Origin: Euglena gracilis
Lineage: Eukaryota
Assembly: GCA_039621445.1 (NCBI GenBank)
Contig: CP154954.1
Span: 11,898,716 to 11,962,715 of the forward strand
Reading direction: 5' to 3'
Length of the DNA stretch: 64,000 nucleotides
Shown here: piece after piece, positions 1-64,000 of the stretch
Position numbering within the stretch: position 1 is the stretch's first letter
Layout: each line of letters opens with the position of its first letter
The notes under the pieces: generated by a model
The model's database searches: none
What the model saw: the letters and a program-made list of their open reading frames with translations, nothing else
Told to the model about the DNA's origin: nothing
Translations under genes and position numbers: made by a program

Positions 1-454
1 ATTTCTTAAGCTGGAGGGCACCTTCCCTGGGGGGTCCAGCCAGCCAGCAGCTCAAATCCAGCCAGCAGCCTAAATCGGGGCTGGGAGCCCCCCTCCCCCC
101 CCCCGGGTCAAGTTGGGTACAGGCCGGCCGGAGGCCAGCCAACTGGGCTGCCGAGCTCACCTATGACCTATGGACCAGGCATGAGTCAGCAAGTAGGCTG
201 TTCCTCGTCCCGATCCAGCCTTGATCCAGCTCCATAGGTTGATCTAGCTCCATCCATCAAGATGTCGAGAAGGCAAAAAATGTTTCAAAAAAATTTGTTT
301 TTCATCGACCTGGCCCAGCCCCCCCCCCCAGCCCCGGACCCCCATTCCCTCCCCCCCCCCCGTGGGGGGGGTCCAGGCAGCAGCTCATTTCCAGCCATCA
401 GCCTTTTTTCCAGCCAGAGGCTGGACCCCCCGGGGGGTCCTTAAGAAATCCCTT
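1..454. mobile_element. MITE-like element, left end cut by the window edge
   Basis: ATTTCTTAAG at 1-10 is the reverse complement of CTTAAGAAAT at 440-449; interior rich in CCAGCC motifs; non-coding. Confidence 0.45.
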
Positions 455-2175
455 GGTCCTCCCACCAGGCTTTCCCGCGGACCCCCTGAGTAAGGATATT
501 GAGAAGCTCTTCACCAGAGGCTGATGGTTGCCCCAGCATAGCTTCAAGACATCATCATCTCACAAATGCCAAAGCAGACGCGAAATGCTCTTTGCCCTGT
601 TTTTTTTCAATGACTTTTTTCCCGCCTGTGAACATAGATGGGATGTTCAGGAAAGGCAAAGAGGCCGTCATGTTGGGTATGAGACGCTTGTGACCCTGAA
701 GAAGCCCATTGTTTGCCCATCTTTCAGACCCAAAATCCTCCCCCCCCCCCGAAACTCAAAAATGGGGGTGCATTATTCAGACATCAGACCCATTTTTTGA
801 CATTTGGGTATTTTTTTTGGCCAAAAAGTGCATATCTCAAACATTTTGCACATTTCAGGATTTCATGATTTTCATTTTATTTGCCCGTTGCCACATGTTT
901 TGACTGCAAATTTGTTGAATTTTTGGGGCAGTTTGGGCTTGGTCCCAAAATGGCCCGAAATGGTCAAAGATACCTGAAAATGGCGGATCGGTGGCCTGAA
1001 ATGCCTTGCCAGGTGGGCCACCTGAACAGGACCAAAAATGCACATTTTCCGCATCTTTTTGACACATTTTTTCACACATTTTATTTTCAGTTTTAGCGCA
1101 CATTTTGCGATCCGGCCCACCAAATTTGTCTCCAAATTTGATTTTTTTCTTTGTGTATTTATTTCCAAGGGATTTATCAGGCGAGGTGGCCACACAGTTT
1201 TCTTGTCCAAAAGTAATCTGTTTGGCTGCAGTTGTTCAGTTGGTCAATTTCCTCTGTTCCACAAGAGCATTTCTTCATGCGTATAAAGTCAAACCAGCCC
1301 ATTTGTATTTTGGTGACCCATGTTGTCTGTAAATCAGACCCATCGATAGGATACAATTACGGAAGGAAAGGATAGGATTACACTTAGGATGACGGAACCG
1401 GAATGCAATCTTTTCTGTCCCTTGGCTCTCATTTTGCACGCGGCAAAAGTGGGAGTTCAGGGAACCCCCAGGAAGACTGGATCTCTCCTGGTATGCCTTC
1501 CTGTCTTCCTTCTCTTCTGACCCTCATTTGAAGTCCCAGAGCACCCATCCAGATACTTTCAAAATTTGCTAGTTTTATGATATCCGCATGTTTTTCACAC
1601 CCGATGTTTGTGTTTAAACAATGTGGTTTTCAACATGCAATTTGAAGAATTTAAACAAACTGCTCATTCAGCTCCCAGTCGCCCTGCTTCATCTTGTATG
1701 CTGTGTATTTATCCAGACAGCGACCTGGGCATAAGTGGGATCTTATCCAATGCTCAGCAGGAAATGAAGTCTGGACACAGGTGTTGTGCATCCACTCCAG
1801 GTGATTGCACTGGATCCAGGGGGGGGGGACGCAGATGCGTTTTTTTTGTGTTTTTTTTGTGTTTTTCAGTTTTCCGAAAAATTTGCGTTTTTTTTGCGAT
1901 TTTTTAACTTTTTTTGCATTCTTTGGCACTTTTTTGTGTGTTTTTTTTTCATTTTGCACCTCCAAGTGTGGTGTTCATTGCCCTGCTTACATTTCATTTG
2001 CCCTTGTTTGCCCACTATGCACCCACTATGCTATTTCAGAGATGCATTGTGGTTTCGTGGTACCTCATTGGAGTGAACCAACCGTTTGTGTCCTCCACAC
2101 AGCTGGGTCTTTGATACTTTCTCCCCAGTGCTGTGTGGAGGAATGAGCTATTTATGAGGGTTGTTCTTTGCTTTA

Positions 2176-2355
2176 CCTCCTCCCCCCCTTGTCATTGACA
2201 CGGCGTGTTGTTGACCCCCCCCGTGTCAACGACACTTTTCTGGAACACTACCTATTGAATCACAGTGACATTGACATGGCGTGTCGTTGACACCCCCCCC
2301 GTGTCAACGGCACTCTCTTGGAACATTGGCGTGCCAACGACAAGGGGGGGGGAGG
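2176..2355. mobile_element. Tc1/mariner (Stowaway-like) MITE, copy 1
   Basis: TIRs CCTCC(C)nTTGTC..GACAA(G)nAGG flanked by TA on both sides; near-identical copy at 4449-4632. Confidence 0.75.
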
Positions 2356-2586
2356 TAATGCAGGGACACCATGGATTCTGAACATGAATTTGATGCTCTG
2401 GTGTTGGCAACTGATGATGGAGCATCTGAAGTTGAAATGGATGTTGATGATCAAGATGCAAATGAAAGCCAAAACAAGAAACGCAACCAGGGCCGGGGAT
2501 TTTTCTCTTTGTTGGTGACATTAGGGTGAGTTGTGCTTGAACAAGTCTCAACCCGTGCCCAACGGATGCAGTTCTCATTCAACGGC

Positions 2587-2668
2587 ATATATATATATAT
2601 GTATATATATGTATATATATGTATATATATGTATATATATGTATATATGTATATATATGTATATATAT
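2587..2668. repeat. (TA)n/(TATATG)n microsatellite
   Basis: direct inspection. Confidence 0.95.
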
Positions 2669-3193
2669 GCGACCTCAACTCCTTCATTTATCATGCGTGC
2701 GTGGCTGTCAACCTCCCTTGGTGGTTTAAAAAAAGGTGATGGAGTTGAGGTCTTATTTGCAGGATTTGTCGATGGACAATTGCATCTTCACACCACGGGT
2801 TGAGAACTTGTTGATGTTCAACGGTGACATTGAAGGACAATTCCAGTCCGAACTCAACGTGTCACTCAACCCAAATGCGATTGTATTTCTACTCTTTTGT
2901 GCCTCGCAGCTCTGTTGAGGCCCATTTGACACCATATGCGTGTCATTTCAACACCATTGTCTTTCATGTTGTTACAAAGGTGAGGGAATCCTTTTTATCC
3001 CAGTTTGCGTTTTTTTGCGGGTTTTTTGCGGGTTTTTTTTCGTCGCGTTTTTTGAGGTGCCCTGTTGCGTCCCCCCCCCCCTGCTGGATCGGACCCAGCC
3101 AGCGCAAAAGAGCATGTTTGTTCAATCGACTGCAGTCATTTGAATGTGTTGGGATGGCTCCCGGCAAATGTGGAATCCTAAGTTTTGGTAATT

Positions 3194-3300
3194 GTAGCCT
3201 CCGAGGAGCCTCCGCGGTGGTTGGTTACCTTAGCCTCCGAGGAGGCTCCGCGGAGCCTGGTTACCTTGGAGCCTCCGAGGAGGCTCCTCGGAGGTAACCA
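3194..3300. repeat. Short palindromic-unit repeat/MITE (GCCTCCGAGGAGGCTCCGCGGAGCCTGGTTACCTT units)
   Basis: inverted ends CCTCCGAGGAGCC..GGCTCCTCGGAGG; same units recur at 4357-4742. Confidence 0.7.
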
Positions 3301-4098
3301 CTGTTGTACACAAGCCATGTCTGGTACAGCACCGCTTTTACCGTTTACCCGTTTACTGTATACGCTATGTCCACCAAACTTGTTGAAGATCAAAAGTCCA
3401 TTTGCAACAAAAACGCCATGTCCGCCTTATTTTGCTTCTACCGTTTACCCGTTTGCTATTTACGCCATGTCCGCCAAACTTTGTCCACACAAAGGGATGT
3501 TGTTATTGGGAAGCGGGGGGTGGGGGGTGGGGAGGTCCGGGGGGGGGGAGGGGGGCGCGGGGCAGGGTGCCGCAGGCCCCCTCCCCCCCCCCCGCCCCCC
3601 TCCCCCCCGGACACAGCCAAATGGACACCACTTTGAGTTTCACATGAAACTTTTTGCAACATCACATCCATGCTGACGTGCAGTTTGCCTACCACCCTCA
3701 CCCCTCCCCCACGTGACTGTTTGTTCGCCTGAGGATTAAAAGTTGCGGCGAATCCCAGCGGGATCACAATCTCAGGCACAATTCTGGCGTCTGGATAATG
3801 CAGGTAAAGTCCTGGCTGAATAAATTCATTTTCTGTTTTTGTTTATGTTCTATGTTGCCTCCCAAAGTCTGTTAATTTTTGTTACGCCTGTGAGTGTGTA
3901 AATTAGTCCATGCGTTAGTCCGTGAATTATTCTTCCCCAGGGACTTTGAGTGATAACATACAGTTTAAAACGAAACCGAAAATGGCTTTATTCAGCCAGA
4001 ATTTCACCAAAATTAACCAGAGGCCAGAATTGTATGTAAAATTGTCATCCCGCTGGGAACATACAACTGAACGGGATTTTATTTTTTTGGTTTTTTTC

Positions 4099-4307
4099 TG
4101 TGTTATAAAGAGAAACATTATTCAATGTCAAACACGGCAACTGCACCCAGTGGCAGCTTCCGAACCTGTCAGAACGTGAAACTTTTTTGCATCCTCTGTG
4201 CAAATGGGCAGAAAATGGACAGGTTCTGACAGGTTCGGAAGAGCATGATCTGCCACTGAGTGCAGTCGCCATGTTTGACATTGAATAATGTTTCTCTTTA
4301 TAACACA
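4099..4307. repeat. Foldback element with ~80-bp inverted arms
   Basis: TGTGTTATAAAGAGAAACATTATTCAATGTCAAACA.. at 4099 mirrors ..TGTTTGACATTGAATAATGTTTCTCTTTATAACACA ending 4307. Confidence 0.85.
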
Positions 4308-4356
4308 AAAAAACAAATTCCCGTTCCCACCATGTTCACAACATGCCCTGGCAAAA

Positions 4357-4742
4357 CTGGTTACCTTAGCTGAGGAGGCTCCTCGGAGCCTGGTTACCTT
4401 GGAGCCTCCGCGGAGCCTGGTTACCTTAGCCTCCGCGGAGCCTGGTTACCTCCCCCCCCCCTGTCGTTGACACGGCGTGTCGTTGACACCCCCCCCCGTG
4501 TCAGCAACACTTGTCTGTAACACTACCTATTGAATCACAGTGACATTGGCATGGCGTGTCGTTGACACCCCCCCCCCCGTGTCAACGGCACTCTCCTGGA
4601 ACATTGGCGTGCCAACGACAAGGGGGGGGAGGTACCTTAGCCTCCGAGGAGGCTCCGCGAGCCTGGTTACCTTGAGCCTCCGCGGAGGCTGGTTACCTTG
4701 AGCCTCCGAGGAGGCTCCACGGAGGCTCCTCGGAGGCAACCA
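4357..4742. repeat. Second array of GGAGCCTGGTTACCTT palindromic units, interrupted by a MITE
   Basis: same units as 3194-3300. Confidence 0.7.
4449..4632. mobile_element. Tc1/mariner-type MITE, copy 2
   Basis: TA duplicated at 4447-4448 and 4633-4634; removal restores the host unit GGTTACCTTAGCC. Confidence 0.85.
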
Positions 4743-5399
4743 AAAAGTTAGGATTCCTCTTTTGCGGTAGACCCTGTGGGATGGTTTGTGCATTTTTTTT
4801 GCTCAGCCCAGTATTGATATGGTGTGGCCCGCCTATCTCATGCCTTGATTCACATGAGATCAAGGAGAATCTCAGTCCCTCCTTCATATTCCATAGATGC
4901 CCGCCAGGCTTCATTATTTCATTGCCAAAGTTGCACATTAGATGGGGTCATCATCATTGAGGATTTACAAATTACCCCCTCCCCCCCCCCACCCCACTCA
5001 ACCCAACGCCCAACCCTGAATACCGCCCCCCCCCCCCGACTGCCGATCACCCCTCCCCCCCGGTTGGGCAGGGATGGATGGCCTTCGGTATTGAGGTAGG
5101 TGGTAGAGGGGGGTCCCGACCACCCCCCCCCCCTAGGTGTTGGGAGGGGGGTCTGGACCCCCCCCTCCTGCCAAAAATAGCAGAAAATGAGCAGAAACCC
5201 CCCTTTTGCTGACTTTTTGGACATATTACCCATTTTTTGATGTGTTGGTGTTTTATCCCCCAAAAAAGTTCAAAAAATTCAAAAAATGAGCATTTTTGGA
5301 TTGATTTTCAAAGAAAAACCAGGGTTTTCACCGATTTCCGGCCCTTTGCCCGTCCATGAAATCGAAAATTTTCGGCCCCCCCCCCTCAGTTTCGAGGTA

Positions 5400-5606
5400 C
5401 CCCCCCCCCTAGTCGTATGACCACCCCTCATTCATGACCACCCCCCGGTCACAGGTTGCAGGTTGCGAAAAATTTAACACCACTTTACCTATGACCGCCA
5501 CCTCATTTATGACCACCCCCCGGTCACAGGTTGCAGGTTATGGGGGTGCTATGACCCCCCCCCGGTCACAAGTTGCAGGAACCCGGTCATACGACTAGGG
5601 GGGGGG
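5400..5606. mobile_element. MITE with TA TSD and internal ATGACC..CCGGTCACAGGTTGCAGG repeats
   Basis: TIR (C)nTAGTCGTATGACC / GGTCATACGACTA(G)n; TA at 5398-5399 and 5607-5608. Confidence 0.8.
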
Positions 5607-6844
5607 TAGGAGGGGGGTCCGCCCCCCCCCCCCGTGTGAGGAGGGGGAGTCCGACCCCCCCCCCCCCCCAAGGCCTCCCATCCAACCCTGCGGTTGGGGG
5701 TTGTAGTTCAGGGGGTGGTGCGACCCGAACCCGCCCCTCAGGGCAGAACGGGAATCAGTCAAACAGTGGTGGGTGGGGGGGGTCGACCCCCCTCCACCTC
5801 TTCCCATTTTTCAGGTGCGCCGAGCCCCCCCCCCCCCCCCCCGGGGGGGGGGTCCCCCGGGACCCCCCCCCCGGGAGGGGGTCCCCCGGAGGGGGGAGGG
5901 ATATACTTTTCGGCGCCGCAGGCGCCGAAAAATTCTATTTTTAGCACTTTTCGCGATTTTTCGCCACATTTTTTTTTGTGGGTCCCCCGGGACCCCCCCC
6001 GGGGGGGCCCCCCAGGGGGTGGGGGGACCCCTCCCCCCCCGGTCTTAAAAAAAAACCCCTGTTTGGGACCATGTTGGAGAACCCCAAACCCTTTTTTTTT
6101 AAAACAATTCCAAATTTTGAACACGTTTTGATTTTGAGAGGTTTTTGAGGCAAAAAAATTGTCAGAGAAAATGTCAGTAAAAGTTGACTGTGCCAAAATT
6201 TGGTCCATTTTTGTCCAACCAAATTTGGTCTATATGATGGTCTGCCTGCATTTTTTTCACTCCCCTCCTGAAAACCGCCAAGCCCCATATCCTGTGAAAA
6301 AAGTGGTTTTCTATCAAAAAAATTATGTATTGGGGTCATTTTTCAAAAAAAATTTCAAAGAATTTCCTCTGCCAAGACCCCAATTTTCCCAAAATTCAGC
6401 AGAGCCTGGATGCCATTGCAACCCAGGGGACATGGCCAAAAGCACCTGGGCACTCGACCGAGGCATTTCCTTTTGAGGCAGTGCCCAGGTTGAGCAGTTG
6501 AGGCCACCTGCCCAACTGCAGGCTCCAACCGCCCCCCCCCCCGTTCCATCGGCTGACCAAGTTGGGAGAATCCCTGAATGAGGCCTGACCAAAGAGTTGC
6601 AGTTATTTCATAACCATTGGTTGTGCCATCACTGTGGAATCAGCGAGAACAGCGTTGCCGAATGTCCGCCGCTGTTCACCCTCCAGCTTTGCAAAATTTT
6701 GCCATCGGCAGAAAAGTTTCAAGGTTCCGAACACATAATCACTCAGTCACTGGCCGATCCCCCCCCCTGGTGGCTGGCTTGTTTTTTTTTGCTTCTTACT
6801 GCTTTTTGCTGCCTGAGTTGGCGGATATTGACGTCCTTTCAAGG

Positions 6845-7800
6845 ATGAAGGCATATTTAACAATTTGTGGAGAGAGCTATTTTCTCAACGCGGGCAGCCT
6901 GGCGAAACTATTGGCAGAATCGTCCCCGGAATCCCTCGTCGCCGTCATCGCGGCCGGGCAAAACTGGCTGGGAGGCGGATGGCACACGAGCTAACACAGG
7001 TGGCGATGGTCTCCAGCCAATTCGGAGACTACGGGAATTCGTTCTTTCACTCCGTGGTATTAGCAGGAAGTGTGGAAGTACCACGTGGCGTTCAACTTGG
7101 CTGAAGAGAAGAGTTCGACGACAGACAAGGAGATGACGAAGAGAGCAGAGCGGTCGGCGACGCAGAAGGACCGGGAAAACGAGGAAGACAGCGACGAGGC
7201 GGACGAACGGTTCCCCTGGCAGGAGGAGCTGGCGCCACTGGCGCCAGAGCTGGCAGCGTGCCTTCGGTACGCCGAAAAAAGGAGATCGCCTACCGTGTAT
7301 CAGGGATAAAATTAAGAGCGGAAGAAAATTATCATGGTTCAGATGGAAAAGGGACTTGGGGTAAGCGGCCGAAGGCATGGCTGAAAAAGATGTTGGGTAG
7401 TGGCATGCCTGTATGGAAGTGTGGAGGCAGGTTATCAAGTATTGGCACAACAACTGTTTTTTGATTTAGCAGAGCTGGAGCGGACGGTGCTGAAGGAGAG
7501 AAAGAAGTGCAGTATTACAGTGGCAATCCCAAGTACAAACAACGGGCTGTTGTCCAAAGAAGATTTCGCAGTTTACAAAGCCCAATGGGCTCTGAATCAA
7601 GCAGGCTTAGAACCAGCCTTCTCCAGACATTCTATGTCTCACTTTTCCATTCCCACAGGGAACAAAGGATTTAAGTTCAAGTTCGGGCAAAGGCAAAGGC
7701 TATGCCAGCCAATTCAAGTCTGGGAGAGGAAAGGGCTATGGCAGCCAGTGAGACTAGGGTGGTCCAAAGGGTCTTAATCATCTCTGGAATCCTCTCTCTG
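6845..7800 (+). pseudogene. Probable gag-like ORF1 remnant of a DIRS1-like retrotransposon
   Basis: fragmented helical ORFs (6617-6994, 7070-7309, 7400-7777) directly upstream of a DIRS-type RT; assigned by position only. Confidence 0.45.
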
Positions 7801-7946
7801 CCCACCCTTTTCCTCAGGAAAGGCAAGGGGACGGCCTGAAGCATAAAAAAGAAGCATCAAGAGGGGGTGAAACCAACAAAGTCAAGCACAGAAGGAGTCA
7901 GCGCTTACAGGCCTCAGGTGCTCATGATGGGCCAGCCAGAACCAAG

Positions 7947-8930
7947 ATGGGGTGGGGAGAGACCCCCGAGCTGAGCTCCAAGGAGGAGGTAATCCCCCTG
8001 CTGACCCCTGCCCTGAGGCCATCACCAGTCTCTCAAGGGCTCCTGGAACCAGGGACCTGGCTCACACCAACCTGCCCCCCAGAGGAATGGGAGAAAGGCA
8101 TCCTTCAAGGGTTGGATTTCAGAGAAAGGGCATGGCTGGGGGTGCCATCGTTTCAGAGACTGAGAAAATGTCTGCCATGGTGGCAGAAAAATGCAAGCCA
8201 GTGGGTAGTATCACCAATTCAAAATGGTGTGCAGCCAGACCACCCTCTACCCCAGTTTCTGTCAAAAAGACAGCAGCAAAAGTCAGAGCAGGAAATTAGC
8301 CTGGCCTCAAAAATCCTGAGGGAGTACCAAGAAAAAGGGGCAACCAAAAATTGGAAATGGCCACAGACACTTCCCACCTAGTACCCTGGATTGTGTTGAG
8401 CAAACCAGAAGGGGAGGGGGTCAAGCATCGACTTGTCACAGATTGTCGAGATCTAAATCAATTTTGTTTTCCAGAAAAGTTCACTTTGGAAAACATGTCC
8501 ACCATTTTTCCCTCTCTAAAAAAAAGAGGACTGGGCAGTCAAAATAGACCTGAAAGATGCCTACTTTCATCTGGGTCTGGAAAACGAGTTTTTTTTCAAA
8601 AAATTTGTCAGAATTCAGGTGGGACCAGACCTGTGGGAGTTTCAGGGGGCCTGTTTTGGCCTAAGCACCCTACCAAAATTGTTCATGTCCCTAATGAAAG
8701 TCCTGCTAAAAACTGTCGCGATCAAAGGGATTGCAGGTGTTCGTCTATTTGGACGACATCATTCTGTTTTGTTCAACAGAAAATTAGGTGAAAAAGCATT
8801 TGTTGACAATGCTGAACACATTAGGGGAGGCTGGGTTCAAAGTCAGCGAGAAAAAGTCTGTGTTTACTCCCTGCCAAAGGCTGCCACATTTGGGATTCAT
8901 CATCGATCGGGAAAAAGGTGCCTTTTTCCA
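7947..8930 (+). pseudogene. DIRS1/Ngaro-type reverse transcriptase, frameshifted and 3'-truncated
   Basis: RLRKCLPWWQKNASQWVV..IQNG, HRLVTDCRDLNQF, KIDLKDAYFH, GACFGLSTLPKLF, VYLDD, EKKSVFTPCQRLPHLGFIID across three frames. Confidence 0.8.
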
Positions 8931-9412
8931 AATGAAGCAAAACGCCCCCACCTGCCCGGTCCCGTTCCAATTCCCCAAAGCCCAGACCACCATCTCCGGA
9001 AAAGGAAAGGCAGCCTTCGGGTGCCCCACAACCCCAGACTCCAGCCCCCTACAATCAGGGACAGAGTCAAAATCTGGGCCCAAACTGGGCAGGCTGGACC
9101 ACTGTGGATTACAGCAAGGGGAAAGGAAAAGGCAAGGGACAGGGTTCACATCCTGACCAAGGCAAGGGAAAATGGTCTGGGAAGGGGAGCGGGAAGGGAA
9201 ATACAGGAAAAGGACAACCGTTCTGGCAGTGAACACAGAACTCCGGGACAGCCGTACAGCCCAGATACGAGCCACCTCCAGATGAAGCACGGTGTTACAA
9301 CTGTGAACAGCCGGGACATTTCAAACGAGAGTGTCCACAGCCACCGCGGTGGACACAGAAAACGGCAGCACCACAGACTGGACAGCAGGTTGCTGCCCAG
9401 GGGCAGAAGTGA
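8930..9412 (+). pseudogene. gag: Element E gag C-terminus: GKG-rich tract and zinc knuckle
   Basis: GKGKGKGQG..; CYNCEQPGHFKREC (CX2CX4HX4C) at 9293-9334. Confidence 0.8.
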
Positions 9413-9668
9413 AGCAGCTGCGGTAAGGAGGGAGGGGACGAGAGGGGCGTCTCCCTGATTTAACAAACCGAACAGAGGGACAGAAAGGAGCCATTACCGC
9501 AGCAGAAACAGAGAATGGAGGGAGGTTAGGGAGCCAAGGGTTCAGCCCAGAAAGCACAAACCAGACAAAGACAAAACACAAAGACTCAGGTGCCACCGGA
9601 GGAGGCTTGCTGCAGGTTTGGGCGGGCAGCCTCCCGTTGGATCACCAACCAGTACTAAAAATATCTCA

Positions 9669-10030
9669 CATTTCGGTTTGCAACCACAGGTGGACGTCTT
9701 CGCCACAGAACAGGACAAGCGGTTCGCGCGTTGGTGGTGACCAGGCAGCCCACACGGCACAGATGCCTAACAATAAAATTGGCAGGGCAGCCTCCTGTGG
9801 ATCAACCCCCCGTTCGACAAAATCCCAGAGGTGATCAAAAAAATTCAAACAAACCAGGCCCGCGCGGTTTTGGTGGTGTTTCAGTGGAAGCACCGAGTTT
9901 GGTACCCACATGCCAAAAAACTGGCTATCATGTCCATGACTTCCCCCTCAAAAACCAAAATTTTTGGCATGGTCGACAAGGGTTGCAGGAAAACACAGTG
10001 GCCGGTGGAGGTGCTGCTGGTGTTTGGGCA
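9669..10030 (+). pseudogene. Element E DIRS/Dam-like N6-adenine (amino) DNA methyltransferase domain with in-frame stops
   Basis: VDVFATEQDKRF..DA..W...LWINPPF (NPPF 9804-9815) ..VIKKI....ARAVLVV.QW....WY. Confidence 0.8.
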
Positions 10031-10227
10031 CACTGAACGCTGTGATTACCTGACGGGCTTCCAGCAGCACATGACCCTCCCACAGCCAACGTTCAAGGTC
10101 AACTTCGGGACAGTGCAACGTTTTCCACATTTGGAGACAGGGGAGGGGGTGATGAGCACCAGCCACTGGGAAAAACATACCTGCCCGGGAAAAACGTTCC
10201 GTCCGATCAGCAGAACAGAAACTGAAA

Positions 10228-10820
10228 ATGCTGGTCCTTTTCTGTGGTACCAAGTCGGTGGGCCAAGCATACAAAAAGATGGGGTGTCAGGAGGTTGCAG
10301 TGGACCTGGACCCCAAGTGGCAGGCAGATTTTCAGGTGGATGTCTTGACGTGGGACTACAAGAAAGTTCTGAAACCTGGGGAATTCCACACGGTGGTCTG
10401 TGGGGTTCCCTGCACGGAATTCAGCCTGGCACTCACAACCAGACCAAGACAACTGGGGAAAGGGGACGCATTGGCCAAAAAGGCGCTGGAGATCGTGAAG
10501 TTTCTGCGACCGCAGAAATGGTGGCCTGAAAATCCCAGACATGGGTACCTCAGACACAGGGAGTACATGTAACCGTATCAATTTGTGGATGTGGAGTATT
10601 GTCAGTACTCCGACTGGGGGTACAAAAGCCCAACACGAATCTGGGGCAGCAAAAATATCCTGCAAGTGCAGGGAAAGCTGTGTGACAGGAGAACATGTCC
10701 CAACCTGATCCCAGGGCAGAAGGGTCACCGGGTGAAAATCTCCAACACGACCAGTATTTCCAGAAACAAAAAGTATCGAATTCCAGAAAAACTGATCCAA
10801 GATTTTGCTGGTTGGAAAGA
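10228..10820 (+). pseudogene. Element E C5-cytosine DNA methyltransferase domain (one in-frame stop)
   Basis: motif I LFCGTKS, II VDLD, IV GVPCTEFS, VI ENP, VIII region YCQYSDWGYKSPTRIW; clearly homologous to the A/B domain. Confidence 0.85.
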
Positions 10821-10959
10821 TGAACAAAACACACTGGAGCCTGCGGCACAGCAAAAATCCACGCAGGCACAATGAAAACGTTCACCTGCCAAAACGGTTG
10901 CTTGGGCCAGCATCGGAACGACTGTTGAGACAGGTGGTGAAACGGGGGAAGTCCAAGCA

Positions 10960-13900
10960 AACTTCTGATTGCCATTCGTGCGGTCTGCCCGCATGGTGAA
11001 ACGGTGGACCTGAAGGTCCTCGTGGACACAGGGACCCAAACCAACCTGATCAGAAAAGACCTTCTACCCCCAGGAGCCTTCACGGTGTCAAACCACCCCT
11101 TGACCCTCGTCACTGCCGACGGCACACAGATTGGGGGAGGGTTGCATGAAACGACACTGACACTGGAATTCACAGCCAAGATTTTCAACCAGGACAAAAC
11201 AAGGGAATGGACAACCACAGGGACCTTCCACGACGCGGAAATCCAGGTGGATGCCACTTTGGGGTATCCCTGGATGGAGCAACACCACTTAGGGGTTTTT
11301 CCACACCTACATTCGCTGGCCCTGATAGGGGAACCATTGCTCCTGCTGACAAATTGGAAAGGAGTACGAGGACGGGAACAGGTTGACAGAAAATTTTTGA
11401 AGAAAATAAACAAAGTACGGGCCATGAATCTGCAGGTGCCTGCAGAAGCAGGTGATACGGAAGAATTTTTGTTTGAGGAGGAAACGGTTTTGGAAAGTCT
11501 GGCCCAGCAAATGGAAACTGAAAAATGCAAAGTCGCCCAAGGGATCCAAGGAGTGATAGCCGTGCCCGAAGGGCAGGCTGTGGAGGGAGACAGGGTGACA
11601 GATTTGGTCGCAAAGCTGCGTAAATACTACGAGGGAGTGGTGTTGAGGGGCAATATATTCCCAAACCCCCCTGAACGTGGTCCACTTGATTTCGGGAAAA
11701 CAGAACTCAAGCCTGGGACTGTGGCAAAAAAACAAAGACCCATCCACGTGACCGGAGAACGCCGACAGGCACTCCTGGACATGGTCGACGAGTGGGTCAG
11801 TGATGAAAAAGTGGAGGATGGGAGAAGTGACTGGTCCAGCCCCATGTTCGTGGTGGCCAAGAAAGAGGGAAAATGGAGGGGGGTGGTGGATTTCAGGGCC
11901 CTGAACGTGGCCACGGTGACAGAAGCACACCCTCTCCCCCAGATCGAAACATCCTGGCCCAACAGTGTCAACGGGCAATGTACAGTGTGTTGGACCTAAA
12001 GGATGCTTTCCATCAGGTATCCACGAGAAAGAATTCCCGACCCTACACCTGCTGTAGTACACCGAGAGGAACAAAGCAGTGAAAGTAGTAGTGATGGGGA
12101 TGAAAAACGGAGTGCCAATTTGCCAGAGGGTCATCGAATAAACCCTGGCGGAGGTCGCAGACATTGCAAACCCCTACGTTGATGACATCATCGTAGGCAC
12201 AGTTTGGCAGGGAACGCAAGAGGCAACAATCCTCCAACACGGCAAGGACATCCACAGAGTCATGGAGGCACTCAAGAAACAGCTGCTCGTAGCCGACGTC
12301 AAAAGATGTAAGTTTTTTTGTGCATGAAGCGGAATTCTGCGGACACACCATGGGGGGAGGACAGCGGAGACCAGCCCAGGAAAACTGATGGCCCTGGAAA
12401 AGGGGGAAGAACCAAAAACCATCACAGCGCTCCGCACATTCCTGGGATTCACCAACTAGTACTCCTCCTACATCCCAGGATACGCGGAGTTGGCAGCAGA
12501 TCTGGTGGAAAAACTCAAGGTGAGGAAGGGACTGGGGAAAAAAGGGAGCCAGATGCCTGTTTTTTTCGCGGAGAAGGAACGCAAGGCGTTCCAGGCCATC
12601 AAGAACAAACTGTTGGGTACAGTGCGGCTAAAAATTACGGAAGACAGAAATTTTGGCAAAACACCCAAATTTTGCCATATTTTTTTTCCTCGTAATTTTC
12701 TCACTCCGTCGGTTTCCGACGCCCTCTTCCAGTCCACTTCTGGTTTGTGCTCAAAAGAACACAATACTCATCCCAATTGAATGCCAGTTTCTTGAATGGT
12801 ATATGCTCGCCCAGCTCCTTGAAAAACGGGCGACCAGCATCAAGCACCTAGGGAAAATCACAGCAAAAATCGCTCTGCATTAAAAACCACTGACACCTGA
12901 TCAGTGGGCACAATTCTATCAGAATTTGCAGCGAACGGCCACCATTCTGCTTTCACCAGCGAATATTTTGCCCATGCCTGACCGATCTTGAACGTTCCCC
13001 CATTTTTTTTTGGCAAGCGTTGCTGGGCGGGTACGTGCGACAACACCTTGAGCGATTGCAGCCACTGAGGGACAGAAAAATACGTTGAACACGCAACCAG
13101 GAGAAAACTGTCGCTCACCTGTGCCGGAGGTCAATCCTTCGTGGGGACCAGATTTTGCCAAAATTAATTTTCCCAAAATAAAAATTTTGCCAAAATTTTT
13201 TCTCGTAATTATTTTTACCGTAATTTTTGTCTTCCGTAATTTTTAGCCACATTGTAGCCTCAAACTGCAAACGGTCAACCCCGACAAGCCATTCATCCTC
13301 CGAGGGGATGCCAGTGGCAAGGCTGTGGGGGCTCCCTTGGAGCAGTTTGTGGAGGATGGATCGGGGAAACCGGCCACCACAACGGCACAGACAAAAAAAG
13401 CAGCCCCAGTGGCATTTTGTTCACGAAAATTGGCACCGGGACAGGTCAGGACTTGGACACCACGGGACAAGGAAACGTACGCTGTGATCCTGGCCCTTCA
13501 GAAATGGGCCTCATGGATCGGTATGCAACCGGTGCTGGCCCTGACCGATCACAAAGCAATCGAGTCCTGGGCCACAGAAAACCTGGACACAGCCACAGGG
13601 TTGTCAGGACGTAGGGCCACATGGCACGAACTCCTTTCAAAATTTGATATCACGGTGGACTACGTACCTGGGAAGGACAACGTGCTGGCTGACGCCTTGA
13701 GCAGGTGGGAGCATATACCGCCTCACAGGCGTTTGCCGATTTTAGTGTGCACGGCAGTGAGGAGGATGACCGCCTCATACAAGAAATAATGGCACAGGAA
13801 AGGAAGGAGGAAAGGGGCTGCTCAGTGGTTTCAATGAAGGAAATTGCTACGGGCACAGAAAATTTTTGGAGACCCACCCCTCGTTGTGGCCGTCACAACA

Positions 13901-15730
13901 AGGGGAGGGGCCAAGACTGGATAGGATTCGGCCACAACGAGCAAACTCACACCAGGGAAGGAGACTCCCCCCAAAAAAATTGAAAAACTTCAAACCCCAA
14001 GGACAGGGACACCGAAGGCACACAAGAAAAGGGAACCCCAGAAAAGAAATGGCCAAGAGGATAGCCACAGAGGAAGACCCCCCTAGGCGAAGAACCTTGG
14101 AAGAGGATCCTGTGGACCCTCCAAAAACAGCAAGTAGGACGGAATCGAGGACGCGCAGCGTCCCTCATCTTCGACGAGCCTGCCTGTGGGACCTCCATCA
14201 AGGGGAGTGCACGCCCGGAGCTTCCACCGACAGGGTCGCAGTCGGTGATGGACGAGGACTGGAGCAGCGGGTACAGCGGGTGCCCCAAGTGGGGACCTGT
14301 GCTAAGGGGTTGGAGGATGCGGGGTTCGAAGAATGGCCTGAGGGCTCCCGATTTGAAAACGGAAGGCTCTTCAAACACGGACTCTTTTGTGTACCAAGGG
14401 AGGTCACGGGGATGGTCATCAGGGAACACCACAAAGCGGCAGGACACCCAGGGGCTGAACGGCTGTGGGATCAGATGGGTCGGTGGTTTCTTTTCGCTGA
14501 CTACCAACACGCAAAAAAACTCACCAGCAAAATGATGGGGATGTATGAAACGTGTCAGCTCACTGAACCGAAGCATCAACCCTTCAAGTGTGCGATACAA
14601 CCAACACCGGTCCCGCCTCACATGATGGACAGCGTGGCGGTCGAACTCTTTGAACTACTGGAAATTACTTTCGAAGGGAAACGGTACGACACTTTGGCGC
14701 CTTGTGTGGACCGATTGAGTGGGTGGATGGTTGCTACCCCCCATCATATCGTAAGGATCTCACAGCAGAAAAGGTAGCAAAGGAAATGTTTCGACAGTGG
14801 GATCTGTTCGGAATCCCCTCGGTGGTGAGTTTCGACAGGGGTCCACAGTTCACAGCAGCCTGGTGGAAAACTCTGTGCGCGGCACACGGTGTAAGGGTTG
14901 CCTATGGACAGGCTTACAACCATCAGGCGAACGGAAGGGCAGAGGTAGCCGGGCAGCAGGTGATACGGAAGCTTGCAAAGCTGGCTGCAGAAAACGGTGT
15001 CCCTTGGGTGGAGCTCCTCCCACGGGCTATGAGGGCCATTCACGACGTGCCTGCGGAGGTTGGACTGTCCCCCTACGAGATTGTTTTTGGGCGACACCGA
15101 CCGTTGTGCGGGATTCCGCACAAAAAAAAACAGCGGGAAGCCGAATGTGCGACATAATTACTCAAACGAATGAAGGAACAAGACAGGTGGGGTGCCCAAA
15201 CCCTCAATGAAAAACTGAAGGCTCGGAAGGCGGCTGTGAACCAGAAACGACGTGAACCTGCAGCACTGAAAATCGGTTCCAAGGATTGGTACCAACCTTA
15301 ACGACATCCTGGAACCGATAGGTTGGAACCCAGGTGGAAAGGGCCGGCGGTGGTTTTGGAAAGAGTGGGAGACCACTCCTATGTGGTGGAGCTTCAGCCG
15401 GGCAAGCGACAACCGGCCCACCGTTCCCAACTGAAACCACACGTGGAGGACCATAACTCAACCACCCCCGTGCCCTTGTATTTTGGGTGTGGAAAAGCTC
15501 AAGAACTGGAGGTTGGACCTGATGAGTGGGAGGTGGAAAGGATACTCAACCACCGACACGAAAAAAGGAAGACGGAACTTTTGGTGCCATGGAAAGGAAA
15601 GGATTAGGGCCAGAAGACGACTAATGGGAACCAGTGGTGAATTTTTTCTTTAGAATCAATAAGGCCGTGGTTGCCTATTGTGTGGACAAGGGGGTGGATT
15701 TGGATGCAAAGGAATTGTTGGAACTGATGA
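10960..15730 (+). pseudogene. pol: Element E pol: aspartic protease, RT, RNase H, integrase, chromodomain (many frameshifts and stops)
   Basis: VLVDTGT; WRGVVDFRALN; LDLKDAFHQ; YVDD; DAS..ETYAV..TDHK; H..GH; FDRGPQF..NGRAE; WKGP; WEVERILNHR. Confidence 0.9.
12620..13254. mobile_element. Non-autonomous Tc1/mariner-like DNA transposon inserted in E pol
   Basis: ~33-bp TIR CAGTGCGGCTAAAAATTACGGAAGACAGAAATT, TA TSD (12618-12619, 13255-13256); excision restores KNKLLGSLKLQTVNPDKPFILRGDAS. Confidence 0.92.
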
Positions 15731-17569
15731 AGTGACAAGGTTCCTTGTCTTCTTCATCCCCACGTTCCCTCACAGATGGCCCGACATCGACGACAACAAC
15801 GCCAACCCCAACCCCAACAACCCCAACATCACCACCCCTACTTTCGACCTCAACCCCTTTGACGCCAAACCCCCTCCCCCATTCCAGCCACCCCCAACCC
15901 CCGACTTCATCATCTCCACCATTCTACCCCCACCCCTGAGCAAGGCCATCGAGGCCGAGCTCCCCCCCGCCAGCTGCTGGAGAACGCCCACACCCACCCC
16001 TACCCAGCATACAAGCTGCCCCCCACCCCCAGCCATACGCATACCCACCAAATACCACCCCAGCCCACCCCAACAACGACACCACCCACCCGGAGGGAGC
16101 GCGGGCGCTCCATCTGCAGCAGCCCCCGCAGCCCCCTGCTCCCTCAGCCACCCCCTCTACCTCAGGACCACGAGCGTCGCCGACCTCCGCCTCCTCCGAC
16201 CACGACGACTCACCCCTGCGACGCCCCACCCCCTGGTTCCTCCGGGACCTTTGGGGCTAGCTCGCCCCTGGAGGCTCTCCCCCCCCCAAATATTGGTTCG
16301 GGCTGTCCCCCCCCCCCGCAGCCCCCTTTACAAGTTCAGTGCCCTCAGACCGTTTCTTCCACCGTAGTCGGAAGCAAAGCCCTCCCATAATAATGAACCT
16401 GGAGCGCCCCCACCCTTTCACGCCAAACCTGGGGTGCTCCCCCACACCGAACCTTGAGTGCCCACCCCAGTGAACCAGGGTACTCCTTGCAGAACCTGGG
16501 TTCCCCCCCACGGGAAGTCCAAGGTCGGGGCAGAGATCTTTTATTAAAAAAAAAGGAGCGGCGCTTGGCGCCTGCTGTTCCCCCCCCCCGACAAGGGACC
16601 TGGGATGGGGGTCCAGCCACCGTCCCCCTCAAAAAAAAAACAAAAAATAAAAACAAAAAAAACTCAAAAAGGAAAAGAAGGGGTGCCCAGCCAACTGCCC
16701 CCCACAAAACAGGGACCGTGGGCAACGCTTGGCGCCTGCCCCGCCCCCGTTGATGAAGGGCCAAGAGGTGGGGGGCAGCCCCGGACCTGCTAAAAAAAAA
16801 ACAACCAGAACCTGGGTTGGCCACACCTGGTCTGACCCAAAGCGTAGAGGGCTCAAATGAAACCCAGCCCTCCGCTTAACTTGTGCATTTTTCAACTCCA
16901 CAGACGCTAGACGAAAGAGAGGGGGTGGAACAGAAGTTTGGGTGAATGAACCTGCTGCCCCCCCACCACGCCTGACAGAGCTGGGCTTACCAGGATACAC
17001 CCCTGGGAGCATTCCAAAAAAAAAATTGAAAATGACTTTTGGCTGAGGTGGGCAGCGCTTGTCAGTTTTTCCCCCTACGGGACCTGGACCTAAGGGGGGG
17101 GGGTGCGCCACCAAGGCTGAATAAAAAACACACACAAAAGAAACCCCCCATGGGGGGAAAAAGCAACCTGACCTCCCCTGAGAAAAAAAACTGGCCATGC
17201 CCCAGCCTTGTTTTAACCGAAAGACCCTGACTCAGCCTTTGCTTGATTTTTGTAAAAAAAATAGCCCCTGGCCGTCGACTGACCGCTTGGAAGGCAGAGG
17301 CGGAACACCCCGAACAGGAGCTACCCCCCTTTCAAAAAAAAGCGGGGTTGTGGTCGGCTCCTGGCGCCAGCCCCCCCCTACCCCCACACGACAACGGACC
17401 TTGGGGGGACAGCCACCTAAAAAAAACAACAACCTCAACCAGGCCAGCCCCCCCCCCCCAGAGGAGAGACCAACCTGGGACCAAAAACAGGAACTGGCCA
17501 GCCCCCTTTCGACAAACGCACTCTGCACCCCTTCCTAAGTGAGTCGAGAAGAGTTGTAAACAATTCCTT

Positions 17570-17690
17570 GGGAAGGGGAGTGTGAGTCAGGGGTGCTGAG
17601 TGCCCTTGTAAGTTAACTAACCTCAGGTGCTAAACTTAAAAGCTAACCCAGGCGCCCACATCCCTCAGCCCCCAGGGTTTTTATGACCCC
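17570..17690 (+). repeat. Element E PPT (17570-17580) and start of the 3' LTR (TG at 17581; end not determined)
   Basis: GGGAAGGGGAG followed by TGTGAGTCAGGGGTGCTGAGTGCCC, a 25-mer also starting the LTR at 60843. Confidence 0.75.
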
Positions 17691-18422
17691 CAGTGGGCTT
17701 CGGCCCTGGGAAGGGGGGGGCGGAAGAGTCAGCCCTATGGATTTTGACGCCAGAGTGCCACGGCCCTGGGGGGGGGGCAGATTTTTCGGAAAAATATCCG
17801 CACAGATTTTTCGGGACAAAATCGGAAACCGATTAAAAGAATGCAAACTTTCAGTCGATGGTTCCATCAAAAGACGACTGTGTCGACCCCATAACATTCT
17901 GAGCCAGAGCATTGCAAATGTAATTGTAAAGCAAAAACAATAAGCAACAACCTGAGGGCGGTACCTTGCTGGTGTTCCGTCCCTCGGTACGCAAGGCACA
18001 ACCGGCCCTGCCCTTTCTGCTGGGAGCGTCGAAACTCACTCCCCAGGCAACAAACCTAATCGAAACACAAACTGCCTGTCTGGGGTTCAGCAAACCGCTT
18101 TCCCTCCCTCCCAAGTCCGAGGCCGAAGCTCACCAGGAAGTAAAAAAATGTCCAGGGGTCAGCAAACCGCTGTGTCCCCTCCCCCTCACTGGGTCAAAAA
18201 TGTGTACGGGGTTCGGCAAACCGCTGTCACCCCCCTCCCATGTCCGAGGCCGAACCGCCCCCCAGGGAATGAAAAAACTGTCCAAGGTTGCGGGACAACC
18301 GTGGTGCCTATGACGTTCTAGCAAGTCTGTTGAACTAGGAACGCCAAAACACATTGCTGTGAAACGGCAAATTTGAAACTATGAGAAAATCCTGATCCCT
18401 TGTCCAGGGCCGAAGCCCACTG
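17691..18422. mobile_element. MITE-like element with CAGTGGGCTTCGGCCCTGG TIRs
   Basis: 19-bp inverted match 17691-17709 / 18404-18422; further TIR-like copies near 18472 and 18538; no TSD seen. Confidence 0.55.
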
Positions 18423-19494
18423 GAACAGAAAAAGATTGCCCGGGGGCCAAAACTGGCCCCCCCACACCAGCCCAGGGCCGAAGCACACTGAGGTGTGGAA
18501 AAAAACTCTCCGGGGGGATGATAACCGTCCCGCCACCCAGGGCCGAAGCTCTCTGGAATCACTTCACCACGAGTGTCATTTACTGAATATGCAATCACAC
18601 CACTTCAAAAAAACCAAAGTGGAAATCCACAATGTGCGGCAGCCAACGAGTCAACAGCAACAACAGCACACAACAAACAACATTATTGCGGAGGTGCGTC
18701 CGTGTGTCCATAAACAAAAAATTGTAATTTGGCTTTCCGCAGTTTCATTTTGTCCGTGTTGGACATTTTGGTCAAAGGACTCCGCCAAAAAGGGGTGGCG
18801 GCTGCACTACCATGTGAAATTTTTCTGCCGGTCGAGACACAGGCAGAATTTCCAGAACTGAAATCATTAGAACACAGCACATTGTAATTACGAGATCCTT
18901 CCCGCACAATTGGAAAATCCGCACAACCACCCAGGTCATCAATTGTTAAACCTGAAAAACCACCCTTGTCATCAACGAATGACGGGGCTGAATCGGCCCA
19001 TCCGCCGGCCGAAGCACAGGCTGGGGCCTTGCCATGTGAACAGGATGTTGTCCTCCCAGCGGCCATGCACTTCTGCAGCTGTGCCACCGGCCGAAGCACA
19101 GGTGACCGCAGTACCTAGTACATCCAGCGGGTCCGAATCCACCCCGCCAGCACCAGGTTCAAAATGTCCAATGACGGGGTGGCCAACCCCGGATTCAACT
19201 GCATCACTTGCCCTGGACCCAGAGGAACTGGGGACTGCAGCTACCCCAGCTGTCATTGCCCCACCGGCCGCAGCACGGGTGGGGGTAGGTTGCAATCACA
19301 TCTTATCTTCCACGTCACTTCCTAAAATGTAGTGTAAACCCGAAAATTCATCTTGTTCTTCTTCCGATGACTTACACACCTCTGTCTGAGTGTGTGCCGG
19401 CGATAATGTCTTATGTTCTTCATGGTTCTTCCTTTGTTGATCTTCCATCTGGACTTCAGGCATGTGACCAATGACACAACAATTGAGTTGATCG

Positions 19495-20183
19495 TGAGTG
19501 GGGAACACCGGGGCCGCCAACCCTGATTCCCTACGACCCCCGCGCCCCTGGGTGCTTCTTGAACTTTTCTTTATCCATGTTCCCACCCGTATGTGTTTCA
19601 TTTCGGCTTTTCGGCTTTTTTGCCATTTTTCTCATTTTTGGCGGGCAAAACGGCTTTTTCGCCGTTTTCCCAAAGGCGAAACGGCTTTTTTGCCGTTTTG
19701 CCATCGGCGAAACGGCTTTTTTGCCGGTTTGCTGACGGCTAACCGGCTTTTTTTGCCGTTTTGCCGAAAAGCCGTTTTGAAATGAAAGGGCTTCAGATGG
19801 GTGGGAACACAAATCATCATTTTTACTCATAATCCTCCTGGCGCTGCCATATACCCACTCTTCAGTGTCTACTACCAAATTCAAACCAAGCAATGAAGAT
19901 AAGACATCCAAGACTTAGGCAATCAACTCAAGCCAGTTGTGAGCTACAGAACAGAGGGTAAGGTCAGATAAAAATAGAGCTGAAAACTAGGATTCCAAAT
20001 TCTTAATAGGATTCACCCTCAGAAGAAGTTTGCTTCAGCAGCGCCCACTCAAGAGTGGGGATATGGCAGCGCCAGGAGGAATATCAGGAAAATTGATGAA
20101 TTGGATAAAGAAAAGTTCAAGAACCACCCAGGGGCGCCGGGGTCGCAGGGAATCAGGGTTTGCGCCCCAGTGTTCCCCACTCA
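19495..20183. mobile_element. Element with ~80-bp TIRs enclosing a smaller palindromic-repeat MITE (19596-19787)
   Basis: TGAGTGGGGAACAC..GAACTTTTCTTTATCCA vs TGGATAAAGAAAAGTTC..GTGTTCCCCACTCA; inner AAACGGCTTTTTTGCCGTTT units. Confidence 0.75.
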
Positions 20184-20850
20184 AGAGGCAAAGCACAATG
20201 GAAAGACTTCAGATGTTTCCTCTGCAACCAAGTTCAGTTGTTCTGAGGGTTTTTCCCTCTGACGAATCAAACCTACAAACGTTCAAACAATGAAACAAAG
20301 CAGTACCACCTGTGGGAAAAGGAGAGAAAAGTGCTGACGTGACCAGAGGGGGAGCTCCCAGAAGGGTCTGCCACGACCTTACCAGCTGCGTTTGCACAGT
20401 GGTGCGATCGCATAGAACCCACTCTGCAAATATCCTAGACAGCTGGGACGTGCCTGGTACACACAATGACATTGACATAGTCAAGTTTTGGGTGTTGACA
20501 AGCATAAGCTGCACGTCGCACCTACCCACGCACCTTGGACAGCTCCCAAAGTACTTTCCTCCATGCATTCCATCTTTGGTTCAATGATTTCTTTTATTTA
20601 GGAAATGTATATCCAATTGAAAAAAGAAATGTGCAAGGGCAAAACAAATGGTGAGGAAACGCCGGCGGGAGGAGCGGCAGCTCCTCATGGCAGTGTGTTG
20701 GGTTTCGTGGAAACAGGGGTCTGGGTTGGGGAAAAGGGCTTTAAATGGGTGGTTGGGCTCAGGTAAAAGGGGATGTGATGCCGGATAGGCAAATCGATCC
20801 TCCGCATCCTAGGGGAAACCGAGGCACCGAAGGTTCCTCCGCCTTAGGAC

Positions 20851-20890
20851 TTAACATGGTGAGCAGAGGTTCATATTCAGAAAATCCCAG
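20851..20890 (+). promoter_or_regulatory. Element D remnant: LTR end (..TAACA at 20856) plus PBS TGGTGAGCAGAGG (20857-20869)
   Basis: same AACA|TGGTnAGCAGAGG junction as A/B; body not found downstream. Confidence 0.55.
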
Positions 20891-21331
20891 TGTACGTCCC
20901 ACCCTCACTTTTCTACTTACGATTTCCTCCTGAAAAGTCCGTGGGGGGAGTAACAACAAAAATTTGCTTCCCTTTTCCCCTTTTGAATGCAAAGCACAAG
21001 AGCAGAAGAATTGGTGGGACCGCAGTCCCTTATATGAAAGTGACTTTTGCTCTTTCGAGCTTTGTAAAAGAAAGAAATAAAACTTGTATTCAAATGGGAC
21101 TTCGCCCTCAGAATTCTAAAAGAGAATTGAAAAGCACCAAACCCAATAACCTTGAATTAGGAACCAGTTGCTTTCGCTAAGCTTTTGCTAGTTCTGAGAT
21201 TCTCTCTTTGTCTTATGGTTTAACCATGCCACTGTGTACAGCCCGGCCGTAGCCAGCTTGTAGGCCGTAGTCCATTGTATCTGGTACACAGTGCCATGGC
21301 AGAATGGCTGCCTGGTACACATCCCCCTCCC
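20891..21331 (-). repeat. Candidate 3' LTR of element C (21321->20891) with PPT (21322-21331)
   Basis: minus strand GGGAGGGGGA then TGTGTAC.., ending ..GTACA; no second copy in the window, so the left end is tentative. Confidence 0.5.
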
Positions 21332-21704
21332 AGGGCTCTCCCCGATTTCCCTTCTGGACCAGGCCAGTCGGGATGCCAGGCACAGTCCCAGGTTCAGGGA
21401 GACAGTACCAGGATACCATGGTCTGGTTCCCAATTACGGTTACCGTGTTTGGAGCACAAAGCGCAAAAGAATTCTGGCGCGCATGCTGTGCTTCGTGCGT
21501 CTTCTTACTTGACACCGTAGTGTCTTTGTGGTCTTGAGTCTTCGCGATCAACGTGTTATCCACCAAACTTAAGACGATTCCGCCATTGTGTCTTGAAACG
21601 GTGTTGAACGCGATGATGAAGTGCGTATTCACGCTCGAGACTTCGCTCATTATGTTGGACTACGCCCATTTCAGCCGTAGCTGATTATACGAGGCAGAAA
21701 ACCC

Positions 21705-24700
21705 TCAACGTTGGTGGGTTTCCTTGAAGTACTCACCCATGTGTGGGTCTTGTACCAAGTTCATTTCAGTTGGACGTAAGTCTAAGGTATCCTTGTCAGG
21801 ATCATCCATGTTGATCCGTGGGATAACCCAACTTTTGAGTTCTTGTATTTCCTTGGGCAGTTCGGTTTTGAGCATTTCAGCTCGCTTGTGGAGATACATC
21901 TGTAAATTTTCCCAGAAAACTCTCGGAAAAGTTGCACGCCATAGGCCATATGTAATAGTTCCATCTTGGACGGTTTGCTGGTACCTGTGGTGGCATCCAG
22001 GCAGAGCGTTGAAATCAACGTTATGCGCGCGGGATGCACAGGCACAGCGGGTTATGTGTGGTTTCAGACTGGTTCCAACCCATTCTGAATAATGTTCGTA
22101 ACCGTGTCGTTCAGGTGGATAGTCAGGCAATAACCATCGTTGTGTGGTTTCCGAAACCGTTGAAGGCTTTGTAAAGAATGGGTAAATGACTCGTTTCCAG
22201 TCGTCATCATTGAAGAGTAAGGGCAATCGCGCTTTTGTACATTCCACAGCAAGTCTGATTCCGCCGGAATCAGTTTGGAAGTCAAAGGCGATTCCGCCGT
22301 GGTCAAAAGCCTCAGCTTTCTTGAAGCTTTTGTGTTGGTACATTTGTTGTTTTGTTTTGTAGAAATTGAGGAAATCTTCCAGAACCTCCTCGCCTCCGGG
22401 TACGATCTTGAGATTCTCGCCATCTGCGGGCAAATATATGTCTGCCCGTAGGCAGTTGACACAGAAAACTGGTACGTCACGGTCTCTGTCCTCTTCCGAC
22501 CACCGGAAGTTGTTCGGTTTTCTCCAGGCAAGGATGCAATCACCGCAAATCAAAGGGGCTGTATTTGTAACGAATTCGTTGTGGTGAAAAATTTTCCTTT
22601 TGTTATCCGCATAACAGACATGCACAGCTGGCATGCTGTTATGAATGTTGTGACAAACATTACAGAGCCACGTTGTTTGACCATTCGGCCTATTGTCAAA
22701 CAGAAATGTTTCCCCAAGGTATTGGGCAAACACTCTTGGTGATCTGGCATTGTAGAATCGCCAAATATGGCGAACATAGTAGTTGTACTTTTGTTCGTTG
22801 AAAAACAATGGTTCAATCCACTTGTTCAACAACATTCCGCGTTCGCGGGCTGATTGTACCATGGCAATGCGTTGTTCGACGCAGGTTGGCAGGTTGGAGA
22901 TAATGTCCTCTTGCCAAAGGGTGGCATTATCGTCAACCGGCATGTTTTCCTCTTGCGAGGTCTCAGACGTTGTATCTTGTCGAGTTCTACCTCGGAGGGT
23001 AGAAGTGACCCGGCTTTTCCTGGCCACTTCGGTATACGTTGGTGCCGGTGTGGTAGCAGCTGAGGTCTTCGCCCGCTTTCCTGATTTGCTACCACTCCCA
23101 GGTGGAGGTGGTTTTGGTTCGTTGTGTCGTTCAGCAGGTTTGCACGGTTCTGTAGGCTGTGGTTTAGCCTTAGGCTTACTGCCTTTCCCTTTCCGCTGTG
23201 GCGGAAGGAGGCGTTCTGCAGGCGACTTTGGAGCATGTTTGACCGTTGGTGTGGTGGTAGGTGGTACGTCAGGAGCCGTCGGTACCACCTGTTCAGGTGT
23301 GTGTACCACTACGGGTGTTGTTTCATGTGGTGGCGTTTGTTCGACCGTAGTCGATTCGGTTGTTGTCATCACTTCGGGTGTTTGGACATCAGGAGTAGAG
23401 CTGGCCGCGTCTGCTGCCAGGGCTGTGGTGGAAGCCGTAACTTCTTGTGTTGGTTTCTCGCCAAGTCCCGAGTCACGGGGACTTCGCGTTGAAGAAGAAG
23501 AAGACCTCGATCGCACCATTGCAACCATCGAGGCTACGCCACTTCGGACGCTTCCGAGGATGCGTTCTGCAGCGCGTCCAACTTGTGGTGGTATGAATAT
23601 AAAATCGTCTGGGTCTTGGTATCTGTCGATACCTTCCCGTTGTTGTCTTGTGATTAGTTCGCGAAATGCGATTATCTCAGCATCAGTTACTTCCTGTCCA
23701 GCTTCCGCATGTGCGGGAAGTAAGTGGAATCACGTCTGCCGAAGGCGCCGCGGCCGTTGTGGAGTCTGCAGGCACTTCGGCCATTGTAAATTCTGCAGGC
23801 GCGTCAGGTTCCGCGTTTGGCAATGGTGTTTGTGGCCGTGTTTGAGCAGGCGTTGAAGCTGGCACTTCGGCCCTTAGAGCATGCTGTACGCCGGCATCGT
23901 CGGGTTCAGACTCCACAGATGCGGAGGAGACGGAGCGTGTACTGTGTTCATTGTCTGTCCCTTTTTCCATTTCCTCATCACTGGTTGACCCGGAAGAGGA
24001 AACGGACGAAGAGTCTGAAGAGTGTACGGGAGTGTGTTCCACAGACATTGTAGGTGTAGGTGGAGGTTGTGGCAAACGTTCTTCCGAACGTTTGGTTGCA
24101 GGATTCGCTGCTGCTTTGGCTATTGACGTTGTAGATGATGCCGCCGTTGGAGGTTGTTCAACTGCAGACTGCGCTGCTTCGGACTGCGCCGGCCGAGGTT
24201 CAGGGAGTTTTATACGTGGTCGCGGACGGAAGTTTTGCCATCCGACAAATTTGTTTCCTCCCGATCCGCGAGGAAGCCAGTCCAGTATTGGGATGGCCAA
24301 CCCATCCTTATTTGTACGTTTGCCCTTGAAAAATGGGGCAAAGTCCTCTCTTCGGAGGGTTTCGCCAAACAGGCGTTTGATGTACTTCCGTTTTCCGTCT
24401 TCGTCCCATTCGGGTCGAAGAGGAAGGTATTCTTGTGGGAGTTGTTGTTTTGGGTTGAATAAATGGTATATTTACAGAGCATAGGACACCCATGCTCTCC
24501 ATTGGAATGTCTGCATGTGCAGAAGCATTTGTCGGTGGTTTCGTCTGGCGTATCCGATTTCCCTGACTTCGAGGGGATTGTGGCAGATGTGTCCAAGTAG
24601 TCTTCGTTGTTGCTGGGCTTCAGCCCATTCGCGTTGGTGGGGCGTTTGGGCGGTCGTTCGTCCGACCGCGCACACCAAAGCCCCAGAAGTCCACGGGGAA

Positions 24701-24714
24701 CTTGTGGTGGCAGT
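21705..24714 (-). CDS. Element C extra ORF (ORF3), 3' part: S/T/P-rich linker plus Cys/His-rich C-terminal domain; frameshifted
   Basis: ORFs 24472-24714, 23683-24300 and 21705-23528 (607 aa) chain on one strand; CNVC..C..HH..CGDC..CVNC at 22452-22664. Confidence 0.65.
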
Positions 24715-25562
24715 TGTCGGCCGCCGGCTTTCGCCGGCAGCCAAAAATTGCCAGAAAGCGCAAATTTCAAAGTCGCGGGTAACAGCCAACCAGTTAAAAA
24801 AACCCGCGACTTAAATTGGAAGCGGGTCAAATTTCAAAGACCTTTCAAATTCTTTTTGTTCACAGAACTTGAGGGGTTTTCCCCATCATTTGGCAAAGAA
24901 GAAATACATTGAATTGGATTTGATCAATCACATTATTGAATTGGAATTGACAATTACATTGTTGCTCATTACATTGTTGGTTGTATTCATTGGAGGATTG
25001 GTTTGAAGGAGCCTACAACACCGCCATCTTCACCGCCCTTCCACACACCCCTTCGCCTCACCTTCCTGGCCCCCGGGTTTGCACGTTTTCACACATTCAC
25101 ATTTCACATTCGTTTTCAATTCTTCACATTCAGCTGCTTTCAGTTTCTCAGTTTCAGAGTTTCAGAATTCAAGTTACTTTCAGTTTCTCACTCTCAAAGT
25201 TCCAAGTTCAGTGGGTTAGTTTTTCCTTCAAGGTGTGCGAGAGAGTGGGTGAGAGAGAAAGAGAGAAAGTGAGATTTCATTGCAAATGGCAGATTTTTCG
25301 GTGTTCACCAAATTTTCAGAAAGCATTAAAAAAACGAGCCTACGCACCGGCTGGGGTAGGGGAAAACACCTGGGTGAAAAAAAGGGAGTTGGCCTGAGCC
25401 CACCAACCCCCAGAAAAAGCGCAGGCCCCGCCCCGGAAACACCCACCCCCCGGCTGTCGGTGGTTTTCCACGACGGCGAGGACCCCCCCGGGCCCTCGGC
25501 CCACCGGCACTCGCCGGTCGCGGGGGCGACCGGCGGCGCACCGGGGGTGGGGCCGCCAAACA
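24715..25562 (+). repeat. Element A 5' LTR
   Basis: direct repeat of 35894-36741, about 12 differences counted by eye. Confidence 0.97.
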
Positions 25563-28500
25563 TGGTTAGCAGAGGTCGGCTCACTGACTTCGTCAGTGAG
25601 GTTTTTTCAGATTCGGTGAACGTTGTTGCAGAGATTTGTTCCGCTGCCTCTGCCAGCAGAATCAGTGCAAAGTTTTCAGATTCGGCTGACATCACAAGCA
25701 AAGGTTGTTTCACTGACTCAGTCAGTGAAAATTTTTCAGAGACGGTCGACACGGTCACAGAGATTTGTTCTGGTGGCTGTGCCAGCAGAATGGTACACGA
25801 GGACAGTTTCATCAACCCTGTGGTCTGTGAAATTTCAGAAGGATCTGCAGAAATCTGCTCGTTTCCAGGCCAATCTGTCCGAATTTCAGATTGTGATGAA
25901 AATTTTCTGAGATCTTTGGCAGAAAGCTGTTTTCAGAACGGACAGGAAACTGAATTTTCTGCAGCCCAGTTTTCAGAACCTGTGGCATCATTGCAAATCA
26001 TGATGGAATCTGTGGCAGAAAACAATTTTCAAGCTGCAGAAAGTTTATCGGCTTCAGGATTTTCAGAATCGACACAGGAATCAGAATCTGATTCTGATTC
26101 GGAGAGTGGGTTAATTACATGCATAAGGCCCATCACAGTGGCAGGGCCAGAAAAATTACAGCTGATTCCACTGCATGGCAGTGACGACGAATCAGACCCC
26201 CCAGCTTATGAAAGCGAAACAGAGGAAGAAAAACAGGCTGAAAACGCAATTATTCAGCAAATAGTTATTCAAAGAATGAAAGCTGCTGGCATGTGGCCAG
26301 TAAATTTTCCAGGTTTTCAGCAAATTTATGTGTCGTCACAAGACAGCAGCCCAGGGCCAGAACAAAAAATTTTGTGTTTTACAGCCCAGCCAGAACCATT
26401 GCTGTTAACACAGAGTTCAGAAACGCAGTCAGCACAGCCAGCTGCAGCCCAGCTGCAGGTTTTTCAGCCAGCCCAGCAGTTTTCGGCTGGGTCATCTGTT
26501 CCAGCAATCATGGGACCAGCCCAGATGCATGGGCAGGTTTTTCAGCCAGCGTTAACAGTGTCTTCAAACACAGGCCCAGCCCAGATTTTTCAGCCAATTC
26601 AGCCAGATTTTCCACAGACCCAGCCACAAAATTTACAGCCAAATACCAGTTTTTCTGCAGAAACTGGGTCCGAAAACCCTGAAAATCAGCATGCTGTGGA
26701 AATGGAATCGGGCTATGGCCAATCTGATGATGATTGGAACAATTGGGGTGAAGAAATCAGTTGCAAAATTGAATGTTTACATGGCAGACGTTTGGTGCAG
26801 GAATGAAAAAATTCTGAAAAAACGGCTGAAAATCTGGTGTGGGAGGCAGAAAACAGGCTAAATCGGGCATTGGCCATGTCACAGGGGCAGACATTGAATC
26901 TGGTGAATGAGGCATTGGGCTTGCATGATGGGCGAATGGCTGAGCACATTGCCATGGTGAAATGTGAAATTCAGGCTGAACTGAGTGCAACTGTAAACGA
27001 CTTGCTTTTGCAGTTTCAGCAAAATGGTGAAATGGTGCAAAATCTGGCCCAATGCCAAAGGCATTTGTTGAGTGTGGAAACGGAACGGCAGTTTGCTGAA
27101 AAAGTGAAGAAAGTGGAGGATGGAGTTAACTCGTTTTTTGAGGCCCAGGTTGAGAGGTTGAGAAAAAATGAGAGGGATTTTTCTCAGAAGCTGTCGTTTT
27201 TGGAAAAATCTGTGGGGGAGATGCACGTGGTGGTGAAACAAGTGGGGGAGAAGGAAAAACAGCAGGAAATTGCTGTTAATCAGGTCAAATCTGCAGTCGG
27301 TGAGCTAAGCTCTGGTCTGGAGGGACGCTTTGGGATCATTCTTCAGCAATGCAAAGGTTTGGGGGAGACTGAGTGTGCCAAATTTCAGCGCAGGCTGAGA
27401 AATTGAAGGAATTTTCACAGTCCCTGGAGCGAGAGAGCAAAGCTCTGAATGATCGTTTGGGGAGGTTGGAGAATTTTCTGGGTCGGAAAGATTTTCCCAT
27501 TGAGAAAGTCTGTGACCTGATTAACAAGAGTGAGGAAACAATTCGGTTGGAGGTGCAAAGGGAGTTGGTGCTGCAAACGAGAAAGAATTTGGAGGTCATT
27601 ATCAGTGAAATGTTGCAGGAAAGGTGGAGGCTGAGTGAAAGGGAGGAGCAGTTTGAAAAAGTTCGGGCTGAAATGGAAAATTCGATGAAACAGCAGGTTG
27701 GAGTTTTACTGCAACAGCAGTCCAGTGAACTTTTTAAAGAACAGCAGGAGCGGAAAAAATTGCAACAAAAGCTGGATTTATTTCAGGCTGAGTTTTTGGT
27801 GATGAAAAATCAGCAAGCTGAATCTGCCAAATCTGCGACAGTGGATCTGACAAAGGAAACGAGAGAAAAATCAGCTGGAAACCCAGAAATCGAAGAGTTT
27901 GATCTTTTTGGTTACAACGATTTACCTGTGATCGAGAAAAATCCGGTTGAAATTGAAGGCTATGAATACGCTGAACCAGGATCACATGCGACACATGTCA
28001 GGCAGGTTTGTGCACGACCTGTGGGGGCAGTGCCTGCAGGTGCAGGGCTGGTTCCATCAAATGCAGTGGCAACGCATCAATTGATGAAAAACCTGGTGGC
28101 TCCAAATTTTTCTGGACAGCCAAAAGACTGGTCGTCCTTTGTGCGGGATTGGGATCAATGTTTCAGGACGTTTGGTTATTTTGCAAAATGGACATATGTC
28201 TGATTCACTCAAGCTTCAGCTTTTTGCAATGACGCTGGACGACACAAATCAAAAGGAATTGCAATTCCGACTGGAATTGAACGGAAAAACATCTTTCGAG
28301 GAGGAATTTGACAGGCTTGAAGGGAAATATGCTGGAACTCAATCCGAGTGTGCCAGAAAAAAATCGTATGATGTGAACCTCGTGAACCAAGCGAAAATTA
28401 CCGTACAGGAATGGCGAGATTTTGTCATAAATTTCAGAATAGCCTGGAGACAGGTGAAAAGCACCACTGACGATGAGGCAGAAAGACTGGTCAAGGGAAA

Positions 28501-29370
28501 ACTGCCAAATTTCATTTTGCATTGGGTCGCCGATGAGGAGGAAAGGAAATCAACGTGTGGACCGAAAGTCAAAATGTACCCTGGAGTGCCTGCAACCGAG
28601 GAAAACATTATTTGTGCTGTGGAACGTGTCACTGGGGAAAAGCCCTGCAAGGTTTCGAAAGTTTCACCGCTGGAGTTCGAAGTCTTTTTGCCCAACACTA
28701 CGATTTGCGACAAACTGAAAGAGGTCAGTGGGAAACCAATCACAGGCACGGATAAAAGGATCAAAATTGTGGAGGAACAGCCAAAAATGGGAGTTGAAGA
28801 AATTTTCCGTTTTGTTGAGCGAAAATTGTCTTCCAGAGATTCTCAAGACATGATACACAGTTCCAGGGAGCCAAATGCATTTGGAAACCGGAGGGCCAGG
28901 TCTGCGAAGGCAGATCGGGCCAAGGGGTCCAAGACACCCTCCCCAACACGGTCAGCCAAGGGGGGCGAAACGGTGGCAAAACCGTCCGTTGGAAAATCAG
29001 ATTCACAGGTGGCAGCTCCTGCGACCAATGCAAACGTGAACCCCCCCGTGCAAAATCCAGTGCCAGTTGTGCGATCACAGTCATTGACCCCCCCCCCAGC
29101 AATCTCAATTTGGCAATGGGGGGGGGATGGAGAAATGATTCCGGGTGGAATTCCAATGCCAATGCCAATTTTCAGGGAAATCAGTGGTGGCACTCAAATC
29201 AACAGAATTTTGATTCACAGTCTGGTGGTGGCAAAGGCAAAGGCAAAGGCAAAGGCAAAGGAAACAATTCTTGGGGGAAAGGAAACAATGGAAATGACTG
29301 GTCTAGAGGAAAGGGCCAGGATGGTGGAAAAGGCAAAGGAAAAGGAAGGGGGAAAGGAAACCGATGCTAG
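25286..29370 (+). pseudogene. gag: Element A gag: acidic/low-complexity N-terminus, coiled coil, capsid-like region, GKG-rich tail (1 stop, several frameshifts)
   Basis: ORFs 25280-26806, 26837-27406, 27373-28203, 28139.., 29110-29370; PNFSGQPKDWSSFVRDW capsid-like start; collinear with B. Confidence 0.85.
25563..25575 (+). promoter_or_regulatory. Element A primer-binding site TGGTTAGCAGAGG (tRNAi-Met-like)
   Basis: directly after the LTR CA; one extra base relative to the TGGTAGCAGAGG initiator-tRNA complement. Confidence 0.8.
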
Positions 29371-29640
29371 GACAGCCGGGGTGGACCGTTGGGGGCGGGA
29401 GCCTCCCCGGGCTCGCATACCCAGCCCCACACAAAGACATACACAAATCCCAGGTGGCAAGAAAAATCTCGTGTGAGTGAAAACACGATGAAAAATCTGC
29501 CATCCCAGGAGACTTCTGTGCAAGGTGTGTCCAATGTGTCGGGTGCGTGCGTGCGTGACGTGCAAATCTGTGACTCGGCCCAAATCTGTAAAGAATCAGA
29601 TCCCATAAGGGATCGTGCACAGCCTTCCGTAAAGAAAAGA

Positions 29641-30225
29641 GCTTTAGACCTTTTTTGCGGTAAAGGCTCGGTTGGGGATTGCCTGAGAGAGCAAGGGTTT
29701 AAGGTTGTGTCAGTGGACATAAACCCCAGATTTAACCCAACCCACTGTGCAAATATTTTGGAGTGGAGATATTGGAGGTACCCCCCCGGATATTTTCAGA
29801 TCATCGCTGCGGGGTTGCCCTGTACAGAATATAGCTTGGCCAAAACATTGGGAGTCAGAAATTTGGAGGGGGCAGATCGGCTGGTCAAAAAAACTTTGGA
29901 GATTGTCGAATATTTCAAGCCAAAATTGTGGTGGATTGAAAATCCCCGTCATGGACTTTTGCGGAAAAGACCCTGTGTTCAAAATCTGACTTTTGTCGAT
30001 GTTGATTATTGTCAATTTTCAGATTGGGGATATCAAAAACCCACCCGAATCTGGGGGAGCGAAAATCTGAGCAAGCTACAAAACAAACTTTGTGATGGCC
30101 AGACCTGCCCGAATTTGATTCCTGGGGGGAGGAGTCACCGAGAAAAGTTGGGAGGATATGGAATGACAGTTGGCACCCAGAAAAGATGGAGGATGCCCAA
30201 ACAACTGGTGGAGTATTTTTTAACC
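29641..30225 (+). CDS. Element A C5-cytosine DNA methyltransferase domain
   Basis: ALDLFCGKG (I), VDIN (II), AGLPCTEYS (IV, PC at 29818-29823), WIENP (VI), YCQFSDWGYQKPTRIW; open frame. Confidence 0.9.
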
Positions 30226-30249
30226 GTGTTGGAACGAAAAAGCGGATAT

Positions 30250-30645
30250 CGTAGGGAGGATTATGCTGTTAGGAAAGTTTGTATGGAGGAAATTGAGAAG
30301 GAATTTCGGGTTAAGGCGGAACGGGATTGTTTTGCAACCAGCCAAAATGCCACGTGTGAAAAGTTTTATGGGGAGGATGATGATGCCATGAAAAAGGATT
30401 GGGGGGTGGAGGAAACGTTGTGGATGAACCCCCCCTGGACTTTGTGGCCTGAGGTGGCTGAAAAATTGCAAAATTCCAATTGTCGGGCAATTTGCATTTG
30501 CCCAGACTGGAATAGGAGGTGGGTGAAAAATCTGGTGGCTATGGCTGTCAAAAAGATTTATTTTTCCAAGGGGACAAAGTTGTTTGAGGCCGATGGGAGG
30601 ATTTTGAGGGGTACCCGTTGGGGGGTGTGGGCCTTGTTGATTGAT
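30250..30645 (+). CDS. Element A DIRS/Dam-like N6-adenine MTase domain fused in frame to the C5-MTase
   Basis: RDCFATSQNA..KFY...DAMKKDW....LWMNPPW (NPPW 30427-30438) ..RAICICPDW. Confidence 0.82.
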
Positions 30646-30759
30646 AGAAGGCAAACCACACAGGGGGGGGGGGGGCAGCCCCAGGGAAGAAAAAATTGGT
30701 GCGGCTGAAAAAAAGAATGTTGAGGGGGACAAAAACTCGGGGAGGAGCAAAGAAACTCG

Positions 30760-33700
30760 GGGAGGACAGACAACTGCTGTTAAAAAACCCAGATTAAGTT
30801 GGCAAATGGGGAGGAGAAAACAGCCAGAATTTTGATTGACACGGGGGCTGAGGCAAACCTCATTCGACAAGGGTTGATAGGGGACCACCTAATGTATCCT
30901 GCTAAGGACCCGTTAAGGTTTGAAACTGCCAATGGGCAAACTTTGGCGGGGGGGAGCAGATGTGCTAAGGTGAAAATGATCCTTCAACAAAATTGGAATG
31001 AGGAAAGGGAAATTGAGTGTGTGGAATATGATGTTGAATTTTATGAGGCAAACATCAAAGTTGATGCCATACTTTCTTATCCATGGTTGGCGGAGGCAAA
31101 ACTGGGAATTTTTCCACACCACAAGGCGTTGGTGAAAGACAGCCCCGACCTGGATTTTTTGCGGGGTGTTGAAAGATGGAGGGGTCCACAAAAATTCAGG
31201 ATGACACAAATTTTTCAGTGGACAGTGTGACTGCGGTGGAGGGGTCTTCGTGTGGGTTGCAAAAACGTGGTCTTTGTTTGCCTTTGGAAGGGTTGGACCA
31301 GGAATTGCAATTTTTGAGTGACGAGGACCTAGGGGAAGTTGCCACAAATTTGGAGGGAAGTGACCCCCCAGTGCAAGTTATCAACCGAATGATAATTGCA
31401 AGGGAGGGGGAGGACAAAAAAGAGGAGGAACGGGTAGTCAAGTTGAGGGAACAAGTTTTGGAAGATTACCGGGGGACGGTATTTCAGTCATCGCCATTTC
31501 CAGACCCCCCCCGAAAGAGGACAATATGGTTATGCATACATACCGTTGAAGGAGAGGGCAAAGCCAACCAGACAGAAGCCTTTTATCATGCACGGTGAGC
31601 GGAAAGAGGCACTTGAAAAAATCACCCAAGACTGGCTCGACAAAAAATACATCGAGCCAGCCACAGCCAAAAATTCTGAATGGCTGTCCCAGACTTTTCC
31701 AGTTCCAAAAAAATCCAACGATTTTCCTTGGAGGGGGGTGGTGGACCTCAGGGGCCCAAACAGCCAAACAAGGCGATGCAACTACCCCCTACCCAAAATT
31801 GAAGACATTTTGGTCAAACATGGTGCAAACCAAATGTTTTCGATCATCGATTTGAAGCAAGCTTTTCACCAACAACCTTTACACCCAGAAAGTCGACCCA
31901 TAACGTGTTGTTTCACCCCCAAAGGCATTTTTCAGTGGAGGGTGAATGTAATGGGTTTGACAAATGCCCCCCAGCAATTTCAGCAAATGATCGATGACCG
32001 TTTGACACCAGTAAGGGATATCGCCACAGGGTATATAGACGACATACTGGTGGGGACAACGGTCGGGGAAGGGGAGGACCTGGTGGGGGCACACGAAAAA
32101 GATTTGAGGAGGGTGTTGGAGGTGCTCAAAACGGAACTTTTGGTGGCTGATGAATTCAAAGCCAAACTTTTTGTGGAGGAGGTTGAATTTTGTGGACAAA
32201 TTTTAGGAAACGGGACTAGGAGGCCAGCACCGGGTAAGCTACGAGCGATCGAAAAGTGGGAGGTTCCAAAAACAATTACGGCTTTGAGAGCCTTTTTGGG
32301 ATTCACAAATTATTACAATGCATACATTCACATGTATGCGGAAGTAGCTGCCCGATTGCAAGACAAATTGAAAGTCCCCAGGGAGGTGGGAAAGAAAGGA
32401 AGTCGAAAACCTGTGGAATTTGATGGGGAGGATTTAAAAGCTTTTGAGGAGCTGAAAAAAAGGTTGTGTTCGGGCCTGATGTTGCAACGGGTAGACCCAG
32501 ATAAACCCTTTGTGCTAAGGGTTGATGCTAGTGGGTACGCCGTGGGGGCAACGTTAGAGCAAATGAAGGAGGGGGGAGGAAGACCCACAGCCCAGGATGT
32601 GATTGAGAAAAAAACTGTGCCAGTGGCTTTTATGTCTCGAAAATTGACCGAGGGGCAAAGAAAATGGACACCCAGTGAGTTGGAGACGTATGCCATAATT
32701 TTGGCACTACAAAAATGGGAGAGTTGGATTGGATTGCAACCCGTTTTGGTTTTAACCGACCACCAAAGTTTGCAGTCTTGGACAAGGGAATTCCTAGACA
32801 CCCCCAGTGGTCCGGTTGGGAGGAGGGCGAGATGGCATCAAATTTTCTCCAAGTATGATTTGACGGTGGGATATATCCCGGGTAAAGAAAATACCAAAGC
32901 CGATATCCTTAGTCGGTGGGCTTACCCAGCTTCACAGGCCCTAAGGGACATAAGTAAGCACGGGTCAGCCGAAGACAAGGATGAATTGGAAAATTTTGTC
33001 CAGGAGGAAAAAGAAGAGGAAAAACAGTGTTTGGAGATAAGAATCAAAAACCATCCCAATTTACGTAATGCCTGGATACAGGGGGTGACCACCCGTAGTG
33101 ACAAAAACGTAACACCTGAGGAGGAAAAAGGAGAGTGCACAAGGAGGGGAACCGAGGGTGGGGTAGACCCAGGAGGAAAAGACACCCCTGTGGACACCCA
33201 CTCACAAGGGCCCAGGAAAGAAAAGAAACGAGTTCATTTTTGGGATGAGAAAGTGGGGGGGGGAGACGACCCCTGTCCCGGAGACGGCTGAAAGTTCGAG
33301 GGGGGACACTCGTATGGAAGTGGGGGACGCCCTGCCAAGTACGACCCCTAAGGATATTAAGCCCGTATGGGAGCGTGATTGGGGGAAACATACTCCCAAT
33401 GCCCCGCATGGAAAGAAAAATGGGTAGCTACCAAAGGCGATTCAATGTGGCCAAAGGGCTTCAAAGTGCTAAATGGCCAATTGTTTTTCGAGGAAAAGTT
33501 GTGTGTGCCTGAAAGTTTTCAACATTTGGTGATTCAAGAAATTCACGAGTTTTTGGGGCACGTTGGCCCTGAAAAAGTTTGGAAACACATGGCAATCCGT
33601 TTTGTTTGGGCTGATGAAAAGGCTGCAAAACAACTCAACCAAAATTGCAGCAAAAATTGTTCCACATGCCAAGCGAGTGTGAGGGGGGAGAGTTTGAAAG

Positions 33701-34845
33701 GACCGATCGAGTCCACACCCATACCCCCTGCACTAATGACAAGTGTTGCCATCGATTTGTTTCGAATGCCAAGGGTTTTACACGATGGGGGGGAGTATGA
33801 CACCCTAGCCCTTTGTGTGGATAGGCATTCAGGTTGGATTGTGGGGGTTGCATGCAAGGACAAGGGATTAACCGGTGCCAAGTTGGCTAAGGAAATGGTG
33901 AAAAATCAGTGGAGGCCTTTTGGGGTTCCCTCGGTCATCTCAAGTGACCAAGGGAGCCATTTCACAAGCACTTGGTGGAAAAACATGTGTGCACTTTTGG
34001 GGATTAGGCAAGCGTATTCCCAAGCGTACCACCATCAAGCAAACGGGAGGGTTGAGAGAGCCGGACAACAGGTAATGGAGGTGTTGAGGAAATTGTACGT
34101 GGAGGAAAAAATTAATTGGGTTGAGGCTTTACCCCAAGTTTTGGACCGAATTCATGACGTAAAGGGGGAAAGCGGATTGAGCCCATATGAAATTGTGACT
34201 GGAAGGGAAAGACCATTGGCAGGGGTACCCTACCAACCACCCAAAGAATGTGAGGATTCGGTGGAATTTTTCCGAAGGATGCAAGACCTTGATGGGAGGG
34301 TGGCTAGGATACTCAACAAAAAGCATGAGGAGGAGGTGGCAAGGATAAATAAGGGGAGGAAAGAAATGGAACCCCTAAAGGTGGGGACGACGGTTTGGTA
34401 TAGGAGACCCGAGGGGTCGGGTGAGAAGCTTGACTCTAGGTGGGTGGGACCTGGGGTCGTGAAGGGTAGAGAGGGGGAACGGAGTTATGTAATTGAGATG
34501 AAATCTGGGGTGGAGACAAAAGCTCATAGGAGTTTGTTGAAGGAGTATCGGGAACCCCAAGTGGAAGGTAAGGGGGTGCCTCTTTTTTACCATAAGCGGA
34601 CCGAAAAAGAAGAAGAGGCATTACCTGATGAGTGGGAGGTGGAAAAAATTCTAAGGCACCGGAAAGGAAAGGATGGAAAGTGGGAGTTTTTAACAAAGTG
34701 GGTCGGATATGAGGACGGGGAGGAAACCTGGGAACCGGCTGGCAATTTAATTCACAGATTCAGTGGGGAGTTTGTGAAGTATTGCCGTGAGAAAAAAGTG
34801 AAAATGGACGTAATGTCCGAACTTAAAATTGACGGTGGGCCGTAG
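30760..34845 (+). pseudogene. pol: Element A pol: PR-RT-RNaseH-IN-chromodomain (frameshifts, several in homopolymer runs)
   Basis: ILIDTGA (DTG 30838-30846); YIDD 32032-32043; VDAS/ELE/TDH; HHCC, IDLF..SDQG..RVER; CHD WEVEKIL..KWVGY..TWEP 34630-34790. Confidence 0.95.
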
Positions 34846-35284
34846 GCTCTAAGGTGAGCCATAAGGCCCTGTCCAAGGCTCTACGGTGAGCCTAATGGGA
34901 AGGCAAAGTGCTGTTTTTAAAATTCAAAAACCCGATTTGCACGTCCGTGCGGGTGTGAGTGCACGCACACACGCATGAGCGTGTAAAGGAGAGAATGTAC
35001 AAATGCAAGAATTGGCAAGGAGAATGGAAATTGGAGAAAAAGGCCCCGCAAGGGGGCCGTGGCACCTCAGTATATTCGCCGCCGCATTGCTGTTGTACTC
35101 GCCCCACTGCGCTTATATTTGCCCCACCGCACTTATATTTGTACTTGTACTCGCCCCACTGCGCCTATATTTGCCGTCCTCTCCTCTTCTCTCCCGGTGT
35201 TGTAGGTTTGGAGATCGATTCTTTGAGATGATGGGTTACATTGTGGTTGGGAGTCCATGGTCACATAATGAGCCCCCCTTCGGT

Positions 35285-35580
35285 TTGACAAAAATCCCCC
35301 CCCGGCCCGAGGAGGGGGGGGGCGCTTGATTTTTTGACAAAAACCCCCCCGGCCCGAGGAGGGGGGGGGGGCGCTAGAATTTTTAAAAATCCCCCCGGCC
35401 CGAGGAGGGGGGGGGGCGCTTGATTTTTTGACAAAAATCCCCCCGGGCCGAGAAGGTGGGGGGCGCTTGATTTTTTGACAAAAATCCCCCCGGCCCGAGG
35501 AGGGGGGGGGGGCTTGACGAATTTGAACCAAAAAACCCCCCGACCCGAGAAGGGGGGGGGGGCGCCAACCGAATTTTAAA
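35285..35580 (+). repeat. ~45-bp tandem repeat in the 3' UTR of A (TTGACAAAAATCCCCCCGGCCCGAGGAGGGGGGGGGCGC)
   Basis: about 6-7 units; about 3 units in B at 45860-46000. Confidence 0.9.
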
Positions 35581-35882
35581 ACAAGAATCCCCCAGCCCGT
35601 TGAAACAGGGGGGGGGCAGATTTTGGTGAAGACCCTCATTCCACCCGTGAGAAGCGGGGGGGGGGTGGCAGCCAAATATCCATTGGTTGGTGAACCGAAT
35701 CTTTCCCAAAGGTTTGAAGGCACTTGAAAGCCATAGTCCCTGAATTTTGTTTCCCGTTTGGTTGGTTCAAGGGAGCATGTGTGGGACATAGGCTTTGGGT
35801 GAAGGAGTGCCGATTGGAGGATTTCCACCCGTTGTGGAGGAACGGGGGGGGGGGCGAATTTTTGGTGTCCCACTAAGGTCGC

Positions 35883-35893
35883 AAGGGAGGGGG
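35883..35893 (+). promoter_or_regulatory. Element A polypurine tract
   Basis: AAGGGAGGGGG directly before the 3' LTR TG. Confidence 0.9.
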
Positions 35894-36741
35894 TGTCGGC
35901 CGCCGGCTTTCGCCGGCAGCCAAAAATTGCCAGAAAGCGCAAATTTCAAAGTCGCGGGTAACAGCCAACCAGTTAAAAAAACCCGCGACTTAAATTGGAA
36001 GCGGGTCAAATTTCAAAGACCTTTCAAATTCTTTTTGTTCACAGAACTTGAGGGGTTTTCCCCATCATTTGGCAAAGAAGAAATACATTGAATTGGATTT
36101 GATCAATCACATTATTGAATTGGAATTCACAATTACATTGTTGATCATTACATTGTTGGTTGTATTCATTGGAGGATTGGTTTGAATGAGCCTACAACAC
36201 CGCCATCTTCACCGCCCTTCCCCACACCCCTTCGCCTCACCTTCCTTTGCCCCAGGTTTGCACGTTTTCACACATTCACATTTCACATTCGTTTTCAATT
36301 CTTCACATTCAGCTGCTTTCAGTTTCTCAGTTTCAGAGTTTCAGAATTCAAGTTACTTTCAGTTTCTCACTCTCAAAGTTCCAAGTTCAGTGGGTTGGTT
36401 TTTCCTTCAAGGTGTGCCAGAGAGTGGGTGAGAGAGAAAGAGAGAAAGTGAGATTTCATTGCAAATGGCAGATTTTTCGGTGTTCACCAAATTTTCAGAA
36501 AGCATTAAAAAAACGATCCTACGCACCGGCTGGGGTAGGGGAAAACACCTGGGTGAAAAAAAGGGAGTTGGCCTGAGCCCACCAACCCCCAGAAAAAGCG
36601 CAGGCCCCGCCCCGGAAACACCCACCCCCCGGCTGTCGGTGGTTTTCCACGACGGCGAGGACCCCCCCGGGCCCTCGGCCCACCGGGACTCGCCGGTCGC
36701 GGGGGCGACCGGCGGCGCACCGGGGGTGGGGCCGCCAAACA
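35894..36741 (+). repeat. Element A 3' LTR
   Basis: 848-bp direct repeat, followed by TSD CAGT. Confidence 0.97.
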
Positions 36742-36745
36742 CAGT

Positions 36746-37094
36746 GGGTGCACCACAGCACGAATTTTTGTGGGTATGTCGGGTCGATTCCGACCACTTG
36801 GAAGTGGGGGCCGTAGTGTTCGTTGAGGAAAAATTGGTAGTTGTAACAGAACATTTCGTGTGTCAGCAGTTGTATATCCTTTGGAAGTGGGAATACTTCC
36901 CATTGTATGCCTTGTGGTCCGATTTCTCGGATATTGTCGAAAATTGTCTTCAGTGCGTCAAGGGACGATTCCCATCCGTATTGTAGCTTTGGATGTGGCA
37001 AGTAGTGTGCTTGGCTGGCGGGCATTGCCAATGAACCGAAGTTCTTGCAATGAACAAAGTCAAAAGTCCATGCTATGGACAAAATCTTGGACAT
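36746..37094 (-). CDS. Element C ORF3, 5' part (interrupted by A)
   Basis: ATG 17 bp after the pol stop; reads ..LWCTHC|HHKFPVDF across the empty site when A is removed. Confidence 0.6.
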
Positions 37095-37110
37095 CTTTGT
37101 ATATCCTCCC

Positions 37111-40100
37111 TTAGAAGGTATTTACAGAAATGTCAATGTTGTTTTGTTTGTTCCATAGCTTCCAGTCTTGTTGGATGTAAACAACAAAACTAGTTGCCGG
37201 TTCCCAAGTGTCCTCTTCGGGACCATATCCTTTCCACCGTACTTTCCAGTAATGTACACGTCTGTCTACTTTGTGGTCGAGGATTTCGTCAACGACAAAA
37301 TCATCTGTCTCAGGCAGTTTTGACCGTGGTTTGAAGTAGAGGCAGGGTATTGCTTTACCGTTTGGTGGTTTCAGGTATGGTTTGAAGTCATCCATGTGCA
37401 CATCCTCGACACCGTTGGGTAAAGCGACTTTGTAGCGCCCACTTGTACCCAACCGATCGAGGATCTCACATGGTCCAATCCAGAGGGGGTCCAACTTCGT
37501 GGATTGCATGCGGGTTCTAGTGTTCCGAACCCACACGCGGTCACCTGGGTTGTATATCGGTGATTTGTAAGCTTGTAAGAATTGTCTTTGTTTTTGCAAG
37601 TGTATGGCGACTACGCGCTTTTGCACATCCGTGCACAATGTTTCTACTTCAGTGAACCATGTTTCGCAACTCACGCTGGAACGAGCAGGTAGTTCTGACG
37701 GGATGTCGCCAATGGCTGGGGGATCACGTCCGAAGACGATCTTGTACGGTGAGTATTGTAGTATCAACCCCGGTAAAGTGTTAATATAAAATAAACACCA
37801 GGGCAATACTTGTAGCCAGGCGTTGTGAGATTCGGCCAGTGAAAGTCGTAGCATGTTGACTACAGCTTTCACTGCCCCTTCAGCGCGACCATTGCCTTTT
37901 GGACGATAAATGATAGAAAAATGCTGCTCTATTCCGAGTAAACCGCAAAGAGTTGTAAAAATCGAGAAGAAGTCAAATGGTCTTGATCACTCACGATTTC
38001 ATTCGGTAAACCCATGAGGCAAATGCATCTTTCTAAAAACATTTGTGCCAAAACTTGTGCTGTCAACCCTGCTTTCTGGCATGGAATGGCTACAATGTAC
38101 CCACTCAGCCGACAGACGACAACAAGAACGTAATCGTAAATTTTGTCATCCGTTCCTTTGCAAGGTTCAAGCTCCAGAAAATCCACGCAGAGGGATGTAA
38201 AAATGTCTGGTGGTACGGGAAAGAAGTCCATCGTACCAGGGGGGGTACATCTGCGCGGTTTTACAGCTTGACAAATTTGGCATCGTTGCGAAATTTGTAA
38301 ACAGCGCTTGTACAAATCTTTTTCGGTCAGGGTTGTACAGTACCTGCGACCCACCAAAGAAAGAAGTTTGGGGGCCCCAGGGTGACCTTGGTTGTAATAA
38401 CATAAAAGTACGTCATCAGCCGAGTCACAGGGTATGCAGTGCTTGTAACCGGTATCATTCCGAAAAATCAAACGTAAAGGCGATAAGGTATCATTCTCAA
38501 CCAATTCACCATTACGCAATCTTTGTTCGACATCATTGTAAAAATCATCCTTGGAATAATCCCATTCTCGAAAGAGGAGAGGGGATGGGGATTCGGATCG
38601 CGTGACCCGGCGGGGGTCCGGCATTCTGCCGCGTTGTCGTTTTCTCCGTACGGGGGCTATCGGCATCCGCCGCCAAATCCGCGAGACAGGAAAATTGTTA
38701 AGTAGGTTGTCAGCGGCGTCTGCGCGCCTTGCGTATTCGTCGGCTTCGTGACTTCCGTGGAACGTGGCATCAACCTCGTCAGGGTTACCAGGGTAATGCC
38801 GGGTGCACGTGAAAGTGGGTCTGCGACTTTTTGAGTATTACCTGGTGTGTAAACTACCGCCAGGTTGAATTGACTCAAAAATTCGTGCCAGCGGCATCTT
38901 CGGCCAACTGAGGACATGGCTTTGTTCAAGTCTTCGGTGTACCAGTGTTGGAGAGACTCATGGTCTGTCAACACTAGTATTTGTACGAGTGAACTGGCGA
39001 CCCAACTTCGGAATTTTTGTAGGATAAGGACAATGGCATACGTCTCCTTTTCTCGTATGCTCCATTTGATCTGTCCTTTTCCGTCTTCACCTTGTAGCTT
39101 TCTGCTGAAGAATGCTACAGGGCGCAGTTCATTGGACAAGTTATGTTGACTCAACACACCGCCGACAGCATAGTCGCTGCTGTCGACCTCCAGTACGTAT
39201 GGTTTGTACGGATCGGCAATGTCAAGTACAACGTTGACCAACATCAGTTGTTTAATTGTCGTTAGCGATTCTCACATTGTATCATCCCATTGTATCTTTG
39301 TATTGTCAGCAGCGCGACTTTTGAGTTGTCGTGTCAGTGGTACCGCGATTTTCGCGAAATCCTTCATGTAAATCGCGTAATACTGTGCTAAACCCAAAAC
39401 TCCTTTTAAATGGGTGATTGTCTTGATGTTTTCAGGTGTCCACTTCTTTATAGCTTCAAGTTTGCTTGGAGATGCTCTCCTTTGTCTGTTGTTAAGAATG
39501 TGTCCACGAAATTTTGTCGTTTCGCGAAACAAATGCATTTTCGTACCTTTGACGAAAAGCAAACGTTTTTGAAACGTTGTCAGTACGGAACGTATATCGC
39601 GGTAGTGAATATCAAGGATATCACTACCCGAATTTGTAAGTGAAGGAGGTGTGCCAATCAGCACGTCATCAATGTATACCATTGCAAACGGTAAGTCTCG
39701 TAAAATCCATTGTATCATTCTTTGGAACATGGGTGGGCCATTCTTAACACCCATTGGTAACACCGTCCATTGGTAAACTCCACGGGAGATTAGAAATGCT
39801 TGTGTATGGTTGTGAGTCAGGGTGTAAGTACATCTGGTGAAAACCATCCTCTAAGTCGAAAATCGACCAGAGGCGGTTTTCCGCTTGTTTTGTAATCAGG
39901 TCTTCGATAAGTGGTAACGGAAATGGATCGCCTTTTGTCTGTGAGTTCAAGTATCGGTAATCCAGCACAAGTCATCAATTCTTCTCTACAGAAGCATCGG
40001 GAGGCTTGGGTACAACAAAAGCTTGTGAGGTCCACTCGCTTTTGGAGGGTATGATCCGTTTTCGTTCAATCAGTTTTTCGATCATTGTATTATGAGCTTG

Positions 40101-40330
40101 TTCTCTTTCGCCTGAACAGCGAAAGAATTTTCGGTGTATGGGCTGTGCACCTTCTTTGAGTTCGATTTTACAGACACCAAAAGGTCCGCGAATGGCAGGA
40201 TCTATGTCATGGGCATAGATAGGATGTTCCAAAACATCACTGAATTCGCGATTAATCTTTGTACATAGTTCTTGTGATTTGGGATGTTGACCACCGCTTT
40301 CTATCACTGCGGATAGTTGGTATATTTGGT
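37111..40330 (-). pseudogene. pol: Element C pol: RT-RNaseH-IN-chromodomain
   Basis: LDYRYLNSQT, FDLEDGFHQ, LPMGVKN, YIDD (39665-39676), [59 protein letters not shown]. Confidence 0.93.
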
Positions 40331-40439
40331 CACTCTGACCTTTATCCCGTAGGAATTTGTCAGTGTGGTCAACAGTTCCGAATGCATCAAAGAAACAAAC
40401 ACGAAAAATGATTTCTTTCAATGGTGGTAACATGACACC

Positions 40440-40830
40440 ACAAAAATCTTCAAACAAGGGGTGTCCTTCGGTAAATCACACCACTGAAAAGTGACATACG
40501 TCAGCTGTTGGAACCATTCCGCTTCGGGATTAATAGGAATCAGTAGCACACCGCGTGCTTGATCCCGAAGGATCTTGTCAACGACAAGAGGGATAAGTTT
40601 CAGAGGTGGATGTAGCCACAGGACCACATCACCCCAAAACTTATAAGACGCATTTGTATGGCTTGACCAGTAATTGGATAAACGAGAATGTGCTTTGGAC
40701 GAAAATGCGTCAATCTCCAATTGTAGGTCCATCGACTTGGCGATTTGTGCGATTTTGGAAAACCAAGTTTCCAAAATGCGGTATTGTCCAAAATTGAAGG
40801 CATTCCAGATGCGGTTCGCGAAAACTGTCG
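40440..40830 (-). pseudogene. Element C N6-MTase-like domain between PR and RT
   Basis: LEIDAFSSKAHSRL..YW...W....LWLHPPLKLIPLVVDKILRDQARGVLLIP...EWF; catalytic NPP reads HPP. Confidence 0.75.
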
Positions 40831-41699
40831 CGGTTTCAGTCCTATGGAGGGCTGAAACACAGTTTACCGAGCCACATCGGTAATGCGGTGTGTCCGAAGA
40901 CACTTCATCAATCATTGTACCAAATGTATCAGGTGTATTGTAAGAAGTACAATTATTGTTGGCATTCCGCCACTTGTATGCAGGGACATTGGAGGGGTTG
41001 GCATTCTGCCATTCGGGGTCAGAGAGATTGGCTTTCTGCCATTGGAGGTCCTGCTGCGCGATTCTCGCGATTCCGAACAGGGATGTGATTCCGCATTTGT
41101 CCAATTGTCGATGTACTTCAACACACAACAAGTAACAAACCCGTGTGTTGTGTTCTCGTTCAGCGGTCAGGGTAAACTCGGTACCGGTTCCGGTACCAAG
41201 TGTACTCTGGTTGTTGTGTAAAGCGATTAGTTTGGAAGGTTCAACAATACGTCCACAGTCGAAATCAGGTTGTGTGTAAATTCTCCGGCAATGTGCGCAT
41301 TGGTAGGAAGTGTCGGTCTGGTAGTGGATGTCAGTCATGTGTACTGTGTGTATGGGGGTGTTGGAAGTTGTAGCTGCTGGGGGGTGTACAGGGGTGTCCG
41401 AAATCGACACACCTGGTGGAAAACGTAAACTTTGTGCAGCTGGGCGGCTACTCGACACCGAAATTTCTTCAGGCCTTTGGGCTTTCGCCTTGAAACCCAG
41501 TGAAACGTGGGGGGTTAAGCTACTTGCTTTCCCTGCCGCATGGGAAACGTGCGCTAAAAGTGTAGTGGCAGGGGGGCACCTTTCTTTTTACCTTTAGGGT
41601 AGGAAACGGTGTTTTCGGTTGTAGAAAACGTTGTGGCAAGGCGGGGGGACATCTGGGGAGATGTCATGGGGGAGAAATTCGGTGGTGTGGGTTGTGTGG

Positions 41700-42090
41700 G
41701 TGAAGTAGTGCGCAAACCGAGGGAGGGACAATCCACAACAAGGCGGTTCTGACGCAAGAATTGAAAACCCAAAATTACGTCAGACCCGCGGATACCCGAT
41801 TCGTAACTCCAGGTTCCCAGAAAATTTTGTATGTGTGGGGGCTGTGAGTGGTGCTTGGGGATGATGGGGAGGAGTATGTCCCAAAAGCATCCCAAGTCAC
41901 CACCACACATGGGGCTGTTGTCAGCAGTCATAATTTTGATGGGGTACTTGGCTTTCACCAAGAGGGAGTAGGGAAATTATCCCGTTCGAAAGAGAAGGGG
42001 GATTCGACACCCTGGGTGGACCAAAATTTTGCATTTGGTAGAAAAATTTTGTGTTCGGATTTCCGCTTGGACCAAAAGTTCCATGGGGGG
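41700..42090 (-). pseudogene. Element C aspartic protease remnant
   Basis: KILVHPG (degenerate D-T/S-G position), IKIMTADNSPMCGG, DVILGFQFL; parallels the A/E protease. Confidence 0.65.
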
Positions 42091-42322
42091 GTACGCAAAG
42101 TGCAGGATCCGGTGTAAAATTGTTGTCTCTCCAACCATTCCAGGATCCCGTTCCTACTTTGCTCAGCATTCCAGGCAGAAATTTGGAGTGGGGGGTGGGG
42201 GACCCGAAAATTTTCCGGGTACCGACCAAAAAGGCAGATAGGCAGGGAAAGTAAGGTTGATCAGGTCCTACTTCCGTCTGTTCATCAGCCCAGAGGTCCG
42301 TGCCCACAGACCTCGGGCTCCC

Positions 42323-44739
42323 CTACTCCAAGTCCGATTCAGCACTTCGGCTGTTTATCGTTTTCTTGTGTGAGTAGATAGCGCGCAATGCGCGGACCGC
42401 ATTGCGGTCGTCCTCCAACGAGGATTCGGAGTTCTCATCCCCCTCCCTGCCCGAAGCCGGGGTTCCCTCCTCCAAAGAGGAGATTTTGAACCCGACCTTG
42501 TGTTTGTTGTTGTGTTTTGTATCATTGTGGTGACGTTGGTTCGGGCGGGGAGAGCAAGAACGGTAACATTTTGGAGGAATGGTGGTTATGTGATCTACAA
42601 AGGGAACACTTTTGTCGGTTTTGTGACTGTTGTCGGTTGTGTGATAAGCTTTCACCCATTGGAGGTCTTGGTGAACAGGATCCCGTTCGACCACGGTTGT
42701 TGTAACCCGGTTTCCCGAATGACGATCGCGAAGAAGATGATCCACTTCGCGAACGTGATCGCGATGAGTCGCGATTTGTATCACGCTTGTAAGGGGGTCG
42801 GGGTGATCGACCACGAGGTGCGTGATCGCATCCGCGGTCGCAGAACGGTGATCGGGACCTTTATCGATAACCCGACGATTGTGATTGTCCAGATTTGTGT
42901 GAATATCCGAAGGAGCGTGAGCTCCGTGAGGATTGTGAACCCCTTGGACTCTGATACCGCTTTCGCGTATCAGGGTGGGGGCAGTCACGGGACGTATGCC
43001 CCGCTTTGTTGCACAAAAAGCAAGTTTTGTCAGAAGATTAGTCAGATGAGCGCGGATAGCGCGTTTTTGTATCTCCCCTTGGGGAGTTTGTATGTTTACC
43101 CTATCCCCGTGGAGATTTTGGCGATTTCGGAGAACAAGTCTTTTGTAGGGCACTTACCGTACCTCTAGGGAGACCGGCGGTAGGGTGGTGGGTGTAAGCC
43201 GATTGTATCTGTCCCAAAAGTTGTGAGAGTTTCATTTGTTTGGACACATAGTTCCATCGTTGTTCAAGTGTGAGTTTGTTGTCCGCGAGTTCCTCACGGT
43301 GAATGTCCTTGATAATTGTAGGAATGAAATGGAGGAGAACCGCATGGAATTGTTCTTTCATTTGATTCTCTCCCGGTTCATCAACCTCAGAAGCCAATCC
43401 CAACCATTTGGAATACCAAAGGTCGATTGACTTCCATTTTCGGTCATTGGGCGCGAATTGCCGCCATTTTTTCTCCAGCGTAATTCGCGAAATGAGGCTT
43501 GAACAAGTTGACACATATTGGTCAACCAGTTCATCAAAGTTATCCGATTCCGGATCACAAGTTATCGGGCGCGTTCTTTTTCTTCCTTGGGGAGGCAATC
43601 AATGAATTCCATCTTGATTACCTCAGGGTTCCCGTTTTGGGTTGGACCCTTCAAGTCCAAGGAGTATGTCCAGTCGCGCCAAAATTGTTTCCAAGTTGTT
43701 GCATCTCCGTCCCATTGTGGTTTTACCTTGTTGGCAATTGTAATGGTACCTTTGAAATCGCGTTGTGGACCGCGATTTCCATCTTGATGGTTAAGGTAAG
43801 GTTGTTGTTGTGGTATGCGCGAATGCACATCCGTGATGGTACTCATGGTACCGTAGGTACCATGGGTATTTGGTACATCGCAATTCCGCGAATTGTATGG
43901 TTGTGGTTCGCGATTCCGCGATTCGGATTGTGAAGGGTCGCGATTCCGCGATTCGGGGTGTGGTAACGTACCAGGGGGTAGGAATCCCGTTGAATCACCC
44001 GGAAATAGGGGAACCGCGGTAAATTCCGTGTTTCGCATTCGCGATCCATGGCAAATACCCGGGGTAGGGGGTATGGCTCATACCGCGAATCAGTCCCGAT
44101 TCGCGAATTTCTTGTTGTAAAACCGGAGGATTCGCGGTTTTCGTGGTAAAAACGGGTTCCTCATCCGAAGATTCACCCTTAGGGGGGGAATCTTAAGTTG
44201 TGGTATACACGGGCGATTGTAATCGCGATTGTAGGCATGTTCATGACCATGTGCATCCCTGGATGCTTGTGGGGCGTGTGCGTCCGAAGATGCTTGTAAG
44301 GGTGCACATACTGCGCTTTTGGAAGGATTGGCATCCAACGAATCGCGAATTTGATGCACAAATTCGCGAGTTGGATGTCGGGCATCCGAAGATGCTTCGG
44401 TTGATGCGCGAAAAGCGCGTTGTGAGCTGGAAGTTGCATTTTGACCATCGAAAACACGGTTTTCAGGGGCAAAGTGCGGGGGGTTGCGGGATTTTGCATG
44501 AATCTCGTCCAAACTCAATGCAAAACCTTGGATACTTTGTTCCAATGAACCAGCCACTTGGAAATGGTCCGAAATTCGTTCAACATCACCCTGCAAACGC
44601 TTAATACGTTTGCGGTATGAGGGTAACTCGTCCAAAAGTGGTAATTTGTCAACAATGGAGTCAAATTCCGCGGAAAGCTTTGTAAAAGTGGTGTCCAAGA
44701 ATTGGACCCGCTTAACCAAAGTTTCCATTGTGGTTGTAA
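42323..44739 (-). pseudogene. gag: Element C gag, 3' part
   Basis: PQWDGDATTWKQFWRDW capsid-like start; CSLCRSHNHHSSKC knuckle (~42565-42610, one extra A); ends at TAG 42323-42325. Confidence 0.8.
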
Positions 44740-44743
44740 GGGT

Positions 44744-45541
44744 TGTTCGCCGGCCCCACCCCCTGTGCGCCGCCGGTCGGCCCCGCGACCGGCGAGTCCC
44801 GGTGGGCCGAGGGCCCGGGGGGGTCCTCGCCGTCGTGGATAACCACCGACAGCAGGGGGGTGGGTGTTTCCGGGGCGGGGCCTGCGCTTTCTCGGGGAAT
44901 TGGTGGGCTCAGGCCAACTCCCATTTTTTCACCCAGGTGTTTCCCCCTACCCCAGCCGGTGCGTAGGATCGTTTTTTTAATGTTTTCTGAAAATTTGGTG
45001 AACACCGAAAAATCTGCCATTTGGTGTGAAAATCTCACTTCTCTCTCTCTCTCTCACGCACACCTTGCAGGCAAAAACCAACCCACTGATCTGAAATGAA
45101 TCCCAACCCACTGGAGAAGCAAACACACTGTTGGAAATCTGTGAGAGTGACTGAATGTGATGGAAAAAACAACCTGGGGCAAGGAAGAGGGGTATAGGGT
45201 ATGTAGGCGGCGGTGAGGGTGGCGGTGTTGTAGGGTCTCCTTGATTTCAATACCAACTTGAATTCAATAACTCCACCAACAATGTAATGACCAACAAAGT
45301 AACTGTCAAATCGAATTCAACAATGTGATTGATCAAATCCAATTCAATGTATTTCCTCTTTGCCAAATAATGGGGAAAACCCCTCAAGTTCTGTGAACAA
45401 AAAGAATTTGAAAGGTCTTTGAAATTTGACCCGCTTCCAATTTAAGTCGCGGGTTTTTTTAACTGATTGGCTGTTACCCGCGACTTTGAAATTTGCGCTT
45501 TCTGGCAATTTTTGGCTGCCGGCGAAAGCCGGCGGCCGACA
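44744..45541 (-). repeat. Element B 3' LTR
   Basis: direct repeat of 56266-57063, about 4 differences counted by eye. Confidence 0.97.
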
Positions 45542-46435
45542 CCCCCTCCCTTGCGACCTTAGTCGGACACCAAAAATTCGCCCCCCCCCTTCCTCAACAA
45601 AGAGGGGGGAACTTCTCCAATCGGCACTCCTTCACCCAAAGCCTATGTCCCACTCCCTCTCTTGAACCAACCAAACGGGAAACAAAAATGAGGGACTATG
45701 GCTTTCAAGTGCCTTCAATCCTTTGAGAAAGACTCAAATCACCAACCAATGAATATTTGGCTGCCCCCCCCACCGCTTCTCACGGGTGGTATGAGGGTCT
45801 TCACCAAGATCTGCCCCCCCCCCTTCCAACGGGTCGGGGGATTTTTGGTAAAAATTCGGTTGGCGCCCCCCCCCCTCCTCGGGCCGGGGGGATTTTTGTC
45901 ATAAAATCGAGCGCCCCCCCCCCTCCTCGGGCCGGGGGGATTTTTGTCAAAAAATCGAGCGCCCCCCCCCTCCTCGGGCCGGTGGGATTTTTGTCAAACC
46001 GAAGGGGGGGCTTAATATGTGACCATGGACTCCCAACCACAATGGAATCCCTCATCTCAAAGAATCAATCTCCAAACCCTAACAACACCGGGAGAGAAGA
46101 GGAGAGGACGGCAAATATAGGCGCAGTGGGGCGAGTACAAGTACAAATATAAGTGCGGTGGGGCAAATATAAACGCAGTGGGGCGAGTACAACAGCAATG
46201 CGGCGGCGAATATGCTGAGGTGGCCAAAGGCCCCCTTGCGGGGCCTTTTTCTCCAAATTCCATTCTCCTTGCCAATTCTTGCATTTGTACATTCTCTCCT
46301 TTACACGCTCATGCGTGTGTGCGTGCACTCACACCCACACGGACGTGCAAATCGGGTTTTTGAATTTTAAAAACAGCACTTTGCCTTCCCATTACCGTAG
46401 AGCCTTGGACAGGGCCTTATGGCTCACCTTAGAGC

Positions 46436-49400
46436 CTACGGCCAACCATCAATTTTTAGTTCGGACATTATGTCCATTTTCACTTTTTTCTCACGGCAAT
46501 ACTTCACAAACTCCCCACTGAATCTGTGAATGAAATTTCCAGCCGGTTCCCAGGTCTCCTCCCCGTCCTCATATCCGACCCACTTGGTCAAAAATTCCCA
46601 CCTTCCATCTTTTCCTTTTCGGTGCCTTAGAATTTTTTCCACCTCCCACTCATCAGGTAATGCCTCTTCTTCTTTTTCGGTCCGTTTATAGTAAAAAAGA
46701 GGCACCCCCTTACCTTCCACTTGGGGTTCCCGATATTCCTTCAAAAAACTCTTATGAGCTTTTGTCTCTACCCCAGGTTTCATCTCAATTACATAACTCC
46801 GTTCCCCTTCTCTACCCTTCACGACCCCAGGTCCCACCCACCTAGAGTCAAGCTTCTCACCCGACCCCTCGGGTCTCCTATACCAAACCGTCGTCCCCAC
46901 CTTTAGGGGTTCCATTTCTTTCCTCCCCTTATTTATCCTTGCCACCTCCTCCTCGTGCTTTTTGTTGAGTATCCTAGCCACCCTCCCATCAATGTCTTGC
47001 ATCCTATGGAAAAACTCCACCGAATCCTCACATTCCTTGGGTGGTTGGTAGGGTACCCCTGCTAATGGTCTTTCCCTTCCGGTCACAATTTCATATGGGC
47101 TCAATCCGCGTTCCCCCTTTACGTCATGAATTCGGTCCAAAACTTGGGGTAAAGCCTCAACCCAATTAATTTTTTCCTCCACGTACAATTTTCTCAACAC
47201 CTCCATTACCTGTTGTCCGGCTCTCTCAACCCTCCCGTTTGCTTGGTGGTGGTATGCTTGGGAATATGCTTGCCTAATCCCCAAAAGAGCACACATGTTT
47301 TTCCACCAAGTGCTTGTAAAATGGCTCCCTTGGTCACTTGAGATGACCGAGGGAACCCCAAAAGGCCTCCACTGATTTTTCACCATTTCCTTAGCCAACT
47401 TGGCACCGGTTAGTCCTTTGTCCTTGCATGCAACCCCCACAATCCATCCCGAATGCCTATCCACACACAAGGCTAGGGTGTCATACTCCCCCCCATCGTG
47501 TAAAACCCTTGGCATTCGAAACAAATCGATGGCAACACTTGTCATTAGTGCTGGGGGTATGGGTGTGGACTCGATCGGTCCTTTCAAACTCTCCCCCCTC
47601 ACACTCGCTTGGCACGTGGAACAATTTTTGCTGCAATTTTGGTTGAGTTGCTTTGCAGCCTTTTCATCAGCCCAAACAAAACGGATTGCCATGTGTTTCC
47701 AAACTTTTTCAGGGCCAACGTGCCCCAAAAACTCGTGAATTTCTTGAATCACCAAATGTTGAAAACTTTCAGGCACACACAACTTTTCTTCGAAAAACAA
47801 TTGGCCATTTAGCACTTTGAAGCCCTTTGGCCAAATTGAATCGCCTTTGGTAGCTACCCATTTTTCTTTCCATGTGGGGCATTGGGAATATGCTTCCCCC
47901 CAATCACGCTCCCATACGGGCTTAATATCCTTAGGGGTCGTACTTGGCAGGGCGTCCCCCACTTCCATACGAGTGTCCCCCCTCGAACTTTCAGCCGTCT
48001 CCGGGACAGGGGTCGTCTCCCCCCCCACTTTCTCATCCCAAAAATGAACTCGTTTCTTTTCTTTCCTGGGCCCTTGTGAGTGGGTGTCCACAGGGGTGTC
48101 TTTTCCTCCTGGGTCTACCCCACCCTCGGTTCCCCTCCTTGTGCACTCTCCTTTTTCCTCCTCGGGTGTTACGTTTTTGCCACTACGGGTTGTCACCCCC
48201 CGTATCCAGGCATTACGTAAATTGGGCTGGTTTTTGATTCTTATCTCCAAACACTGTTTTTCCTCTTCTTTTTCCTCCCGGATAAAATTTTCCATTTCAT
48301 CCTTGTCTTCGGCTGACCCGTGCTTACTTATGTCCCTTAGGGCCTGTGAAGCTGGGTATGCCCACCGACTAAGGATATCGGCTATGGTATTTTCTTTACC
48401 CGGGATATATCCCACCGTCAAATCATACTTGGAGAAAATTTGATGCCATCTCGCCCTCCTCCCAACCGGACCACTGGGGGTGTCTAGGACCTCCCTTGTC
48501 CAAGACTCCAAACTTTGGTGGTCGGTTAAAACCAAAACGGGTTGCAATCCAATCCAACTTTCCCATTTTTGTAGTGCCAAAATTATGGCATACGTCTCCA
48601 ACTCCCTGGGGGTCCATTTTCTTTGCCCCTCGGTCAATTTTCGAGACATAAAAGCCACTGGCACAGTTTTTTTCTCAATCACATCCTGGGCTGTGGGTCT
48701 TCCTCCCCCCTCCTTCATTTGCTCTAACGTTTCCCCCACGGCGTACCCACTAGCATCAACCCTTAGCACAAAGGGTTTATCTGGGTCTACCCGTTGCAAC
48801 ATTAGGCCCGAACACAACCTTTTTTTCAGCTCCTCAAAAGCTTTTAAATCCTCCCCATCAAATTCCACAGGTTTTCGACTTCCTTTTTTTCCCACCTCCC
48901 TGGGGACTTTCAATTTGTCTTGCAGCCGGGCAGCTACTTCCGCATACATGTGAATGTATGCATTGTAATAATTTGTGAATCCCAAAAAGGCTCTCAAAGC
49001 CGTAATTGTTTTTGGAACCTCCCACTTTTCGATCGCTCGTAACTTACCCGGTGCAGGCCTCCTAGTCCCATTTCCTAAAATCTGTCCACAAAATTCGACC
49101 TCCTCCACAAAAAGTTTGGCTTTGAATTCATCAGCCACCAAAAGTTCTGTTTTCAGCACCTCCAACACCCTTCTCAAATCTTTTTCGTGTGCCCCCACCA
49201 GGTCCTCCCCTTCCCCGACCGTTGTCCCCACCAGTATGTCATCTATGTACCCTGTGGCGATATCCCTTACTGGTGTCAAACGGTCATCGATCATTTGCTG
49301 AAATTGTTGGGGGGCATTTGTCAAACCCATTACGTTCACCCTCCACTGAAAAATGCCTTTGGGGGTGAAACAACATGTTATGGGTCGACTTTCTGGGTGT

Positions 49401-51910
49401 AGAGGTTGTTGGTGAAAAGCTTGCTTCAAATCGATGATCGAAAAAATTTGGTTTGCACCATGTTTGACCAAAATGTCTTCAATTTTGGGTAGGGGGTAGT
49501 TGCATCGCCTTGTTTGGCTGTTTGGCCCCCTGAGGTCCACCACCCCCCTCCAAGGAAAATCGTTGGATTTTTTTGGAACTGGAAAAGTCTGGGACAGCCA
49601 TTCAGAATTTTTGGCTGTGGCTGGCTCAATGTATTTTTTGTCGAGCCAGTCTTGTGTGATTTTTTCAAGTGCCTCTTTCCTCTCACCGTGCATGAAAAAA
49701 GGCTTCTGTCAGGTTGGCTTTGCCCCCTCCTTCAGCGGTATGTATGCATAACCATATTGTCCTCTTTCGGGGGGGTCTGGAAAAGGCGATGACCGAAATA
49801 CCGTCCCCCTGTAATCTTCCAAAACTTGTTCCCTCAACTTGACTACCTGTTCCTCCTCTTTTTTGTCCTCCCCCTCCCTTGCAATTATCATTCGGTTGAC
49901 AACTTGCACTGGGGGGTCACTTCCCTCCAAATTTGTGGCAACCTCCCTCAGGTCCTCATCACTCAAAAATTGCAATTCCTGGTCCAACCCTTCCAATGGC
50001 AAGCAAAGACCAAGTTTTTGCAACCCAAACGAAGACCCGTCTGCCACAGTCACATTGTCCACTGAAAATGTTGTGTCATCCCTGAATTTTTGCGGACCCC
50101 TCCGTCTTTCAACACCCCGCAAAAAATCCAGGTCGGGGCTGTCTTTCACCAATGCCTTGTGGTGTGGAAAAATTCCCAGTTTTGCCTCCGCCAACCATGG
50201 ATAAGAAAGAATGGCATCAACTTTGATGTTTGCCTCATAAAATTCAACCTCATATTCCACACACTCAATTTCCCTTTCCTCATTCCAATTTTGTTGTAGG
50301 ATCATTTTCACCTTTGCACATCTGCTCCCCACCGCCAAAGTTTGCCCATTGGCCGTTTCAAACCTTAACGGGTCCTTAGCAGGATACATTAGGTGGTCCC
50401 CTATCAACCCTTGTCGAATGAGGTTTGCCTCCGCTCCCGTGTCAATCAAAATTCTGGCCGTTTTTTCCTCCCCATTTGCCAACTGAATCTGGGTTTTTAA
50501 CAGAAGTTGTCTGTCCTCCCCGAGTTTCTTTGCTCCTCCACGAGTTTTCGTCCCCCTCAACATTCTTTTTTTCAGCCGCACCAATTTTTTCTTCCCTGGG
50601 GCTGCCCCCCCCTGGGAGGGTAGCCTTCTATCGATCAACAAGGCCCACACCCCCCAACGGGTCCCCCTCAAAATCCTCCCATCAGCCTCAAACAACTTTG
50701 TCCCCTTGGGAAAATAAATCTTTTTGACAGCCATAGCCACCAGATTTTTCACCCGCCTCCTATTCCAGTCTGGGCAAATGCAAATCGCCCGACAATTGGA
50801 ATTTTGCAATTTTTCAGCCACCTCAGGCCACAAAGTCCAGGGGGGGCTCATCCACAACATTTCCTCCGCCCCCCAATCCTTTTTCATGGCATCATCATCC
50901 TCCCCGTAAAACTTTTCACACCTGGCATTTTGGCTGGTTGCAAAACAATCCCGTTCCGCCTTAACCCGAAATTCCTTCTCAATTTCCTCCATACAAACTT
51001 TCCGAACAGCATAATCCTCCCTACGATATCCGCTTTTTCGTTCCAACACGGTTAACAAATACTCCACCAGTTGTTTGGGCATCCTCCATTTTTTCTGAGT
51101 GCCAACTGTCATTCCATATCCTCCCAACTTTTCTCGGTGACTCCTCCCCCCAGGAATCAAATTCGGGCAGGTCTGGCCATCACAAAGTTTGTTTTGTAGC
51201 TTGCTCAGATTTTCACTCCCCCAGATTCGGGTGGGCTTTTGATATCCCCAATCTGAAAACTGACAATAGTCAACATCGACAAAAGTCAGATTTTGAACAC
51301 AGGGTCTTTTCCGCAAAAGTCCATGACGGGGATTTTCAAACCACCACAACTTTGGTTTGAAATATTCCACAATCTCCAAAGTTTTTTTGACCAGCCGATC
51401 TGCCCCCTCCAAATTTCTGACTCCCAATGTTTTGGCCAAGCTATATTCTGTACAGGGCACCCCCGCAGCGATGATCTGAAAATATCCGGGGGGGTACCTC
51501 CAATATCTCCACTCCAAAATATTTGCACAGTGGGTTGGGTTAAATCTGGGGTTTATGTCCACTGACACAACCTTAAACCCCTGCTCTCTCAGGCAATCCC
51601 CAACCGAGCCTTTACCGCAAAAAAGGTCTAAAGCTCTTTTCTTTACGGAAGGCTGTGCACGATCCCTTATGGGATCTGATTTTTTACAGATTTGGGCCGA
51701 GTCACAGATTTGCACGTCACGCATGCACGCACCCGACACACTGGACACACCTTGTGTATAGCTCTCCTGGGATGGCAGATTTTTCATCGTGCTTTCGATT
51801 TCACTCGCACGAGATTTTTCTTGCCACCTGGGATTTGTGTATGTCTTTGTGTGGGGCTGGGTATGCGAGCCCGGGGCGGCTCCCGCCCCCAACGGTCCAC
51901 CCCGGCTATC
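46436..51910 (-). CDS. pol: Element B pol: C5-MTase - N6-MTase-like - PR - RT - RH - IN - CHD in one frame with a single premature TGA (49709-49711; AGA in A)
   Basis: ORFs 49709-51892 (727 aa) and 46436-49693 (1085 aa) share a frame; LFCG, GVPC, ENP, SPPW, DTG, YIDD, DDE and chromodomain motifs. Confidence 0.95.
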
Positions 51911-54900
51911 CTAGCCTCGGTTTCCTTTCCCCCTCCCTTTGCCTTTGCCTTTTCCACCATCCTGGCCCTTTCCCCTAGACCAGTCATTTCCATTGTTTCC
52001 TTTCCCCCAAGAATTGTTTCCTTTGCCCTTTCCTTTGCCTTTGCCTTTGCCACCACCAGACTGTGAATCAAAATTCTGTTGATTTGAGTTCCACCACTGA
52101 TTTCCCTGAAAATTGGCATTGGCATTGGAATTCCACCCAGAATCGTTTCTCCATCCCCCCCCCATTGCCAAATTGAGATTGCTGGGGGGGTGGCAATGAC
52201 TGTGATCGAATCACTGGCACTGGATTTTGCACTGGGGGGTTCACGTTTGTATTGGTCGCAGGAGCTGCCACCTGTGAATCTGATTTTCCAACGGACGGTT
52301 TTGCCACCGTTTCAACCCCCTTTGCTGACCGTGCTGGGGAGGGTGTCCTGGACCCCTTGGCCCGATCTGCCTTCGCAGACCTGGCCCTCCGGTTTCCAAA
52401 CCCATTTGGCTCTCTGGAACTGTGTATTATGTCTTGATCATCCCTGGATGACAATTTTCGCTCAACAAAACGAAAAATTTCTTCAGCTCCCATTTTTGGC
52501 TTTTCCTCCACAATTTTGATTCTTTTATCCGTGCCTGTGATTGGTTTCCCACTGACCTCTTTCAGTTTGTCGCAAATCGTAGTGTTGGGCAAAAAGACTT
52601 CGAACTCCAGCGGTGAAACTTTCGAAACCTTGCAGGGCTTTTCCCCAGTGACACGTTCCACAGCACAAATAATGTTTTCCTCGGTTGCAGGCACTCCAGG
52701 GTACATTTTGACTTTCGGTCCACACGTTGATTTCCTTTCCTCCTCATCGGCGACCCAATGCAAAATGAAATTTGGCAGTTTTCCCTTGACCAGTCTTTCT
52801 GCCTCATCGTCAGTGGCGCTTTTCACCTGTCTCCAGGCTATTCTGAAATTTATGACAAAATCTCGCCATTCCTGTACGGTAATTTTCCCTTGGTTCACGA
52901 GGTTCACATCATACCATTTTTTTCTGGCACACTCGGATTGAGTTCCAGCATATTTCCCTTCAAGCCTGTCAAATTCCTCCTCGAAAGATGTTTTTCCGTT
53001 CAATTCCAGTCGGAATTGCAATTCCTTTTGATTTGTGTCGTCCAGCGTCATTGCAAAAAGCTGAAGCTTGAGTGAATCAGACATATGTCCATTTTGCAAA
53101 ATAACCAACGTCCTGAAATATTGATCCCAATCCCGCACAAAGGACGACCAGTCTTTTGGCTGTCCAGAAAAATTTGGAGCCACCAGGTTTTTCATCAATT
53201 GATGTGTTGCCACTGAATTTGATGGAACCGACCCTGCACCTCTGCAGGCACTGCCCCCACAGGTCGTGCACAAACCTGCCTGACATGTGTCGCATGTGAC
53301 CCTGGTTCTGTGTATTCATAGCCTTCAATTTCAACCGGATTTTTCTCAATCACAGGTAAATCGTTGTAACCAAAAAGATCAAACTCCTCGATTTCTGAAT
53401 TTCCAGCTGATTTTTCTCCCGTTTCCTTTGTCAGATCCACTGTCGCAGATTTGGCAGATTCAGCTTGCTGATTTTTCATCACCAAAAACTCAGCCTGAAA
53501 TAAATCCAGCTTTTGTTGCAATTTTTTCCGCTCCTGCTGTTCTTTAAAAAGTTCACTGGACTGCTGTTGCACTAAAACTCCAACCTGCTGTTTCATCGAA
53601 TTTTCCATTTCAGCCCGAACTTTCTCAAACTGCCCCTCCCTTTCACTCAGCCTCCACCTTTCCTGCAACATTTCACTGATAATGACCTCCAAATTCTTTC
53701 TCGTTTGCAGCCCCAACTCCCTTTGCACCTCCAACCGAATTGTTTCCTCGCTCTTGTTAATCAGGTCACAGACTTTGTCAATGGGAAAATCTTTCCGACC
53801 CAGAAAATTCTCCAACCTCCCCAAACGATCATTCAGAGCTTTGCTCTCTCGCTCCAGGGACTGTGAAAATTCCTTCAATTTCTCAGCCTGCGCCTGAAAA
53901 TTGGCACACTCAGTCTCCCCCAAACCTTTGAATTGCTGAAAAATGATCCCAAAGCGTCCCTCCAGGCCAGAGCTTAGCTCACCGACTGCAGATTTGACCT
54001 GATTAACAGCAATTTCCTGCTGTTTTTCCTTCTCCCCCACTTGTTGCACCACCACGTCCATCTCCCCCACAGATTTTTCCAAAATCGACAGTTTCTGAGA
54101 AAAATCCCTCTCATTTTTTCTCAACCCCTCAACCCGGGCCTCAAAAAACGAGTTAACTCCATCCTCCACTTTCTTCATTTTTTCAGCAAACTGCCGTTCC
54201 ATTTCCACACTCAACAAATGCCTTTGGCATTGGGTCAGATTTTGCACCATTTCACCATTTTGCTGAAACTGCAAAAGCAAGTCGTTTACAGTTGCACTCA
54301 GTTCAGCCTGAATTTCACGTTTCACCATGGCAATGTGATCAGCCATTCGCCCATCATGCATGCCCAATGCCTCATTCACCGGATTCAATGTCTGCCCCTG
54401 TGACATGGCCAATGCCCGATTTAGCCTGTTTTCTGCCTCCCCCACCAGAATTTCAGCCGTTTTTTCAGGGTTTTTTCCTTCCTGCACCAAAAGTCTGTCA
54501 TGTAAACATTCAATTTTACAACTGATTTCTTCACCCCAATTGTTCCAATCATCATCGGATTGACCATAGCCCGATTCCATTTCCACATCATGTTGATTTT
54601 CAGGGTTTTCGGACCCAGTTTCTGCAGAAAAACTGGTGTTTGGCTGTAAATTCTGTGGCTGGGTCTGTGGAAAATCTGGCTGAATTGGCTGAAAAATCTG
54701 GGCTGGGCCTGTGTTTGAAGACACTGTTAACGCTGGCTGAAAAACCTGCCCATGCATCTGGGCTGGTCCCATGATTGCTGGAACGGATGACTCAGCCGAA
54801 AACTGCTGGGCTGGCTGAAAAACCTGTGAAGTCATCTGGGCTGGCCCCATGATTGCTGAAACAGATGACCCAGCTGAAAACTGCTGGGCTGGCTGAAAAA

Positions 54901-56542
54901 CCTGTGAAGTCATCTGGGCTGGCCCCATGATTGCTGGAACGGATGACGCAGCCGAAAACTGCTGGGCTGGCTGAAAAACCTGTGAAGTCATCTGGGCTGG
55001 CCCCATGATTGCTGAAACAGATGACTCAGCCGAAAACTGCTGGGCTGGCTGAAAAACCTGTGAAGTCATCTGGGCTGGCCCCATGATTGCTGAAACAGAT
55101 GACCCAGCTGAAAACTGCTGGGCTGGCTGAAAAACCTGTGAAGTCATCTGGGCTGGCCCCATGATTGCTGGAACGGATGACCCAGCCGAAAACTGCTGGG
55201 CTGGCTGAAAAACCTGTGAAGTCATCTGGGCTGGCCCCATGATTGCTGAAACAGATGACTCAGCCGAAAACTGCTGGGCTGGCTGAAAAACCTGTGAAGT
55301 CATCTGGGCTGGCCCCATGATTGCTGAAACAGATGACCCAGCTGAAAACTGCTGGGCTGGCTGAAAAACCTGCAGCTGGGCTGCAGCTGGCTGTGCTGAC
55401 TGCGGTTCTGAACTTTGTGTTAACAGTAATGGTTCTGGCTGGGCTGTTAAACACAACATTTTTTGTTCTGGCCCTGGGCTGCTGTCTCGTGACGGCACAG
55501 AAATTTGCTGAAAACCTGAAAAATTTACTGGCCACATGCCAGCAGCTTTCATTCTTTGCATAACCATTTGCTGAATAATTGCGTTTTCAGCCTGTTTTTC
55601 TTCCTCTGATTCGCTTTCACAACCTGGGGGGTCTGATTCGTCGTCACTGCCATGCAGTGGAACCAGTTGTAAATTTTCTGGCCCTACCACCGTGATGGGC
55701 CTAATGCATGTAAATGACCCCCTCCCCGAATCAGAATCAGATTCTGATTCCTGTGTCGTTTCTGAAAATCCTGAAGCCGATAAAGTTTCTGCAGCCAGAA
55801 AATTGTTTTCTGCCACAGATTCCATCATGATTTGCAATGATGCCACAGGTTCTGAAAACTGGGCTGCCGAAAATTCAGCTTCCGTTTCGTTCTGAATGCA
55901 GCTTTCTGCCACAGATCTCAGAAAATTTTCACCACAATCTGAAACTCGGACAGATTGGCCGGGAAACGAGCAGATTTCTGCAGATTCTTCCGAAAATTCA
56001 CAGACCACAGGGTTCATGAAACTGTCCTTGTGTACCATTCTGCTGGCACAGCCACCAGAACAAATCTCTGTGACCGTGTCGACCGTCTCTGAAAAATTTT
56101 CACTGACTGGGTCAGTGAAACAACCTTTGCTTGTGATTTCAGCCGAATCTGAAAACTCTGCATTGATTCTGCTGGCAGAGGCAGCGGAACAAATCTCTGC
56201 AACGACGTTCACCGAATCTGAAAAAACCTCACTGACGAAGTCAGTGAGCCGACCTCTGCTAACCATGTTCGCCGGCCCCACCCCCTGTGCGCCGCCGGTC
56301 GCCCCCGCGACCGGCGAGTCCCGGTGGGCCGAGGGCCCGGGGGGGTCCTCGCCGTCGTGGATAACCACCGACAGCAGGGGGGTGGGTGTTTCCGGGGCGG
56401 GGCCTGCGCTTTCTCGGGGAATTGGTGGGCTCAGGCCAACTCCCATTTTTTCACCCAGGTGTTTCCCCCTACCCCAGCCGGTGCGTAGGATCGTTTTTTT
56501 AATGTTTTCTGAAAATTTGGTGAACACCGAAAAATCTGCCAT
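51911..56542 (-). CDS. gag: Element B gag (two frameshifts)
   Basis: ORFs 53195-56560, 52068-53273, 51911-52171; collinear with A gag. Confidence 0.88.
54749..55372 (-). repeat. 8 x 78-bp in-frame tandem repeat (QVFQPAQQFSAGSSVSAIMGPAQMTS) in B gag
   Basis: single copy in A (~26456-26533). Confidence 0.95.
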
Positions 56543-57063
56543 TTGGTGTGAAAATCTCACTTCTCTCTCTCTCTCTCACGCACACCTTGTAGGCAAAAAC
56601 CAACCCACTGATCTGAAATGAATCCCAACCCACTGGAGAAGCAAACACACTGTTGGAAATCTGTGAGAGTGACTGAATGTGATGGAAAAAACAACCTGGG
56701 GCAAGGAAGAGGGGTATAGGGTATGTAGGCGGCGGTGAGGGTGGCGGTGTTGTAGGGTCTCCTTGATTTCAATACCAACTTGAATTCAATAACTCCACCA
56801 ACAATGTAATGACCAACAATGTAACTGTCAAATCCAATTCAACAATGTGATTGATCAAATCCAATTCAATGTATTTCCTCTTTGCCAAATAATGGGGAAA
56901 ACCCCTCAAGTTCTGTGAACAAAAAGAATTTGAAAGGTCTTTGAAATTTGACCCGCTTCCAATTTAAGTCGCGGGTTTTTTTAACTGATTGGCTGTTACC
57001 CGCGACTTTGAAATTTGCGCTTTCTGGCAATTTTTGGCTGCCGGCGAAAGCCGGCGGCCGACA
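56266..57063 (-). repeat. Element B 5' LTR
   Basis: followed on the minus strand by PBS TGGTTAGCAGAGG. Confidence 0.97.
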
Positions 57064-58700
57064 GGGTGTTCAACCTATTCTCGGTTTGTGGGGTTGTGGT
57101 ACCCAACGTGGGTTGGGGTACCCCTACCGCATTTTCAGCGGTTTTGTCATCCATCATTGTAGAAAGTCGGTTGTCCAACACCGAAATTTGTTGTTTTAAT
57201 GTGAGAACTTGTTGGGTGACCGAATTTTTGGTACTCATCAAGGTTTCACAAAATTCTTGTAAGTTTTCCTGATTTTTCGCAAGCATTTGGTCGTAAAATG
57301 TGCGAAAGTCAAGGGGTAGTTCGACTTCGCGAACCGGTTGTCCATCCGAGGATGGTTGGAGTCCAGAGACCCTTGTAGAAAGTGTTTGTATGCGTTTTTG
57401 TAAATGGGAAGTGGTGGATTGTATGGTTTTGAGTTGGGTGTTCAAATCCGCAAGTGCGGTTTCAATGCCGGTGACATCCGGAAATGATTTTTGAATACCG
57501 TTGCACCGTTTGTGCAAGTCCGCAAACGCGGATTCGATTTTGTTCAGATCCGCTTGTAACTGATTGTGCAAATCGGTTACAGTGGATCGTAATGCTCCCA
57601 TACTGGGATTTTTGGTGGAAGTTTCCGCAAAGCGGCGTTGTAAGTCCCCAATTGCGGTTTGTAGTCCCGAAACATCCGTAAAAGCGATTTTCAGGTCTGC
57701 AAACGCAATTTGGAGGTCCGCATTCACGGTTTGGATGGTAGTTATGACCGTTTCTCGGTCTTGGAGTTCCGCATTCGCGGTTTGTAAGCTAAGAATCCCC
57801 GCATCGCGGGATTGGAGTTTCGCTGTAGCGGTTTGTAGCGCATTGTAAGCAGTTTCAAGTTTTTATATGTCGTTTTGCCACTTTTCATGGATGAAATCTT
57901 GCCGATGCGCGATTTCCGCCACTTGAGTGTGCAATGTACATAGGTTTCGCGTATTTGTGCAAAATTTTGATTAAAACTCGCGTTTTCATCACCCAAACGC
58001 AAAATGCGTTCTTGGGATTGTTGTACAACATTGGACAGGGTTGAGAAGTGCTCATATGAGACATATGAGCCAAGTTCCGCACCCGTAGGCGCTTTATCCC
58101 GTTGTTGTAGGCGGGACTGCAATTCTTGCATTGTATAAGAAAAGTTTTCCAGTTGTGTGAACAATTGTTGTAGATTTTGTTGTAAATGTGAAAATTTTGT
58201 GTTATTCCGCGATTCCGCGGTGTGGAGGGTCTCTTGTACCTGTTGGAAGTTTTGTACCAAGGTGTTGCGCAAAAATGCGTCAAAACCTTGGTGGAGGTTC
58301 TGAAGGTCCATTGTAGTGGAGTTGAAATTCTTTTGGCAAAATTGTCCAAATTCTTGGATGTATTGCCAAAGGAAGTCCAGCTTGCCGAAAACGGCCTTGT
58401 GACTGTCTTCATCAAATTGTAGGACTTGGTTCAGTGTTTTAGCGCAATTTTGGACACATGCTTCGATGTGTCGAAATTGCTGTTGTAGTGGGTGGTTCTC
58501 CGGTAAATTTGCGACTACGCGCTCAACGGTATTACTGGAGAGCGAATCCCGGTCCTCCTCGGGGTCATTGTCCATGGGAACAATGACACCGGCAGTGTCC
58601 GGGACCACCAACCGCATTTCAGCGGACCAAGGTAGTTCTGGGATTTCTCCAAAGTGTGGAGGGGGGGGGCAAGTCCCGAATGGGGCTTACCGGTGGTAGG
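57064..58700 (-). pseudogene. gag: Element C gag, 5' coiled-coil part (interrupted by B)
   Basis: heptad-rich ORFs 57742-58617 and 56996-57727; removing B gives continuous ..NRLNTLTTTMETLVKR.. into ORF 44090-44728. Confidence 0.85.
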
Positions 58701-58924
58701 GCCGGGGGGGGTTGGAAAAAACAAGGTGTTTCCAACCCGTCCTCGTAAGGGGGGGGGGGTCTGTAGGCAATTTGGTGCCAAAAGGCACTAATTGCCAGTC
58801 CCGTTCGGGCATTCGGCCCACTTGTTGAGTCCGACTCCGCAGAAGCGGAAGGGGTCCGTAGATTGTAGGGTTATGTTGCACCGCAAATGCGGCGGTTTTA
58901 ACGGTGGGTCCGCGAATGCGGGTT

Positions 58925-59420
58925 GGGTCCGTAGACCCTTGTAGGGGGGGGCACCGCCGAAGCGGCTTGGGTCCGAAGACCCTTGGATGGGGGGGGGGGC
59001 ACCGCCGAAGCGGCTTGGGTCCGAAGACCCTTGGAGGGGGGGGGTACCGCCGAAGCGGCTTGGGTCCGAAGACCCTTGGAGGAGGGGGGGGCACCGCCGA
59101 AGCGGCTTGGGTCCGAAGACCCTTGGAGAGGGGGGCGTACCGCCGAAGCGGCTTGGGTCCGAAGACCCTTGGAGGGGGGGGTACCGCCGAAGCGGCTTGT
59201 TGTAGGGGGAGGGGCACCGTTAATGCGGTTTGGGTTCGAAAGCCCAGTTGTGGGGGGGTGGTACCGCCGAAGCGGCTTGGGCGTCCGCCCCTTGTATGGA
59301 AGAATTTTCCACCGCAGAAGCGGCTTGGGCATCCGCCCCTTGTGGATAAAAATTTTCTGTCGCTAAAGCGACTTTGGCATCCGCCCATTGTAAGGAAAAA
59401 TTTCCTGTCGCCGTAGCGAC
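58925..59420 (-). repeat. ~45-bp tandem repeat of paired hairpins in the leader of element C
   Basis: unit (G)nYACCGCCGAAGCGGCTTGGGTCCGAAGACCCTTGGA, 5 full units plus degenerate flanking units. Confidence 0.92.
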
Positions 59421-60083
59421 TTCGTCTGCATTCTGCAGTCCACGAAGCGAACCTATTAACAAAGAATAGTTAATAGGTGCGTTTCCCGTGTGCGCATGTG
59501 CACTTTGCATTTCTGATGAAAAGTTGGAATTTTTTTTGTGAAAATCGGAACAATTGTAAAAATTGTAAAAATTTGTGTGAAAAGAACCAAAAAGATAAGC
59601 AAAGGTGGGGGCTTTGTGATGCATCCGTAGCCACTTGTGCCCCTGAGACACCTCGCCCGCGCTTAGGACCGTCAGCGGGGCTACCACCGCTCGACGGTGC
59701 TCTATCCTCTGAGGGATGAGGTGGTAGCCACATTGTGGTGAACGAGTGCACAAACGGTAGCTGTATATTTTCCATACAAATCTTTACGTGCTAATTTTTA
59801 TTATATCTGTTTTCTATTTACTGGTTTCCTTTTTTCGCAGTTACCTTGTTGTTGTTATTGTTGTCTTTTGGGTTTTTATTCCATACTCCAGGTGTGATTA
59901 TTTCTCTTGCCGTTGCACCAACTGTTCCTCCACCAAGTCCCCTGTCGTTATTTGCATCTCCGCATTCCCTCCTCTCATCCCTAGATTGTCTCTGCCTTTT
60001 TGCTCGTCCGCCTGGCACATTCTCTTTGCCCAAATCGTCTCTATCGCGTTTTCTCTGTTTCCCGATGCTGCGGCTGCTGACTT

Positions 60084-60170
60084 GGTTGTTGTTGTTGTTG
60101 TTGTTGTTGTCGACGTTGTCGTTGTTGTTGTCATTGTCTTTTTGCTGTTGTTTTTGTTGTTGTCGTTGTT
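60084..60170. repeat. Imperfect (GTT)n microsatellite
   Basis: direct inspection. Confidence 0.9.
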
Positions 60171-60842
60171 GCTGGCGGTGATGATGGTCGCTGTTTTGTT
60201 GTTTTTTTTCTGATTTTGCCGCAAAACAGTTTTTCTTTTTGCGTTTTCTGTGTGGTTTTTTTCCTATTATATTCGTTTCCGGCAATTGTTAGCTTTTTCT
60301 CTCTTTGTTCGTAAGTGTCCTCATCGGGCCAGTGTATTACATTTAAAAAAAACAGTGTATGAACATGAGTACGGGTTTTTTTCTTTGCTTATTCCAATTA
60401 ACAGGCTTGTACATATCACAGGTTCTCTTTCAACCAATTTGGTTTTCCTGTTCCTGTTATTTTGCAAGGTCTCCCACAATCTATGTTTTAATTTATGTTT
60501 CGTTTTTCCTTCTTTCTGTTTTTGCCATTTTGGACTGCCCTGACCCATCTCAGCCATTATTGTACAGTTCTCCTTCGACGTCCCTGTCGCCTCCGACCAT
60601 TCCACTGCTTTTGAGACCACCTACATTTCAGCCCCAATCCCTCATCCAAAACCTTTCGGCGTGTACCAATCTGACAGCATCTCAGGTTTTTTGTGGTGGT
60701 ATTACTCATAGTTGGTTATGATTACCACCTCTGCGGCCCAGTTATGTATATTTTCCCTGGACACCATCCTCTTTTGTCTGGCCTCACATTTTTCCCGGGG
60801 GCAGTTTTCACAAGTTATCAATTCTGTATTTGTGTTTGCGAT

Positions 60843-61333
60843 TGTGAGTCAGGGGTGCTGAGTGCCCAAAACAACATAACCTAACCCAACCCAACCTGAT
60901 GACTCTGCAGTTAGGATTAGGAAAATATTATTAGGAATTATTAGCAGCTGACCCCATTGTCCCTGCACAGGGCTCTGTCACTGTTTTTGTCTGTTTCAAG
61001 TTCAAGAATTGAATTATCTTGGTGGCAATCATCATTCTTACCTGGACAGTACGTGGTTCATTATATTGGTGCTGGTTTTGGAATTGCTGAATTGCTTGTA
61101 TTGTGCTGTTGGTCTTGTGGATTTTTTATCAAAGAAAAGGTGTGAGCCACCCAACTCACCTGTTTTCACCAAAAAGACCCACCAAAACAAAAGAAAATGC
61201 AATTTTTAAAACAAGCCGCGAGGGTAATTGAAAACACCCTGGGCAGGGTTAAAGATCCTACGCAACGGGGTGCCGGCCTCGAGGAACTGGAAACTCCAGG
61301 GCGGGCACCACGGGTACAACATGGTCGCAGAGG
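60843..61333 (+). repeat. Element F 5' LTR (60843-61321) plus PBS TGGTCGCAGAGG (61322-61333)
   Basis: TG start sharing 25 bp with the E LTR; ..TACAACA end followed by a PBS-like motif and a gag-like region. Confidence 0.75.
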
Positions 61334-64000
61334 TAGACTGCCCAATTTTGATTCCCCTCCAACATGCGGCTACGAACAACAAGCTGAAAAACGACCAGAA
61401 ACTGAAAAAACTGACGCTGACATGCCAGCTGCCGAAACCGCCATCGCTAGGGTGGTGGAGCCGGCGGAGGGCAACTCAGCCATGTACCAAACTCTGGATG
61501 TGCCAGCTGCCTTAACCGCCATCGCTAGGGTGGTGGAGCAGGCGGATGGTTTCCCAGCCATGAACCAAACACTGGAAATGCCAGCTGCCTTAACCGCCAT
61601 CGTTAGGGTGGTGGAGCCGGCAGATGGCTTTGCCGCCATGTACCAATCACTGGACAACAACAGGTGGACTGAAACTGAACAAAACGGCACAGACATTACA
61701 GTGCCACAGGCATGCAATGACAGCCCACGTGTCATTGCCATGGTGCACATGGACCAGGACGACACCGAACAGACCGGTCCAGCACCAGATTACACAGAAC
61801 TGGACGAAAACAACGAACCATACTTTGACGAACAGGTGTTTGCACCACAAAACTGGTACCAACAGCCAGAAACGGACACTCAGAACGACCAAAACTGGCA
61901 AACGGCAACAGCACAGCAACCAGGAACCCCGAGTTTTGCACTGGTGGCGGTACGACAGAGCCCGGAACAACCAGACCGCCTCCAGGGTGAAACTGAAACT
62001 TCGTACCAGGAACCTTCGTACAGCTCGTACGAGATTCCACAGCCGGAACCACAGAACCAGAACACTGACTGGGACTGGTGGTCGAACTTTGCGCACGAAA
62101 CTGGACAGCTGACTCAGGAATTTAAACAGTTCAGACACAAAACTGAACGGACGAACCAGCAAACGGCAGAAACTCTGCAGCAGCTGCAACAAACAACGAC
62201 GGAGTGGGTCAGCGAACTGCACGCCACAGTGAACAGACAGGGTGAAGCACTCATGACAGAAATAAACGGCAGACACGAAGAACTGACGACAGTCCTGGCA
62301 ACAACACAAGCAAACATGGAACAAGTGACAGTCAACCAGAACAGGCTGTACCAGGAACATTTCAACGGAATGTCACAGCAGATCACAGAAATCAGGGAAA
62401 TGTCTGGCTCACTGGGTGAAAAACTCAGGGAATTTCACAGTTTTCTGCAGATGGCAGGTGGAAACGCACAGAACCAGGGTGACCATCTGGTTGGTTTACT
62501 ACATCGACAGCGAGAAAACGAAAAAACAACTGCAGAACTGCAACAGAGATTGGCTGTGGCAGAAGAACGGGTCGCAGGAATCACAGGCGGAGTCCAAACG
62601 GTGAACAGCAAAGTGGACGAAACTGTGGCAACAGTGTCCAGAAAAGTTGAAAACCTCAGAGGTGAAATCAGCAGTATGGTGGAAAGAATTCAGAAGGACA
62701 TGGGCAGTGAAATCGGAAATCTGGCAGGACGGGTTCAGCAGCAGGAAACAAAAACGACAACAACCATTCAAAACTGTGATTACCTGCACAAAAAACTGGT
62801 CGAACTGCAGAAAATCCCAGATCAGCAGCAGCAGATTACACAGCTGAACGAGGAAATCGGCAGACTGAAACGACAGGTGGAAACCCTGACCTCCAACGAA
62901 GAAAAACACAAACAACGCACTGAACGTCTGAACCTGGAGGTCGGCAACCTGGGTCACAGGGTGGACGAAACAGCCCAAACGACTCAAAACCTGCTGGGTG
63001 AACTACAAAAAGGGACCATTAAAACGGGAACACATGCCACATCTGAACATGCCAAATGGCTGGAAATGACATCTGCCATTGGCTCAATGACAACCAGGGT
63101 CGGTCAACTGGAAGCAAAACTGGCTGGTCTGACAACAAAAACTGCAGAACGGGAGACACATGACAACGGCATCTGGCAGCATTTACATTCTCTGACCACG
63201 GAACTGCAAACACAGCAGAAACGGTGGACAGAACAGCTGGTGACCCTGGACAGAAAAATCAGTACTGTGACAAAAACGACTGAAAACCTGACTGAAAAAC
63301 TGGAAAGGCAAAACACCCAGCAAATCACAACCCCCAGCCCTAGCCTGGCTGAAATACCCAAACTTTTTGAAAATCTTTGCATTTCCTCTCGCCCAGCCTG
63401 CACAGGGGCCTTCGGGCCAGAGTCAGGGGCCAGCCCCCTGGCCAGTGGGCCTCCCTCGAGGACCCAGGCTGGACAGCCAGGGGCAGCCACAACGGCCCAA
63501 CGAACAGAACCCCCCCAGGGGGCGGACAGGGCCGCGGGCCAACGGGGATCGGGGACCCCACAACCCCAGAACCAGCCCCCACCAGCCCCGAGGGGCCAGC
63601 CCACAAGACAACACGGGACGGGGACCCTAGAACCCCAGGCCTGGCCAACGGGGATGGGGACCCCACAACCCCTGGCCCAGCCACGGCCAGCCCTGAGGGG
63701 CCAGCCCGCAGGAAACCAAGGGACGGGGACCCCAGAACCCCTTGCCTGTCGAACGGGGACGGGGACCCCACAACCCCTGACAGGTATGTTCAGCCAGAGC
63801 AGCCAGCACTGGGGGGACGAAACACCACACCCAAAAATGGAAGGAGGAGCTGCAGCACTGGGGACCGTTAACTCGGCTTCCCTGGTGGGGCAGCTCATCC
63901 AACAAGAACTGAAAACTGCCTTGACACCGTTAATTGCCCAACTGACTCGACAAACAGAACGGCCGACTGCAGTCCCGACCAGCCCAGCTCTTACGACAAA
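61321..64000 (+). pseudogene. gag: Element F gag-like region, frameshifted, runs off the window
   Basis: 3 x ~75-bp repeat (61420-61650), Q/E/T/L-rich coiled coil (62100-63300), GDPTTP repeats (63540-63780). Confidence 0.6.

Follow-up and report, generated by a model that had tools for sequence, protein, structure and literature searches.

Element E, a sequence in the 64,000-nucleotide stretch of Euglena gracilis DNA analysed here (the window), is very probably a Ty3/gypsy chromovirus-like LTR retrotransposon with a decayed accessory-enzyme cassette at 9593-10830, and the placement of a Dam-type domain before a C5 domain is very probably heritable in its lineage. Along its polyprotein, a gag with a zinc knuckle is followed by a Dam-type N6-adenine methylase, a C5-cytosine methylase, a protease, a reverse transcriptase (RT), an RNase H, an integrase, and a putative chromodomain. 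The Dam-C5 order of E mirrors that of family A, which occurs in the same window and reads C5, Dam, protease. This reversed order is a trait of the family and not a local accident.

Structure and decay of element E

The features of E, of a fragment next to it, and of the comparison elements A and C are listed below, with the supporting evidence in parentheses.

8070-8925, plus strand: DIRS-like RT fragment, 3'-truncated; a neighbour, not part of E (tblastn of P0168, P0169, P0170, and P0171)
8936-9412, plus strand: probable C-terminal (nucleocapsid-like) gag remnant of E, CCHC knuckle at 9293-9334 (Pfam zf-CCHC, E=3.4e-08, above cut-off)
9593-10109, plus strand: Dam/DIRS-type N6-adenine methylase-like domain of E, NPPF motif (tblastn, Dam tree)
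10110-10206, plus strand: linker between the two methylase domains of E, with a change from frame 0 to frame 1 near its 3' end (overlap of P0087 HSPs)
10207-10830, plus strand: compact C5-cytosine DNA methylase domain of E, motifs FCGTKS, GVPCTEFS, ENP, and YCQYSDWGYKSPTRIWGS (tblastn, phmmer, profile search)
10941-11441, plus strand: retropepsin of E, DTG at 11025-11033 (tblastn: A2 protease, match 10947-11720, E=1.5e-20; P0154 aa 600-793, 40% identity, E=2.1e-32)
11664-12612, plus strand: RT of E, three frames, three in-frame stops (tblastn: A2 pol aa 1-313; P0158)
12615-13259, no strand assigned: inserted element, about 645 bp long and bounded by terminal inverted repeats of 47 nt, splitting E between RT and RNase H (inverted repeat and break in the A2 pol alignment)
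13247-13839, plus strand: RNase H of E (Pfam RT_RNaseH, E=1.8e-18; tblastn to A2 pol, 62.6% identity)
14203-15154, plus strand: integrase of E, zinc-binding domain and core, three frames (below-cut-off Pfam matches to Integrase_H2C2, E=2.6e-4, and rve, E=8.6e-6)
15302-15619, plus strand: SH3-like domain and start of the putative chromodomain of E (Pfam SH3_Tf2-1, E=1.1e-4; Chromo, E=9.2e-5)
29620-30645, plus strand: cassette of element A1, C5 at 29620-30222 and Dam at 30223-30645 with NPPW (Pfam DNA_methylase, E=1.5e-4; Dam, E=2.5e-10)
40421-40780, minus strand: Dam-like domain of element C, HPPL replacing NPPx, upstream of RT (Pfam Dam, E=1.2e-3, below cut-off)
50630-51655, minus strand: cassette of element A2, C5 at 51655-51056 and Dam at 51052-50630 with SPPW (Pfam DNA_methylase, E=1.4e-4; Dam, E=5e-9)

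The pol of E is of the Ty3/gypsy type, and over 11733-15619 tblastn aligned it colinearly with A2 pol. The integrase region matched aa 584-1052 of A2 pol with E=4.7e-96; this match ended inside the chromodomain of A, and the Chromo match in E, which covered the first 25 profile positions only, scored 22.7 bits against a cut-off of 25.1. The arms of the inserted element (12615-12661 and 13213-13259) were 85% complementary. A motif scan located only two zinc knuckles in the window, at 9293-9334 and in element C, and it was from its position and strand that the remnant at 8936-9412 was provisionally attributed to the gag of E.

The copy of E is dead, with at least 10 in-frame stops, eight frame changes, one inserted element, and no LTRs. 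LTRs of E were found neither by self-blastn (E<=1e-10) nor by a word-7 search of 3000-9700 against 15500-21500, and the window contained neither a 5' gag of E nor a second copy of it. The copy appears to be 5'-truncated; thus, the absence of LTRs says little about the E family. The Rfam scan of the whole window detected no family.

Family A is represented in the window by two LTR-flanked copies, A1 and A2. The LTRs of A1 (24715-25562 and 35894-36741) were 98.6% identical and those of A2 were 99.5% identical. In family A, Pfam placed DNA_methylase at aa 93-201, Dam at aa 307-359, and the protease at aa 479-535, and both copies carried YCQFSDWGYQKPTRIWGS. The Dam-like domain of element C was 90% identical to its counterpart in P0158, and tblastn of the A2 methylase-protease ORF against the window yielded no C5 match in element C. 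The matches between E and A were far beyond chance.

The methylase domains and their order among relatives

The A2 methylase-protease ORF had three tblastn matches in E, which fell in the order N6, C5, protease and thereby define the order of E. The Dam domain of A2 (aa 313-426) matched 9669-10022 with 28.6% identity over 119 aa (E=3.3e-10), and its C5 domain (aa 90-283) matched 10219-10800 with 47.7% identity over 195 aa (E=4.6e-54). These alignments directly established both points that the initial annotation had made here, namely that the C5 methylase of E is homologous to that of A and that an NPPF domain lies upstream of it, in the reverse of the order of A; both sequence strings quoted there were recovered, and VEYCQYSDWGYKSPTRIWGS was located in the frame-1 ORF 10573-10875 of E and LLWINPPFDKIPEVIKKIQTNQARAVLVVFQWKHRVWYPH in the frame-0 ORF beginning at 9777. 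The N6 domain begins about 75 nt before 9669, where it had first been placed: its N-terminal helix is at 9593-9655 in frame 2, and its core is in frame 0.

In Pfam, neither methylase piece of E reached its curated cut-off (Dam, E=0.052; DNA_methylase, E=0.04); therefore, the two domains are identified through their homology to A and to intact relatives in the database. By tblastn, the Dam domain of E was matched by P0154 (41%, E=1.4e-33), P0153 (42%, E=1.7e-31), and P0004 (35%, E=7.6e-25), and a word-indexed search with the N6 domain among longer proteins gave no match. With the C5 domain, phmmer retrieved 2116 library proteins at E<=1e-3, the best being P0003 (60% identity, E=8.6e-80), and a profile of relatives matched DNMT1 in the PDB (E=1.3e-4). 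As a methylase gene, the copy has retained NPPF, PC, and ENP, and three stops in the Dam domain (TGA 9738, TAA 9768, and TAA 9774), one in the C5 domain (TAA 10570-10572), and frame changes on either side of C5 leave it with no open reading frame. FCGTKS, with K for the second G of motif I, was considered as a mark of decay and rejected, as GTKS also occurs in P0087 and several intact relatives.

The relatives examined (n=164) comprised the best 150 of the 2116 C5-search matches and 14 new proteins from 17 Dam-profile matches. Both methylase domains were present in 20 of the 164. Eight of these dual proteins had Dam directly before C5, six had C5 before Dam (in two of the six the protease was upstream), five had Dam, protease, C5, and one had C5, protease, Dam. 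The claim of a second family with reversed order was thus supported by relatives elsewhere, eight of the 20 dual proteins carrying the N6 domain directly ahead of C5; the refuting outcome named in the initial annotation, relatives lacking the N6 domain at this position, did not arise. Three intact ORFs, P0004 (891 aa), P0153 (584 aa), and P0154 (840 aa), each encode Dam and C5 within a single frame and are colinear with E over both methylases; in P0004 and P0154 the colinearity runs on into the protease, and the three ORFs jointly cover 9593-11441 of E. P0087, the closest relative among those examined, also has Dam before C5, is 66% identical to E in C5, and spans the Dam-C5 junction; its HSPs lie in frame 0 at 9912-10271 and in frame 1 at 10192-10506, overlapping at 10192-10271.

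The Pfam cut-off for Dam was exceeded in two proteins with Dam before C5, P0017 (32.0 bits) and P0080 (33.8 bits), and that for DNA_methylase in the relative P0010 (31.4 bits). P0104 is annotated as a hypothetical protein (partial) from Genlisea aurea. Catalytic motifs were retained in intact ORFs of every order, and DTGA was present in all eight protease segments examined, across all orders. Colinearity with genomic DNA in the window was checked for the Dam-C5-protease order only, and some of the orders in relatives could be nested insertions read through by the gene caller.

The folds of both domains were directly established on models of the relatives. In the P0153 model, most 10-residue blocks of both domains had a pLDDT >90, and the best PDB matches were DNMT3A/3B, DNMT1, and M.HaeIII (E about 1e-7). 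The model of the P0004 Dam domain had a mean pLDDT of 91.3 and best matched phage DNA N6-adenine methylases (E=2.9e-9 to 1e-6, TM 0.65-0.75), and the search of the Dam profile against PDB sequences returned only a spurious lectin match. The best solved fold match of the Dam module was the RNA cap adenosine methylase PCIF1/CAPAM (E=5.3e-4). With PCIF1 as its nearest solved fold, the Dam module might conceivably act on element RNA or RNA:DNA hybrids rather than on duplex DNA. According to the text of a recent preprint, DAM domains of DIRS, DAM-LTR, and adintovirus origin caused no rise in 6mA in dam-deficient E. coli (10.64898/2026.05.21.726589).

Origin of the dual cassette

Separate domain phylogenies, proposed in the initial annotation, were informative for the two methylases: both the Dam and the C5 trees placed E with relatives having Dam before C5, whereas the RT-RNase H tree (12 rows) was a polytomy with an unresolved ingroup. 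On the careful Dam tree (27 rows), E was sister to P0154 (98/92), a Dam-C5-protease protein, inside a clade of proteins with Dam before C5 (93/83) that belongs to the Dam group of LTR elements; an 86/73 branch separated E from the four DIRS rows. On the careful C5 tree (54 rows), A1 and A2 formed a separate clade (99/97), and E was located among rows with Dam before C5. The N6 domain of E had been described as closer to the classical DIRS pattern, which these positions do not bear out: its identity to four DIRS methylase domains was 20-29%, against 17-25% for A1, and it belongs to the LTR-element clade.

Two histories of the cassette have to be weighed. There is close to an even chance that a single ancestral LTR element carried both methylases and that the orders were later rearranged by module shuffling within the gag-pol of one lineage. 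Consistent with this, forcing the eight rows with Dam before C5 and the 12 rows of other orders apart on the C5 tree gave a topology as likely as the free tree (0.77 lnL units higher), and a single origin of Dam before C5 was thus not rejected (p-AU 0.52). The incongruence between the Dam and C5 trees, including that of P0080, was also non-significant in AU tests (p-AU 0.098, 0.135, and 0.099). In addition, the pol of E was most similar to that of A (52% over 433 columns), and the Dam modules of both orders shared the same N-terminal helix and the same boundaries. However, on the free trees, C5-only rows are mixed among the dual elements (for example, P0078, with 626 aa upstream lacking a Dam match), and rows with Dam but no C5 are interspersed among them as well; moreover, non-rejection is not support, the Dam domain offers few positions, and the resolution of the trees is low.

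Independent assembly, in which Dam-carrying and C5-carrying LTR elements recombined more than once and yielded dual cassettes in different orders, is a tentative alternative that we consider somewhat short of even. One C5 clade (97/95) contained proteins of the protease-C5-Dam and Dam-protease-C5 orders, the Dam domains of which occupied three places on the Dam tree, and on the free trees P0080 combined an A-like Dam (93/90) with an E-like C5. At least five orders of Dam, C5, and protease occur among the relatives (Dam-C5-protease, C5-Dam-protease, protease-C5-Dam, C5-protease-Dam, and Dam-protease-C5), and the authors of the preprint argue that DAM was transferred repeatedly and that EpiLTRs were assembled separately in two hosts (10.64898/2026.05.21.726589). 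Nevertheless, the AU tests of those very incongruences were non-significant (p=0.098 and 0.135), the tested groups had been defined with the trees already in view, and the labels were derived from partial proteins. Because all AU tests were non-significant, the rearrangement events cannot be counted; the earlier proposal that the cassette was shuffled or assembled independently at least twice thus keeps both of its branches, neither being singled out by the tests. Selection on both domains gained modest support, as the dN/dS between A1 and A2 was 0.087 for C5 and 0.237 for Dam (12 substitutions each) and the motifs are kept in every order.

The DIRS-like fragment upstream of E raises a third reading. 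The span 8070-8925 was the only one matched by DIRS-like pol proteins (34-65% identity per aligned piece, best E=1.1e-63); its Pfam RVT_1 match was weak (E=0.0096). On 21 ORFs between 6614 and 15607, Pfam detected no phage-integrase family of the sort that a tyrosine recombinase ORF would show, a weak test because these ORFs are decayed. The methylase domains of the two element classes are homologous in type: the LTR-element Dam profile matched four DIRS pol proteins, P0169 and P0171-P0173, in their C-terminal domain with E=5.7e-15 to 2.2e-13. As Goodwin and Poulter reportedly described in 2001 and 2004, DIRS elements carry their methylase domain after RT-RNase H and rely on a tyrosine recombinase. 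A locus-specific accident, in which the N6 domain is a DIRS tail abutting a 5'-truncated A-like element that starts at C5, is nonetheless extremely improbable: it would accord with that domain order, with the same-strand RT fragment about 670 nt upstream of the N6 domain, and with the missing LTRs and 5' gag of E, but the DIRS homology ends at 8925, neither the RNase H nor the methylase portion of P0169 and P0171 has a match in the window at E<=1e-3, the CCHC knuckle lies between the fragment and the N6 domain, Dam, linker, and C5 are colinear with E in the three intact ORFs and P0087, and the Dam of E groups with the Dam of those relatives and not with DIRS. For annotation, the lesson is that a Dam-like domain beside a DIRS fragment need not be owned by DIRS.

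Known systems and possible mechanism

Dual-methylase chromoviral LTR elements have been termed "EpiLTRs" (Fernandez-Moreno et al., bioRxiv 2026, 10.64898/2026.05.21.726589). Since both of its methylases are located in an element with a chromovirus-like pol, E would be a dual-methylase LTR element of the EpiLTR kind, with a different module order. Like E, the Euglena gracilis EpiLTRs of the preprint are Ty3/gypsy-type LTR elements that combine a DAM and a C5 DNMT; they also encode a chromodomain, of which E shows a putative start (10.64898/2026.05.21.726589). The consulted preprint text gives neither their module order nor two orders in one genome, and its figures or supplements may show orders. 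The same text describes mixed DIRS and LTR DAM lineages in the Euglena gracilis genome, with possible nested insertions. The EpiLTRs of Cymbomonas tetramitiformis are also chromovirus-like LTR elements with DAM and DNMT, and their DNMT is reported to be monophyletic with that of the Euglena EpiLTRs; however, it is appended at the 3' end of pol, whereas both methylases of E are located between gag and protease. The preprint places the EpiLTR DNMT in a clade sister to DNMT4 and regards it as an acquisition separate from the DNMTs of SymbioDIRS-Dnmt3 and KnitGypsy-Dnmt3 (10.64898/2026.05.21.726589).

Other retrotransposons share single features with E. The Dam of E is homologous to the methylase domain type of DIRS retrotransposons; unlike in those elements, it precedes protease and RT in an element with an integrase and a putative chromodomain, and it branches apart from the DIRS rows. 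SymbioDIRS-Dnmt3 and KnitGypsy-Dnmt3 (de Mendoza et al., 2018, PMC5890265) are retrotransposons that, like E, have a C5 DNMT encoded within pol. They differ from E in that, as far as the consulted text describes them, their enzyme is of the Dnmt3 type, they have no Dam, and they belong to other hosts and other element classes. According to the same source, two SymbioDIRS-Dnmt3 structures of different domain order occur in one genome, a precedent for the shuffling of order (PMC5890265).

On the basis of what these two sources describe, rather than of the window itself, a mechanism may be outlined for active copies (PMC5890265; 10.64898/2026.05.21.726589). Both enzymes would be made within gag-pol, and their substrate would be either the DNA that the element itself has reverse-transcribed or the new insertion. 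The new copy might then carry two marks: 5mC, which is the default where the host genome is heavily CG-methylated, and 6mA, which marks permissive chromatin. Integration would be steered by the chromodomain. Because relatives show so many module orders, each methylase may well be a self-contained unit, probably after cleavage by the protease; the orders themselves probably arose when co-packaged RNAs of related elements recombined. It is conceivable, though on balance doubtful, that module shuffling is concentrated in a hot-spot from gag to RT, in which both methylases are under selection at any position, autonomous, and proteolytically released.

Retrotransposons with their own writers of 5mC and 6mA and a chromatin reader are a very recent discovery. 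Opposite orders side by side in one genome, together with the further orders in relatives, amount to a natural experiment: as both modules were retained despite repeated rearrangement, each of them appears to matter, and its function appears to be independent of its position in the polyprotein. P0004-like ORFs, P0154-like ORFs, and element A provide intact candidates for work on activity.

Order of the methylase domains in element E and its relatives

The window was eukaryotic and rich in retroelements. Pfam searches of its long ORFs revealed element A, which is of the chromovirus-like Ty3/gypsy type and occurs in two copies (A1 and A2); its ORF upstream of pol carried a C5 DNA_methylase domain (aa 93–201), an N6-adenine-methylase-type domain (Dam, PF05869; aa 307–359), and a protease (aa 479–535). 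This methylase-protease ORF was used as a tblastn query against the window. The positions of its matches placed the N6 domain upstream of C5 in E, a decayed gypsy-type LTR element, and thus confirmed the order claimed in the initial annotation; both sequence strings quoted there were also present in ORFs or translations of the E region. From pol onward, E was colinear with A to position 15619 (tblastn). Pfam matches on the pieces of E itself were weak (Dam, E-value 0.052; DNA_methylase, E-value 0.04).

Elements and domain matches in the window
9669–10022 (+), Dam match in E, 28.6% identity, E-value 3.3e-10
10219–10800 (+), C5 match in E, 47.7% identity, E-value 4.6e-54
10947–11720 (+), protease match in E, E-value 1.5e-20
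24715–36741 (+), A1; LTRs 24715–25562 and 35894–36741, 98.6% identical
37114–43153 (−), element C; Dam-like domain upstream of RT, no C5
44744–57063 (−), A2; LTRs 44744–45541 and 56266–57063, 99.5% identical

A phmmer search of 1.84 billion representatives with the C5 domain of E, its stop read as X, returned 2116 proteins at E-value ≤1e-3, including 119 at ≤1e-30. A Dam-domain profile search had 17 hits, which added 14 proteins. Domains in the best 150 of the 2116 C5 matches and in these 14 proteins (n = 164) were assigned with local HMMs covering Dam, C5, protease, RT, RNase H, integrase, and chromodomain; a Dam hit was obtained in 29 proteins, and both methylase domains were found in 20.

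Module orders, upstream to downstream, in the 20 proteins with both methylase domains (PR, protease)
Dam, C5: 8 proteins (P0004, P0010, P0012, P0017, P0080, P0087, P0153, P0154)
Dam, PR, C5: 5 proteins (P0100, P0104, P0160, P0161, P0164)
C5, Dam: 4 proteins (P0022, P0025, P0040, P0058)
PR, C5, Dam: 2 proteins (P0052, P0064)
C5, PR, Dam: 1 protein (P0015)

Three of the eight proteins with Dam before C5 (P0004, P0153, and P0154) were uninterrupted ORFs colinear with E, with identities to E of 35–42% in Dam and 52–54% in C5, and of 37–40% in the protease for P0004 and P0154; the match to E began at 9593 with P0153 and extended to 11441, within the protease, with P0154. The closest relative of E in the annotated set was P0087 (66% in C5), which extends from the C-terminal part of Dam across the linker into the N-terminal part of C5. 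Because these intact relatives and P0087 carry the same order as E, this order occurs beyond the present locus; Dam before C5 is a family trait. The motif DTGA was present in all eight protease segments inspected, with every order represented, including those of P0052, P0064, P0015, P0100, P0104, and P0164 (6/6) with other orders. In some relatives, C5 directly preceded the protease and no Dam hit was obtained, for example in P0078 (2513 aa, C5-PR-RT-RH-INT-chromo). P0104 (Dam-PR-C5) is recorded as a partial hypothetical protein under the name of the plant Genlisea aurea.

The E copy was strongly decayed, with three in-frame stops in the N6 domain (TGA 9738, TAA 9768, and TAA 9774), one in C5 (TAA 10570), and a total of 10 in-frame stops and at least eight frame changes over the HSPs at 9657–15619. 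Its RT and RNase H were split by an insert of ~645 bp (12615–13259), which resembles a short non-autonomous DNA transposon; the insert had 47-nt terminal inverted repeats (85% complementary), and no second copy was found in the window. No LTRs of E were found in the window. The window contained only two CCHC zinc knuckles; one of them, at 9293–9334 (Pfam E-value 3.4e-8), preceded the N6 domain by ~90 codons and was read as the end of the gag of E.

The N6 domain is not the tail of the DIRS-like piece upstream of E. A search with 8520–8900 returned seven proteins, four of which (P0168–P0171) matched 8070–8925 (+) with 34–65% identity per aligned piece, revealing a DIRS-like RT fragment. The RNase H and the methylase parts of P0169 and P0171 had no match in the window at E-value ≤1e-3; thus, the DIRS-like piece is 3'-truncated at ~8925. 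It adjoins E on the same strand, the junction with the gag remnant lying at ~8925–8936. The observed/expected CpG ratio of the fragment was very low (0.25); the values were 0.63 for E, 0.53–0.55 for A, 0.97 for C, and 0.65 for the whole window.

Phylogeny of the methylase domains

Careful trees were built for Dam (27 rows) and C5 (54 rows). On the Dam tree, four DIRS methylase domains lay on one side (86/73), E stood beside P0154 (98/92) within a clade of five rows with Dam before C5 (93/83), P0080 grouped with A1 and A2 (93/90), and P0158 grouped with C (100/100; 90% identical). On the C5 tree, A1 and A2 clustered with P0022, P0040, and P0034 (99/97), and E was placed at the other end, among rows with Dam before C5; P0010 and P0012 were placed elsewhere on weak branches. 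A quick 116-row tree recovered the same two clades (SH-aLRT 98 and 99). Of the separate domain phylogenies proposed earlier, those of Dam and C5 placed E with the Dam-before-C5 proteins; the RT–RNase H tree (12 rows) gave no resolution within the LTR elements. The suggestion that the N6 domain of E is closer to DIRS was marginal at best, since its identity to DIRS domains was 20–29% and that of A1 was 17–25%.

The initial annotation also proposed that the dual cassette had been shuffled or assembled independently at least twice. The free trees hint at re-assortment of the Dam and C5 modules: the members of one C5 clade (97/95) had Dam domains in three separate places on the Dam tree, and P0080 combined a Dam like that of A with a C5 like that of E. 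However, AU tests of these cases, on groups picked post hoc from trees already seen, were non-significant (p = 0.098, 0.135, and 0.099). Constraining all eight Dam-before-C5 rows together on the C5 tree incurred no cost (p-AU 0.52), and a single origin of this order is therefore possible.

Predicted folds and published elements

A profile of 22 C5 domains matched DNMT1 in the PDB (E-value 1.3e-4), aligned across the PC and ENV motifs. The AlphaFold model of P0153 (32-row alignment, mean pLDDT 71), in which most 10-residue blocks of both domains had pLDDT >90, matched DNMT3A/3B, DNMT1, M.HaeIII, and DIM2 at E-values of ~1e-7. For the Dam-domain model of P0004 (nine-row alignment, mean pLDDT 91.3, pTM 0.87), 25 predicted viral structures matched at E-value ≤1e-3, the best being phage DNA N6-adenine methylases (2.9e-9 to 1e-6); PCIF1-like giant-virus proteins ranked below them. 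Among solved structures, the best match was the cap adenosine methylase PCIF1/CAPAM (E-value 5.3e-4, TM 0.70), followed by KsgA/DIMT1/Erm-type adenine methylases. The likeness of this model to PCIF1/CAPAM, an RNA cap adenosine N6-methylase, is a lead rather than a result, by which the substrate might be RNA or a hybrid. NPPx was present in 21 of the 29 Dam segments and HPPL in one, seven being partial or motif-less; among the 114 C5 segments >150 aa, 84 had the strict PC-motif pattern and 98 had ENP. HPPL also replaced NPP[FYW] in the Dam-like domain of C (40421–40780, −). In P0158, near-identical to C (pieces 89–94%), no recognisable protease motif was found.

E belongs, as a decayed copy, to a kind of element that was described only recently. 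One work was found that reports DAM, DNMT, and chromodomain together in LTR elements, a preprint whose text gives the name EpiLTRs to elements of Euglena gracilis and Cymbomonas tetramitiformis and describes mixed DIRS/LTR clades of Euglena DAM, enrichment of DAM-LTRs in 6mA, and no 6mA gain upon expression of DAM domains in E. coli (10.64898/2026.05.21.726589). The text covered gives neither a module order for Euglena EpiLTRs nor order variants, and the order in E is not described there. A 2019 opinion paper lists C5 methylases for both Ty3/gypsy and DIRS elements and DAM for the latter, and no dual-methylase elements (PMC6338049). It is on published work that a function of the E-type methylases would be based. 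According to de Mendoza et al. (2018; PMC5890265), retrotransposon DNMTs are able to methylate CG de novo, and cDNA methylation was proposed for them. The same paper describes two domain orders in SymbioDIRS-Dnmt3 elements.

Divergence of the A copies and further ORFs

Between A1 and A2, the LTRs diverged by 11–18% (82–83% identical, 89% over the first 1.9 kb) and the interiors by 3.7% (96.3% identical over 9 kb). Much of the difference therefore probably predates insertion, and the copies are sub-lineages with different LTRs, or recombinants.

dN/dS by NG86, A1 versus A2 only, small counts
83 codons before C5: 1.09
C5: 0.087 (9 synonymous, 3 non-synonymous)
Dam: 0.237 (6 synonymous, 6 non-synonymous)
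Protease: 0.084
RT: 0.028
Integrase: 0.027

Small as the counts are, these values fit constraint on both methylase domains of A, stronger on C5. The Dam catalytic motif was NPPW in A1 (30223–30645, +) and SPPW in A2 (50630–51052, −), the copy with the younger-looking LTRs. Two further ORFs were observed in the window: one of 674 aa with no Pfam family (21708–23729, −), and one of at least 951 aa running past the window end, with only weak coiled-coil-type Pfam matches (61146–63998, +). In A2, the long first ORF encodes 1126 aa without a Pfam family and contains a tandem array of 78-bp period at 54732–55372 (−).

What the first reader, a model, noticed from the sequence alone, without database searches (positions are those of the whole stretch)
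29371..34845. Chromodomain Gypsy retrotransposon whose Pol carries two fused DNA methyltransferases (C5-cytosine + N6-adenine-type)
Seen: in A and B the pol frame starts with a compact C5-MTase (FCG, PC, ENP motifs) fused directly to an amino-MTase-like domain (DCFA..NPPW), then PR-RT-RH-IN-chromodomain. In B all domains lie in one frame. Known: C5-MTases occur in retrotransposons of dinoflagellates and charophyte algae, and Dam-like N6-MTase domains occur in DIRS elements. I do not recall both together in one Gypsy polyprotein. Inference: the protease releases a double MTase packaged in the particle, which could mark new cDNA or the insertion site with 5mC and 6mA (or 4mC). With a chromodomain retaining its aromatic cage (W..W..Y), this would be a self-contained epigenetic writer/reader system.
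Basis: partly seen in the sequence, partly recalled or inferred. Interest (0 to 1): 0.92.

Follow-up and report, generated by a model that had tools for sequence, protein, structure and literature searches.

The report
Euglena retrotransposon carrying two methyltransferases
This is a real jumping gene of the Ty3/Gypsy type whose replication protein begins with a cytosine and an adenine methyltransferase domain and ends in a chromodomain, but this design was already described in Euglena gracilis in a May 2026 preprint under the name "EpiLTR".

Summary
The window holds two young full-length LTR retrotransposons of one family: A at 24715-36741 (+) and B at 44744-57063 (-). Both have TG..CA LTRs that are 98.6% and 99.5% identical, and both have 4-bp target-site duplications. 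In each, pol reads compact C5-DNMT, then a Dam-like domain (PF05869), then PR-RT-RH-IN-chromodomain. Both methyltransferase domains model with high confidence (pLDDT about 90) as SAM-dependent Rossmann enzymes. The first matches DNMT3B and M.HhaI at Z 14. The second matches PCIF1 (Z 11) and T4 and E. coli Dam (Z 9). A-versus-B dN/dS is 0.12 for the DNMT and 0.31 for the DAM.

Both copies are now defective. A has six frameshifting indels. B has one in-frame TGA and reads SPPW where A reads NPPW. A Euglena gracilis transcript is 97% identical to B and intact at those sites.

The novelty claim fails. bioRxiv 10.64898/2026.05.21.726589 already describes E. gracilis LTR elements combining DAM, DNMT and chromodomain, and names them EpiLTRs. 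The proposed mechanism (self-marking of cDNA) remains untested.

Small additions from this work:
- The window also holds a degenerate element with the reversed order DAM>DNMT, and a DAM-only element.
- Environmental relatives show both domain orders.
- The nearest solved fold of the DAM domain is an RNA cap adenosine methyltransferase.

The parts
24715..36741 (+). Element A, a full-length LTR retrotransposon (12,027 bp) flanked by the 4-bp target-site duplication CAGT
   Evidence: Self-BLAST. Termini and flanks.
24715..25562 (+). A 5' LTR (848 bp, TG..CA). The first ATG of the long upstream ORF (25287) lies inside it.
35894..36741 (+). A 3' LTR, 98.6% identical to the 5' LTR. It is preceded by a purine-rich tract, ..AAGGGAGGGGG.
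25287..29370 (+). A gag-like region, in several frames in this copy, with no Pfam family. It has a G/K-rich tail and ends at a TAG (29368-29370) directly in front of the pol frame.
29641..30270 (+). A compact C5-cytosine DNA methyltransferase domain (ORF aa 91-300) with motifs FCGKG, PC, ENP and TRIWG
   Evidence: Pfam. Fold Z 14.3 to DNMT3B and 14.0 to M.HhaI. Foldseek E about 3e-7. Motif positions.
30271..30645 (+). A Dam-like (PF05869, DIRS-type) amino-methyltransferase domain with DCFA and NPPW (30427-30438)
   Evidence: Pfam. Model. Fold matches PCIF1 Z 11.3, T4 Dam Z 9.2 and EcoDam Z 9.1.
30784..31230 (+). A aspartic protease (DTGA), in a different frame from the MTases in this copy
31447..33291 (+). 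A reverse transcriptase (YIDD) and RNase H
33379..34845 (+). A integrase (H2C2 zinc domain and rve core) with a C-terminal chromodomain (about 34633-34761)
   Evidence: Chromodomain alignment to CDYL2.
44744..57063 (-). Element B, a full-length copy of the same family (12,320 bp) with target-site duplication ACCC. Its LTRs, 44744-45541 and 56266-57063, are 99.5% identical.
46436..51910 (-). B pol in one frame: DNMT-DAM-PR-RT-RH-IN-chromo. It has one in-frame TGA at 49709-49711, and SPPW (codon 50846-50848) in place of NPPW.
54576..55499 (-). Tandem 78-nt (26-aa) repeat inside B's gag-like ORF. B has 546 nt (7 units) more than A.

Best explanation
The finding is copy A of a young, high-copy Ty3/Gypsy chromovirus of (very probably) Euglena gracilis. 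A second copy, B, lies 8 kb away on the other strand. Both belong to the kind recently named EpiLTR.

Pol follows a TAG that closes the gag-like region. After an unconserved leader of about 90 aa it reads: a roughly 210-aa C5-cytosine DNA methyltransferase with a very short target-recognition insert; a roughly 130-aa DIRS-type Dam-like amino-methyltransferase; then protease, RT, RNase H and a DDE integrase ending in a chromodomain.

Shown here:
- The LTR-element anatomy.
- The domain order.
- Both MTase domains fold as class-I SAM methyltransferases with catalytic motifs kept.
- The lineage evolved under purifying selection on both domains.
- Both window copies are now dead through private mutations, while forms with B's reading frame dominate contigs of RNA-labelled runs.

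Inferred, not shown: the MTase pair is made as part of Gag-Pol, so it would sit where the element's cDNA is made. It would put 5mC on CG sites and 6mA on the new copy or its reverse-transcription intermediate. This would let a new insertion match a host genome in which CG methylation is the default state and 6mA marks active promoters, as the preprint states. The integrase chromodomain would steer insertion towards methyl-lysine-marked chromatin.

The confidence given (0.85) is for what the element is. For the inferred self-marking mechanism I would give about 0.35.
For: Anatomy:
- LTR pairs 98.6% and 99.5% identical, with A and B interiors 96.4% identical over 9 kb.
- TG..CA ends, target-site duplications CAGT and ACCC, a TGG-starting sequence after the 5' LTR and a purine tract before the 3' LTR.

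Domains:
- Pfam hits.
- Two-domain model at pLDDT 90.6.
- DNMT part: Foldseek top hits M.HhaI, DNMT1 and DNMT3A/B at E 3-5e-7; VIA DNMT3B Z 14.3 (199 aligned, rmsd 4.2) and M.HhaI Z 14.0 (194 aligned).
- DAM-alone model at pLDDT 89.2: Foldseek PCIF1 E 4e-5; VIA PCIF1 Z 11.3 (126 aligned), T4 Dam 9.2, EcoDam 9.1.

Motif conservation in the 67-row alignment:
- PC in 64 of the 64 rows that cover it.
- ENP in 63 of 65 (2 have ETP).
- NPP plus W, F or C in 19 of 22 rows that cover at least half of the DAM domain. The exceptions are window B (SPPW), P0012 and P0133.

Selection, A against B: dN/dS is 0.12 for DNMT (9 synonymous, 4 non-synonymous differences), 0.31 for DAM (7 and 9), 0.02 for RT, 0.06 for IN and 0.17 for all of pol.

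Host and expression:
- eukprot EG_transcript_113 (P0135) is 97% identical to B from the DAM domain to the end. It reads NPPW, and its two alignments to B's two ORFs leave exactly one of its residues at the place of B's TGA, so it reads through there.
- In three runs labelled RNA or 'RNA?', every contig covering most of A's frameshift sites shows the B-type state. At 30782 this holds in all three runs but in only part of X15's depth. At 33380 it holds in only part of X20's depth. At 30663 it holds in X15 and X20 only.
- 14,617 pieces of one DNA run lay on the stretch.

Literature: the same architecture in E. gracilis is described, with the host's methylome, in bioRxiv 10.64898/2026.05.21.726589.

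CpG decay: 39 of 173 A/B mismatches are CpG<->TpG/CpA changes, at 191 CpG dinucleotides in 5,483 aligned columns. CpG observed/expected is 0.55-0.59 in the elements. This fits methylated CpGs but does not say which enzyme methylates them.
Against: - No activity is shown for either domain.
- The window's DNMT scores 21.8 bits against PF00145's cut-off of 22, and only the N-terminal third of the profile is matched.
- The preprint found no rise in 6mA when eukaryotic DAMs were expressed in DAM-deficient E. coli.
- The best solved match of the DAM fold is an RNA cap adenosine methyltransferase, not a DNA enzyme.
- Both window copies are defective, so neither can itself act as an autonomous element.
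- dN/dS rests on two copies and small counts, and part of the A/B divergence arose after insertion.
- The RNA labels of runs X15 and X18 are guesses, and contigs cannot prove transcription.
- The host name rests on one eukprot label. No genome was held for the window.
- The preprint's supplements, which may list the Euglena families and their domain order, could not be read.
Confidence: 0.85

Rival explanations
1. The Dam-like domain does not write 6mA on double-stranded DNA. It instead methylates adenine in RNA or in the RNA:DNA hybrid of reverse transcription, for example on the element's own transcript. The DNMT would then be the only true DNA writer.
For: The nearest solved fold is the cap-specific adenosine N6-methyltransferase PCIF1 (Foldseek E 4e-5, the six best rows; VIA Z 11.3 against 9.2 for T4 Dam and 9.1 for EcoDam; Z 10.9 against 8.9 in the two-domain model). 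rRNA adenine methyltransferases (ErmE, DIMT1, KsgA) score like the DNA Dams. Eukaryotic DAMs gave no 6mA in E. coli, and the authors themselves raise a hybrid substrate.
Against: The sequence family is PF05869, whose named members are phage and bacterial DNA adenine methyltransferases. The Z gap of about 2 is modest. A shared fold does not fix the substrate. The preprint reports more 6mA on DAM-LTR copies than on other LTR elements, including in E. gracilis.
Confidence: 0.2
2. One or both methyltransferase domains are catalytically dead. They are kept for another role, such as nucleic-acid or chromatin binding or recruiting the host's AMT1 or DNMTs.
For: Negative E. coli assay for DAMs in the preprint, which also suggests recruitment of host AMT1. 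The DNMT has a very short insert where other C5 enzymes have a target-recognition domain, and it matches only positions 3-118 of 324 in PF00145.
Against: The residues that matter for catalysis are the most conserved ones: FxGxG, PC and ENP, and NPP plus an aromatic residue. dN/dS is 0.12 and 0.31. Dead enzyme domains usually lose these motifs first; that is general knowledge, not tested here.
Confidence: 0.12
3. The apparent fusion is an artefact of nested insertions or assembly, and MTase-bearing DNA merely lies inside an ordinary Gypsy element.
For: The preprint warns that E. gracilis shows chimeric or nested elements and possible assembly artefacts. The window is packed with retroelements.
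Against: Two copies with separate target-site duplications have the same order. In B, the MTases, PR, RT, RH, IN and chromodomain share one frame over 1,824 codons with a single stop. A transcript-derived protein joins DAM to PR-RT-IN-chromo. Long proteins from other sources (P0123, P0124, P0125) have DNMT-DAM-RT-IN in one ORF.
Confidence: 0.02

Closest known systems
Euglena gracilis 'EpiLTR' (DAM-LTR subset with DNMT and chromodomain), bioRxiv 10.64898/2026.05.21.726589
   Same: Same host by the eukprot label. It is an LTR Ty3/Gypsy-like element encoding a Dam-like domain, a C5-DNMT and a chromodomain in one element.
   Different: Nothing that I can show. The text I could read gives neither the domain order nor coordinates, and the supplements were closed. 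Whether this exact family is in their set is therefore inferred.
Cymbomonas tetramitiformis EpiLTR (same preprint)
   Same: A chromovirus with DAM, DNMT and chromodomain. The preprint states that its DNMT is a sister of the Euglena one.
   Different: There the DNMT is appended to the 3' end of pol. Here both MTases are at the 5' end, before the protease.
KnitGypsy-Dnmt3 of Klebsormidium nitens (PMC5890265)
   Same: A Gypsy element with a C5-DNMT inside Pol, under purifying selection (Ka/Ks under 0.2 reported there).
   Different: Its DNMT is of the Dnmt3 family, and no Dam-like domain is described. The acquisition is independent according to the 2026 preprint.
DIRS retrotransposons with a Dam-like methyltransferase domain
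   Same: The same PF05869-type domain. The preprint derives the LTR-borne DAMs from DIRS elements.
   Different: DIRS elements use a tyrosine recombinase. This element has a DDE integrase (rve) with an H2C2 zinc domain, 4-bp target duplications and plain direct LTRs.
PCIF1/CAPAM cap-specific adenosine N6-methyltransferase (6irx, 6irw)
   Same: The nearest solved fold to the DAM domain (Z 11.3, 126 of 146 residues aligned).
   Different: 11-16% identity. PCIF1 is a cellular RNA enzyme of about 480-490 residues in the solved chains, with further domains. No sequence-level family link was tested.

Membership tests
Ty3/Gypsy LTR retrotransposon (chromovirus) | Direct LTRs ending TG..CA, with a short target-site duplication | tested here: met
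   LTR pairs of 848 and 798 bp, with duplications CAGT (A) and ACCC (B).
Ty3/Gypsy LTR retrotransposon (chromovirus) | Pol order PR-RT-RNase H-IN, with a DDE integrase | tested here: met
   Pfam order in B's single frame: Asp protease 479-535, then RVT_1, RT_RNaseH, Integrase_H2C2 and rve.
Ty3/Gypsy LTR retrotransposon (chromovirus) | Chromodomain at the C-terminus of the integrase | tested here: met
   PF00385 at E 9.5e-11 (A) and 1.3e-9 (B). W/W/Y stand at the positions aligned to Y/W/Y of CDYL2.
Ty3/Gypsy LTR retrotransposon (chromovirus) | Primer-binding site complementary to a host tRNA 3' end | tested here: inconclusive
   TGGTTAGCAGAGGTCGG follows the 5' LTR in both copies. No host tRNA set was available to match it.
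EpiLTR (as defined in bioRxiv 10.64898/2026.05.21.726589) | An LTR element encoding a DAM domain, a C5-DNMT domain and a chromodomain together | tested here: met
EpiLTR (as defined in bioRxiv 10.64898/2026.05.21.726589) | DNMT falls in the clade sister to DNMT4, together with the Cymbomonas elements | not tested
   No reference DNMT4 or Cymbomonas sequences were fetched. The statement is the preprint's.
C5-cytosine DNA methyltransferase (PF00145) | Pfam gathering score | tested here: inconclusive
   The window copies score 21.8 bits against 22. Relatives P0123, P0128, P0129, P0130 and P0144 score 23.2-26.7 and pass.
C5-cytosine DNA methyltransferase (PF00145) | Motif I FxGxG, motif IV Pro-Cys and motif VI ENV-like | tested here: met
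   FCGKG, PC and ENP in A and B. PC is in 64 of 64 rows and ENP in 63 of 65. The motif names are recalled.
C5-cytosine DNA methyltransferase (PF00145) | Fold of the catalytic domain | tested here: met
   DNMT3B Z 14.3, DNMT3A 14.1 and M.HhaI 14.0 over model residues 9-218.
C5-cytosine DNA methyltransferase (PF00145) | Methyl transfer to cytosine C5 in DNA | not testable with these tools
   Needs an enzyme assay.
Dam-like N6-adenine methyltransferase (PF05869) | Pfam gathering score | tested here: met
   40.7 bits (A) and 36.5 bits (B) against 28.1.
Dam-like N6-adenine methyltransferase (PF05869) | Catalytic (D/N)PP-aromatic motif | tested here: met
   NPPW in A. B has SPPW, so this is not met in B.
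Dam-like N6-adenine methyltransferase (PF05869) | 6mA deposition on DNA | not testable with these tools
   The preprint's E. coli assay of other eukaryotic DAMs was negative.
DIRS retrotransposon | Tyrosine recombinase instead of a DDE integrase | tested here: not met
   No Phage_integrase hit. rve and Integrase_H2C2 are present.

The most novel reading that the evidence does not exclude
The Dam-like module of these elements is an RNA- or hybrid-directed adenine methyltransferase of PCIF1-like fold that marks the element's own transcript or reverse-transcription intermediate. It is paired with a minimal C5-DNMT whose very short recognition insert is held by a conserved Cys-Cys-Cys-His cluster. 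The pair is a movable cassette that has been shuffled between the orders DNMT>DAM and DAM>DNMT within one genome. This would make it a two-substrate (RNA and DNA) epigenetic writer carried by a retrotransposon.
Probability: 0.12. Interest if true: 0.65.

Novelty: already known. Interest (0 to 1): 0.3.

Why it matters
A retrotransposon that carries writers for both 5mC and 6mA and a reader of histone methylation could set its own epigenetic state. That is of real interest for the conflict between transposons and their hosts. The finding is nevertheless an independent rediscovery, because the point was made for this host in a 2026 preprint.

What remains open is worth an experiment. Nobody has shown activity or substrate for either domain in the Euglena elements. 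The reversed-order sister family in the same window gives a natural comparison.

Tried and rejected
- Whole-genome search of the window's own assembly: no genome is held. A genome-wide copy census and a proper multi-copy dN/dS could therefore not be done, and I used the two window copies only.
- Sequence search of the MTase ORF against solved structures: only weak hits, E 0.12 or more.
- Profile of alignment A1 against solved structures: dominated by the Ty3 polyprotein, integrases and chromodomains carried in by the long rows. It was uninformative for the MTases, apart from the chromodomain alignment.
I read the tblastn alignments instead.
- Gag: no Pfam family at E up to 0.01 for the long upstream ORFs. 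I could not settle the original gag frame or how pol is reached past the TAG, because A and B differ by four frameshifting indels between 27387 and 29087. I did not reconstruct a frame.
- Nested-insertion or assembly artefact as the source of the fusion: rejected (see the rival explanations).
- DIRS membership: rejected, because there is no tyrosine recombinase.
- Depth from the laid runs was not used as copy number or expression level, since all four runs are contigs.
- X20 is a leaf-litter metatranscriptome that holds 0.44 of the sampled words. I draw no conclusion about habitat from it.

Full report
**What is there.** A self-comparison of the window shows two full-length LTR elements of one family.
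- Element A: 24715-36741 on the + strand, with 848-bp LTRs that are 98.6% identical.
- Element B: 44744-57063 on the - strand, with 798-bp LTRs that are 99.5% identical.
- Their interiors are 96.4% identical over 9 kb.
- Both elements start TG and end CA.
- Each is flanked by its own 4-bp duplication, CAGT for A and ACCC for B.
- Each has TGGTTAGCAGAGGTCGG after the 5' LTR and a purine tract before the 3' LTR.

These are therefore two separate and recent insertions, not an assembly duplicate.

**The finding's coordinates.** The span 29371-34845 is the four stop-to-stop frames of A's pol. Pfam finds, in order:
- DNA_methylase PF00145: aa 91-200, E 1.5e-4, 21.8 bits against a cut-off of 22.
- Dam PF05869: aa 305-357, E 2.5e-10, 40.7 bits against 28.1.
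- A retroviral-type aspartic protease (weak).
- RVT_1, RT_RNaseH, Integrase_H2C2, rve and Chromo (E 9.5e-11).

B gives the same list in one frame. Three corrections are needed:
- A's pol is broken by six frameshifting indels relative to B.
- B has an in-frame TGA at 49709-49711, where A has AGA.
- B's Dam motif is SPPW, not NPPW.

Both copies are therefore defective.

**Are the two N-terminal domains methyltransferases?** I aligned A's residues 75-440 with B and 65 homologs. The model has mean pLDDT 90.6.
- Foldseek against the PDB puts M.HhaI, DNMT1 and DNMT3A/B on top, at E 3-5e-7.
- The Foldseek-independent search gives DNMT3B Z 14.3 (199 residues aligned), DNMT3A 14.1 and M.HhaI 14.0 for model residues 9-218.
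- For residues 217-356 the same search gives PCIF1 Z 10.9 and E. coli Dam Z 8.9.

Folded alone, the DAM domain has pLDDT 89.2.
- Foldseek matches PCIF1 at E 4e-5.
- VIA gives PCIF1 Z 11.3 with 126 of 146 residues aligned, T4 Dam Z 9.2, and ErmE and E. coli Dam Z 9.1.

The second domain's nearest solved relative is an RNA cap adenosine methyltransferase.

**Conservation and selection.** The most conserved columns across the 67 rows are the catalytic ones:
- DLFxGxG.
- PC, in 64 of the 64 rows that cover it.
- ENP, in 63 of 65.
- NPP plus W, F or C, in 19 of the 22 rows covering at least half of the DAM domain.

Between A and B, dN/dS is 0.12 for the DNMT, 0.31 for the DAM, 0.08 for PR, 0.02 for RT, 0.06 for IN and 0.17 overall. 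The 90-residue leader before the DNMT gives 1.09. The counts are small (13 and 16 differences in the two MTase domains), and part of the divergence arose after insertion. This is support, not proof.

**Host and activity of the family.**
- The best named relative is eukprot EG_transcript_113 (P0135, 1,540 aa).
- It is 97% identical to B from the DAM domain to the chromodomain.
- It reads NPPW, and it has a residue where B has TGA.
- No genome is held for the window, so the host call, Euglena gracilis or a very near relative, rests on that label.
- Twenty public runs hold the stretch or a part of it, 19 of them labelled with one coded organism.
- In one DNA run, 14,617 contig pieces lay on the stretch.
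- In three runs labelled RNA or 'RNA?', A's private indels are mostly replaced by the B-type state. The exceptions are in the evidence field.
- Because these are contigs and two of the RNA labels are guesses, I take this only as evidence that frame-intact versions are common. It is not a measure of expression.

**Comparison with what is known.** De Mendoza et al. 2018 (PMC5890265; sections 6 and 9 read) describe DNMTs in Symbiodinium LINE and DIRS elements and in a Klebsormidium Gypsy element. They note Dam-like domains in DIRS elements.

A preprint of 22 May 2026 is bioRxiv 10.64898/2026.05.21.726589. I read its abstract, sections 9 and 10, and passages of sections 3, 5-8 and 11. It reports the following:
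- Dam-like domains occur in non-DIRS LTR elements.
- These elements are named EpiLTRs, and their DNMT is placed as sister to DNMT4.
- E. gracilis has near-default CG methylation, with promoter 6mA on a subset of genes.
- Expressed eukaryotic DAMs did not raise 6mA in DAM-deficient E. coli.

My searches for the combination found only this paper. The architecture is thus already catalogued for this host.

**How it most likely works.** Shown: the anatomy, the folds, the motif conservation and the sign of purifying selection. Inferred:
- The MTase pair lies between the gag-like region and the protease, so it would be made as part of the Gag-Pol precursor and travel with the replication machinery.
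- The DNMT would methylate the new copy's cytosines.
- The DAM would methylate adenines on DNA or on the reverse-transcription hybrid.
- The chromodomain would guide the integrase to methyl-lysine-marked chromatin.

CpG decay fits methylated CpGs in these elements but cannot say whose enzyme does it. CpG-transition differences are about four times more frequent per site than other differences between A and B (39 of 173 mismatches at 191 CpGs in 5,483 columns), and CpG observed/expected is 0.55-0.59.

Two rivals remain open: an RNA or hybrid substrate for the DAM, and non-catalytic roles. A nested-insertion artefact is all but excluded.

These points are small and unverified against its supplements.
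- (i) The same window holds two further DAM-bearing elements. Element C (about 9669-15619, +) has the reversed order DAM>DNMT>PR-RT-RH-IN, is degenerate with stop codons, and has a DNMT 48% identical to B's. Element D (about 37123-40753, -) has a DAM-like stretch reading HPP, plus RT and IN, but no DNMT match.
- (ii) I examined 172 sequences: 170 fetched relatives plus the 2 window copies. Of these, 33 show DNMT>DAM, 21 show DAM>DNMT, 116 show a DNMT only, and 2 show a DAM only. Of the 116, 113 are too short by my criterion to judge.
- (iii) I built a DNMT-domain tree of the 50 rows that have both domains and near-full DNMT coverage. Four of the 54 were dropped for short coverage. The order is strongly clustered, with at least 2 changes forced by well-supported branches and 4 at minimum. 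The window's family lies in a 15-row DNMT>DAM clade with SH-aLRT 95. This was a quick search, without bootstraps or an outgroup.
- (iv) The DNMT's short insert carries nearly invariant Cys, Cys, Cys and His residues, which may bind zinc. This is untested.

**Verdict.** The architecture is already known. Interest is low to moderate.

Noticed in passing
window 9669-15619 (+): Element C is a third, degenerate chromovirus-like element with the methyltransferases in the reverse order. DAM (NPPF, three stops) lies at 9669-10022 and DNMT (48% identical to B's, one stop) at 10219-10800, followed by PR-RT-RH-IN. No LTR pair was found for it at the settings used.
   Followed up: partly
window 37123-40753 (-): Element D is a fourth retroelement, lying between A and B. 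It has a Dam-like stretch (HPP in place of NPP; Pfam Dam E 0.0012 on ORF 40418-41587), an RT and an integrase, but no match to the DNMT. Its CpG observed/expected is 1.01, unlike its neighbours.
   Followed up: partly
window 54576-55499 (-) and 26456-26550 (+): There is a 78-nt (26-aa) tandem repeat inside the gag-like ORF. It is listed as nine copies in B. B has 546 nt (7 units) more than A, so the repeat number varies between copies.
   Followed up: partly
window 25287 (A) and about 56540 (B): The long gag-like ORF (1,126 aa stop to stop in B) begins with an ATG inside the 5' LTR and runs across the LTR end and the putative primer-binding site. It matches no Pfam family and no zinc-knuckle family. 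Its end is G/K-rich.
   Followed up: partly
window 29368-29370 (A) and 51911-51913 (B): In both copies a TAG stands directly in front of the pol frame. In A the frame before it is open for 183 codons. This may mean that pol is reached by stop-codon readthrough, but the gag frames of the two copies disagree, so it is unsettled.
   Followed up: partly
DNMT domain, alignment A1 positions C140, C167, C172, H182 (A: within 29593-30690): Three cysteines and a histidine in and beside the short insert between the TRIWG motif and the C-terminal helix are at least 90% conserved across 67 relatives. They may form a zinc site replacing a normal target-recognition domain.
   Followed up: no
P0016: One relative with DAM>DNMT order is filed under the carnivorous plant Genlisea aurea (M569_12700, partial). 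Given the other sources, it may come from a protist in the sample rather than from the plant.
   Followed up: no
window 61146-63998 (+), 56996-58686 (-): There are long coiled-coil-like ORFs with only weak Pfam hits (Apolipoprotein, E 9.5e-7, far under its cut-off). Proline-rich repeats lie at 58687-59469. Their nature was not examined.
   Followed up: no
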